This document shows positions 1 through 24,000 of a DNA stretch of 24,000 nucleotides, one piece after another. This DNA comes from Acidimicrobiia bacterium (lineage in GTDB: Bacteria > Actinomycetota > Acidimicrobiia > Spongiisociales > ZC4RG35). Numbering within the stretch: the first letter of the stretch is position 1; every line of letters starts with the position of its first letter. The stretch covers positions 1 through 24,000 of the forward strand of contig JBAVPF010000549.1 in assembly GCA_049692815.1 (NCBI GenBank), in the 5' to 3' direction. Made by a program: the position numbers and the translations under genes. Below the pieces are notes generated by a model. It was not told the origin of the DNA and searched no databases. It saw only the letters and a list, made by a program, of their open reading frames with translations.

Positions 1-117
1 ACCTTCGACTACGAGGATCAGGACTCCGATGACCTGGCCTCCGCCCTCCAAAAGGTCGGAGTCGACGACATCTCACTACTCGGTGAGACCGGGAAGCATC
101 TCCGGACCCGTCTCTGA
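1..117 (+). CDS. 3' end of an unidentified CDS (partial, runs off the left edge)
   Basis: Frame 1 is open from base 1 to TGA at 115-117 (TFDYEDQDSDDLASALQKVGVDDISLLGETGKHLRTRL*). Third-codon positions are strongly G/C-rich, as in neighbouring genes. No family recognised. Confidence 0.35.
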   Translation, partial: TFDYEDQDSDDLASALQKVGVDDISLLGETGKHLRTRL

Positions 118-181
118 ACAGCTCCACGCATGACCCCGTGATCTTCAGGGCCATGGTCTGCCTGCCGATTATCTCGAGCAA

Positions 182-1690
182 ATGATTGCCCGCGCGCACA
201 AGGCCCACTCGAGCCCGTCAGGTGCCGATCCCGAGCCCCATGGGCCCGAGATATCGGACCAGCGTTTCCGGGTGGCTTTCGAGCACGCCTCCATCGGGAT
301 GGCCATCACCGATCCGAGCGGCACCCTCGTCATGTGCAACGACGCGCTGTGCCAAATGCTCGGCTACAGCAGACACGAGCTCCAGGGCCGGAGGTTCTCG
401 GAAATCACCCATCCGGAGGACCAATCCGCCTCGGAGGCCGAGCTGCACAAGCTCGTCGGCGGTGGAGCTGCGTCCACGCATTTCGAGAAGAGGTATCTGC
501 ACCGTGACGGTCATGTGGTCTGGGCCACAGTCGACGTCTCTTCCGTGGTCGACGCGGCAGGAAAAGTGCTCCACTTCGTCTCTCAGATCGAGGACAGCTC
601 TGCGCGGAGGCGCGCCGAGGCGGCCGTCAACGCCAGTGAGGAAGCATTCCGCCTCGCGTTCGAATCGGCTGCCTCGGGAATGGCGCTCATCGACCCGGCC
701 ACAGGCCGTTTCCTCAAGGTGAACCGCGCCGGCTGCGAGATGCTCGGATACGACCAGGAGGAGATCCTCACCCGCACGATTCAGGATGTCACCGCACCGG
801 CAGATCGCGAGAAGAGCTTCGCGCGATTCCGCAGCGTGATCAGCGGCGAACAGCCCTACTCCAGGGCCAGCCTCCACTACCTGAGGGCGGATGGCTCGAA
901 GGCCTACGCCATCGTGTCGACCGCACTGGTCAAGGATGCCGATGGCAGGCCGCTCCACATGGTGGCCAACGTCGTGGACATAACCGAGCAAGTGGAGGCA
1001 CGAGACCAGTTGGCCGAGATGGTTGCCTCCAAGGACCAACTGATCGCCTCGGTCTCACACGAGCTGCGAACGCCCCTCACAGCGATACTCGGTTTCGCAG
1101 AGATCCTCCGCGGCGAGCAGACGCACCTTTCCAGCGCGGAACGAGTCGAGCTGGTGCAGAGCATCGCCAATCAGACAGGTGACCTGTCGAACATCGTCGA
1201 AGACCTCCTCGTCGCGGCAAGGGCCGACAACGACAGCCTGGTGGTGGCCCGTGTCCCTGTGGACCTCCGTGCCCAGGCGGCTCAGATCCTGGAGACGATC
1301 GACGTCAACGGATCCGAGGATGTGACCCTCTCGGGTGACAGCATCCGGGCGTGGGGCGATCCAGCGCGCGTGCGGCAGATCCTCCGCAACCTCATCTCGA
1401 ACGCCTTTCGCTACGGGGGTGGCGGAGTGGAGGTGCGGACCCGCCAATGCGGCCCCCGTTCGTGTGTCGAAGTCATCGACGAAGGCGAGGGCATTCCCGA
1501 AGGAGAGCGGGATCTGATCTTCGAGCCGTACCAGCGTTCACCGAGCACGCCGGGGCTCACCGCGTCGGTAGGGCTCGGCTTGACCGTGTCCCGCAAGCTG
1601 GCTGCTCTCATGGGCGGCTCGCTCGAGTACCGATACGAGGGTGGAAAGAGCATCTTTGAGCTTTCCCTGACATCTGCCGGTACCGGTTGA
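182..1690 (+). CDS. Cytoplasmic sensor histidine kinase with two PAS domains
   Basis: Two PAS-like repeats (FRVAFEHASIGMAI..., FRLAFESAASGMALID...). H-box SHELRTPLTAILGFAEIL, N-box LRNLISNAFRYG, G1 DEGEGIP, G2 GLGLTVSRKLA. No TM segment and no adjacent response regulator. Confidence 0.9.
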   Translation: MIARAHKAHSSPSGADPEPHGPEISDQRFRVAFEHASIGMAITDPSGTLVMCNDALCQMLGYSRHELQGRRFSEITHPEDQSASEAELHKLVGGGAASTHFEKRYLHRDGHVVWATVDVSSVVDAAGKVLHFVSQIEDSSARRRAEAAVNASEEAFRLAFESAASGMALIDPATGRFLKVNRAGCEMLGYDQEEILTRTIQDVTAPADREKSFARFRSVISGEQPYSRASLHYLRADGSKAYAIVSTALVKDADGRPLHMVANVVDITEQVEARDQLAEMVASKDQLIASVSHELRTPLTAILGFAEILRGEQTHLSSAERVELVQSIANQTGDLSNIVEDLLVAARADNDSLVVARVPVDLRAQAAQILETIDVNGSEDVTLSGDSIRAWGDPARVRQILRNLISNAFRYGGGGVEVRTRQCGPRSCVEVIDEGEGIPEGERDLIFEPYQRSPSTPGLTASVGLGLTVSRKLAALMGGSLEYRYEGGKSIFELSLTSAGTG

Positions 1691-1803
1691 CACTCGAGGT
1701 CCGACCTCAACCGCCCCCCTGCCGGATTCGGCCGGGTCCGCGGCTCAGGGCCGCAGCGGCACCGATTCGGGTAGCTTCCACCCGTCGATCGTGAGGAGGC
1801 TCG

Positions 1804-2214
1804 ATGATCCTGGAAGCATTCGAAGACCTGAACTGGCTGGCTGTGATCCTGGCCGGCCTCGCCTACTTTGTCCTGGGGGCGATCTGGTACTCCAACCTTC
1901 TGTTCGGGAAGCAATACCGGGCGGCCCTGGGAGTCACCGAAGGAGGGGGGACGCCTCAGGCCGGCCCTCTCATCGTCAACCTGATCGGTTGGCTGGTGGC
2001 CGCCCTCGCCATGGGCCTCATCGCCACCACGATCGGTGCCGATGGCTTCGCTGAAGGGGCGATGCTGGGAATCGTCGTCTGGCTCGGGTTCGTATTCACC
2101 CACCAGATCGTCAACGACGTCTACCAGGGAAGCAACATGGCCCTGGCCAAGATCAACGGCCCCTACAACCTGCTCGGCTTCGTGATCATGGGGGTCATCC
2201 TCGCCGTGATGTGA
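1804..2214 (+). CDS. DUF1761-family small membrane protein
   Basis: N-terminus LNWLAVILAGLAYFVLGAIWYSNLLFGKQY matches the DUF1761 signature as I recall it. Several hydrophobic helices. GAGGAGG Shine-Dalgarno just upstream of the ATG. Confidence 0.7.
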   Translation: MILEAFEDLNWLAVILAGLAYFVLGAIWYSNLLFGKQYRAALGVTEGGGTPQAGPLIVNLIGWLVAALAMGLIATTIGADGFAEGAMLGIVVWLGFVFTHQIVNDVYQGSNMALAKINGPYNLLGFVIMGVILAVM

Positions 2215-2369
2215 TCTCGCAACACCACCCGGCGCCGGAGACCCGCAAGCGACTCCGACACCTCGCTCTCACTCCTTTCGTCATCCGATAGCTGCACCGG
2301 CTCCGAAGAGGGGCAAGGAAACAAGCAGCTGACAGAAGCGCAGCTGAGGATTTCGAAAGGAGTTTCCCC

Positions 2370-3167
2370 ATGAGAATCGTGAAGACGGCCTTATTGGCCA
2401 TGGCCCTGGCGATCGTCCCGGCAACCGCCGCACTGGCGCAGACGGCTGAGGGCGAGGTCATCGTGGTGCACGGAGTACCCGACCTCGCCGTGGACATCTA
2501 CGTCAACGGTGACTTGACGTTCGAGAACTCCGAATTCGGCGACGTGTTCGGCCCCCTCTCCCTCCCGGAAGGCAGCTATGACATCGAGATCTACGTCACT
2601 GGCGCAGACCCATCCTCGGAGGACCCGGCCCTCTCCGGCTCGGCGGACCTGCCGGCCGGGGCGGTAGCCACCATCGCTGCCTACCTGCAGGAGGGCGGCG
2701 CTCCGACCTTGGGTGTGTTCGTCGAGAACAACGCGTCGACTGCTGCCGGTGACGCCCGCATCACCGCCCGCCACCTGGCCGATTTCGGCGCCGTCGACGT
2801 GCTGGCCAATGACGCCGCGGTTTGGGAGGGTGTGACCAACGGCGCAGGTGCAGATACCGACGTGCCGGCCGACACCTACAACATCAAGATCACCGCGGCC
2901 GGCGACCCCGCCACCGTGGCCTACGACCAGGACCTGGCTCTCGCCGAGGGGACGAACACCATCGCCTACGCGATCGGCTCGGTCTCAGGAGAGTCCTTCC
3001 AAGTCGTGGCTGCCACCCTCAGCGGGCTGGCCACTGCTCCGGAGGGTGTCCCCACCGGTGACGCCGGCTTGATCGAGCAGAACGGGCTCATGGTCCCTGC
3101 GGCCATCGCCGCTCTGGCCATCGTCGCCCTGGGCGGGTCCCTGTTCCTGGCTCGCGAGCAGCGATAG
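2370..3167 (+). CDS. Secreted DUF4397 domain protein with C-terminal hydrophobic anchor / sorting-signal-like tail
   Basis: Signal peptide MRIVKTALLAMALAIVPATAALA|QT. DUF4397-like repeats (VIVVHGVPDLAVDIYVNGD..., ARITARHLADFGAVDVLAND...). C-terminus is VPTGDAG-LIEQNG-LMVPAAIAALAIVALGGSLFLA-REQR (motif, hydrophobic stretch, basic tail). AAAGGAG RBS upstream. Confidence 0.75.
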   Translation: MRIVKTALLAMALAIVPATAALAQTAEGEVIVVHGVPDLAVDIYVNGDLTFENSEFGDVFGPLSLPEGSYDIEIYVTGADPSSEDPALSGSADLPAGAVATIAAYLQEGGAPTLGVFVENNASTAAGDARITARHLADFGAVDVLANDAAVWEGVTNGAGADTDVPADTYNIKITAAGDPATVAYDQDLALAEGTNTIAYAIGSVSGESFQVVAATLSGLATAPEGVPTGDAGLIEQNGLMVPAAIAALAIVALGGSLFLAREQR

Positions 3168-3188
3168 CACCAACCCGACACCGAACGT

Positions 3189-3216
3189 GAGAGGGGCCTT
3201 GCACAAGGCCCCTCTC
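3189..3216 (+). terminator. Perfect GC-rich hairpin between the DUF4397 gene and the sortase gene (terminator/attenuator candidate, no U-tract)
   Basis: GAGAGGGGCCTTG-ca-CAAGGCCCCTCTC: 13-nt arms are exact reverse complements (3189-3201 and 3204-3216). Lies 22 nt after the stop codon at 3167 and 21 nt before the sortase ATG. Confidence 0.4.
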
Positions 3217-3236
3217 AACGTGACTGGACCACACCG

Positions 3237-3980
3237 ATGCCGAAACCCACGCCCCAGAACGACAGGAGCCGCAGGAGGACCGCCCGAGCCCTGGGAGTGC
3301 TGGCTGCCCTACTCCTCATCCTCGCCGGCGCGATGGCCCTCGGGAAGCGAGACACCGTCGGGAACACCGACCGGTTCGGCACTCCCCCTTCCACACTGCC
3401 CAGTTCGGCGACCACGAGCACCGGGGGAACCGGGCTCACCGGAGACCTCCCGGACGACGACCCCGGCGGCATCCCGGCCAACGAGCACAGCCTCCTTGCC
3501 GAGGTTGCCAGGACGGGCGGGCCACAGCCCAACTACCTCCGCATCGACTCCCTCGGGGTCTCCGCACCGATTGTGCCCACGGGCGTCGACCAGGCCACCG
3601 GTCTCATGGAGGTTCCCGCCAATGTCGACGAAGTTGCCTGGTATCGGTACGGGCCCGAACCGGGACAAGCGGGGTCTTCCGTTCTGGCCGCACACGTCGA
3701 TCTCGAGGGGGAGGGCCCCGGAGTCTTCTTCGAGCTGCGCGAGATCGAGCCGGGGGACCGGATCGTCGTCGAGTTCGATGACGGGACCGTGCAGCGGTTC
3801 ACAGTGGAGGCGAGGACGATCTATCTGAAGGATGAGCTGCCCATCGAGTCGGTCTTCAGGCGGCAGGGGACGCCGGTGCTGACCCTGATCACGTGCGGAG
3901 GGGCATTCGACGACTCGGCACGTCGCTACGACAGCAATGTCGTGGTCTACGCAGTCCCCTCTGAATACACAACGCGGTGA
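3237..3980 (+). CDS. Class F sortase (membrane-anchored transpeptidase)
   Basis: N-terminal TM anchor ARALGVLAALLLILAGAMAL, Pro/Thr-rich linker. Catalytic core has LAAHVD (His), TLITCGG (Cys) and a downstream Arg (RRYDSNVVVYA). This length and layout are typical of actinobacterial class F sortases. Confidence 0.85.
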   Translation: MPKPTPQNDRSRRRTARALGVLAALLLILAGAMALGKRDTVGNTDRFGTPPSTLPSSATTSTGGTGLTGDLPDDDPGGIPANEHSLLAEVARTGGPQPNYLRIDSLGVSAPIVPTGVDQATGLMEVPANVDEVAWYRYGPEPGQAGSSVLAAHVDLEGEGPGVFFELREIEPGDRIVVEFDDGTVQRFTVEARTIYLKDELPIESVFRRQGTPVLTLITCGGAFDDSARRYDSNVVVYAVPSEYTTR

Positions 3981-4042
3981 GAAGAACGTCCTCGACCCGA
4001 AGCCAGGTCATCCGACAGGGCGAACGGCGACGAAGACCAAGC

Positions 4043-4471
4043 ATGAGATTGCATGAGCAGAGATGGGTCGACACTCCTCTGGAGAGAGCTTTCGCCTTCA
4101 CTTCCGACTTCTCGAACATCGAGGCTTGGGATCCCGGTGTCGTCAGCTCGACCCAGATAGGAGACGGATCGGTCGGGGTCGGCACCAGGTACGAGCTCGA
4201 CGTGAGGTTTGGCCTCTCCACGATCCCGATGATCTATGAGATCACCGAATACGAGACACCGAACCGGGTCGTCCTCGTCGGAAAGGGCACAAAGCTAGAA
4301 GCGGTCGACCAAATCGAATTCTCATCGCAGGACAACATGACACTCGTCGAATACCGCGCCGACCTCGAGTTCAAAGGGCTCGTCAGGTATGCGGTGCCCC
4401 TGCTGTCGCCCGTCTTGAAAAGGGTGGGCGCCAGGGCCCTGGATGGGCTGGTCGACGCCCTGCAACGATGA
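4043..4471 (+). CDS. SRPBCC (START / polyketide cyclase-dehydrase-like) family protein
   Basis: MRLHEQRWVDTPLERAFAFTSDFSNIEAWDPGV...YEITEYETPNRVVLVGKG is typical of SRPBCC ligand-binding proteins. I prefer the internal ATG at 4043 to the track start at 3977, whose first 22 aa are Arg/Ser-rich and overlap the sortase end. Confidence 0.7.
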   Translation: MRLHEQRWVDTPLERAFAFTSDFSNIEAWDPGVVSSTQIGDGSVGVGTRYELDVRFGLSTIPMIYEITEYETPNRVVLVGKGTKLEAVDQIEFSSQDNMTLVEYRADLEFKGLVRYAVPLLSPVLKRVGARALDGLVDALQR

Positions 4472-4925
4472 GCAAGCTGTCGATCGCCGGATTCACCAAC
4501 CTCGGGCACCTGGCCCATTCCCGATCGTTCGACCGGGCGCTCCCCAGGATGGAGGACAAGACGGTCCTGATCACCGGTGCCACCGGAGGTCTGGGTCTCG
4601 TCGCCGCACACCGCCTCTCCTCGCCGGGCGCCCGTCTGATCATCGTCGGCCGCTCCAGGCCAAAGATCGACGCTGCCCTGGAACGCCTGTCATCGAATAC
4701 CATCGCCCTGCAAGCAGACCTCTCCCTCCTCTCCGAGGTGAAAGTTCTGACAAACGAACTTCTGGACAGAGAGGACAGCATCGACGTGCTCATCAACAAC
4801 GTCGCAGTCCTGCTTCCGGAGCGAGAGACGACGTCCGAGGGCCTGGAAACGACGGTGGCCACCAGGTCATACTGACCGAGATGTGCGCAGACCGTCTCCG
4901 GGGAACCGGCGCACGTCGCGCCTGA
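4468..4925 (+). pseudogene. Short-chain dehydrogenase/reductase (SDR) remnant: frameshifted and 3'-truncated
   Basis: N-terminal Rossmann motif KTVLITGATGGLG and NNVAV (NNAG-like) are present. The frame stops at 4875 (..ETTVATRSY*). The SDR-like sequence continues in another frame (GHQVILTEMCADRLRGTGARRA*, compare GHFLLTxLLLxRLR) to 4925. The catalytic YxxxK half is missing and the next gene on the opposite strand ends at 4944. Confidence 0.6.
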
Positions 4926-4943
4926 ACCACGCGACGGCGGTCG

Positions 4944-5939
4944 TCATAGGCCCGCCAACCCGGGTCGGACCCCATCGGCCACCCAATCGTCTACTGCAGC
5001 CCACTGCTCGAAGAGCCACTCGACACGCTCCGATCGCTCGGCCGGGATCGACTCTCTGGGTATCCGCCAGAACGCAGCAGTGACCGCTCGACCGACGAGC
5101 TCGCCGCTGAACATGTCCTTCACCGTGGCAAAACCCTCGAGACCACGATGCGCCATGACAACGACATCGGCCGTCGTGGCGTCCAACAGGGCAAGTGTGC
5201 CGCCCGGTCGTGGCGGGAGCACCTTTCGCAGGCCGCCCGCCAGCTCACCGAGGCTTCCCCCTTCCGCTTGCAGTCGTCGAACGTACCTGACCCGCTTGGC
5301 CTCGCTGTACCGGGTGCCCTCGGGGAAGATCAAGACCCCTTCGTCCTGCCCGAGATCACTGACGAGGTCACGTATGGCGTTGCGTTCCCGGGCCGAATCA
5401 GCCGACTCCCGGTCCACGAACACGTTTGGCAGCCGATTGCCGGCGAGGTCCAGCGCCGGATCGACCAGCAGCTCTTTCTTGAGCACGTAGCGAAGCCGCA
5501 CCCCGTGTCGCTTGGTCACCAGCTCCGCGGGCAGAAGAGAGTCGATCAACGAAGCGTGCCGCGCCAGCAGCACTATTGGCCCCGGGGTCACCACGTCGTC
5601 AGATTCGACGGCGAATTCGAGCTGGAAGAGGGCCGTGATCGTGGTCAGGTTCCAGCCGGCCCACACCTCCTGGAGGCGGTATGTCAGATCGAGGCTCTGC
5701 CGACTCGGGAGGAGGCCGACGATCGCCAGGGCCACCACCGCCCAGACCTCGCCCAACAGGTAGACCCAAGCCAACAGGACGAGACGCCAGGTCACCCAGC
5801 GTCTACGTCGGGCCAGGCCGAGAACCACGTCGACCGCGACCCCGATGAGTATCAGCAGAGGCAGCAGAGCCGTCGTGACGATGAAGGCGGCGAGCAACCC
5901 TGGGATGGTCATCATCCTTCTGGCGAGGGGGCTGTCCAT
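4944..5939 (-). CDS. Membrane-bound lysophospholipid / 1-acyl-sn-glycerol-3-phosphate acyltransferase family protein (PlsC-like)
   Basis: N-terminal TM helices. HX4D acyltransferase motif in LLARHASLIDSLLP, and FPEGTR motif. Starts 13 nt after the anti-sigma stop, so probably the third gene of the sigma operon. Confidence 0.8.
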   Translation of the reverse strand: MDSPLARRMMTIPGLLAAFIVTTALLPLLILIGVAVDVVLGLARRRRWVTWRLVLLAWVYLLGEVWAVVALAIVGLLPSRQSLDLTYRLQEVWAGWNLTTITALFQLEFAVESDDVVTPGPIVLLARHASLIDSLLPAELVTKRHGVRLRYVLKKELLVDPALDLAGNRLPNVFVDRESADSARERNAIRDLVSDLGQDEGVLIFPEGTRYSEAKRVRYVRRLQAEGGSLGELAGGLRKVLPPRPGGTLALLDATTADVVVMAHRGLEGFATVKDMFSGELVGRAVTAAFWRIPRESIPAERSERVEWLFEQWAAVDDWVADGVRPGLAGL

Positions 5940-5952
5940 CCGCTTCAGGCCC

Positions 5953-6186
5953 TCACACCCCGGTGATGGGGAAGGAATCCAACTCGGCGACTATCCGGTC
6001 CCACAAATGATGCGGCGGCTCCGAGTCGGGGATGATGGCTGCCGCCACGGAGATGGCGGTGTCCAACTCGCGCTCACACGACGGGCACGATTGCATGTGA
6101 TGCTCCAGCGTCCTCTCCTCATCAGCCGGGAGGGCGCGAAGCGCGTAGAGATCGACCATCTCGAGCAGGAGATCGTGGACCATCAC
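5953..6186 (-). CDS. Minimal zinc-binding anti-sigma factor (ZAS, zf-HC2), 77 aa, soluble
   Basis: HxxxCxxC motif (H30-MQS-C34-PS-C37) plus an N-terminal His (H4) 26 residues upstream. No TM segment and no C-terminal sensor domain. The start (GTG 6186 / ATG 6183) overlaps the sigma stop TGA (6185-6183), indicating translational coupling. Confidence 0.75.
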   Translation of the reverse strand: MMVHDLLLEMVDLYALRALPADEERTLEHHMQSCPSCERELDTAISVAAAIIPDSEPPHHLWDRIVAELDSFPITGV

Positions 6187-6761
6187 GGCGCCACTCCGGC
6201 CAGAGACACCGACAGCTTCTTCATACCGCTTCGGATACGGCTCTTGACCGTCCCTTCCGGGGTGTCCAGCCTCTTCGCCACCTCGACGTAGCTGAGCCCC
6301 CCAAAATAGGCGAGAGCTATGGCCTCACGCTCCGGCTCCGGCAGCTCGTCGAGTGCGGATCGGACGGTGTCGGACAGGCTGCTCTGCCAAACTTGGTCCT
6401 CGATATCAGGCTGAACGTCTTCGGGGACCTTCTCCTCGCGCCGGTATCTCGCCTCTTCGGAGCGAACCATGTCGACGGCACGTCGATGGGCGAGCGTCAT
6501 GAGAAATGTGCGCAGTGCCCCCCGGGCCGGGTCGTATTTGCCAGCGGCCTTCCAGAAGGTCACGAAGACCTCCTGTGCCACGTCCTCTGCCAGTGTCTCG
6601 TCGCGGAGCACGCGCATGGCCATCGTCTTCACCGCACCCCCGTAGAGCTGAAAGACGGATTCCAGAGAGGAGCGGTCACCTTCGGCCACCGCGGATGCGA
6701 GGACGGAGTCGTCAAGGTTCGGGTCGATAACCGGGTCGGGCATCAGCTGAGTCAGCGACAA
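6183..6761 (-). CDS. ECF (group 4) sigma-70 family RNA polymerase sigma factor
   Basis: Region 2 (LAEDVAQEVFVTFWKAAGKYDPARGALRTFLMTLAHRRAVDMVR) and region 4 HTH (EREAIALAYFGGLSYVEVAKRLDTPEGTVKSRIRSGMKKL). Start is either TTG at 6761 (AGGGAG 6 nt upstream) or ATG at 6743. The track's 7049 start adds about 100 Arg/Ser-rich aa and overlaps the divergent gene, so I reject it. Confidence 0.85.
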   Translation of the reverse strand: MSLTQLMPDPVIDPNLDDSVLASAVAEGDRSSLESVFQLYGGAVKTMAMRVLRDETLAEDVAQEVFVTFWKAAGKYDPARGALRTFLMTLAHRRAVDMVRSEEARYRREEKVPEDVQPDIEDQVWQSSLSDTVRSALDELPEPEREAIALAYFGGLSYVEVAKRLDTPEGTVKSRIRSGMKKLSVSLAGVAP

Positions 6762-6792
6762 TACGGGCTCCCTTCGAACGCGTGTCGATCTC

Positions 6793-6817
6793 GACGAGCG
6801 TTGACACCAGATTGTTC
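6793..6817 (-). promoter_or_regulatory. ECF-type promoter candidate upstream of the sigma gene (autoregulation)
   Basis: Minus strand reads cccGAAC-aatctggtgtcaacgct-CGTCga. This is an exact GAAC / 17-nt spacer / CGTC arrangement about 30-50 nt upstream of the candidate start codons. Confidence 0.4.
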
Positions 6818-6927
6818 GGGGCCGAGCCGCGCCCCGGATGATGGAAACCCAGGATGAAAGGCCACCCCCGGGCTGTCGACGGCCCGAGTCGACGTGCCGG
6901 CAACTAGCCTCGCACGCCAGCCACCAC

Positions 6928-7923
6928 ATGACCGCAACCCAATTCTCCGAGATCGAGCTGGCACTGACCGCCGCCGCCCTCAATGGCGATCCAGCCGGGC
7001 TGTATCGCCTCGCCACCGGGCTCATGGATGAAGGCGTTGCTTTCGACACGCTTCTGTTCGACTACTTGTTCCCCGCCGAGCGTGAAGTCGGCCGCCGCTG
7101 GCAGCAAGGCGACTACCTGGTGGCAGAGGAGCACGCCGCCACCGCGGCCGTCGAGACCGTGATCTCACTGCTGAGTGGCATGCTGGATCAGCCGACCAGC
7201 GCAACTCATGTCGTGGTGGCCGCGGCGGAAGGGGACGAGCACTCGCTGCCCGGGCGTGCCGTGGCCGCATACCTCCTCTTTCTCGGCTACAGGACGACGT
7301 TTCTCGGCGGCAGCATGCCGGCAGCGGACCTCCGGGACTTCCTGGAAGCGGAGCGGCCCGAGGCCCTCGTGCTCTCCTGCGCCATCACCAGTCATCTCGT
7401 CGGGGCTCGTTCGATGGTCGCCGCCGCCCACGCCGTCGACGTTCCCGTTGTTGTCGGTGGCAATGCCTTCGGGCCCGAGGGCCGCTGGGCAGAGGTCACC
7501 GGTGCAGATGCCTGGGTCTCCTCGCCCCTCGAGCTGCCGACGGTGATCGATCGATGGGCCGATCCGGGCATCGCGGAACTGAAGGGGGCAGGCGAACTTC
7601 CCTCCGGCCTCGTCGAAGTCATCTCGCACCGTTCCGAGATCGTCGCCCGCACCGAGACAGCCCTCGAGCGGGAGGAATCAGCGCCGGCCGCCACCACCTA
7701 TCACGACGCAGCGCGCATTCTGCTTGGAGCCGTGGAAGCGTCTCTACTCGTCGCCGATCACGAGCCGGCACTCGAGATGATTCGCTGGCTGATGAGCGCT
7801 GCGCCCGCCCGTGGGATCGACGGCGACGAGGTGGTCACCGCCCTCCTCGGAGTCCTCGAGGGGTCCTGGCTCGAGGCTCATGACATGCTGGGCGCTGCCG
7901 TGCGCGAAATGAACTCTCGATAG
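6928..7923 (+). CDS. Cobalamin (B12)-binding domain protein, CarH/LitR-like sensor module without a DNA-binding domain, with an unrecognised ~120-aa helical C-terminal extension
   Basis: B12-binding_2 helical-bundle signature VGRRWQQGDYLVAEEHAATAAVETVI. It is followed by a Rossmann-like B12-binding domain (HVVVAAAEGDEHSLPGRAVAAYLLFLGYRTTFLGGSMP...ALVLSCAITSH...VPVVVGGNAF). No MerR-type HTH at the N-terminus. I prefer ATG 6928 to the track's 6838. Confidence 0.75.
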   Translation: MTATQFSEIELALTAAALNGDPAGLYRLATGLMDEGVAFDTLLFDYLFPAEREVGRRWQQGDYLVAEEHAATAAVETVISLLSGMLDQPTSATHVVVAAAEGDEHSLPGRAVAAYLLFLGYRTTFLGGSMPAADLRDFLEAERPEALVLSCAITSHLVGARSMVAAAHAVDVPVVVGGNAFGPEGRWAEVTGADAWVSSPLELPTVIDRWADPGIAELKGAGELPSGLVEVISHRSEIVARTETALEREESAPAATTYHDAARILLGAVEASLLVADHEPALEMIRWLMSAAPARGIDGDEVVTALLGVLEGSWLEAHDMLGAAVREMNSR

Positions 7924-7959
7924 TCATCCAATCGCGGCAGCGGGTACGAACATACCCAT

Positions 7960-8715
7960 GTGACTGAGAACAAATCGACCCGCCTACGCACCTACAACGT
8001 CGTCATGGGATTGCTCCATGCCGCCCAGGCCATTGCCGTGATAGTCCTCGCCAACGACTTCACCTTGCCCGTGACCGGGACCTTCCTCACCGGCCCGCCC
8101 GGAGTTGGTTCCCCGGAGGTCACCGTCATCGGCAACCTCAGCGTCGCCTGGGGAGTCGCCATCTTCCTCTTCCTGTCTGCGGCAGCTCACCTGATCATCG
8201 CCACACCCGGCGTCTTCGGCTGGTACGAGCGCCAACTCAGCACAAATCGCAACTATGCCCGTTGGGTCGAGTACTCCCTCTCCTCTTCCGTGATGGTGGT
8301 CCTGATCGCCATGCTCGTGGGCATATTCGATGTCGCCGCTCTGCTCGGCCTGGCCGGCGTGAACGCCTCGATGATCCTCTTCGGCCTACTCCAGGAGAAA
8401 TACGAGACGCCCGGAAAGGACGTCAGTTGGACGGCCTACTGGTTCGGCGTGATCGCCGGTGCGGTCCCCTGGGTCGCCATCGGCCTCTACCTGATCGGAC
8501 CCGGCGTCGAGACCAACCCGCCCGGCTTCGTGTACGGCATCTTCTTCTCCCTGTTCGTCTTCTTCAACGTGTTCGCCGTCGTGATGGTGCTCCAATACAA
8601 GAAGGTGGGGCCGTGGGCCCGCTACCGATTCGGTGAGAGCACCTACGTGCTGCTCAGTCTCATTGCCAAGTCGGCTCTGGCCTGGCAGGTGTTCGGCGGG
8701 ACGCTCGCTGTCTGA
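7960..8715 (+). CDS. Heliorhodopsin (inverted-topology microbial rhodopsin)
   Basis: Seven hydrophobic helices, and near-colinear similarity to heliorhodopsin 48C12 as I recall it. Matching blocks: LANDFTLPVTGTFLTGPPG, RWVEYSLSSSVMVVLIA (counterion Glu), GVNASMILFGLLQEKY, PGFVYGIFFSLFVFFN, LQYK, and the retinal Schiff-base Lys in SLIAKSALAWQVFGGTL. Conserved His residues in GLLHAAQ and SAAAHLII. GTG start 36 nt after the upstream gene. Confidence 0.9.
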   Translation: MTENKSTRLRTYNVVMGLLHAAQAIAVIVLANDFTLPVTGTFLTGPPGVGSPEVTVIGNLSVAWGVAIFLFLSAAAHLIIATPGVFGWYERQLSTNRNYARWVEYSLSSSVMVVLIAMLVGIFDVAALLGLAGVNASMILFGLLQEKYETPGKDVSWTAYWFGVIAGAVPWVAIGLYLIGPGVETNPPGFVYGIFFSLFVFFNVFAVVMVLQYKKVGPWARYRFGESTYVLLSLIAKSALAWQVFGGTLAV

Positions 8716-8726
8716 CCGTTCCAGAC

Positions 8727-8759
8727 ATATTGACATCTATCAATATATCCCTCTATCCT
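8727..8759 (+). promoter_or_regulatory. AT-rich promoter plus palindromic operator candidate for the LLM oxidoreductase (leaderless-type)
   Basis: ATATTGA-catcta-TCAATAT perfect 7-bp inverted repeat (8727-8746) overlaps TTGACA (8730-8735). TATCCT (TAnnnT-type -10) lies at 8754-8759 after an 18-nt spacer. The ATG at 8767 is 8 nt downstream with no Shine-Dalgarno. Confidence 0.4.
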
Positions 8760-8766
8760 TCCGGCC

Positions 8767-9825
8767 ATGCGTTTCGGTCTCTTTCTGCAGCCGGTTCACC
8801 CACCGACCGAGCACCCCACCGTCGCCCTGGAGCGAGACCTCGACCTGGTGGAGCTGCTCGACGACCTGGGGTACGCAGAAGCCTGGGTCGGTGAGCACCA
8901 CAGCACCGGATGGGAGAACATCGCGGCGCCAGATGTGTTCATCGCCGCCGCCGCAGAGCGAACCCGGCAGATCCGTCTCGGCACGGGGGTGATCCAGCTC
9001 GGACTGCACCACCCCCTCGTCGTCGCCGACAGGATGATCTTCCTCGACCACCTCACCAGGGGTCGGGCGATGTTCGGTGTCGGCGTTGGAGGCGGGCTTC
9101 CATCTGACCTGAAGGTCTTCGGGCTCACACGGGAAGATGCCGGGAGACGTCTCGAGGAGAGCCTCGACGTCATACTTCGGCTGCTGGAGTCGGAGGAGCC
9201 GGTCGATGAGAAGACCGACTGGTTCGAGCTGCACGATGCGACGCTTCAGCTGGAGCCGTACTCGAAGCCACACCCGACCTTCGCCATGGCAACCACCGAT
9301 CCCCGCAACGTCGAGTTGATGGGCCGGCTAGGGGGACATGTGCTCACCGGCCCGATCCCCGAGCGCGTGCCGGATCTGTTCCAGCATCTGGAGAAGGGCG
9401 CTGCCTCGGCGGGAAGGGCCGCTTCACGAGATCAGATCGTGCTCTCCTATGCGATGCACGTGGCCGAGACCCGGGACGAGGCGATGGCACAGATACGGGA
9501 GGGCGCCATTCATGAGCATTACGAGTTCAACGTCGAGGTGAACGGGGCGCCACGCCCTTCGATCAGCCCGGACGAGTGGTTTCAGAGCTACGCGGAGCGA
9601 CACATCGTGGGAACGCCTGACGATGCAGCCGAGAAGATCGAGCGTCTGCTGGAAGTCTCGGGAGGCTTTGGCGGCATCCTGTTCACCTCCCGTGACTGGG
9701 CCGGCCGGGAGGCATCCTGGGCCAGCTGGGAGCTCTTCGCCAGACAGGTCGCCCCCAGATTCCAGGGCCATCTGCGACAACAAGCCCGCGCCGCCGAGAC
9801 CGCCTCCCGCTTGAACACCCGATAG
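8767..9825 (+). CDS. LLM-class (luciferase-like) flavin-dependent monooxygenase/oxidoreductase
   Basis: MRFGLFLQP...LGYAEAWVGEHHSTGWENIAAPDVFIAAAAERTRQIRLGTGV...HPLVVADR is a typical luciferase-like monooxygenase N-terminal TIM-barrel signature. Confidence 0.85.
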   Translation: MRFGLFLQPVHPPTEHPTVALERDLDLVELLDDLGYAEAWVGEHHSTGWENIAAPDVFIAAAAERTRQIRLGTGVIQLGLHHPLVVADRMIFLDHLTRGRAMFGVGVGGGLPSDLKVFGLTREDAGRRLEESLDVILRLLESEEPVDEKTDWFELHDATLQLEPYSKPHPTFAMATTDPRNVELMGRLGGHVLTGPIPERVPDLFQHLEKGAASAGRAASRDQIVLSYAMHVAETRDEAMAQIREGAIHEHYEFNVEVNGAPRPSISPDEWFQSYAERHIVGTPDDAAEKIERLLEVSGGFGGILFTSRDWAGREASWASWELFARQVAPRFQGHLRQQARAAETASRLNTR

Positions 9826-9842
9826 ACGACGAGTAGGGGCCG

Positions 9843-11480
9843 GTGACCCAATACGGTGCTACCTCGGTGAGAGTCACAGCCGGGCACGATTCGGGATCCG
9901 CACCCTGGTGGCAGACCGCCGTCGTCTACCAGATCTACCCGCGTTCCTTCGCCGACGGGAACGACGACGGGGTCGGCGACCTCCGCGGCATCGTCGACCG
10001 CCTGGACTACGTGGAGCGCCTGGGTGTCGACGCCATCTGGCTCTCGCCCATCTTCCGCTCGCCGATGGCCGACTTCGGGTATGACGTGTCCGACTACGAG
10101 AGCATCGATCCCCTCTTCGGGGAACTGGCCGACTTCGAAGAGCTCCTGGCCGGGGCGCACGCCAGAGGCATACGGGTCTTCCTCGACCTGGTCCCCAACC
10201 ACACTTCCGACGAGCATCCGTGGTTCATCGAGTCGAGATCGTCCCGTGACGGCCCGAAGAGAGACTGGTACATCTGGCACGACCCGGGCCCCGACGGTCT
10301 GCCCAACAACTGGGAGAGCTTCTTCGGTGGCCCTGCCTGGGAGCTCGACGAGACGACCGGCCAGTACTACCTGCACCTCTTCCATCGCAAGCAGCCGGAT
10401 CTCAACTGGCGCAACCGCCAGGTCAGAGCCGCCATCTATGAGGTGATGCGGTACTGGCTCGACCGTGGCGTGGACGGATTTCGGATCGACGTCCTCTGGC
10501 TGCTGCTCAAGGACGAGGAGTTTGCGGACGACCCCGAGCAGCCGCCGCTGACGGGCCCCGAGTTGGTGTACGGGCGCTTCCGCCCAGGATGTGAAGACCG
10601 GCCCGGCATACAGGAGATCGTCGCCGAGATGAGACAGGTCGCCGACGGGTATGACGAGCGGGTGCTGATCGGGGAGATCTACCTACCGGTCGATCGACTC
10701 GTCCGCTATTACGGAGAGGAGCTCACCGGCATCCACTTGCCATTCAACTTCGGGCTGGTGACTCTGCCCACCTGGAGCGCCACGGCCATCCGCGACCTCG
10801 TCGAGGCCTACGAGGCGGCCCTACCCGCCGGCGCCTGGCCCAACTGGGTACTGGGAAATCACGATCAGCCCCGGATCACCACGAGGGTGGGACAGGAGAG
10901 ATCCAGGGCAGCCCAGATGCTGTTGTTGACACTTCGCGGCACCCCGACCTGCTACTACGGCGACGAGCTGGGCATGCCCGACTCCGTCATAGCCGAGGAG
11001 GTGGCGCTCGACCCCCAGATCGAGGCGGGTCGCTCCCGGGACGGGGCGCGTACGCCCATGCAATGGGACGCCGGCGCCGGTGCCGGATTCACCTCGGCGG
11101 GCTCAACGCCCTGGCTGCCCGTCGACCCGTCGTATACGACCATCAATGTCGCCGCCCAAGAGGCCGACCCCCGGTCCACGCTCGCCTTCTTCCGGCGGCT
11201 GACCCATCTGAGAAGGGAGCGCCCCGGGTTGACGGTTGGCTCCATCTCCTTCGTCGATTCACACCACGAAGACGTGCTGAGCTACCTCAGGGAGTGGGAG
11301 GGGGCCCGCATCCTCGTCGTCCTCAACTTCGGGAAGCAGCCGGCCACGGTGGACCTCACCGAGGTCTCAACCGGGGGCCTGATCCTCTGTGCGACCGATA
11401 TGACTCGGGAAGGCAGGGTCGAGCTCGCCCGTGTAGCTCTCCAGCCGGGCCAGGGCCTCGTCATCGACATCCGCGACTAG
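9843..11480 (+). CDS. GH13 alpha-glucosidase / oligo-1,6-glucosidase family
   Basis: WWQTAVVYQIYPRSFADGNDDGVGDLRGI opening. GH13 conserved regions DLVPNH (I), GFRIDV (II, nucleophile Asp), IGEI (III, acid/base Glu), LGNHDQPR (IV). GTG start. Confidence 0.9.
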   Translation: MTQYGATSVRVTAGHDSGSAPWWQTAVVYQIYPRSFADGNDDGVGDLRGIVDRLDYVERLGVDAIWLSPIFRSPMADFGYDVSDYESIDPLFGELADFEELLAGAHARGIRVFLDLVPNHTSDEHPWFIESRSSRDGPKRDWYIWHDPGPDGLPNNWESFFGGPAWELDETTGQYYLHLFHRKQPDLNWRNRQVRAAIYEVMRYWLDRGVDGFRIDVLWLLLKDEEFADDPEQPPLTGPELVYGRFRPGCEDRPGIQEIVAEMRQVADGYDERVLIGEIYLPVDRLVRYYGEELTGIHLPFNFGLVTLPTWSATAIRDLVEAYEAALPAGAWPNWVLGNHDQPRITTRVGQERSRAAQMLLLTLRGTPTCYYGDELGMPDSVIAEEVALDPQIEAGRSRDGARTPMQWDAGAGAGFTSAGSTPWLPVDPSYTTINVAAQEADPRSTLAFFRRLTHLRRERPGLTVGSISFVDSHHEDVLSYLREWEGARILVVLNFGKQPATVDLTEVSTGGLILCATDMTREGRVELARVALQPGQGLVIDIRD

Positions 11481-11513
11481 CGCACGGCGTCAGGCCCATG
11501 CCAAAGGTCGCAC

Positions 11514-12020
11514 TCAGACCCGACCCGTCACCACGAGGTACTCGGCCCGCCTGGCGTTGATGGTCTCCACGGCAGGATCGTGGAAGCCGTGGTCGGCGAG
11601 CTGTTCGGAGACAACGCGGGCCTGAGCGAGATCGAAGCCGTGGCCATCCTTGCCGGGCTTGAGCTTTCTCTCCACGATGAGGAACGCTCCACCCGACGCG
11701 AGCACCCGGCGCACCTCGTCGATGCCGGTGCCCGGAGATGCCCAATGATGAAACGCAGAGATCGTCCAGACATGGGAGAAGACGTCGTCGTCGAACGGGA
11801 GTGCCTCGGCGGACCCCTCTCTGATGATGGCGTTCGGAACCCTTCGGCTGGCCTTGGTCACCATCGAAGGCGTGGGATCGACCCCGTAGACATCCGCTCC
11901 AAGCGCAATGGCGTGTTGGAGCGCAGCCCCGGGCCCGGACCCGATGTCCAGGACCCGATCGCCGGGGCCGACTCCGGCGTGCTCCACCACGGCGCGATTC
12001 GATGCGGGGTTCCGCCACAC
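11514..12020 (-). CDS. Class I SAM-dependent methyltransferase (the N-terminus appears to lie in another frame up to 12100; see finding)
   Basis: Motif I VLDIGSGPG, then GADVYGVDPTPSMV and an FSHVWTISAFHHW...GGAFLIVE post-I/II core. Confidence 0.8.
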   Translation of the reverse strand: MWRNPASNRAVVEHAGVGPGDRVLDIGSGPGAALQHAIALGADVYGVDPTPSMVTKASRRVPNAIIREGSAEALPFDDDVFSHVWTISAFHHWASPGTGIDEVRRVLASGGAFLIVERKLKPGKDGHGFDLAQARVVSEQLADHGFHDPAVETINARRAEYLVVTGRV

Positions 12021-12160
12021 GAGTAGAAGGTGGCGAACAGACTCGACCAGCGCTCGATCTGCTGATCGTTGGGGCCCGAGCTCATGTCTCGGAGGTCCAC
12101 GGCTGACTCACGACGAAGACGCTACCGGAGCCACGTCTGGTTACGGGTGACGCAAAGAGA

Positions 12161-12186
12161 CGGGGCCCCGACTGCCCGGGGCCCCG
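12161..12186 (-). terminator. GC-rich hairpin downstream of the secreted-paralogue gene (terminator candidate)
   Basis: CGGGGCCCC-gactgccc-GGGGCCCCG: 9-bp perfect stem, 8-nt loop, 24 nt beyond the stop codon at 12210. No clear U-tract. The sequence also reads as a 13-nt direct repeat (cggggccccgact twice). Confidence 0.4.
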
Positions 12187-12209
12187 ACTCCTGTGGACCG
12201 TGTGGAGTG

Positions 12210-13094
12210 TCAGTCGGTGTGGACGAACTCGAACACCTGGTGGTGGTCGTGTTGGTCACCCACCCAGACCTCGAAGACGTCGCCCACCGGGGCTCCTTCG
12301 AAGTACACCTTGATCTCCCATTCCCCGTTCTCGCCGACTTCCGTCGTCTGCCTGCCGAACGGAGACTCGACAACGATGGTGTAGCCGGGATGGGCCTTGC
12401 CGTAGAACACGTCGTATGGCGGGTTCTCGCTGCACTCACCGTATGCCTGGTGTGCCACGAACTCCCACTCCTGCGCGGGCTCTTCCTTGGGCTCTTCCTT
12501 CTTCGGCTCTTCTTTCTTCGGCTCCTCGGCCTTGGGCTCTTCCTTCTTCGGCTCCTCGGCCTTGGGCTCTTCCTTCTTGGGCTTCTCCGGGATGTCGACC
12601 ACCACGGTGACGCTGTCTGACGCGTCGTTGCCCGCCTCGTCGATCGCCTTCGCCGTGACGAGGTGCTCGCCCTCGTCGAACTCGAGGACGATGCGCCAGG
12701 AGCCATCGTCTTTCACGTCTGCCTGACGCTCACCGAAGTACACCTTGGCTCCGGGCTCCGTCGTGCCCTCGAAGACCACCTCGTGCTTCCCGAACACCTG
12801 GCCGTCTCCCGGGTAGAGGATCTCGATCGTCGGTGGGTTGTGATCACCGGGCTCGTACGGGACGTATTCGTCCGGCTCTTCCCAGATCACTTCCTCTTTC
12901 TCGACCTCGTCGACCTCGACCGTGCGCTCAGGCTCAGCCTTCTCCTCGATCGTGGTGGTCGTCGCCTCGACCTTCAACGTGGTCCCGGTCGCGACCTCGT
13001 CGTCGGCGACCTTCTCCGGCCCCGTCATGGCCAGGGCGGTTCCGGCAACGGCTACAACCGCCACCGTTGCGAGCAATGCGAGCCATCTGCGCAT
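12210..13094 (-). CDS. Secreted protein: signal peptide, acidic linker, Ig-like domain, (K/A)KEEP repeat linker, conserved unnamed C-terminal domain; paralogue of the 13752-14663 product
   Basis: Signal peptide MRRWLALLATVAVVAVAGTALA|M with AAGGAG RBS 6 nt upstream of ATG 13094 (preferred over the track's 13151). Ig-like block VVFEGTTEPGAKVYFGERQADVKDDGSWRIVLEFDEGEHLVTAKAIDEAGNDASDSVTVVV. The C-terminal 83 aa align with the neighbour's C-terminus. Confidence 0.75.
   Translation of the reverse strand: MRRWLALLATVAVVAVAGTALAMTGPEKVADDEVATGTTLKVEATTTTIEEKAEPERTVEVDEVEKEEVIWEEPDEYVPYEPGDHNPPTIEILYPGDGQVFGKHEVVFEGTTEPGAKVYFGERQADVKDDGSWRIVLEFDEGEHLVTAKAIDEAGNDASDSVTVVVDIPEKPKKEEPKAEEPKKEEPKAEEPKKEEPKKEEPKEEPAQEWEFVAHQAYGECSENPPYDVFYGKAHPGYTIVVESPFGRQTTEVGENGEWEIKVYFEGAPVGDVFEVWVGDQHDHHQVFEFVHTD
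12479..12590. repeat. In-frame tandem repeat, about seven copies of a 15-nt unit (two exact 30-nt copies), encoding a K(K/A)EEP linker
   Basis: cttgggctcttccttcttcggctcctcggc occurs back-to-back (12531-12560, then a near copy from 12561), with degenerate 15-nt units on both sides. It translates on the minus strand to KPKKEEPKAEEPKKEEPKAEEPKKEEPKKEEPKEEP. Confidence 0.8.
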
Positions 13095-13141
13095 CTGACA
13101 CTCCTTGTCTGATGTTCCGGTCTCCCAAGCCCGTCCCGCCG

Positions 13142-13171
13142 TAACACGCACGAAGGGGCGGTGAGGTTTAC
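13142..13171 (-). promoter_or_regulatory. ECF-type promoter candidate driving the secreted paralogue
   Basis: Minus strand reads GTAAACC-tcaccgccccttcgtg-CGTGTTA (-35 AAC motif, 16-nt spacer after the C, CGT -10 motif), about 45 nt upstream of ATG 13094. Confidence 0.4.
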
Positions 13172-13182
13172 GAGTAGCTCAG

Positions 13183-13212
13183 GTAAACCCGAACGGCTGC
13201 CGATGCGAGTGA
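13183..13212 (+). promoter_or_regulatory. ECF-type promoter candidate driving the sigma / membrane-protein operon (would give a leaderless or near-leaderless mRNA)
   Basis: Plus strand reads GTAAACC-cgaacggctgccgatg-CGAGTGA, with the same geometry as the mirror-image site at 13142-13171. The -10-like element ends 5 nt before the GTG at 13217. Confidence 0.4.
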
Positions 13213-13216
13213 TGTC

Positions 13217-13762
13217 GTGACCGCAGAAACCAAGCCCGAACCGGTCCCTCGGGACGAGGAGTTGGACATCAGTCATGAGTCTTTCGAGAGCTTCTACCGC
13301 AGGGAGTTCAGAGAAGTGGTCGGGCTCGCCTATGCACTTTCAGGGAGCCGGCTCGGTGCCGAGGACCTTGCGCAGGAGGCGTTCATCGCCGCCCATCAGC
13401 GTTGGGACCGGATCAGTGGTTACGACAAGCCCGGGGCATGGGTTCGACGTGTCGTGTCGAACAAGGCGGTCTCGGCATTCCGCAAGAGGGCCGCAGAGGC
13501 CAAGGCAATGACCCGTCTGGCAGGTCAACGTCACCAGCCCCTGCCGGAGATGGAACCGGAGGACGAGGAGTTCTGGCGGATGGTGCGTCGCCTGCCCAAC
13601 CGACAGGCACAGGCGATCGCTCTCTTCTACATCGAGGATCGGTCCGTGATCGAGATAGCCGACATCCTCGACTGCAGTCCTTCCACTGCAAAGGTCCACC
13701 TCTTTCGTGGCCGCCAGGCGTTGGCCGAAAAGCTGGGTCTGGAGGTGACCGATGAGTCGTGA
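13217..13762 (+). CDS. ECF (group 4) sigma-70 family RNA polymerase sigma factor
   Basis: Region 2 (FYRREFREVVGLAYALSGSRLGAEDLAQEAFIAAHQRWDRISGYDKPGAWVRRVVSNKAVSAFR) and region 4 (NRQAQAIALFYIEDRSVIEIADILDCSPSTAKVHLFRGRQALAEKL). GTG start at 13217; an in-frame TTG at 13259 is an alternative. Confidence 0.85.
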   Translation: MTAETKPEPVPRDEELDISHESFESFYRREFREVVGLAYALSGSRLGAEDLAQEAFIAAHQRWDRISGYDKPGAWVRRVVSNKAVSAFRKRAAEAKAMTRLAGQRHQPLPEMEPEDEEFWRMVRRLPNRQAQAIALFYIEDRSVIEIADILDCSPSTAKVHLFRGRQALAEKLGLEVTDES

Positions 13763-14663
13763 CCTCGATACCCGTGCGCGGCGGGCCGCTTCCAACCTGC
13801 GCGATTCCATGTCGGACGCCCAGCTCAGCTCGGTCCAGCCCGGGGCGCCGAGACGACGCCGCGCACTGATCGCCGTATTGCGCCCGGCATGGGTGGTGGC
13901 CCTTCTGCTCGTGGGATCCGCAGTCGGCCTGGCAATGGTGCTCGACTCTCCACCTGCGGCGACCCCGACGACCGAGGCTCCGGTGACGAGCACGACCGTC
14001 GTGGTCACGACAACCGCCGCACCGACGGTCACCAGCGAGCCTGCTCCGCCCACCACGGCGGCTGTGGTGCCCGTCGCACCGACGACGACGGAAGCTGGTG
14101 ACACAGAGCCTCCGCCACTCGCGATCACCTCACCGGAGAACGGCGCCGAGTTCGAGAAGAAGACGATCACCTTCGCCGGCACCACCGAGCCGGGAGCACG
14201 GGTTTTCGCCGGGAAGTACGAAGCCGATGTCGACGGCGAGGGCAACTGGCACATCGCGCTGATCCTCGGCGAGGGGAAGAACGTCGCCAGGTTCGTGGCC
14301 CGAGACCAGGCCGGGAACGAGGCCGAGGCTTCGGTGACCGTCTACTACGTCGCCCCCACCACGACGACCACGAAGCCGGAGACTCCCACCACCGAGAAGG
14401 AGTTGGCGGCATTCACCGCCAACCAGAGCTACGGGTCCTGCTCGGAAACCCCGCCGTATGACGTGTTCTACGGGAAGGGTGAGCCGGGGTCCTGGGTCGA
14501 TATCACCTCCGAGTACGGATCGGCAGAGCTTCAGGTGGGAGAGAATGGCCAGTGGGAAAAGAAGGTGTATTTCGAAACGGCCCCTGCCGGGACGCCTTTC
14601 GGTGTGCGGATCGCCGACCAGTACGGGCGGGTCCTCGAGTTCCAATTCGTCTACACCCCCTGA
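13752..14663 (+). CDS. Single-pass membrane protein translationally coupled to the ECF sigma (anti-sigma candidate): short cytoplasmic N-terminus, TM, PT-rich linker, Ig-like domain, TT-rich linker, conserved unnamed C-terminal domain
   Basis: ATG 13752 overlaps the sigma stop (13760-13762) by 11 nt. TM segment ALIAVLRPAWVVALLLVGSAVGLAMVL. Ig-like block ITFAGTTEPGARVFAGKYEADVDGEGNWHIALILGEGKNVARFVARDQAGNEAEASVTVYY. C-terminal domain FTANQSYGSCSETPPYDVFYGK...VGENGQWEKKVYFETAP. No recognisable zf-HC2 or other anti-sigma domain. Confidence 0.75.
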   Translation: MSRDLDTRARRAASNLRDSMSDAQLSSVQPGAPRRRRALIAVLRPAWVVALLLVGSAVGLAMVLDSPPAATPTTEAPVTSTTVVVTTTAAPTVTSEPAPPTTAAVVPVAPTTTEAGDTEPPPLAITSPENGAEFEKKTITFAGTTEPGARVFAGKYEADVDGEGNWHIALILGEGKNVARFVARDQAGNEAEASVTVYYVAPTTTTTKPETPTTEKELAAFTANQSYGSCSETPPYDVFYGKGEPGSWVDITSEYGSAELQVGENGQWEKKVYFETAPAGTPFGVRIADQYGRVLEFQFVYTP

Positions 14664-14747
14664 CAGGCCCCGGTTTCACCCCAAGCACTGTGCCATAGGC
14701 GCGGTGGAGGGATATCCCGAGATCTTTGACACCGGCTGACCGAACGG

Positions 14748-17036
14748 CTATTCGCTCAGAAGCCTCGGCGGCTCGTGGGAGCGCACCGGAGGTGCCGGCC
14801 CGGCGAACCGTTCGACTTCCACGAGACAGGTTTGAGCAGTTGGCCCCTGGGCAAGTGAGGACGTACCCATGTCTCTGGTGAGGACGTTCGGATTCCCCGC
14901 CCTGTCAATGCCCCCCGGCTCGGTGGGATCCCACCAGGCCCCTGTGGGGAGCTGGACCACACCTCTCATCAGGTCTTCCCGGATGGCGACCGCCGCCAGC
15001 GTCGCTCCCCGATCGTTGAAAACCCTCACCAGATCGCCATGCACCAGATCCCGGTCGGAAGCGTCTTCGGGGCTCATCCCGATCTGCTCTCTCCCATCGA
15101 CCTTGCCTCTGAGGCTGATCTCCCCGTGGTCCCACTGGGAGTGGAGACGGGTCTTGGGCTGATTCGAGATCATGTGTAGCTGACCGTCTCTTGCGTTGCC
15201 GAGCCACTCGGCGGGCTCCAGCCACGAAGGGTGGGGAGGGCAGTCGTCGAGACCGAAGCTCTCGATGGTGTCCGAATACAGCTCGATCCGACCCGATGGT
15301 GTCTTCAGAGGCGCACCGCCAGGGTCCTGGCGGAAGGCAGCCACCTGTGACGGGACCGGCGGATACCACTCGGCCGGGATCTGGAAATGGCCGGCGTCCT
15401 TCAGCTCTCCCAGCGTTGGGAAGTCCGGGTGCGACTCGTGAAATCTGCCGTAGAGGTGCTCGAGCCACTCGGTGACCGACCGGCCCTCGGTGAATGACTC
15501 ACCCGAGCCGAGTCGAGCAGCCAGCTCGGAGAAGATGTCGTAGTCGTTTCTGGCTTCACCGACCGGATCGATCGCCCGCTCCATCCAGAAGATGAAGTCG
15601 TCCATGCCACTTCCGCCGATGTCCTCGCGTTCGAGGGTCGTCGTTGCCGGGAGCACCACGTCGGCATGACGGGCGAGGGCGTTCCAGAACGGCTCGTGAA
15701 CCACGATCGTGTCCGGCTGCTGCCAAGCCTGTGCCAGGCGGTTCAGGTCTTGATGGTGGTGGAACGGGTTGCCGCCTGCCCAATAGACCAGTTTGATCTC
15801 CGGATAGGTGAGACGCCGGCCGTTGTAGTCGAATTCCTCCCCGCCGTGGAGGAGGAGATCGGCGATGCGGGCGACCGGGATGAAGTCCGACACCTCGTTC
15901 CTACCCTGTCCGAGACGGGGAAGGTCGTGGTATCCGACTCCGTGCCCGTTCAGGCCGACTGCCCCGTAGCCGTAGCCGACCCCGCCACCGGGGAGACCGA
16001 CCTGGCCGAGCATCGCGGCGAGGGCCGCGGCCGCCCAGTAGGGCTGCTCGCCGTGGTCGTTTCGCTGTACCGACCAACTGACGGTGATCAAGGTCCGATT
16101 CCGGGCCATATCCGCCGCCAGTGAGCGGATTCGATCGGTGTCGACTCCGGTGATGGCGGCCGCCCACTCCGCACTCTTGGCCGTGCCGTCGCTGTCCCCC
16201 GTCAGATATGCCCGAAAGCGGTCCCACCCGTGACAGAAGTTCCGGAGGAAATCTTCATCGTGGTCGCCGGCAACCAGGAGGCTGTGAGCCAAACCGAGCA
16301 GGACGGCGGTGTCGGTGGCCGGACGGACCGGGATCCACTCCGCCTCCACCTCCTCGATCAGGTCCTCCGCCAGAGGGGAGAGATTCACGAAGCGGACACC
16401 ACGGTCGCGGCAAGTCTCCAGACGACTGGAGAGCATGTGCCGCCCCTGACCTCCATACTGGACCTGGCTGTTCTTGACCGGCATCCCTCCGAACGCCACC
16501 ACGAGCTCGGTGTGCTCGGCGATCTCGGCGAAATGCGGCATCTCGTCGACGTAGTCATCGAAAGAGATGCCGAAGATGTGTGGTGTGATGACGTGACCGG
16601 CGGCAATCGAATAGTCGTCGACCGAATAGGTGTAGCCGCCGATCGTGTTGAGGAATCGATGGATCTGGCTCTGGGCGTGATGGAATCGGCCGGCGCTGGC
16701 CCAGCCGTAGCTGCCCCCGAAGATGGCCTGGTTGCCGTATTCGGTGCGAACCCGGTCGAGCTCGGTGGCGAGCATGTCGAGGGCGACGTCCCAGTCGACT
16801 TCGACGAAGGGCTCCCAGCCGCGCCCTTCGGGATTCGACCCCGGCCCGTTGCGGTACCAGGACTCTCGTATCGAAGGCCGGGCGATTCGACTGCGTCGGA
16901 CAGCTTTTAGCGACTGACCTATCAGCGAGGGATCCGGATCCTTGGCGAACGGATGCACGGCCGTGATCTCACGACCGTCGGTCTCTACTTCGTAGGCACC
17001 CCAGTTGGTGAGGGTCCGGTGGCGGGTGGTCGTCAT
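14748..17036 (-). CDS. Cytoplasmic molybdopterin (bis-MGD) S-/N-oxide reductase, BisC / biotin- or methionine-sulfoxide reductase-like (DMSO reductase family)
   Basis: 762 aa. N-terminus TLTNWGAYEVETDGREITAVHPFAKDPDPSLIG is typical of BisC-type enzymes. No Tat signal and no N-terminal Cys cluster. Molybdopterin-binding core blocks (VVAFGGMP, YWAGGNPFHHHQD, HEPFWNALARHADVVLPATT) and a C-terminal MopB_CT-like beta-barrel (GDLVRVFNDRGA). Confidence 0.85.
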   Translation of the reverse strand: MTTTRHRTLTNWGAYEVETDGREITAVHPFAKDPDPSLIGQSLKAVRRSRIARPSIRESWYRNGPGSNPEGRGWEPFVEVDWDVALDMLATELDRVRTEYGNQAIFGGSYGWASAGRFHHAQSQIHRFLNTIGGYTYSVDDYSIAAGHVITPHIFGISFDDYVDEMPHFAEIAEHTELVVAFGGMPVKNSQVQYGGQGRHMLSSRLETCRDRGVRFVNLSPLAEDLIEEVEAEWIPVRPATDTAVLLGLAHSLLVAGDHDEDFLRNFCHGWDRFRAYLTGDSDGTAKSAEWAAAITGVDTDRIRSLAADMARNRTLITVSWSVQRNDHGEQPYWAAAALAAMLGQVGLPGGGVGYGYGAVGLNGHGVGYHDLPRLGQGRNEVSDFIPVARIADLLLHGGEEFDYNGRRLTYPEIKLVYWAGGNPFHHHQDLNRLAQAWQQPDTIVVHEPFWNALARHADVVLPATTTLEREDIGGSGMDDFIFWMERAIDPVGEARNDYDIFSELAARLGSGESFTEGRSVTEWLEHLYGRFHESHPDFPTLGELKDAGHFQIPAEWYPPVPSQVAAFRQDPGGAPLKTPSGRIELYSDTIESFGLDDCPPHPSWLEPAEWLGNARDGQLHMISNQPKTRLHSQWDHGEISLRGKVDGREQIGMSPEDASDRDLVHGDLVRVFNDRGATLAAVAIREDLMRGVVQLPTGAWWDPTEPGGIDRAGNPNVLTRDMGTSSLAQGPTAQTCLVEVERFAGPAPPVRSHEPPRLLSE

Positions 17037-17064
17037 TGGGCTCGGTCAATCTAGTTGTGGAGGA

Positions 17065-17101
17065 GGGGGAGCATCCTCAGCGTGCGGACGCTCCCCCTTT
17101 T
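17065..17101. terminator. Hairpin with adjacent T-tract between the secreted-protein gene and the oxidoreductase gene
   Basis: GGGGGAGC (17065-17072) pairs with GCTCCCCC (17090-17097) across a 17-nt loop that can itself fold (AGCGT-ccgc-ACGCT on the minus-strand RNA). TTTT follows on the plus strand (AAAA precedes on the minus strand). Flanking genes are on the minus strand, so the function is uncertain. Confidence 0.3.
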
Positions 17102-17112
17102 GCCTGATGCTT

Positions 17113-17667
17113 CTATGTGCTCGGGCAGTCGCGGACTCGTGGGTTGAAGTCGGCGAACTTGCCTGAAGGGTTCCATTTCCACACCCACAGATGGAGGATG
17201 TACACCGGTAGGTACGAGTGGTGATGCAGCTCCTGGCCGAACAGGACCGGCGGGCTGACCGGATCCACGAACTCCTCGGGGATGATGTACTCGAGGGCCA
17301 CCAGGCGGAGCCGGCCGTGCCTGCCCACCTCATAGACCAGCGCCTCCGGATCCGCCGGGTTGAGGATGGCGTCGATGTTTCTCACGTAGTGGACACCCAT
17401 GCCGCCCGTCGGGCTGTCGAAGCAGGTGATCTCCTCACCCCGAATGGTCAGAAGTGTGCCGCCGACGTCTTCGGGAATGGCAAAGGGCACGAAGCCATCG
17501 TGAATCGCCTTGGAGACCCGTTGATATCGGGCGGTCGCCTTGCGGGCCTGGGCTACCTCCTTGCGGCTGTCGCGGTCGACAGAGTGTGTTCCATGCGCCT
17601 GGGCCGGGATGGCCGCCACGAGCACCATCAGAGCCGTTAGCACGGCCAATGAGGTCGTCCTTCTCAT
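17113..17667 (-). CDS. Secreted hypothetical protein, His-rich conserved C-terminal half
   Basis: Signal peptide MRRTTSLAVLTALMVLVAAIPAQA|HG. Blocks GGMGVHYV and HHHSYLPVYILHLWVWKWNPSGKFADFNPRVRDC resemble actinobacterial hypothetical secreted proteins. No named family recognised. Starts 8 nt after the DUF4242 stop. Confidence 0.65.
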   Translation of the reverse strand: MRRTTSLAVLTALMVLVAAIPAQAHGTHSVDRDSRKEVAQARKATARYQRVSKAIHDGFVPFAIPEDVGGTLLTIRGEEITCFDSPTGGMGVHYVRNIDAILNPADPEALVYEVGRHGRLRLVALEYIIPEEFVDPVSPPVLFGQELHHHSYLPVYILHLWVWKWNPSGKFADFNPRVRDCPST

Positions 17668-17675
17668 CGCAGCCC

Positions 17676-17927
17676 CTAACTGTGCTCGCTGACCGGGTAG
17701 ATCTCGTCGGCGACGAGACCGTGGGCCTCCCGGTGAACCGTGTTGGCGTCTTCGGCGCTCCCGGCCTCGACGAGGCAGAAGATCTTGCCGGCTTCCTCGT
17801 CCACCCAGTATCTGAGGTAGGACACGCCATACTTGCCCTGGGTCTCGAGATCCTTCATGTGGGCGCCGGCCACGTCTGCGGCCGAGACCCCTCCATCGAT
17901 GTTGTGGACATCCATGAACAGTGACAC
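17676..17927 (-). CDS. DUF4242 domain protein (SCO4226-like small ferredoxin-fold protein)
   Basis: MSLFMDVHNI...AHMKDLETQGKYGVSYLRYWVDEEAGKIFCLVEAGSAEDANTVHREAHGLVADEIYPV matches the DUF4242 pattern as I recall it. GTG start with AAGGAGG 5 nt upstream. Confidence 0.75.
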   Translation of the reverse strand: MSLFMDVHNIDGGVSAADVAGAHMKDLETQGKYGVSYLRYWVDEEAGKIFCLVEAGSAEDANTVHREAHGLVADEIYPVSEHS

Positions 17928-18048
17928 GTGCGCCTCCTTCTCATTCTCGAAATCGCACGTTGTCGAACGTATGGAGCGCTCGAGGAGATGTCATCGGGGG
18001 GACACCCCTAAATCTGCCGGTCGCACCCCTATTTCTGAGGGCGGGATG

Positions 18049-20604
18049 TCAGAGCAGACCCTGCGACCCTGCTGACCTGACGGCTTCTTCCCGGGTGGAA
18101 GCATCCAGCTTGACGAGGACTGCCGAGACGTGATTCTCAACGGTTCGTCGTGAGAGAAAGAGTCGGTCGGCGATCTCCGGGTTGGAGAGACCTTCTCCCA
18201 GGAGTTGAAGCACCTCCGCCTGGCGTGCAGTGAGACCGGCAGCATGCTCGCGGGTGGCACGCCCCTTTCCCCGGGGAACGGCCACACCCTGGTCGCGAAG
18301 GTCCTTCCTCACTTTGGAGGCGACGGCGTGGGCGCCGAGGGAGTCGAGTATCTCGAGTGACCGGAACCGGGCTTCTCGATCTCCCCTCGTGAGGGCTACT
18401 GCCTCCTCGTATGGCATTCCCTTCTCCGCCCAGTGGGCAGCGGCAAGCTTCCACTCGCCTGCGATTGCTTGGGCATGAGGTCTGGGCAGCCCAACGGGGG
18501 CCTCCCCCAACTCTCCCAACATCCACAGCCAAGAGGCGAGGGCGCCCGACGGCCATGGGAATTCCTGAGTCAAGCCCCGCCCAACGAGCTCGCGGCACAT
18601 CTCAGCCCGATCCTTTGTCATGTTCCCGTCGAGCCAACTCTCCTCCGCCAGAGCAACCGCCACGTGCAGCAGGTAGTCGATCTCGTTGCTCTGCTCGGCT
18701 ATCTGCCAGGCGGCTCGAAGGCTCTCCCGAGCGCCCGGGCGACCGCGTCGCATCCGCAGGAGCCCTTGAATGCGTAGGAGGTGAACATCGGCGTTGGCAT
18801 GAGAACCGAGGTTCTCGGTGACCAAGTCGTCGGCCTCGCCCCACCGCCCTTTTCTCACCAACGCATCGGCGTAGACCGCGTTCGCCTCGATCTCCAGGAA
18901 GGAAAGCTCATATCTGATCGCCACTGCACGGGCACGCTGGGCCACATCCTGCTGGAGGTCCACATCGTCTTGTTCCTGTCCGGTGTAGGCGAGACTGCGC
19001 AGGGCGGTGACTTCCTCGTAGCGGTGCATTCCCACTTCGGCCCTGCGCCGGGCCTCCTCGATGAGATTGCGCCCGCCCGGGTCACCACGTACGTACTCGA
19101 GCAGACCCTTCACTACTTGAGCCTGAATGACGGCAACCTCGCTCCCGGTGGCCTCACCCATCTCGATCGCTCTCTCCACCATCTCGTCGGCACGGCGGCC
19201 CTCACCTTGGTGTATGAGGAGATCGGCATATCTGGCAAATGCTTCGGCGAGGTCGCGGCTTTCACCACCCGGCTCCAGGACGCGAATCGCTTCGACTGCA
19301 TAGGCTTCCGCCGCAGTTGTGCGGGCATGAGTCTCGTTGACCGCGACGGCCAAGGCGAGGGCCCCTGCCAGCTCACGGTCCGAGCTGTGGCCGCGGTGGA
19401 GATCTATGGCCCTGTCGAGAAGATCCACTGCCTCCGGATTTGCCAGGAAGTACTCGATCTCGCCCCACTCGGTGAGAATCCGAGCCTTCTCCCGGTCCGA
19501 CAGTCGGTCCATGTAGGGCTGGATGGCGCGGTAGTGAGCGGAGGCCTCACGATGACTGGCCACCTCGGCGGCCCTTCTCGCCGCGATCGGCGCCAACTCG
19601 ACCAACTTGTCTATATCCCCGGCTCCCACTGCGTGGTGAACCAAACGAGCCGGGTCGGTACCGTCCGGCAATACGTCCAACACCTTCTTGTGGATCCTCA
19701 CGCCCTCGCTGATGGTCAGGGAGGCCTCGATGGCCCGTCGGATCAACTCGTGGCGGAACCCGACCGTCTCACCATCCACCTCCAACAAACCGTGATGCTC
19801 ACCTTCTGAGATCCCGGCCTCGATGTCGCCGAACAGTGACTCGAGCTCGCTTCGGTTGGTCCTCTCCGGGATGACCGAGAGTTGAAGCAGAAGCGCTCTG
19901 GCCATCGAGGAAAGGCGCCCGACCCTCGCCATCACGGAGTCGCGAACCGAGGAAGGGACCTCGTCGCCGACCGACAGAGCCATCTCGGTGACGTAGAAGG
20001 GGTTGCCCTTTGTCGCTTCGAGGACCCTGTCGGCATCGAGACCCGAGTTGGACAGAATCCGGGCGACACTCAGACGGGAGAGCCCACTGAGCTCGATCCT
20101 TGTGACACTCTCCGACGGGAGTGCCCCCAGAACCGTGCGGAGAGGATGTTCGAAGTCCACTTCCTCGTTCCGATAGGTGAGCAACATCAAGGCGTTGGTT
20201 CGTGCGAAACGACGACCGACGTACTTGATTGCATCCAGGGTCGCTTCGTCCGACCAATGAGTGTCTTCCACAACGATTACGGCGGGTTGGGGCGATCCCG
20301 TGCACAGCTCGAGAAAGGCCTGCATCGCGACGTGACGATCACCCGCCTCCAGAGCCTGACGCAGCGGGACGTCCTCACGAGCCATGTCCCACAGCGGGCC
20401 GAACGGCCGTGGTGTCTGAAGATCGTCGCAGAAGCCGAGGTGGACCCGGGCCGAGTCACCAATCGAGGTGAGAAAACCCCTCACCAACGAGCTCTTGCCT
20501 ATGCCCGCCTCGCCACGGATGAGCACGACCTTGCCGCCGGAGTGGGGCAAGTCTTCGAACAGGCTGTGGAGGAGGTCGAGCTCCTCCTCCCTCTCCAGAA
20601 GCAT
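18049..20604 (-). CDS. LAL-type (large ATP-binding LuxR family) transcriptional regulator
   Basis: N-terminal AAA/STAND ATPase with Walker A GEAGIGKSSL and Walker B-like VIVVEDTHW. Long helical/TPR-like middle region. C-terminal LuxR HTH LTARQAEVLQLLGEGLSNPEIADRLFLSRRTVENHVSAVLVKL. Confidence 0.9.
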   Translation of the reverse strand: MLLEREEELDLLHSLFEDLPHSGGKVVLIRGEAGIGKSSLVRGFLTSIGDSARVHLGFCDDLQTPRPFGPLWDMAREDVPLRQALEAGDRHVAMQAFLELCTGSPQPAVIVVEDTHWSDEATLDAIKYVGRRFARTNALMLLTYRNEEVDFEHPLRTVLGALPSESVTRIELSGLSRLSVARILSNSGLDADRVLEATKGNPFYVTEMALSVGDEVPSSVRDSVMARVGRLSSMARALLLQLSVIPERTNRSELESLFGDIEAGISEGEHHGLLEVDGETVGFRHELIRRAIEASLTISEGVRIHKKVLDVLPDGTDPARLVHHAVGAGDIDKLVELAPIAARRAAEVASHREASAHYRAIQPYMDRLSDREKARILTEWGEIEYFLANPEAVDLLDRAIDLHRGHSSDRELAGALALAVAVNETHARTTAAEAYAVEAIRVLEPGGESRDLAEAFARYADLLIHQGEGRRADEMVERAIEMGEATGSEVAVIQAQVVKGLLEYVRGDPGGRNLIEEARRRAEVGMHRYEEVTALRSLAYTGQEQDDVDLQQDVAQRARAVAIRYELSFLEIEANAVYADALVRKGRWGEADDLVTENLGSHANADVHLLRIQGLLRMRRGRPGARESLRAAWQIAEQSNEIDYLLHVAVALAEESWLDGNMTKDRAEMCRELVGRGLTQEFPWPSGALASWLWMLGELGEAPVGLPRPHAQAIAGEWKLAAAHWAEKGMPYEEAVALTRGDREARFRSLEILDSLGAHAVASKVRKDLRDQGVAVPRGKGRATREHAAGLTARQAEVLQLLGEGLSNPEIADRLFLSRRTVENHVSAVLVKLDASTREEAVRSAGSQGLL

Positions 20605-20691
20605 GGCACGAGACTACAAGTCGACCTCTTGGTGAGGATCTTCGTATCTGCGGCATCCCGATTCCAGGCTCCGAGGGGAGCCCGGCTCGAC

Positions 20692-20721
20692 TTAACGATG
20701 CCCGGCCGGCGCCTGTAGAGT
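20692..20721 (+). promoter_or_regulatory. Possible sigma-70-type promoter for the tRNA gene
   Basis: TTAACG (20692-20697), 18-nt spacer, TAGAGT (20716-20721, TAnnnT type), about 25 nt upstream of the mature tRNA 5' end. Hexamer match only. Confidence 0.25.
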
Positions 20722-20745
20722 TGTGGATCCTTGACTACCAGTCCG

Positions 20746-20820
20746 GGGCCCATAGCTCAGCCCGGTTAGAGCGCATCCCTGATAAGGATGAGGTCCGTGG
20801 TTCAAGTCCACGTGGGCCCA
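20746..20820 (+). tRNA. tRNA-Ile (anticodon GAU)
   Basis: Hand-folded cloverleaf. Acceptor GGGCCCA/TGGGCCC, D stem GCTC/GAGC, anticodon stem CATCC/GGATG with loop CTGATAA (anticodon GAT), T stem CGTGG/CCACG with loop TTCAAGT, discriminator A. CCA is not encoded (followed by CCC). Confidence 0.9.
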
Positions 20821-20883
20821 CCCCCGAACCCCCAGGCGAGCCACGGGGAGACCCGCATCTGACGAGGGACGACGCCGGATGCG

Positions 20884-21075
20884 CTACTCGGGTTTGAAGA
20901 TCTCCTCGATCGTTTGGTTGAACACCGCGGCGATCTTGAATGCGAGGGGCAGCGAAGGGTCGAATTTCCCGGTCTCGATGGCGTTCACTGTCTGCCTGGA
21001 GACCTCCAGCGCGTTAGCCAGGTCAGCCTGTGTCAAGGCTCGTTCCGCCCGCAATACCTTTAGTCGGTTCTCCAT
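20884..21075 (-). CDS. Small XRE-family helix-turn-helix transcriptional regulator (YozG-like)
   Basis: MENRLKVLRAERALTQADLANALEVSRQTVNAIETGKFDPSLPLAFKIAAVFNQTIEEIF is the canonical HTH_3/HTH_26 short regulator sequence. Confidence 0.85.
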   Translation of the reverse strand: MENRLKVLRAERALTQADLANALEVSRQTVNAIETGKFDPSLPLAFKIAAVFNQTIEEIFKPE

Positions 21076-21076
21076 G

Positions 21077-21496
21077 TCAGCTGTACCGGCGGTATCCCAC
21101 CAACACGGCCACGATGTATGCGGCGGTCATCGCGACCGGAATGACCACGGTCGGGCTCTTTGTGACGAGTTCGGCCGCTTGAAGGAGACTGTGAGTGAAG
21201 GCAGAGACGAACCCGGCACCGACTGCCCAGGCGAGGGCGTCCATGTGGATCCGTCGAATCAACTCGTCTGTGCTTCGAAGAAACCGGCGGTAGGAAAGCA
21301 CCCATCCCACCCCGAGCAATGTCACGCCCGCGATCACCAGGAGTGCCGCGGGTTCTCCTTCGATCCAATCGGAGTCGAAAGCCAGGTCGGCCGCGAGGAA
21401 GCTCAGCACCCAAATGAGGGACCAGACAACGATCCCACCCCGGATTCTCGAATGACCCTTGGCATTCAGCCAACTGCTCGGTCGTTCGTCACCCAT
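21077..21496 (-). CDS. Integral membrane protein, upstream partner of the XRE regulator
   Basis: Four predicted hydrophobic helices. The stop (21077-21079) is 1 nt from the regulator's ATG (21075). I prefer ATG 21496 (MGDERPSSW...) to the track's 21571. No family recognised. Confidence 0.6.
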   Translation of the reverse strand: MGDERPSSWLNAKGHSRIRGGIVVWSLIWVLSFLAADLAFDSDWIEGEPAALLVIAGVTLLGVGWVLSYRRFLRSTDELIRRIHMDALAWAVGAGFVSAFTHSLLQAAELVTKSPTVVIPVAMTAAYIVAVLVGYRRYS

Positions 21497-21650
21497 GGTT
21501 CCTCTCCCGTCGAGCCCTTGGCGACCGTCCGAGCAGAATCGCCATCGACCCGACAACAACTCCGAACTCAACTGAGACGATCTGCAACAGCATCATGGCG
21601 GCCACCACCGAGGAGGCGACGATTGGAGCCCGAGTCCGTGGATATTTCAT
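21489..21650 (-). CDS. Candidate 53-aa small membrane protein (below the ORF-track size cut-off)
   Basis: Hand translation gives MKYPRTRAPIVASSVVAAMMLLQIVSVEFGVVVGSMAILLGRSPRARRERNHG*. GGAG lies 7 nt upstream of ATG 21650. One hydrophobic helix followed by a basic tail. Its stop overlaps the next gene's start in ATGGGTGA (8-nt overlap). Confidence 0.35.
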   Translation of the reverse strand: MKYPRTRAPIVASSVVAAMMLLQIVSVEFGVVVGSMAILLGRSPRARRERNHG

Positions 21651-21693
21651 GACAACACTCCTTGTCTTCTAGTCATGTTTGCTTTACATCGGC

Positions 21694-21734
21694 ATTCTGT
21701 CATCGAGCCCAACTCGATGTCAAGTTCACTTGAC
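21694..21734 (-). promoter_or_regulatory. Promoter with two adjacent palindromes (operator candidate for the XRE regulator)
   Basis: Minus strand has TTGACA (plus 21718-21723), 18-nt spacer, CAGAAT (plus 21694-21699). Palindromes are GTCAAGT-tc-ACTTGAC (21719-21734) and CATCGAG-cccaa-CTCGATG (21701-21719), overlapping the -35 and spacer. Lies 45-85 nt upstream of ATG 21650. Confidence 0.4.
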
Positions 21735-21922
21735 TCGGTCGCACGGAGGGCGGCGAAGGCGAGCTGGCGATCACGTCGATAGTGCCTCACACCAGAACCG
21801 ACACGAAGCAAGGAGGGCAGCGTTGAGCTGTTCGAATGCTCCAACGGCGCCAGGTGCCGCACGTCGGGAATGGCGACAGTGCGCGCGGTCGTGGAGCAGG
21901 ACCGATCTCAGGGTGACCGTTA

Positions 21923-23362
21923 ATGTTGCCCCCGGTGGCAAACCGCTCAGCCGTCCACACCCCTCCGGCCAGGGCATGGCTGAGACGCCCTGAAACCTGG
22001 GTCCTCCTCGTAGCCGTCGTCTACGCGTCGTCTCAGTTGCTCCTGCTGGACACTTCACGCTTCTTCAGTTGGGACGAAGCCATCTACACATCACAGGTGA
22101 GTCCCTTTGCCGACGCCCTCAGCATGGGTGCGCACCGGGCTCGGGGGGTGACCCTGATCGTGGCCCCGGTAGCCGCGATCACGGACTCGATGCCCGTCCT
22201 GAGGAGCTATCTCGCCTTGGTCTCGAGTGCGGGGCTGTTCGGCGCGTTCGTCGTCTGGTGTCGTTCCGTCCGTTGGGCCGCGCCCATCGCCGCCGGATTG
22301 TTCGCCACGAGTTGGATCGCTGTCTATTACGGGTCGGCCGTCTACCCGAATCTCTATTCGGCGTTGATCGCGGTGGCAGCCACCGGCATCACCTTGAGGG
22401 TCGACACATCAGAGAGTCGCACCACGCTTTTCGTGTTGGGCGGGGTGATGACGGTCGGGATGCTGGTGCGTCCCACGGAGGCGGTGATCGTCGCCGTCTG
22501 CGTCGTTGCTGTGGCCTTCTTCGAGGCGCGTCCCCGGATCGTCGCCATTTGCGTCGCCAGTCTCGGCGGCCTGACGGTCGGAGCGCTGCCGTGGCTGGCC
22601 GAAGCATGGATTCGGTTCGAGGGACCCCTGCAGCGTCTGCATGCAGCAAGCGCAGCAGTCGGTGGTGGCCTGCGGAGCAACGTTCTCGACTACCTGCACA
22701 CCTTGGATGGGTCGGCCGGTCCGATAAACCGTTGGGCGCTACTCGACTTCGGTCTCCTGCTCCTGCTGGGGATGGCCGGGCTGTTTCGAAGGGAGCCGAA
22801 GATGCGGCGAATGGCCGGAATCGTCATGGCCTCGGCCGCTCTCCTCGTCTCCCCATATCTATTCGCCACCGAGCCGATCGCAGATCGTTTCATGCTCCCC
22901 GGGTACGGGATGCTCTGTCTTGGGTCGGCCCTGGGGGTAACGGCCATCTCGCACGCACTCGAGAGAACGGGGCTGGCCACGATCGTCCTCGCGGCGTCGG
23001 TGCTACTCATCGGCGCCTGGAACTACCCGGCTCTCAAAGCCTGGGATGACCGTCAGGTGGGAAACGCCGACACCGCTCTCACATTGGGAGAGGCGGTCGA
23101 AGCTCGGTCCGGTTCGGACGATTGCTTCTTCCTGAGCCCTTTCAACTACCCGGCGATCTCATTCGCCTCCGGATGCCGGGGAGGGCCATTGGCTGACAGC
23201 GCCACCGCGAACCAGGCCCGGGTCGAGGCGGCGGGTGCAGACCGAATGATCCTTGCCCTGACGCCCGAGCCCGACGTCCTCGGGATTCTCGGGGCGGGTT
23301 GGCGTTGCGACCCGATACCTGCCCTCGCAGTCAAAGGTTGGCAGATCTGTTCCCGCTCCTGA
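21923..23362 (+). CDS. Polytopic membrane protein, probable GT-C-fold glycosyltransferase (ArnT / PMT / GT39-83-like)
   Basis: About 10 or more hydrophobic helices. First extracytoplasmic loop carries FFSWDEAIYTSQ (Asp-Glu motif typical of GT-C enzymes). Soluble C-terminal domain. Family assignment is from motif and topology only. Confidence 0.55.
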   Translation: MLPPVANRSAVHTPPARAWLRRPETWVLLVAVVYASSQLLLLDTSRFFSWDEAIYTSQVSPFADALSMGAHRARGVTLIVAPVAAITDSMPVLRSYLALVSSAGLFGAFVVWCRSVRWAAPIAAGLFATSWIAVYYGSAVYPNLYSALIAVAATGITLRVDTSESRTTLFVLGGVMTVGMLVRPTEAVIVAVCVVAVAFFEARPRIVAICVASLGGLTVGALPWLAEAWIRFEGPLQRLHAASAAVGGGLRSNVLDYLHTLDGSAGPINRWALLDFGLLLLLGMAGLFRREPKMRRMAGIVMASAALLVSPYLFATEPIADRFMLPGYGMLCLGSALGVTAISHALERTGLATIVLAASVLLIGAWNYPALKAWDDRQVGNADTALTLGEAVEARSGSDDCFFLSPFNYPAISFASGCRGGPLADSATANQARVEAAGADRMILALTPEPDVLGILGAGWRCDPIPALAVKGWQICSRS

Positions 23363-23389
23363 AGCCCGACCGGGGCGATACGACCCTGC

Positions 23390-23986
23390 TCAGGCTTCGA
23401 CTCTCTCTTCGGAACGCGGGCCGACCAGGACGGGGACGGCGACACCGCCTACAAGCCGGCCGGTGACACTCCCGAAGAGGGCCTCGGAGATCCCGTGGCC
23501 ACGGGCCCCCACCACAACCAGCTCGAAGCCTCTCTCGTCGGCGTACTCCGCCAGTGCGTTGTCGGCACGACCGAACAGGACTGTTGTCTCCACCGGCTCG
23601 AACCCGATCTCGGTCGCGGCGCGAGAGAGCCCCGTCTCCGCATCCGCCTGGCGCTCCACTCCCGTATAGGTGCCGGCGGTGTCGTAGTCGAGCACGCTGG
23701 CCAACGTCAGACTGGTGACACAATCGCCGAACAGGGCGAGGGCGGAACGCACCGCAGCCACCGATTCGGCTGAGCCGTCGATGCCGGCGAGGACGTCGAA
23801 ACGACCCGACAAGGGCTTCAGGTCACCAGTTTCGTCGAACGCGGCCGGGTGGAATCGCGCCCGCTCGACGGCAAGGGGAACCGACAATGGGCCGAGAACG
23901 GCCCCAAGCACGAGCCAAACCCAGAAATCATGCCCGCGCCGGCGCATCGTGAACGCCACGACGACACCTATGACCAGCCAGGTCAC
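23390..23986 (-). CDS. Membrane-anchored universal stress protein (USP) domain protein; the frame stays open to the window edge, so the true start may lie beyond 24000
   Basis: C-terminal USP fold (VLAGIDGSAESVAAVRSAL..., ELVVVGARGHGISEALFGSVTGRLVGGVAVPVLVGP) preceded by two hydrophobic helices. Codons upstream of the GTG at 23986 (..TIIA) contain no stop up to base 24000. Confidence 0.75.
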   Translation of the reverse strand: MTWLVIGVVVAFTMRRRGHDFWVWLVLGAVLGPLSVPLAVERARFHPAAFDETGDLKPLSGRFDVLAGIDGSAESVAAVRSALALFGDCVTSLTLASVLDYDTAGTYTGVERQADAETGLSRAATEIGFEPVETTVLFGRADNALAEYADERGFELVVVGARGHGISEALFGSVTGRLVGGVAVPVLVGPRSEERVEA

Positions 23987-24000
23987 CGCGATGATGGTGA

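Follow-up and report, generated by a model that had tools for sequence, protein, structure and literature searches.

A SigK-type ECF sigma factor regulon with a photocobilin as candidate light input in an Acidimicrobiia bacterium

Introduction

Which signal activates the ECF sigma factor encoded in a 24,000-nucleotide stretch of an Acidimicrobiia genome (hereafter the window), where a B12-binding protein and a heliorhodopsin (HeR) are encoded divergently from it? A preliminary description had named either or both of the latter as the missing input. We lean slightly towards the view that this region governs a SigK-type ECF sigma regulon which would answer light or photo-oxidative stress, with the B12 protein, a photocobilin, as its input and the best candidate for signalling light to the sigma.

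Genes around the divergent region

All five genes described earlier (sigma, anti-sigma, acyltransferase, B12 protein and HeR) are present with strong domain support, the starts of the sigma and B12 protein genes being revised. The sigma gene (6183..6743, minus strand, stop codon 6183-6185) encodes a protein with Sigma70_r2 and r4_2 matches, and SigK PRK09646 is its top NCBIfam match (168 bits); its start is most likely ATG 6743, giving 186 aa, rather than 6761 as first proposed. The B12 protein (6928..7923, plus strand) starts at ATG 6928 (331 aa), a start backed by a database protein with 100% identity and by the length of its homologues, about 330 aa. Given these two starts, the intergenic region measures 184 bp and not about 170 bp.

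The absence of a DNA-binding domain from the B12 protein (PF02607 and PF02310) was correctly noted before, but a domain of five helices at its C terminus, about 115 aa long, had gone unrecognised. A profile match to PDB structure 8J2W (E=1.5e-55) includes the globin domain, and Foldseek comparison of the AF2 model (pLDDT 91) with 8J2W, 8J2X and 8J2Y gives TM values of 0.78-0.85; the invariant residues are W58, E68-H69, G102, D103 and H105. From its sequence and modelled fold, the protein is identified as a standalone photocobilin, that is, a CarH-like AdoCbl-binding module with a C-terminal bilin-binding globin (photoglobin) domain, a predicted dual AdoCbl/bilin photoreceptor without output domain. 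The light-sensing role proposed for it thus gains from its membership of a bona fide light-sensor family: in characterised photocobilins, light removes the adenosyl ligand and quaternary structure changes (PMC10979010).

The 77-aa anti-sigma (5953..6186, minus strand; zf-HC2 26 bits, RskA_N 24.7 bits) has a GTG start in a 4-nt overlap with the sigma stop codon and lies 13 nt from the PlsC-like membrane acyltransferase gene (4944..5939, minus strand; PF01553 E=1e-13), the third of the sigma operon, both as previously reported. This zinc anti-sigma, first labelled a minimal ZAS, is an RskA-type protein truncated to its N-terminal anti-sigma domain. Across the clade RskA is a full-length membrane protein (11 cases), a truncated short form (11) or undetectable (14); longer forms have 219-240 aa with a TM helix and RskA_C, and a relative with a 78%-identical sigma encodes a 207-aa RskA that includes RskA_C. 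Because the anti-sigma arose by recent truncation of RskA, and such variants are known, the argument that an anti-sigma without sensor domain implies a missing input is weaker than claimed. All four zinc ligands (H4, H30, C34 and C37, with an HxxxCxxC pattern) are present, and this full zinc-thiolate site could itself sense oxidation, which would count against a photocobilin input.

That observation touches on a possible but doubtful alternative, in which photo-oxidative damage (singlet oxygen, lipid peroxides, thiol oxidation) is sensed by the zinc anti-sigma or by proteolysed full-length RskA, as in sigmaE-ChrR, with photocobilin a separate sensor that has another target and shares a light-response neighbourhood. 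The HxxxCxxC pattern and the upstream His are conserved in both short and long anti-sigmas, and RskA is known to be under regulated proteolysis and SigK under redox control, the SigK signal itself being stated as unknown; cysteine-less SigK with truncated or absent RskA has also been described (PMC7509140). The sigma of the window contains no cysteine on inspection of its translation and therefore lacks the SigK disulfide switch, and the short anti-sigma lacks a C-terminal domain of the kind that ChrR needs for the singlet-oxygen response. Damage sensing through the anti-sigma is also hard to reconcile with the 14 loci that have sigma and photocobilin with the anti-sigma undetectable.

A SigK-type promoter motif and the predicted regulon

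A motif CATCC-N16-CCGAAY is conserved upstream of the sigma gene. In the window it forms a putative autoregulatory promoter (6810..6843, minus strand; 29.2 bits) with CATCC at 6840-6836 as -35, a 16-nt spacer and CCGAAC at 6819-6814 as -10, the fixed spacing being conserved in related loci. In M. tuberculosis, SigK uses a site of roughly the form CCATCC-N16-CCGAAT. The GAAC-N17-CGTC promoter formerly placed at 6793-6817 recurs in just one of 26 related intergenic regions and was mis-assigned; its GAAC is a piece of the -10 in CATCC-N16-CCGAAC.

A PWM trained on 11 sigma-upstream sites was scanned over 2.4 Mb on both strands. It returned 75 sites at ≥14 bits (6-13 in Markov shuffles, 3 in reversed sequence), 53 at ≥17 bits (0-3 and 0) and 34 at ≥20 bits (0 and 0). 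The motif also stands upstream of the sigma gene in the untrained loci L126, L127, L129 and L131; other scores in untrained loci are 27.3 (FADox), 22.5 (fasciclin), 22.7 (acylT) and 22.2 bits (SRPBCC), along with 14.9 and 12.4 bits before HeR in L126 and L131. As shown by comparative sequence analysis, the predicted recognition site of the sigma is CATCC-N16-CCGAA(C/T), the promoter assignment being computational, and predicted promoters of this type drive four units of the window: the sigma-RskA-acyltransferase operon, HeR, DUF4397-sortase and SRPBCC-SDR.

The DUF4397 gene (2370..3167, plus strand; PF14344 E=1e-27) is preceded by CATCC-N16-TCCGAA at 2279..2312 (plus strand, 19.6 bits), and its counterparts have the same motif at a distance of about 51-58 nt upstream in L036, L035, L037 and L031 and of 16 nt in L021. 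Its product is a secreted protein with a signal peptide and a hydrophobic and basic, sorting-signal-like C-terminal tail, and the gene is paired with a sortase (3237..3980, plus strand, in the window; PF04203 E=7e-23), a neighbour conserved across loci, wherever it occurs, making it a probable sortase substrate. A weaker promoter (4006..4039, plus strand, 13.2 bits) ends 4 nt before ATG 4043 of the gene for an SRPBCC/polyketide-cyclase-like lipid-binding protein (4043..4471, plus strand; PF10604 E=9e-13; alternative start GTG 3977). Identical, leaderless spacing is found in L026, L028, L033, L019 and L126 (21.7-28.0 bits), and many motif-driven transcripts appear leaderless, with the start codon about 4 nt past the motif window. 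The SRPBCC-SDR pair is conserved across loci; the SDR of the window (4468..4875, plus strand), with 135 aa against about 306 aa for full-length family f2 members in relatives, covers only positions 1-99 of 195 of the PF00106 profile and is best explained as a deletion remnant. At this position L126 has genes for photolyase and KASIII together with a full SDR. The photolyase gene of L126 and L132 is in the sigma operon, overlapping the acyltransferase gene end, and none of five photolyase loci has a SigK-type motif of its own upstream.

The acyltransferase, earlier suggested as an output, is supported in this role: it is inside the sigma operon in the window and in six other loci (L019, L021, L023, L126, L103 and L104) and has its own sigma-type promoter in four (L030, L033, L130 and L131). 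The motif is found, too, in relatives ahead of FAD-amine-oxidase-DUF1365-CFA-synthase-like operons and of fasciclin, DUF378 and DUF2867 genes. Occupancy by gene family is 16/18 for HeR, 4/5 for DUF378, 9/15 for FADox, 6/14 for SRPBCC and 1/76 for photocobilin.

The photocobilin gene of the window likewise shows no SigK-type motif upstream (3.3 bits). Since it has instead a housekeeping-type -10 box, TAGCCT (6905..6910, plus strand), production of the photocobilin would not depend on the sigma. At this place, L128, L132 and the 27 intergenic regions of the alignment all keep ACTAGCCT or a TANNNT variant. A second TANNNT block ('GACAATACG' on the plus strand), near the sigma start codon, aligns in almost all 27; there TATTGT (6758..6763, minus strand), of housekeeping type, is probably a basal promoter of the sigma gene.

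HeR (7960..8715, plus strand; PF18761 E=7e-100; NF038020 322 bits, cutoff 100) has a predicted SigK-type promoter (7922..7955, plus strand, 23.1 bits; -35 CATCC 7925-7929, -10 ACGAAC 7946-7951) that ends 4 nt before GTG 7960 and fills the 36-bp gap ahead of the gene, and 16 of 18 loci have a motif of ≥13 bits directly ahead of HeR. HeR is thus a predicted output of the sigma and not the input it had been taken for. We consider it very unlikely that the sigma is released through sequestration of its anti-sigma by light-activated HeR, acting alone or jointly with the B12 protein: although HeR is directly 3′ of photocobilin in 12 B12-seeded loci, in L080 and L126 and at the P0176 place, and sigma-induced HeR could give positive feedback, it would be made after sigma activation. 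In favour of such a role, HeRs are reported to bind soluble partners and to modulate them, as with photolyase (PMC9769723) and glutamine synthetase (PMC9529153). Against it, HeR heads an SRPBCC-SDR unit far from photocobilin in L030, L044, L069 and L131.

Linkage of sigma and photocobilin across genomes

Sigma and photocobilin are divergent neighbours in 27 photocobilin-seeded loci. In at least 14 of these, an HeR gene was not detected within the fetched locus (L004-7, L010, L011, L015, L016, L025, L027, L031, L032, L034 and L040), and L128 has none among its called genes; judging from gene content, HeR is dispensable for the pairing. Among eight independently sigma-seeded loci, photocobilin lies within 6 kb in five and is adjacent and divergent in four. 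The two divergent units are therefore not independently assorted, which supports the earlier proposal on this point, but adjacency is not obligatory: three of the eight sigma-seeded loci lack a photocobilin within 6 kb, and one genome has sigma (L129) and photocobilin (L047) on separate contigs. Each of the three loci encodes a full-length RskA, a point in favour of damage sensing.

All genomes are MAGs of one class, Acidimicrobiia or related, and shared ancestry inflates these counts. Neutral synteny, with photocobilin functionally unrelated to the sigma regulon and the neighbours kept by descent, would also agree with the genomes that have lost adjacency and with the unrelated metabolic contexts of photocobilin paralogues elsewhere. 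We judge it highly improbable, as inheritance alone fits poorly with several distinct rearrangements. The pairing is kept in at least four gene orders: divergent and adjacent; sortase-photocobilin with sigma 2-6 kb off; photocobilin heading HeR-SRPBCC-SDR (L130); and convergent in a second clade (L075, L076). Rearranged loci with both genes still within 10 kb are L019, L021, L023, L024, L029, L035-37, L044 and L069. Conservation does not extend to flanking genes beyond the set (LLM, amylase, ABC transporters), and the remaining conserved neighbours are tied to the sigma through the promoter motif. In MAG OF_bin.16 one contig (L025) holds sigma and one photocobilin copy, and another (L033) the regulon cluster and a second copy. 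Such a joint move away from the regulon, like the pairing through rearrangements, is left unexplained by damage sensing.

A proposed circuit and comparison with known systems

With photocobilin as input, control of the sigma may occur via protein contact, as anti-anti-sigma action; we found no natural fusion, which counts against this reading. In the dark, an AdoCbl-bound photocobilin oligomer would keep the sigma, or a sigma/RskA-N complex, inactive; in the light, loss of the adenosyl ligand would shift its quaternary structure and free the sigma. The freed sigma would amplify itself and induce lipid remodelling, envelope proteins, HeR and, in relatives, photolyase, HeR acting downstream, for example by assisting enzymes of the regulon in a light-dependent way.

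In the literature examined, we did not find photocobilin and HeR linked to a gene set like those of sigmaE-ChrR or SigK. The gene set parallels the core of the singlet-oxygen regulon of sigmaE-ChrR, in which ChrR turnover is in turn fed by the lipid enzymes (PMC3546557), a resemblance that also speaks for damage sensing. It equally parallels the SigK regulon, and in M. kansasii light induces the SigK targets mpk83 and mpk70 (PMC9861118).

Gene content of the island

The window belongs to a metagenome-assembled genome (MAG) of the Acidimicrobiia; a database protein annotated as "MAG: Acidimicrobiia bacterium" is 100% identical to its B12 protein. Each of the five genes named in the preliminary description is supported by domain matches in Pfam and NCBIfam. 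The minus strand carries an acyltransferase (4944-5939, PF01553), a 77-aa anti-sigma factor (5953-6186, zf-HC2 and RskA_N) and an ECF sigma factor that has regions 2 and 4 and resembles the NCBIfam SigK model most. Sigma and anti-sigma genes overlap by 4 nt, and 13 nt separate the latter from the acyltransferase gene, as first reported; the sigma start moves from 6761 to ATG 6743. On the plus strand, the start of the B12-binding protein (PF02607 and PF02310) is likewise corrected, to ATG 6928, giving a 331-aa product (6928-7923) in line with homologues of about 330 aa; with both start codons revised, the region between sigma and B12-protein genes measures 184 bp rather than about 170 bp. The last gene of the island, also on the plus strand, unambiguously encodes a heliorhodopsin (HeR), matching PF18761 at residues 9-249 (E=7e-100) and the NCBIfam equivalog at 322 bits (cutoff 100), with a Lys in the last helix ('SLIAKSALAW' in translation), as expected of the retinal Lys in TM7 of this family.

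Several neighbours deserve mention. A near-consensus housekeeping promoter, TTGACA-18-TATCCT (8730-8759, plus strand), stands ahead of an LLM (luciferase-like monooxygenase) gene and an alpha-amylase-family gene (together 8767-11480, plus strand), and the order HeR-LLM-amylase recurs in L126, one of the loci fetched for comparison (L numbers). Bacterial luciferase-like genes have been listed among photoglobin neighbours (PMC8717448). An 851-aa regulator of the large ATP-binding LuxR type, AAA_16 plus LuxR (GerE), is encoded at 18049-20604 (minus strand) and appears unrelated to the island.

The B12 protein is a standalone photocobilin

Among 27 homologues of the B12 protein, residues W58, E68, H69, G102, D103, H105 and G127 are invariant, a light-sensing AdoCbl signature that includes the D-x-H lower-ligand motif. 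A CarH-like AdoCbl site is present as G55-x2-W58, E68-H69, G102-x2-H105 and G127-x3-P131, the light-responsive signature having been defined as GxxW, W-x9-EH, GxxH (lower-ligand His) and GxxxP (PMC11796333). About 115 residues after the Rossmann domain have no Pfam match. In the AlphaFold2 model (pLDDT 91, pTM 0.89) five C-terminal helices (226-330) pack on the B12 module, and the top full-length Foldseek matches in the PDB are the photocobilins SasPcob (8J2W, 8J2X; TM 0.78-0.80) and AbPcob (8J2Y; TM 0.84-0.85); CarH, LitR and AerR (7TE2, 14% identity) match the B12 half only. The family profile matches 8J2W with E=1.5e-55 over residues 13-308. The model points to a C-terminal five-helix globin (photoglobin) domain, and the B12 protein is a standalone photocobilin. 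As first described, it lacks a DNA-binding domain: no HTH was found with Pfam or NCBIfam, the CarH model matches at model positions 87-254 only (the B12 module), and in the AlphaFold2 model the N-terminus starts 7 residues ahead of the four-helix bundle.

With AdoCbl and biliverdin as their chromophores, photocobilins sense light over the visible range, and light alters their quaternary structure, with action on partner domains or proteins (PMC10979010). Bilin binding by the window protein is plausible. Its invariant W287 aligns with SasPcob Trp296, a bilin D-ring contact. The position of the key SasPcob Asp270 holds Glu in most homologues but Ala in the window protein, where the preceding residue is Asp; AbPcob has His at this position and still binds biliverdin weakly (PMC10979010). 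Distant photocobilin paralogues (L041-L079) adjoin dehydrogenase, gluconolactonase, asparaginase, amidase and ABC transporter genes, and no regulator genes were found beside them, so that these neighbourhoods gave no clue to a general class of partner.

A cysteine-less SigK-like sigma factor with an eroding RskA

The sigma factor matches PF04542, PF08281 and PF07638, and its best NCBIfam match is PRK09646 SigK at 168 bits, below the subfamily cutoff of 226, so that it counts as 'SigK-like' and not as a SigK equivalog. It has the make-up of SigK-type ECF factors (ECF18/19), namely a group-4 sigma with regions 2 and 4 only and SigK models closest. The translation contains no cysteine, a redox pair like C133/C183 of M. 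tuberculosis SigK being absent, and the protein corresponds to the described subgroup of SigK without cysteines (PMC7509140).

An RskA-type anti-sigma factor is encoded directly downstream. The window copy scores 24.7 bits with RskA_N (gathering score 27) and 26.2 bits with zf-HC2, and RskA_C is above threshold at the orthologous position in L002 and in called genes of L126, L127, L129 and L131. Its H4, H30, C34 and C37, predicted zinc ligands, fit the ZAS class I pattern H/C-x23-26-H-x3-C-x2-C, and HxxxCxxC is found in 21 of the 22 anti-sigmas of the HMM seed set (exception L013). Orthologous loci fall into three states: a full-length membrane RskA (219-240 aa, with TM helix and RskA_C) in 11 loci, a soluble N-domain-only form (67-85 aa) in another 11, and 14 loci with a SigK-type sigma orthologue and a photocobilin where HMM searches of six-frame ORFs over the 4-21 kb fetched detected no anti-sigma domain (L024, L025, L026, L028, L030, L032, L034-L037, L040, L043, L044 and L069). 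The photocobilins of these RskA-less loci are all about 325-335 aa, with no N-terminal anti-sigma-like extension. The short protein, first presented as a minimal ZAS anti-sigma, belongs to an already known variant and is no new kind: cysteine-less SigK often goes with a truncated RskA (Nocardia RskA 1-81, still inhibitory) or none (Veyrier et al. 2020, PMC7509140).

In L126, whose sigma is 78% identical to that of the window, a 207-aa RskA is followed by acyltransferase, photolyase, KASIII, SDR, SRPBCC and sortase genes. Because L126 carries this full set, the window lineage has lost the C-terminal half of RskA, the photolyase, KASIII and half of the SDR gene. The latter stops after about 135 of about 306 codons, abutting the acyltransferase 3′ end. 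Between the same flanks (window 4468-4943) L126 carries photolyase, KASIII and a complete SDR gene; the window lineage thus underwent a deletion, of which the fragment at 4468-4875 is the scar. The RskA C-terminal half was removed by a separate in-frame loss of about 130 codons.

A conserved promoter defines the regulon

Alignment of 27 sigma/photocobilin intergenic regions revealed three conserved elements: a TANNNT box adjoining the start codon of sigma; a box of TAGCCT type some 20 nt ahead of the photocobilin start codon; and, between them, a bipartite motif, CATCC-N16-CCGAA(C/T), oriented towards the sigma gene. This motif resembles the M. tuberculosis SigK site, roughly CCATCC-N16-CCGAAT, and may be identical to the mycobacterial site. 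A weight matrix from 11 sites, used to scan all loci (2.4 Mb, both strands counted), returned 75 matches at ≥14 bits, versus 6-13 in Markov shuffles and 3 in reversed sequence, and 34 at ≥20 bits, versus 0 in both controls. The matches are non-random, preceding sigma, HeR, SRPBCC(-SDR), FAD-amine-oxidase (FADox)-DUF1365-CFA-synthase-like operons, DUF4397-sortase, acyltransferase, DUF378 and DUF2867 genes. In many cases exactly 4 nt lie between the end of the motif window and the start codon, a spacing that suggests leaderless mRNAs. Within the window, sites lie at 6810-6843 (minus strand, sigma downstream), 7922-7955 (plus strand, HeR downstream, taking up the 36-bp gap that follows the photocobilin stop), 2279-2312 (plus strand, DUF4397 downstream) and, more weakly, 4006-4039 (plus strand, SRPBCC downstream). 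A cytoplasmic histidine kinase with tandem PAS domains (182-1690, plus strand) is encoded roughly 600 bp ahead of this sigma-dependent promoter of DUF4397, and no response regulator was seen beside it. The GAAC-N17-CGTC promoter proposed earlier proved unconserved, occurring among the 27 orthologous intergenic regions only in the window and, as a variant, in L027; its GAAC is part of the -10 element of the motif found here.

Seven loci obtained later by an independent route, outside the training set, were scanned as well. The motif precedes sigma in four of them and is also found ahead of HeR, SRPBCC, acyltransferase, FADox-DUF1365-CFA-synthase (CMAS) (27.3 bits, L131; other loci have it too) and fasciclin (22.5 bits, L129), the fasciclin genes mpt83/mpt70 being classical SigK targets. 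FADox-DUF1365-CFA-synthase genes are also found at the M. tuberculosis sigK locus, where they are Rv0449c-Rv0447c. Photolyase genes have no motif directly upstream (0/5), nor do MpaB-oxygenase genes (0/11); in L126 and L132 the photolyase gene overlaps the end of the acyltransferase gene, within the sigma operon. Together, the promoter sites establish a predicted SigK-type regulon with a defined promoter, comprising HeR, acyltransferase, FADox-DUF1365-CFA-synthase, SRPBCC-SDR, fasciclin, and sortase with its substrate; in relatives photolyase belongs to it too, as a gene of the sigma operon.

Motif occupancy separates the two plus-strand genes of the island: 16 of 18 HeR genes have the motif, as opposed to 1 of 76 photocobilin genes. 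HeR and the acyltransferase are predicted outputs of sigma, and the photocobilin would be expressed independently of it. HeR had been put forward, with or instead of the B12 protein, as the input releasing sigma; its position beside the photocobilin invites this idea, which is unlikely given that HeR is a predicted sigma output.

A few further signals were seen. DUF378 small membrane protein genes (L016, L032, L034, L040) and NAD-binding/DUF2867 genes (L020, L023, L007) carry a sigma-type promoter, and their products appear to be further regulon members. A KASIII-like (ACP_syn_III) gene recurs by SDR/SRPBCC/acyltransferase genes (L126:9538-10602, L127:10340-11404 and the P0176 place, a further locus), which adds to the sense that an unusual fatty-acyl lipid is made or remodelled by the regulon. 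A variant motif that keeps the -35 CATCC/CGTCC with a CCGTA -10 lies upstream of a distant-clade B12 gene (L075:9843-9876) and of MpaB-oxygenase genes in L054 and L055; a paralogous ECF sigma may recognise it.

Genomic association of sigma and photocobilin

In 27 of the B12-seeded loci the photocobilin has sigma as its divergent neighbour, and for at least 14 of these the fetched locus contains no HeR gene. Another group has a sortase operon directly upstream of the photocobilin and sigma 2-6 kb off, in L130 the photocobilin heads HeR-SRPBCC-SDR, and L075 and L076, from a clade further removed, show sigma and B12 genes in convergent orientation, with a fasciclin gene adjoining in L076. The MAG OF_bin.16 has two photocobilin paralogues, one sharing a contig with sigma (L025) and the other (L033, a different contig) located after the sortase operon, by a promoter-bearing regulon cluster without sigma.

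The reciprocal test considered eight sigma orthologues (64-78% identity) on long contigs, none of them in the B12 match list. A photocobilin was found less than 6 kb away in five, adjacent and divergent in four, and was absent in three, all with full-length RskA; one of these three genomes has a photocobilin on another contig (L129 and L047). A sigma-seeded metagenome scan returned two true orthologues (L080, L081), both with photocobilin, the rest being SigK-like sigmas of ≤52% identity (full-length matches) without it. The association is strong, not obligatory. Mere synteny is an unlikely explanation, the sigma/B12 pair being kept across rearrangements, and the two divergent units, whose independent assortment had been named as a refuting result, do not assort independently.

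Link to light and a proposed mechanism

In its enzymes the regulon coincides with the core singlet-oxygen regulon of sigmaE-ChrR, and these enzymes also match the mycobacterial sigK-locus genes. In Rhodobacter this core contains the RSP1091-1087 operon, transcribed divergently from rpoE, together with a photolyase and a CFA-synthase homologue (PMC3546557), and in M. kansasii the SigK targets mpk83 and mpk70 are light-induced (PMC9861118). By analogy, a photo-oxidative or light-stress function of the regulon is well supported, given this shared enzyme set, the photolyase in the sigma operon of L126 and L132, and the light induction of mpk83/mpk70.

How the signal would reach sigma can be read in two ways. 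In the main rival explanation, oxidative damage would be sensed in a ChrR- or RsrA-like manner, through the zinc anti-sigma or through RskA proteolysis, and the photocobilin would serve another target. The zinc-ligand pattern and the shared regulon agree with it; the C-terminal cupin-like domain of ChrR, needed for the singlet-oxygen response, is absent from the 77-aa anti-sigma, the long forms carrying RskA_C instead, and 14 loci keep sigma and photocobilin with no detectable anti-sigma. We tentatively favor a standalone photocobilin acting as a light-gated regulator of the SigK-type sigma, a reading to which we give somewhat less than even credence. The photocobilin would pass light to sigma by protein contact, acting as a B12-dependent anti-sigma or modulating the RskA N-domain. 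We infer such contact because the pairing persists through several rearrangements, because the RskA sensor part is eroded or lost in this clade, because there is no other conserved partner and because AerR-CrtJ and the light-dependent oligomer changes of photocobilins provide precedents.

No component falls outside known families, and ECF regulons tied to light have been described before. A literature search of limited reach returned no photocobilin-ECF sigma or HeR-sigma regulon link, neither in papers on photocobilins (PMC10979010), photoglobins (PMC8717448), cobalamin-photoreceptor mining (PMC11796333), HeR gene context (PMC8612252) and RskA (PMC7509140) nor in the main text of the ECF reclassification (PMC7826278). 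If true, the proposed light-gated regulation would for the first time provide a physiological partner for a standalone photocobilin, a defined input, visible light, for the SigK/RskA family and a dedicated transcriptional regulator of a HeR, placing the latter within a regulon for photo-oxidative lipid remodelling and DNA repair. This small, conserved and experimentally tractable module brings together three open problems: the SigK signal, stated as still unknown after two decades of SigK-RskA studies in mycobacteria (PMC7509140); the cellular partner, likewise unknown, of standalone photocobilins, shown in 2024 to be dual-chromophore light sensors (PMC10979010); and the function and regulation, both unclear, of heliorhodopsins, which are abundant in aquatic Actinobacteria. 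The comparative data supply a promoter motif, a regulon and a candidate protein pair for light-dependent binding, and a pairing of photocobilin and sigma could find practical use in switching transcription with green/red light.

Comparison with known systems

SigK-RskA of Mycobacterium and other Actinobacteria (ECF18/ECF19) shares with the island the sigma family, the RskA_N/RskA_C anti-sigma, translational coupling, autoregulation with a second sigma-independent promoter, a fasciclin (mpt83-like) target and, as in Nocardia, a cysteine-less sigma with a truncated RskA of about 80 aa (PMC7509140). SigK has one autoregulated and one SigK-independent promoter, M. tuberculosis sigK being autoregulated via the Rv0449c promoter (PMC7509140). 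However, known SigK loci have no described photoreceptor gene and their regulon no rhodopsin, whereas here a photocobilin is at the locus and the regulon includes HeR, acyltransferase, sortase and its substrate.

The sigmaE-ChrR system (Rhodobacter sphaeroides, Caulobacter, Vibrio cholerae), induced by light-generated ROS (PMC5241685), likewise pairs an ECF sigma with a zinc anti-sigma (HxxxCxxC) and has an operon divergent from the sigma gene; its core regulon holds lipid enzymes of the RSP1091-1087 type, a photolyase and a CFA-synthase homologue (PMC3546557). It differs in ECF group and promoter (TGATC-N18-CGTAT reported for Vibrio), in the C-terminal cupin sensor domain of ChrR and in its input, oxidative damage with no photoreceptor; neither photocobilin nor heliorhodopsin is involved. 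The gene set common to sigmaE-ChrR, SigK and the window module suggests an ancient photo-oxidative lipid response rewired to different sensors across phyla.

With SasPcob and AbDPcob (8J2W, 8J2X, 8J2Y; Zhang et al. 2024) the window photocobilin shares the four-helix bundle, Rossmann B12 domain, five-helix globin and the W-x9-EH and (E/D)xH motifs, and it is standalone and about 330 aa like SasPcob, but only 26-33% identical to the solved proteins. One Acidimicrobiaceae photocobilin is already characterised (Zhang et al. 2024, PMC10979010). The partners suggested for SasPcob are STAS, SpoIIE and PP2C proteins, an ECF/SigK partner or HeR neighbour being unmentioned (PMC10979010, PMC8717448).

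LitR-LitS (Streptomyces) and CarH/CarA with CarQ-CarR (Myxococcus) also cluster a B12 light sensor and an ECF sigma in one pathway. There, though, the sensors are MerR-type DNA-binding repressors at promoters with carotenogenesis as output, unlike the window protein, which has no DNA-binding domain, and the trigger of CarQ-CarR is singlet oxygen, acting through CarF, rather than B12. In AerR-CrtJ of Rhodobacter capsulatus, the target is a DNA-binding repressor rather than a sigma or anti-sigma, and AerR lacks the globin domain; yet a standalone B12 photoreceptor domain steers a transcription regulator purely by protein-protein contact, and no better precedent exists for the way in which the photocobilin might act.

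What the first reader, a model, noticed from the sequence alone, without database searches (positions are those of the whole stretch)
6928..8715. Heliorhodopsin apparently co-transcribed with a cobalamin-binding photoreceptor-type protein: a two-chromophore operon
Seen: a B12-binding-domain protein (6928-7923) ends 36 nt before a same-strand heliorhodopsin gene (7960-8715). I found no terminator hairpin or promoter hexamers in the gap. Established: heliorhodopsins are retinal proteins with a long photocycle and no ion pumping, generally thought to signal through partner proteins. Only a few partners have been reported (glutamine synthetase, photolyase). B12-binding_2 plus B12-binding modules of this type are the light-sensing unit of CarH/LitR photoreceptors. 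Inference: two different light-absorbing cofactor proteins in one transcription unit suggests either a physical HeR/B12-protein signalling pair or dual-wavelength sensing. I do not know of a described heliorhodopsin/cobalamin-protein partnership.
Basis: partly seen in the sequence, partly recalled or inferred. Interest (0 to 1): 0.85.

Follow-up and report, generated by a model that had tools for sequence, protein, structure and literature searches.

The report
Light-sensor, sigma factor and heliorhodopsin island
The heliorhodopsin gene is not simply the tail of a two-gene operon: it has its own stress-sigma-factor promoter inside the 36-base gap. The vitamin-B12 protein upstream is a recently described B12-plus-bilin light sensor (photocobilin) whose steadiest neighbour is that sigma factor, which points to a light-to-sigma-factor-to-heliorhodopsin gene circuit.

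Summary
The genes are real. ORF 6928-7923 is a 331-aa B12-binding protein and ORF 7960-8715 is a canonical heliorhodopsin (HeR), on the same strand with a 36-nt gap and no terminator.

Three corrections follow.

1. The B12 protein is a stand-alone photocobilin: a CarH-type B12 module plus a C-terminal photoglobin domain. The family profile matches PDB 8J2W at E 8e-55, and the model matches 8J2Y at TM 0.85. It has no DNA-binding domain.
2. The gap holds a conserved bipartite promoter, tCATCCg-N17-CGAA, ending 9 nt before the HeR start. The motif precedes 30 of 33 related HeR genes exactly. It also precedes the divergent ECF sigma gene, furan-fatty-acid genes (ufaD-ufaO-ufaM-like), SRPBCC-SDR, DUF4397-sortase and acyltransferase genes. 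Counts are 88 correctly placed sites against 1.2 in shuffles.
3. The sigma factor is SigK-like. Mycobacterial sigK loci carry the same amine-oxidase/DUF1365/CMAS genes and the same CCGAA -10 box.

HeR follows the photocobilin gene in 13 of 40 assessable loci. The sigma gene lies upstream in 26 of 27.

Best reading: photocobilin is the light input (inferred), SigK is the output, and HeR is a light or photo-oxidative-stress regulon member. A physical HeR-photocobilin pair is not excluded, but nothing beyond adjacency supports it.

The parts
6928..7923 (+). Stand-alone photocobilin: four-helix B12-binding_2 bundle, Rossmann B12-binding domain and C-terminal five-helix photoglobin domain (about residues 226-330). 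It has no DNA-binding domain.
   Evidence: Pfam. The family profile A1 hits PDB 8J2W/8J2X (SasPcob) at E 8e-55 over positions 13-309 and 8J2Y (AbPcob) at 7e-47. The AF2 model has pLDDT 92.7. Foldseek gives TM 0.80 to 8J2W/X and 0.84-0.85 to 8J2Y over the full length. W58, E68, H69, H105 and W287 correspond to SasPcob W61, E71, H72, H108 and W296. The biliverdin-binding D270 position is A261 here.
7925..7950 (+). SigK-type ECF promoter of the HeR gene (-35 CATCCA, -10 region GGGTACGAA). It ends 9 nt before the GTG start, implying a leaderless or near-leaderless mRNA.
   Evidence: The motif is exact upstream of 30 of 33 HeR genes of island loci. 41 of 88 unique sites have a start codon exactly 8 nt after CGAA.
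7960..8715 (+). Heliorhodopsin, closely related to HeR 48C12.
   Evidence: Pfam E 7e-100. NCBIfam equivalog 321 bits. PDB 6SU3/9LJJ at E 3e-77, with the 48C12 motifs WVEYSLSS (containing the Glu107 counterion) and KSALAWQ conserved in the alignment.
6183..6761 (-). SigK-like ECF sigma factor, divergent from the photocobilin gene (start at TTG 6761 or ATG 6743).
   Evidence: Pfam Sigma70_r2/r4_2/ECF. Best NCBIfam match is the SigK subfamily at 168 bits, below its cutoff of 226. Best PDB match is M. tuberculosis SigK 4NQW at 1.4e-27, then R. sphaeroides RpoE 2Q1Z. Orthologues at 57-73% identity lie beside the photocobilin gene in 26 of 27 loci.
5953..6186 (-). Short (77 aa) soluble zf-HC2 anti-sigma factor. 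It corresponds to the N-terminal domain of RskA; the membrane and extracytoplasmic part is missing.
   Evidence: Pfam zf-HC2 and RskA_N. Close relatives L127 and L134 have 207-224 aa RskA_C forms that are 68-73% identical over the N-terminus.
6815..6840 (-). SigK-type promoter for the sigma/anti-sigma(/acyltransferase) operon, indicating autoregulation.
   Evidence: The same motif precedes the sigma gene in 9 further loci of WIN+L001-L055 (10 sites including this one), and in L127, L130, L132 and L133.
6905..6910 (+). TAGCCT, a TANNNT-type (housekeeping sigma) -10-like hexamer 17 nt before the photocobilin ATG. No SigK motif is present here.
   Evidence: Direct reading. TAGCCT or another TANNNT hexamer lies upstream of the B12 gene start (about 15-35 nt by eye) in nearly all 21 sigma-adjacent loci printed.
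4944..5939 (-). Lysophospholipid acyltransferase-family gene, 13 nt after the anti-sigma gene. It is probably part of the sigma operon here.
   Evidence: Pfam Acyltransferase. Orthologues carry their own SigK motif in 7 loci.
4009..4875 (+). SigK-type promoter (4009-4034), SRPBCC gene (4049-4471) and a truncated SDR gene (4468-4875, 135 aa against about 306-311 aa in relatives).
2282..3980 (+). SigK-type promoter (2282-2307), DUF4397 gene (2370-3167) and sortase gene (3237-3980).
8730..9825 (+). Sigma-70-like promoter TTGACA-18-TATCCT (8730-8759) and a luciferase-like monooxygenase gene (8767-9825). This is transcriptionally separate from HeR.
   Evidence: The B12-HeR-LLM-amylase order is kept in L127 and L134.

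Best explanation
The locus is the core of a light and photo-oxidative-stress island of Acidimicrobiia, built around a SigK-type ECF sigma factor.

Shown:
- The B12 protein is a stand-alone photocobilin without a DNA-binding domain. A housekeeping-type -10 hexamer precedes its gene.
- The HeR gene carries its own SigK-type promoter in the 36-nt gap.
- The same promoter precedes the sigma operon itself, a ufaD-ufaO-ufaM-like furan-fatty-acid operon, SRPBCC-SDR, DUF4397-sortase and acyltransferase genes. In close relatives a DNA photolyase sits in the sigma operon.

Inferred:
- The photocobilin, whose B12-dependent quaternary and conformational state changes in light in characterised homologues, acts by protein-protein contact on SigK or on its anti-sigma factor (RskA-like, here cut down to a soluble 77-aa domain).
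- Light thereby frees SigK.
- SigK-RNA polymerase then transcribes HeR together with the membrane-lipid and repair genes.

On this reading HeR is an output of the circuit, a light-induced second-tier light-dependent effector. It is not the signalling partner of the B12 protein.

My confidence by step: protein identities about 0.97; HeR as an independently promoted SigK-regulon member about 0.85; photocobilin controlling SigK about 0.45.
For: Photocobilin identity: and PMC10979010. That paper states that stand-alone photocobilins act through protein-protein interactions and that their function is unclear.

Promoter:
- 4 window hits against 0.40 expected.
- 139 sites against 13 in shuffles, and 88 correctly oriented within 200 nt of a gene start against 1.2 (maximum 5) in shuffles.
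- Targets: HeR 25, ufaD 11, sigma 10, DUF4397 9, SRPBCC 7, acyltransferase 7.
- The -35 and -10 boxes are invariant while the spacer varies. A start codon lies 8 nt downstream in 41 of 88 sites.
- HeR genes: 30 of 33 exact, 3 with one mismatch.

SigK identity:
- Best PDB and NCBIfam hits.
- M. tuberculosis and M. marinum sigK loci encode Amino_oxidase-DUF1365-CMAS-DUF1295-SigK-RskA.
- CCGTCC-N16-CCGAAT (M. tuberculosis) and GGCTCCGAAT (M. marinum) lie upstream of the amine-oxidase gene.
- A fasciclin (MPT83-like) gene with the motif is present in L130.

Synteny:
- Sigma upstream of the photocobilin gene in 26 of 27 loci, directly divergent in 20 of 40.
- A compact module <anti-sigma <sigma >photocobilin sits in otherwise unrelated flanks (L004-L010, L014, L028, L129).
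- All 15 loci with a short soluble anti-sigma have a photocobilin gene within 5.6 kb. Nine further loci lack a recognisable anti-sigma ORF after sigma, and eight of them have a photocobilin gene nearby.

Other B12 photoreceptors beside HeR genes are DNA-binding regulators: HTH_17/MerR-B12 in L072 and L103, and B12-HTH_3 in L063. This fits B12-dependent light control of HeR transcription as the general theme.

Light induces SigK-dependent genes in M. kansasii (PMC9861118). The ufaD/ufaO/ufaM homologues belong to the singlet-oxygen sigmaE-ChrR regulon of R. sphaeroides (PMC7380195).
Against: - No experiment or complex prediction links the photocobilin to SigK or RskA. That step rests on synteny alone.
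- Most loci were collected through the photocobilin gene, which biases the sample.
- In the unbiased sigma-seeded sample, 5 of 8 loci have a photocobilin within 9 kb. Two (L128, L130) have none, so SigK can work without an adjacent photocobilin.
- The published prediction for SasPcob partners is STAS/SpoIIE/PP2C proteins, not ECF sigma factors.
- The promoter assignment is by motif and position only. No transcription start site data exist.
- With no terminator in the gap, read-through from the photocobilin promoter into HeR remains possible.
- The sigma factor scores below the NCBIfam SigK cutoff (168 against 226 bits).
- The biliverdin-binding Asp of SasPcob is Ala in this protein, so bilin binding is uncertain.
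Confidence: 0.6

Rival explanations
1. Photocobilin and HeR are co-transcribed and form a physical signalling pair or a dual- or triple-wavelength sensor complex, with the soluble photocobilin docking on HeR's cytoplasmic face.
For: - Same strand, 33-250 nt gaps, and always in the order B12 then HeR, in 13 of 40 loci plus L049, L127, L131, L133 and L134.
- The arrangement occurs in both major clades of the photocobilin tree.
- In L131 the pair sits together 5 kb away from sigma.
- There is no terminator in the gap.
- HeRs are known to regulate soluble and membrane partners: photolyase (PMC9769723) and an ABC transporter (PMC11109279).
- Stand-alone photocobilins act through protein-protein interactions.
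Against: - HeR has its own conserved promoter in the gap.
- 27 of 40 photocobilin loci have no HeR downstream.
- HeR is also found as HeR-SRPBCC-SDR away from the photocobilin gene (L031, L040, L044-L048, L053, L055, L132).
- Only 1 of 50 assessable HeR loci has the photocobilin gene upstream.
- The photocobilin gene is linked far more tightly to sigma (26 of 27).
- Shared membership of a small, shuffled island of roughly a dozen recurrent gene families makes frequent adjacency unsurprising.
Confidence: 0.15
2. A light-related gene island without direct coupling. SigK-RskA senses singlet oxygen, redox or envelope signals on its own, as proposed for sigmaE-ChrR and for M. tuberculosis SigK-RskA. 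The photocobilin regulates some unrelated target and merely clusters with other light-related genes.
For: - SigK loci without a photocobilin exist (L128, L130, and the mycobacterial L125 and L126).
- In assembly DATHVR01 the photocobilin (L041) and sigK (L130) lie on different contigs.
- M. tuberculosis SigK-RskA is reported to be redox-sensitive, according to a reference title cited in PMC9861118.
- The published partner predictions for SasPcob are partner-switching proteins.
Against: - The divergent sigma/photocobilin arrangement persists across very different flanks and across the deepest split of the family.
- It persists when the anti-sigma has lost its membrane sensor domain or is absent, which is exactly when another input is needed.
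Confidence: 0.2
3. The B12 protein is a corrinoid methyl-carrier (MtbC/MtaC-like), as JGI annotates many family members. On this reading the locus has nothing to do with light sensing by B12.
For: JGI names such as 'methanogenic corrinoid protein MtbC1'. Weak NCBIfam hits to MtgC/MtbC at 25-34 bits, against cutoffs of 215-450.
Against: - The best NCBIfam hit is CarH.
- The Wx9EH photoreceptor signature is invariant in the family.
- The full-length sequence and fold match photocobilins, including the photoglobin domain.
- No methyltransferase partner genes occur among the recurrent gene clusters of the related loci.
Confidence: 0.02

Closest known systems
Photocobilins SasPcob (PDB 8J2W/8J2X) and AbPcob (8J2Y); Zhang et al., Nat Commun 2024 (PMC10979010)
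   Same: Same three-domain build: four-helix bundle, Rossmann B12 domain and C-terminal five-helix photoglobin. It is stand-alone like SasPcob. W-x9-EH, the His lower ligand and the Trp that stacks on the bilin D ring are all conserved.
   Different: About 26-33% identity only. The biliverdin-binding Asp270 is Ala261 here (Glu in most of this subfamily; AbPcob has His). The genomic partner here is a SigK-type ECF sigma/anti-sigma pair, not the STAS/SpoIIE/PP2C or fused GGDEF outputs described so far.
CarH/LitR AdoCbl photoreceptor-repressors (for example T. thermophilus CarH, PDB 5C8D)
   Same: Homologous light-sensing B12 module with the Wx9EH signature. Both control light-induced genes. In Streptomyces, LitR acts upstream of an ECF sigma factor, LitS (from my own knowledge, not checked here).
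   Different: There is no MerR/HTH domain, so it cannot be a DNA-binding repressor. It has an extra photoglobin domain. True HTH-B12 proteins do sit next to other HeR genes (L072, L103).
SigK-RskA regulon of mycobacteria (PDB 4NQW; PMC7509140)
   Same: - It is the best structural and sequence relative of the sigma factor.
- The anti-sigma is zf-HC2/RskA-type.
- The same amine-oxidase/DUF1365/CMAS operon lies at the sigK locus.
- A fasciclin (MPT83-like) target is present (L130).
- The -10 box CCGAA(T) is shared.
- A naturally truncated 81-aa RskA is known in Nocardia, comparable to the 77-aa form here.
   Different: No photocobilin and no HeR occur at the mycobacterial loci. The inducing signal of SigK is described as unknown. 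The sigma factor here is below the NCBIfam SigK cutoff.
SigmaE-ChrR singlet-oxygen regulon of Rhodobacter sphaeroides (RSP1087-1091, ufaM; PMC7380195)
   Same: An ECF sigma with a zinc anti-sigma controls UfaD (FAD amine-oxidase-like), UfaO (DUF1365) and UfaM (CMAS-like) furan-fatty-acid genes, along with SDR-type genes. RpoE 2Q1Z is the second-best PDB hit. That regulon also includes a photolyase (from my own knowledge, not checked here).
   Different: ChrR has a cupin sensor domain, whereas here the anti-sigma is RskA-type or a bare N-terminal domain. No B12 photoreceptor or rhodopsin is known in that regulon.
AerR/PpaA stand-alone cobalamin-binding antirepressors of purple bacteria (PMC10734443)
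   Same: A B12-binding photoreceptor without a DNA-binding domain that controls transcription by binding another regulator. This is the functional analogy for the inferred step.
   Different: The target there is the repressor CrtJ/PpsR, not a sigma/anti-sigma pair. AerR/PpaA has a different domain make-up, with no photoglobin.
Published HeR neighbourhood surveys (bioRxiv 10.1101/2021.02.16.431466; PMC11109279; bioRxiv 10.1101/2021.02.01.429150)
   Same: - Cobalamin-binding proteins are listed among enriched HeR neighbours. B12-binding_2 occurs in 6 of 876 actinobacterial group-A HeR windows, and 5 of those 6 are in a co-expression orientation.
- 'MerR family regulator' and 'SDR' HeR-neighbour groups have been defined.
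- HeR has been linked to oxidative stress and lipid remodelling.
   Different: None of these surveys identifies the neighbour as a photocobilin, describes the SigK-type promoter, or places HeR in an ECF regulon.

Membership tests
Heliorhodopsin | Sequence membership above the curated thresholds | tested here: met
   Pfam PF18761 at 333.8 bits (cutoff 26.7). NCBIfam HeR equivalog at 321.6 bits (cutoff 100).
Heliorhodopsin | Schiff-base Lys in the last helix and a Glu counterion, as in HeR 48C12 | tested here: met
   The alignment to 48C12 (6SU3/9LJJ, E 3e-77) conserves WVEYSLSS and L(I/V)AKSALAWQ. The assignment of E107 and K241 within these motifs is from my knowledge of 48C12.
Heliorhodopsin | Retinal binding, long photocycle, no ion pumping | not testable with these tools
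   Needs expression and spectroscopy.
Photocobilin (B12 + photoglobin photoreceptor) | B12-binding_2 four-helix bundle, Rossmann B12 domain and C-terminal five-helix globin-like domain in one chain | tested here: met
   Profile hit to 8J2W over positions 13-309 at E 8e-55. AF2 model with pLDDT 92.7 and five C-terminal helices. TM 0.80-0.85 to 8J2W/X/Y.
Photocobilin (B12 + photoglobin photoreceptor) | Light-sensing B12 signature: W-x9/10-EH, plus E/DxH with His as the lower axial ligand | tested here: met
   W58, E68, H69, D103 and H105 are invariant in 37 family members. They align to SasPcob W61, E71, H72 and H108.
Photocobilin (B12 + photoglobin photoreceptor) | Biliverdin-binding residues (SasPcob Asp270 and Trp296) | tested here: inconclusive
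   The Trp296 equivalent, W287, is invariant. The Asp270 position is Ala261 in the window protein and Glu in most family members. AbPcob, with His at this position, still binds biliverdin weakly.
Photocobilin (B12 + photoglobin photoreceptor) | AdoCbl and biliverdin binding and light-driven state change | not testable with these tools
   Needs purified protein, UV-vis spectroscopy and SEC-MALS.
CarH/LitR photoreceptor-repressor | N-terminal MerR-type HTH DNA-binding domain fused to the B12 module | tested here: not met
   No HTH domain in Pfam or NCBIfam. The protein starts directly with the B12-binding_2 bundle, and the CarH model matches only model positions 113-254, which are the B12 module.
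SigK-RskA ECF system | Sigma factor belongs to the SigK group | tested here: inconclusive
   Best NCBIfam model is the SigK subfamily at 168 bits, below its cutoff of 226. Best PDB hit is M. tuberculosis SigK 4NQW at 1.4e-27.
SigK-RskA ECF system | Co-transcribed zf-HC2/RskA anti-sigma factor | tested here: met
   The window has a 77-aa zf-HC2/RskA_N protein overlapping the sigma stop. Relatives have 207-244 aa RskA_C forms with a transmembrane segment.
SigK-RskA ECF system | Conserved regulon genes and promoter | tested here: met
   Mycobacterial loci encode Amino_oxidase-DUF1365-CMAS next to sigK-rskA, with CCGTCC-N16-CCGAAT upstream. Acidimicrobiia loci have the same genes behind tCATCCg-N17-CGAA. 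A fasciclin gene carries the motif in L130.
Two-gene operon (B12 gene and HeR gene as one transcription unit) | Same strand, short gap, no terminator | tested here: met
   36-nt gap and no terminator-like site.
Two-gene operon (B12 gene and HeR gene as one transcription unit) | No internal promoter, with the downstream gene depending on the upstream promoter | tested here: not met
   A conserved SigK-type promoter lies at 7925-7950 and is also present when HeR has other upstream neighbours. Actual transcripts were not measured.

The most novel reading that the evidence does not exclude
The stand-alone photocobilin is a light-sensing anti-sigma or anti-anti-sigma partner of SigK. If so, this island would provide three things:
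1. The first physiological output for stand-alone photocobilins.
2. A concrete candidate for the long-unknown signal of the SigK-RskA family, namely light.
3. The first defined transcriptional circuit for a heliorhodopsin, with HeR induced together with furan-fatty-acid, acyltransferase and photolyase genes as part of a two-tier light response. The first tier is a B12/bilin sensor that switches the regulon on. The second is a retinal protein that then modulates regulon products in the light.
Probability: 0.35. Interest if true: 0.8.

Novelty: new variant of a known kind. Interest (0 to 1): 0.66.

Why it matters
Heliorhodopsins are abundant, but their cellular role is unsettled. Stand-alone photocobilins have no known physiological target. 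The inducing signal of the actinobacterial SigK-RskA system is described as unknown.

This locus ties the three together in a testable way:
- a defined promoter that puts HeR in an ECF regulon together with membrane-lipid (furan fatty acid, acyltransferase) genes, and with a DNA photolyase gene in close relatives;
- a B12/bilin photoreceptor gene locked next to the sigma/anti-sigma pair.

It supports the earlier, purely statistical link of HeR with oxidative stress and lipid remodelling. It also suggests simple reporter experiments, for example in M. smegmatis, which lacks sigK-rskA.

Tried and rejected
- Corrinoid methyl-carrier reading (the JGI 'MtbC1' names): rejected on motifs, fold and context.
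- CarH/LitR membership: rejected because there is no HTH domain.
- Strict search for CATCC-N17-CGAA in the mycobacterial sigK loci: nothing at the expected place. Relaxing the -35 box and the spacing revealed CCGTCC-N16-CCGAAT upstream of the amine-oxidase gene.
- I first read the intergenic motif on the wrong strand, as 'TTCG..GGATG'. Its position relative to genes showed that the true orientation is CATCC..CGAA.
- The Veyrier 2008 paper (PMC2258859), needed for the published SigK consensus, is not held. My recollection of the consensus (about CCATCC..CCGAAT) is therefore unverified.
- My first home-made gene caller missed the sigma gene. I replaced it with a codon-position GC caller.
- LOV signature in the PAS kinase at 182-1690: absent.
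- Sigma-70 and terminator scan of the gap: nothing found.
- Two tool failures, both repeated successfully.
- Complex prediction (photocobilin with sigma, anti-sigma or HeR) was not possible: the structure tool folds single chains of window or database proteins only.


Full report
**1. Observation**

Both ORFs exist as described. [quoted passage not shown] ORF 7960-8715 (+) encodes 251 aa that match Pfam Heliorhodopsin at E 7e-100. The first protein is 100% identical to a protein of an Acidimicrobiia MAG. The gap is 36 nt. It contains no terminator-like hairpin and no sigma-70 consensus.

The second ORF is a canonical heliorhodopsin. It reaches the NCBIfam equivalog at 321 bits. Its match to HeR 48C12 is E 3e-77, with the WVEYSLSS and KSALAWQ motifs conserved.

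**2. The B12 protein is a photocobilin**

An alignment of 37 homologues (A1) shows a family of about 330 aa that is conserved end to end. W58, E68 and H69 (Wx9EH), G102-D103-x-H105, S150-x-L and G177-G178 are invariant. A conserved helical C-terminal region of about 100 aa carries the invariant W287. There is no HTH domain.

The profile matches PDB 8J2W/8J2X (Saccharothrix syringae photocobilin) at E 8e-55 over positions 13-309. It matches 8J2Y (Acidimicrobiaceae photocobilin domain) at 7e-47. CarH B12 domains come far behind, at about 1e-11. An AlphaFold2 model (pLDDT 92.7) superposes over its full length on 8J2Y (TM 0.84-0.85) and on 8J2W/X (TM 0.80). CarH domains cover only the first ~210 residues.

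Photocobilins bind AdoCbl in the CarH-like module and biliverdin in the C-terminal photoglobin domain. For stand-alone members the authors state that the function is unclear and that they act through protein-protein interactions (PMC10979010).

Residue mapping gives these SasPcob equivalents: W61/E71/H72/H108/W296 correspond to W58/E68/H69/H105/W287. The biliverdin-binding Asp270 corresponds to Ala261 in this protein and to Glu in most of the subfamily. Bilin binding therefore remains open. JGI's names for family members ('MtbC1', 'MerR family light-induced regulator') are mis-annotations.

**3. What the gap contains**

Positions 7925-7950 read CATCCAATCGCGGCAGCGGGTACGAA and end 9 nt before the GTG start of HeR. 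The pattern CATCC-N17-CGAA occurs four times in the window against 0.40 expected. Every copy is intergenic and points into a gene:
- HeR (7925-7950, +);
- the SRPBCC gene (4009-4034, +);
- the DUF4397-sortase pair (2282-2307, +);
- the divergent ECF sigma gene (6815-6840, -).

Across the window plus 55 related loci there are 139 sites against 13 in shuffles. Of these, 88 lie within 200 nt upstream of a same-strand gene, against 1.2 (maximum 5) in shuffles. The downstream genes are HeR (25), ufaD-like (11), sigma (10), DUF4397 (9), SRPBCC (7), acyltransferase (7) and DUF2867 (2). Only one site precedes the photocobilin gene.

The consensus is T-CATCCG-N10-CgGctcCGAA, with a variable spacer. In 41 of 88 unique sites a start codon lies exactly 8 nt after CGAA. 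That is the geometry expected of a -10 box driving a leaderless mRNA. Among the 33 HeR genes in these loci, 30 have an exact copy upstream and 3 have a one-mismatch copy. This holds whatever gene lies upstream of HeR.

The photocobilin gene instead has a TAGCCT (TANNNT-type) hexamer 17 nt before its ATG. That hexamer or a TANNNT variant recurs in nearly all sigma-adjacent loci. That TANNNT is the actinobacterial housekeeping -10 consensus is from my own knowledge.

**4. The sigma factor is SigK-like**

The divergent gene pair at 6761/6743-6183 and 6186-5953 encodes an ECF sigma factor and a 77-aa zf-HC2/RskA_N anti-sigma factor. The sigma factor's best NCBIfam model is the SigK subfamily, at 168 bits and below the cutoff of 226. 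Its best solved relative is M. tuberculosis SigK (4NQW, 1.4e-27), followed by R. sphaeroides RpoE.

I fetched the M. tuberculosis-complex and M. marinum sigK loci. Both read Amino_oxidase-DUF1365-CMAS-DUF1295-SigK-RskA. Upstream of the amine-oxidase gene they carry CCGTCC-N16-CCGAAT and ...GGCTCCGAAT. This is the same -10 box as in the Acidimicrobiia motif.

The same three enzymes form the most recurrent operon of the Acidimicrobiia loci. They correspond to UfaD, UfaO and UfaM, which make furan fatty acids in the singlet-oxygen sigmaE-ChrR regulon of R. sphaeroides (PMC7380195).

Three further links to SigK:
- In L130 a fasciclin (MPT83-like) gene carries the motif. This matches the mpt83-sigK-rskA cassette described for SigK (PMC7509140).
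- That paper calls the SigK signal unknown.
- Light induces SigK-dependent genes in M. kansasii (PMC9861118).

**5. Conservation of the adjacency, from three samples**

(a) Photocobilin-seeded sample: 44 species-level loci.
- HeR lies directly downstream in 13 of 40 loci that have at least 800 bp downstream, counting the window.
- In four more loci HeR sits elsewhere in the island, in three of them (L031, L040, L044) as HeR-SRPBCC-SDR beyond the sigma gene.
- The orthologous sigma gene (57-73% identity) lies upstream on the opposite strand in 26 of 27 loci with at least 5.5 kb of upstream sequence. It is directly divergent in 20 of 40.
- In many species a bare module <anti-sigma <sigma >photocobilin sits in unrelated flanks.

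(b) HeR-seeded sample: 80 metagenomic loci at 58-77% identity.
- Only L049 has the photocobilin gene upstream, out of 50 loci with enough upstream sequence.
- Six of the eleven closest HeRs are arranged as HeR-SRPBCC-SDR.
- Three more distant HeRs have a different B12 photoreceptor beside them: HTH_17/MerR-B12 directly downstream (L072, L103) and B12-HTH_3 divergent (L063). All three are DNA-binding regulators.

(c) Sigma-seeded sample: 8 new loci.
- A photocobilin gene lies within 9 kb in 5 of 8.
- The B12-then-HeR adjacency occurs in 4 of 8.
- HeR is present in 5 of 8, always with the motif.
- L128 and L130 have no photocobilin gene.

A neighbour-joining tree of the photocobilins shows the B12-then-HeR order in both major clades, and it dominates in the window's clade. 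The adjacency is therefore real and recurrent, but facultative. The invariant features are the sigma-photocobilin linkage and the HeR promoter.

Published surveys had already listed cobalamin-binding genes among enriched HeR neighbours. B12-binding_2 occurs in 6 of 876 actinobacterial windows. Cho et al. defined 'MerR family regulator' and 'SDR' neighbour groups.

**6. Mechanism**

Shown: the protein identities; an independent SigK-type promoter for HeR; and a shared promoter for the sigma operon, the ufaDOM-like operon, SRPBCC-SDR, DUF4397-sortase and acyltransferase genes. In the close relatives L127 and L134, and also in L133, a DNA photolyase follows the acyltransferase gene in the sigK-anti-sigma-acyltransferase gene string.

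Inferred: the photocobilin, expressed from a housekeeping-type promoter, senses light. In characterised homologues, AdoCbl photolysis changes the quaternary state and the protein's contacts with partner proteins. The photocobilin would relay this to SigK by contact with sigma or anti-sigma.

Hints for that step:
- Anti-sigma factors come in two forms: a long form (207-244 aa, with a transmembrane segment) and a short soluble form (70-85 aa).
- All 15 loci with the short form have a photocobilin gene within 5.6 kb.
- Nine loci have no recognisable anti-sigma ORF after sigma, and eight of them have a photocobilin gene nearby (the ninth, L046, ends too soon to tell).
- The two sigma loci without a photocobilin gene both have the long form.

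The sample is biased and small, so this is not proof. On this model HeR is an output, made when light or photo-oxidative stress is sensed. It would then be free to act on regulon products. HeR-photolyase and HeR-ABC-transporter partnerships are documented elsewhere (PMC9769723, PMC11109279).

**7. Novelty and caveats**

No paper in the searched library links photocobilins or photoglobins to ECF sigma factors or rhodopsins, or places HeR under an ECF promoter.

All parts are of known kinds: photocobilin, SigK-RskA, Ufa enzymes and HeR. Light-responsive ECF regulons and B12 photoreceptors that act through protein contacts (AerR) are also known. I therefore class this as a new variant of a known kind.

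Caveats:
- No transcript data are available.
- The promoter-to-sigma assignment rests on autoregulation, geometry and the mycobacterial parallel.
- Read-through from the photocobilin promoter is not excluded.
- The sequences are MAGs.
- The photocobilin-to-SigK link is synteny-based only.

Noticed in passing
window 4468-4943 and 5953-6186; compare L127 9576-14534 and L134 9116-13393: Relative to its closest relatives (sigma 78-81% identical), the window's island looks eroded. The SDR gene stops at 135 aa (against 311), only 68 nt from the acyltransferase gene. The DNA photolyase gene between them (and, as in L127, a KAS III gene) is missing. The anti-sigma is 77 aa instead of 207-224 aa. This could be deletions in this lineage or an assembly artefact.
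   Followed up: partly
L021 1398-1436; also L015 1793-1831, L045 4784-4822, L131 5631-5670: Two SigK-type promoters on opposite strands overlap. Their -10 boxes share the palindrome TTCGGCGCCGAA. One drives the acyltransferase gene and the other a BD-FAE/alpha-beta-hydrolase gene. RNA polymerase binding to the two should be mutually exclusive.
   Followed up: no
window 8730-8767: A near-consensus sigma-70 promoter (TTGACA-18-TATCCT) ends 7 nt before the ATG of the luciferase-like monooxygenase gene. This is another apparently leaderless gene. The B12-HeR-LLM-alpha-amylase order is kept in L127 and L134.
   Followed up: partly
window 12210-14663: A second, unrelated ECF sigma gene (13217-13762) is flanked on both sides by Glucodextran_B/Big-domain proteins (12210-13076 on the minus strand, 13809-14663 on the plus strand). 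The same trio is syntenic in L127 and L134.
   Followed up: no
window 182-2214: A PAS-PAS histidine kinase (182-1690, no LOV NCRFLQ signature) and a DUF1761 gene (1804-2214) lie at the left edge of the island. They are syntenic in L127 and L134. No cognate response regulator was seen nearby.
   Followed up: partly
L015 and L043, immediately downstream of the sigma gene: The anti-sigma ORF is interrupted after 13 codons (MTNHNLHEPIPPA*), whereas the related L021, L045 and L132 have full-length MTNHN(L/I)LHEL(I/V)PLYALD... proteins of 243-244 aa. This looks like a frameshift or pseudogene that would leave SigK without its anti-sigma.
   Followed up: no
L072 846-1805, L103 2371-3261, L063 5587-6636: Other HeR lineages (59-63% identity to this HeR) have different B12 photoreceptors as immediate neighbours. 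These are HTH_17/MerR-B12 directly downstream of HeR (overlapping it in L072), and a B12 module with a C-terminal XRE-type HTH_3 in divergent orientation.
   Followed up: partly
L130 7804-8406: A fasciclin-domain (MPT70/MPT83-like) gene is preceded by the SigK-type motif in an Acidimicrobiia MAG. This extends the mycobacterial mpt83-sigK-rskA cassette to this class.
   Followed up: partly
window 14748-23986: The rest of the window appears unrelated to the island. It holds a molybdopterin oxidoreductase (14748-17036, minus strand), an SCO4226-like protein, a large AAA_16-LuxR regulator (18049-20604, minus strand), two ORFs without Pfam hits (20879-21652, 21923-23362) and a Usp protein.
   Followed up: no

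Follow-up and report, generated by a model that had tools for sequence, protein, structure and literature searches.

Our analysis identified three adjacent genes in a 24,000-nt window of Acidimicrobiia DNA that are best read as a self-contained and autoregulated system. It would consist of an ECF sigma factor, a short, non-canonical anti-sigma factor and a dedicated regulon of secreted paralogues of the sensor, found across the Acidimicrobiia; we put the probability of this reading at roughly 0.6. ECF sigma factors and their anti-sigma partners constitute the third major mode of bacterial signalling and, to our knowledge, neither the signal nor the anti-sigma mechanism is known for most ECF groups. 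The module described here is small and readable: it comprises a single sigma factor, a single putative sensor and one type of promoter, and its output family is paralogous to the sensor. It also provides a first handle on the surface proteins of the Acidimicrobiia, a class that is abundant but has been little studied.

In the mechanism we propose, the sigma factor and the membrane protein (M) would be made from one transcript, probably leaderless, with the two genes translationally coupled. M would be inserted with its N-terminus inside, where an amphipathic helix of 20 residues would hold the sigma factor inactive, making M a short anti-sigma factor outside class I. The extracytoplasmic part of M, in which a PT-rich stalk carries two Ig-like sandwiches, would be the sensor, and a change in its state would inactivate M, with regulated proteolysis in or close to the membrane as the most likely route. 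Once released, the sigma factor would transcribe its own operon and the gene or genes for the secreted paralogue (S) from GTAAACC-N16-CG(A/T)GT promoters. The likely common partner of M and S may be an envelope or extracellular ligand, or the two proteins may be partners of each other, and production of S would thus be tied to whatever the S-type module binds. What the signal in this circuit is, and in which direction it acts, is a matter of speculation.

The gene trio, its promoters and its conservation

Open reading frame calling placed S on the reverse strand, and the sigma factor and the single-pass membrane paralogue M on the forward strand. The features of the trio are as follows.

12161..12186, reverse strand: probable terminator of the S gene, a GC-rich hairpin (11-pair stem, 10 GC pairs) with a T run behind it
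12210..13094, reverse strand: secreted paralogue S (294 aa; NCBI MGB8362865)
12216-12464, reverse strand: C-terminal domain (Cdom) of S
12485-12587, reverse strand: KEEP-repeat linker of S, a tandem repeat with periods 15/30/45
about 12594-12833, reverse strand: Ig-like domain of S
between signal peptide and Ig-like domain, reverse strand: acidic linker of S
13029-13094, reverse strand: Sec-type signal peptide of S
13144..13170, reverse strand: ECF-type promoter of S, TAAACC-N16-CGTGT (0 expected by chance)
13184..13210, forward strand: ECF-type promoter of the sigma/M operon, TAAACC-N16-CGAGT, putatively autoregulatory (0 expected by chance)
13217..13762, forward strand: ECF sigma factor (181 aa; limited to regions sigma-2 and sigma-4)
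13752..14663, forward strand: membrane paralogue M, putative anti-sigma factor and sensor (303 aa)
13758-13820, forward strand: cytoplasmic amphipathic helix of M
about 13863-13943, forward strand: transmembrane segment of M, preceded by RRRR
13944-14099, forward strand: PT-rich linker of M
14100-14351, forward strand: Ig-like domain of M
14409-14660, forward strand: terminal Cdom of M

The NCBI annotation has the same three genes (MGB8362865/66/67), and the architecture given in the earlier note, with a signal-peptide paralogue, an ECF sigma factor and an N-in single-pass paralogue, was recovered in every element and position. This included the 11-nt overlap between the sigma gene and the M gene that follows it; the GGAGG Shine-Dalgarno sequence of M lies inside the 3' end of the sigma gene. 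The open reading frame called for S spans 12210..13151 on the reverse strand, with the real start being the ATG at 13094, 6 nt downstream of an AAGGAG Shine-Dalgarno sequence in the leader of about 40 nt that follows the S promoter. The terminator hairpin comes directly after the S stop at 12210. The signal peptide of S, MRRWLALLATVAVVAVAGTALA, is of the Sec type and ends in TALA, with Met as the first mature residue.

The sigma protein matched the Pfam models Sigma70_r2 (51.7 bits) and Sigma70_r4_2 (52.5 bits) and scored 72.7 bits against TIGR02937, for which the cut-off is 42.9, which places it with the ECF (group 4) factors. Its best-scoring model was TIGR02983 (SigE family, Streptomyces-type), although the 130.1 bits obtained fall below the cut-off of 141.55. 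PGAP names it 'SigE family', and its nearest solved relatives are SigW and SigE. By sequence, this protein is an ECF sigma factor.

Both promoters in the window carry the AAC in the -35 element and the CG(T) in the -10 element that are typical of ECF promoters, and the motif occurred twice in the window against 0.00 matches expected. The start codon of the sigma gene, GTG in the window and ATG at the equivalent position in locus L006, sits 6 nt past the -10 element, and the sigma/M mRNA is therefore probably leaderless. We extended the analysis to 77 Acidimicrobiia genome loci from uncultured hosts, in which the consensus GTAAACC-N16/17-CG(A/T)GT(G/A)A was found upstream of 47 sigma operons and 50 S genes, some of the latter being stand-alone genes remote from any sigma gene. 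The consensus was the same at the 47 and the 50 sites, even at flanking positions that had been left free in the search. Every match to the strict motif in the 77 loci lay upstream of a sigma or S gene, with none elsewhere in the approximately 1 Mb of flanking sequence that defines the scope of the predicted regulon, and a looser pattern gave only about six matches at other places in the loci. Four or five S paralogues have another promoter (L037, L039, L044, L053 and perhaps L034). The suggestion in the earlier note that sigma and S are expressed from a common promoter type is borne out by this shared bipartite motif, and we infer that this sigma factor recognizes it. A palindromic operator, GGTTTAC-N11-GTAAACC, was considered and rejected: the gap between the halves varies widely among genomes (8 to over 100 nt), while the distance from a half to its own CG(A/T)GT stays at 16-17 nt, and single halves occur at the stand-alone genes.

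An orthologous sigma gene preceded every membrane-type gene (46/46 loci). The divergent S paralogue was kept in about 28 loci, and in at least seven other genomes (MAGs) S was located elsewhere, with sigma and M on a different contig from S or 19 kb away. Apart from the trio, no neighbouring gene was conserved across the loci. Chance can be excluded as the source of the arrangement, given that dozens of genomes contain the trio and that the promoter motif was matched twice in the window with none expected.

Phylogenetic inference separated the M and S ectodomains into two clades, the nearest neighbour being M for 43/44 M sequences and S for 53/55 S sequences. The distance between M and S of the same locus (0.45-0.62) was about equal to, or above, the median M-M distance, with no sign of concerted evolution. 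This tree rules out recent duplication or gene conversion, and M and S are, as judged from their clades, the products of an old duplication. Conservation of the pair with the sigma factor had been set beforehand as a point on which the proposal could fail; the pair is both conserved and anciently duplicated.

Shared ectodomains and their possible partner

M and S aligned at 40 % identity over 213 aa (BLASTP E 2e-46), an alignment that covered the Ig-like domain and the Cdom but not the linkers. The linkers differ in the way previously described, being PT-rich in M and acidic with a KEEP array (12485-12587) in S. The Ig-like domain is Pfam Glucodextran_B (PF09136) in both proteins, which score 33.2 and 37.9 bits against a cut-off of 27. 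AlphaFold modelled it as a beta-sandwich with pLDDT above 90, and its Foldseek matches include glucodextranase (1ug9). The Cdom had no Pfam model or family match, and its AlphaFold model, compared using Foldseek, is also an Ig-like beta-sandwich (best solved-structure match E 8e-4, TM 0.61-0.64).

The earlier note was thus right that the C-terminal domain is common to M and S, with the qualification that, both parts of the ectodomain being generic Ig-like sandwiches, the Cdom is another Ig-like fold and not a new one. The note had also named a match to a well-characterized family with an unrelated role as grounds for refutation. The sandwiches are indeed of the generic kind seen in adhesins and glycosidase accessory modules, but this likeness assigns no unrelated role and the sensor idea is therefore not refuted. 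The Cdom defines a hitherto unmodelled Ig-like domain family, with 565 representatives at E<=1e-3 and up to six repeats per protein. No enzymatic partner domain was found in 10 other Cdom proteins, and proteins built solely of Cdom repeats gave zero Pfam matches.

The terminal Cdom of M and S carries a signature loop, YGSCSExPPYD, that is absent from inner Cdoms. Exactly one cysteine was present in the terminal Cdom of 44/47 M and 50/59 S sequences, and inner Cdoms lack it. As M and S share this terminal domain, loop included, they most likely recognize the same partner. Furthermore, because the ectodomain of M is paralogous to an S protein expressed from the same type of promoter, the likely sensor resembles the system's own product. 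A sensor that reads the product, or the ligand of the product, would be a clean natural case in which gene duplication has matched a sensor to the product or to its ligand.

One form of this idea, which goes back to the decoy and feedback loop suggested in the earlier note, is a product-feedback or decoy circuit, in which S would bind the M ectodomain homotypically; the contact might be made by the terminal Cdom with its lone cysteine. The anti-sigma factor would then gauge the regulon product outside the cell, and sigma activity would be shut off or boosted. Several observations favour such a circuit: the sigma factor is predicted to have S as its dedicated output, the loop and single cysteine are confined to the terminal Cdoms of M and S, both proteins have been kept since the old duplication, and the fold matches include tandem Ig/FnIII matrix proteins, for example RbmA. 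However, M and S form separate clades without concerted evolution, even at the same locus, and a common external ligand accounts for the same facts; we consider it a tentative proposal that is probably wrong. It falls within our favoured explanation as a special case and is not an exclusive alternative to it. Equally tentative is its homeostatic version, in which M would recognize its own S, possibly via YGSCSExPPYD and the lone cysteine, and tune synthesis to the extracellular or cell-surface level of S. No paralogue-recognizing anti-sigma factor of this kind was found in the literature searched.

The cytoplasmic segment of M as a candidate anti-sigma element

Class I anti-sigma factors have a four-helix cytoplasmic domain of approximately 80-90 aa, with HxxxCxxC in ZAS proteins, and are recognized by Pfam zf-HC2 or RskA. 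The cytoplasmic part of M is about 36 aa long with no Cys/His motif, and the absence of a zf-HC2 or RskA match places M outside class I (ASDI, ZAS and RskA-type). As the earlier note had observed, no recognizable anti-sigma domain is present: M residues 1-66 gave no Pfam, NCBIfam or PDB-profile match, and a PDB sequence-profile search returned nothing below E 0.2. A profile of the cytoplasmic segment, compared with 5.8 billion proteins to look for the helix on other ectodomains, retrieved only six short fragments.

This segment does contain a conserved 20-residue helix with the motif LDxRARxAAxxLxxxV. Mean pairwise identity was 45 % in the helix, compared to 22-29 % in the pre-transmembrane segment, transmembrane segment and linkers and 53 % in the folded domains, and L5, D6, A9, R10 and A12 were each present in at least 40/44 M sequences. 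The conserved apolar residues lie on one face, and the amphipathicity of the helix was only modestly above that of shuffled sequences (352/5000). In mirror-tree and partial-correlation analyses all M segments co-varied with the sigma factor, and the helix was not singled out. The context of M is that of an anti-sigma factor, as it is the +1 gene, with predicted cotranscription and translational coupling, and has a single N-in transmembrane segment, a topology based on the RRRR ahead of the hydrophobic segment. As a rule, the putative anti-sigma factors of ECF groups are single-pass +1 proteins that lack any known anti-sigma domain, although such proteins are not guaranteed to be anti-sigma factors (PMC7826278). 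Taken together, the helix is the best candidate for the anti-sigma element, and M is probably the anti-sigma factor of this sigma. If so, a helix of approximately 20 residues would be among the shortest sigma-binding elements and of use in synthetic ECF switches.

M may instead be no regulator at all, but a membrane-tethered isoform of the output protein, with control of the sigma factor left to transcription or to a soluble or unlinked anti-sigma factor. The very short cytoplasmic part, devoid of an anti-sigma domain, and the structural, adhesin-like Ig folds of both ectodomains would suit this reading. There is precedent in the anchored Mpt83 and secreted Mpt70 of the SigK regulon (PMC7509140) and in certain SigE-clade ECFs that lack anti-sigma factors and are transcriptionally controlled (PMC7826278). 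However, a mere anchor leaves the 45 % identity of the helix and its five near-invariant residues unexplained; the linkage of M to sigma is strict (46/46) and translationally coupled, and no other conserved neighbour presents itself as a regulator. We therefore regard an isoform without regulatory function as unlikely. More improbable still is that the hydrophobic segment of M is a long signal peptide, cleaved between GSAVGLA and the following Met, with release of an S-like ectodomain and intramembrane proteolysis of a sigma-bound stub: the outer end of the segment (VVALLLVGSAVGLA, followed by MVLDSPP) does resemble the h/c-region and cleavage site of S (VAVVAVAGTALA, followed by MTGPE), signal peptidase acts at site 1 of RsiV and RsiP, and there is precedent for such cleavage of anti-sigma factors (PMC8844934), but a clear small-x-small motif is confined to the closest clade and unconserved in distant orthologues, and Ala/Gly-rich transmembrane ends are frequent in high-GC organisms.

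Comparison with known systems

The reading of M as a short anti-sigma factor has parallels outside class I. The short class II anti-sigma factors CnrY and NepR need no more than a very short cytoplasmic helical peptide to clamp an ECF sigma factor; CnrY acts with the periplasmic sensor CnrX and NepR is soluble. No sequence similarity between M and CnrY or NepR was detected. The ectodomain resembles, in fold and tandem arrangement, the tandem Ig/FnIII proteins Bap C region (7dm0), SiiE (2yn5), MpIBP (5irb), RbmA (4be5) and glucodextranase domain B (1ug9), with Foldseek E values of 1e-7 to 3e-5 and sequence identities of 13-16 %, but, unlike the proteins described here, they have no link to a sigma factor.

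Among ECF single-pass pairs, especially the SigE-type clade ECF38/39/51/222 (PMC7826278), there is agreement in the presence of sigma-2 and sigma-4 regions only, an AAC-type -35 and CG-type -10 element, putative autoregulation, an N-in single-pass +1 protein, translational coupling and the PGAP name. The present system differs in its cytoplasmic segment of approximately 36 aa, in an ectodomain paralogous to the predicted regulon product and in a TIGR02983 score of 130 that is below the 141.55 cut-off. Streptomyces BldN-RsbN (PMC6101532) likewise pairs an actinobacterial ECF sigma with a membrane anti-sigma factor (class III) lacking known domain similarity; its targets are a small group of secreted proteins of surface structures, the chaplins and rodlins. 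In contrast to M, RsbN has a much larger sigma-binding domain and an outer part unrelated to chaplins.

The mycobacterial mpt83-sigK-rskA cassette (PMC7509140) also places an ECF dyad beside a sigma-dependent surface protein, with a small regulon and duplicated anchored and secreted paralogues. In that cassette the anti-sigma factor, RskA, is separate from the anchored paralogue, a lipoprotein, and the domains are FAS1, whereas in the present system the +1 protein is itself the anchored paralogue and the domains are Ig-like. No RskA or FAS1 match was found in the trio and the likeness is architectural only.

A parallel in logic is sigma-I/RsiI of Clostridium thermocellum (PMC6582324), in which the outer module of the anti-sigma factor is like the modules of the secreted targets. 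The components differ, as that system uses a sigma-I factor rather than an ECF, an RsiI_N cytoplasmic domain and CBM/GH-like sensors with known polysaccharide ligands where Ig-like domains stand here. Neither RsiI_N in M nor a sigma-I-type sigma was found in the trio; what the two systems would have in common is the logic of the circuit, which is to sense what the product binds.

Gene order and domain architecture

The ORF list, the sequence and a direct alignment confirmed the proposal of the earlier note that the ECF sigma gene is flanked by a membrane (M) and a secreted (S) paralogue carrying the same two domains. S and M were 40 % identical over 213 aa (E 2e-46), with both domains aligned and the linkers excluded.

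Features of the module in the window
12161-12186, GC-rich hairpin after the S gene, a probable terminator
12210-13094, minus strand, S gene (ATG at 13094, 294 aa; NCBI call identical)
~12420-12440, lone Cys of the S terminal domain, in the most conserved loop
12485-12587, second linker of S (KEEP/PKKEE), encoded by tandem DNA repeats (periods 15, 30 and 45 nt)
13170-13144, minus strand, ECF-type promoter of S (motif match), back to back with the sigma promoter
13184-13210, plus strand, ECF-type promoter of the sigma operon (motif match)
13217-13762, plus strand, sigma gene (181 aa)
13752-14663, plus strand, M gene (303 aa; 11-nt overlap with sigma)
14439-14441, Cys230 of M, the lone Cys of its terminal domain, in the most conserved loop

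The S start is preceded at 6 nt by an AAGGAG Shine-Dalgarno sequence, and a longer ORF from a GTG at 13151 was rejected; the NCBI protein of 294 aa matches the ATG at 13094. The N-terminus of S is a Sec-type signal peptide (MRRWLALLATVAVVAVAGTALA/M, the slash marking the cleavage site), and the tandem array in its linker explains why AT skew is strong in the 12-13 kb bin. The sigma factor contains Sigma70_r2 and r4_2 only and passed the ECF superfamily model; the actinobacterial SigE family was its best-scoring model but, with 130 bits, stayed under the cut-off of 141.55. Among solved structures, SigW and mycobacterial SigE come closest. M, whose strong GGAGG Shine-Dalgarno sequence sits within the 3' end of the sigma gene, begins with ~36 cytoplasmic residues and RRRR; a single hydrophobic segment and a PT-rich linker then lead to the Ig-like domain and, at the C-terminus, a domain of 85 aa (Cdom).

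The Ig-like domain had an above-threshold match to Pfam Glucodextran_B in M and S alike. Cdom matched no model in Pfam or NCBIfam, and a Pfam search of proteins built solely of Cdom repeats gave zero matches. AlphaFold2, run with an 83-row alignment, modelled two all-beta domains with high confidence (pLDDT above 90), separated by a disordered linker, and isolated Cdom was modelled as a seven-strand sandwich (pLDDT 97.9). In Foldseek searches of the PDB, the domain pair matched tandem Ig/FnIII modules from adhesins and matrix proteins, among them the Bap C region (1e-7), MpIBP, SiiE, glucodextranase and RbmA. Matches of Cdom alone to solved structures were weak: an ancillary sandwich in a CE20 acetylesterase ranked first (E 8e-4, TM 0.61-0.64), ahead of SiiE, neocarzinostatin-type and MG domains. 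These models and matches indicate that the module is predicted to be two Ig-like sandwiches, the second from an unmodelled family. A Cdom profile from two sequences, run against 1.84 billion proteins, retrieved 565 representatives (E<=1e-3), in which a single protein may hold as many as six repeats. Four giant repeat proteins (P0162, P0181, P0212 and P0217; 2839-7336 aa) matched profile positions 24-62 only, 12-21 times each. The centre of Cdom, its G-x-G-x-PG...G-x-W core, is therefore similar to generic adhesin repeats of the Big type.

Conservation and promoter motif

Homologues were all found in Acidimicrobiia-type MAGs, where they are annotated as hypothetical. A genome scan, scored with HMMs for the N-terminus, Ig domain, Cdom and sigma, yielded 77 loci, and a membrane-type gene lay immediately 3' of the orthologous sigma in 46/46 cases. 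A divergent secreted paralogue, as in the window, was seen at ~28 loci, other sigma-M loci being without one; in at least 7 MAGs it lay on another contig or 19 kb off (pairs L032/L040, L035/L058, L038/L069, L048/L074, L059/L071, L026/L073 and L042/L068). Secreted forms varied in domain number (1 Ig and 1-3 Cdom, or 3-4 Ig and 1 Cdom) and M invariably had one of each. A neighbour-joining tree built from the Ig domain and the terminal Cdom placed M and S in two separate clades of old origin: the sequence closest to an M was another M in 43/44 cases, and that closest to an S another S in 53/55. M-S distances within one locus (0.45-0.62) roughly equalled or exceeded the median M-M distance. The duplication is ancient, with both copies retained, and a recent duplication or gene conversion between M and S was rejected on these grounds. 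In two MAGs the M gene was split, its N-terminus and ectodomain on separate contig edges (L041+L052 and L043+L077), which is why one M ectodomain appeared as a secreted type in the tree.

Across the 77 loci no other neighbouring gene was conserved with the module. The unrelated, unconserved genes flanking it encode a GH13 alpha-amylase-family enzyme (9843-11480, plus), a molybdopterin oxidoreductase (14748-17036, minus), a large AAA_16 and LuxR-type regulator (18049-20604, minus) and a polytopic membrane protein that matches nothing in Pfam (21923-23362, plus). A heliorhodopsin gene (7960-8715, plus; PF18761, E 7e-100) lies directly downstream of that for a protein with two B12-binding domains (6838-7923, plus), and the function of the two may be linked to light.

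An alignment of sequences upstream of sigma genes brought out a motif, GTAAACC followed by 16 nt (rarely 17) and CG(A/T)GT(G/A)A, which occurs twice in the window, compared to 0.00 matches expected from shuffles. All matches to the strict pattern in the 77 loci were upstream of a sigma or secreted paralogue gene, as were, directly, ~98 of the 104 matches to a looser pattern in 1.93 Mb, both strands counted. The motif preceded every stand-alone secreted paralogue without a nearby sigma (for example L024, L032, L035, L047, L048, L054, L056, L057, L060, L062-L064, L066-L073 and L075). The consensus was identical between 47 sigma sites and 50 S sites, extending to positions that were not imposed (G before TAAACC, A two bases after CGWGT), and this upholds the suggestion of a common promoter type. 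The inverted repeat GGTTTAC-N11-GTAAACC of the window was rejected as an operator: the halves are 8 to over 100 nt apart across genomes, each remaining 16-17 nt from its own -10, and they are therefore two divergent -35 elements. The GTG start of sigma is 6 nt past the -10 element CGAGTGA (13206-13219) and orthologue L006 has ATG there, so the sigma-M transcript is probably leaderless.

In the usual logic of ECF autoregulation, a sigma factor reads the promoter of its own operon. By this analogy, we infer that the sigma in the window recognises the motif, in which case the S genes would be its direct and, besides its own operon, sole regulon (~1 Mb of flanks scanned). The exception is an S sub-clade (L037, L039, L044, L053 and probably the truncated L034) without the ECF motif, which is replaced by ATAGGYCG..WACCCAT, ~25 nt and GATAATG (L037 ~7650-7740; the same relative position in L039, L044 and L053). 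These genes thus seem to have exchanged their promoter for one outside ECF control.

M as a candidate anti-sigma factor

Pfam, NCBIfam and PDB-profile searches found no known anti-sigma domain in M, as the earlier note had remarked of its cytoplasmic part. The first ~20 residues are conserved in all 44 full-length orthologues (L5 in 41, D6 in 43, R8 in 36, A9 in 40, R10 in 42, A12 in 42, L/I at position 16 in 42, V/I/L at position 20 in 41). Identity between pairs of orthologues averaged 45 % in this helix, 53 % in the folded domains, 29 % in the TM, 22 % in the pre-TM segment and 22-25 % in the linkers. The segment is absent from secreted paralogues, and a profile search with it returned fragments only. 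In a mirror-tree analysis every segment of M, and not the helix in particular, co-varied with sigma. The conserved helix, with its conserved apolar residues on one face, the +1 position, the translational coupling and the lack of any other conserved partner make M the leading candidate for an anti-sigma that is short and not of class I. Putative anti-sigmas that are at +1, mostly single-TM and mostly non-Pfam occur in 114 of 157 ECF groups, and the actinobacterial clade ECF222/51/38/39 has one anti-sigma type in common, although the same re-classification cautions that such +1 proteins need not all be functional (PMC7826278). The main rival, by analogy with Mpt83 and Mpt70 under SigK, is that M is merely a tethered output isoform, which leaves the conserved cytoplasmic helix unexplained.

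In the most likely mechanism, with M as anti-sigma, one autoregulated transcript would yield sigma and M at 1:1 and the cytoplasmic helix would sequester sigma. A change at the Ig-like ectodomain would inactivate M, probably by regulated proteolysis, and the freed sigma would transcribe the sigma-M operon and the S gene(s). The terminal Cdoms of M and S have in common a signature loop, YGSCSExPPYD(V)(F/Y)YG, with exactly one, nearly invariant Cys, and the inner Cdoms of multi-repeat S proteins have neither loop nor Cys. With this loop in common, sensor and product probably bind one and the same partner. A single Cys on the extracytoplasmic side is a hint of disulfide bonding between molecules or of ligand chemistry. 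M ectodomain and S may bind a shared external ligand, in keeping with RsiI of C. thermocellum, whose extracellular module binds the polysaccharide targeted by the regulated secreted proteins (PMC6582324). Alternatively, M and S may recognise each other, giving the product feedback put forward earlier as a decoy. More speculatively, signal peptidase may cut M at GSAVGLA/M: the outer end of the hydrophobic segment (GSAVGLA/MVLDSPP, 13905-13952) resembles the c-region and cleavage site of the S signal peptide (AGTALA/MTGPE, 13029-13060), so that the anchor may have evolved from a signal peptide or may even now function as one, but the motif is unconserved in distant M orthologues. Cleavage of anti-sigmas by signal peptidase is reportedly known from RsiV/RsiP.

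Relation to known systems

As a combination of an ECF sigma, a probable anti-sigma with a single membrane pass and a very small regulon, the module is of an already known kind; the evidence on its anatomy and predicted regulon is solid, that on the anti-sigma role inferential. What is new is that the +1 protein has for its ectodomain an old paralogue of the proteins that sigma is predicted to control, a link kept across a bacterial class, that the candidate sigma-binding element is just ~20 residues and that Cdom represents an Ig-like family without a model. The closest analogues each have a single aspect in common with the module, and none the full combination: RsiI/sigma-I of C. thermocellum the logic of a sensor matched to the product's ligand (PMC6582324), mpt83-sigK-rskA the tethered and secreted paralogues under SigK (PMC7509140), and BldN-RsbN the membrane anti-sigma unlike known anti-sigma domains (PMC6101532).
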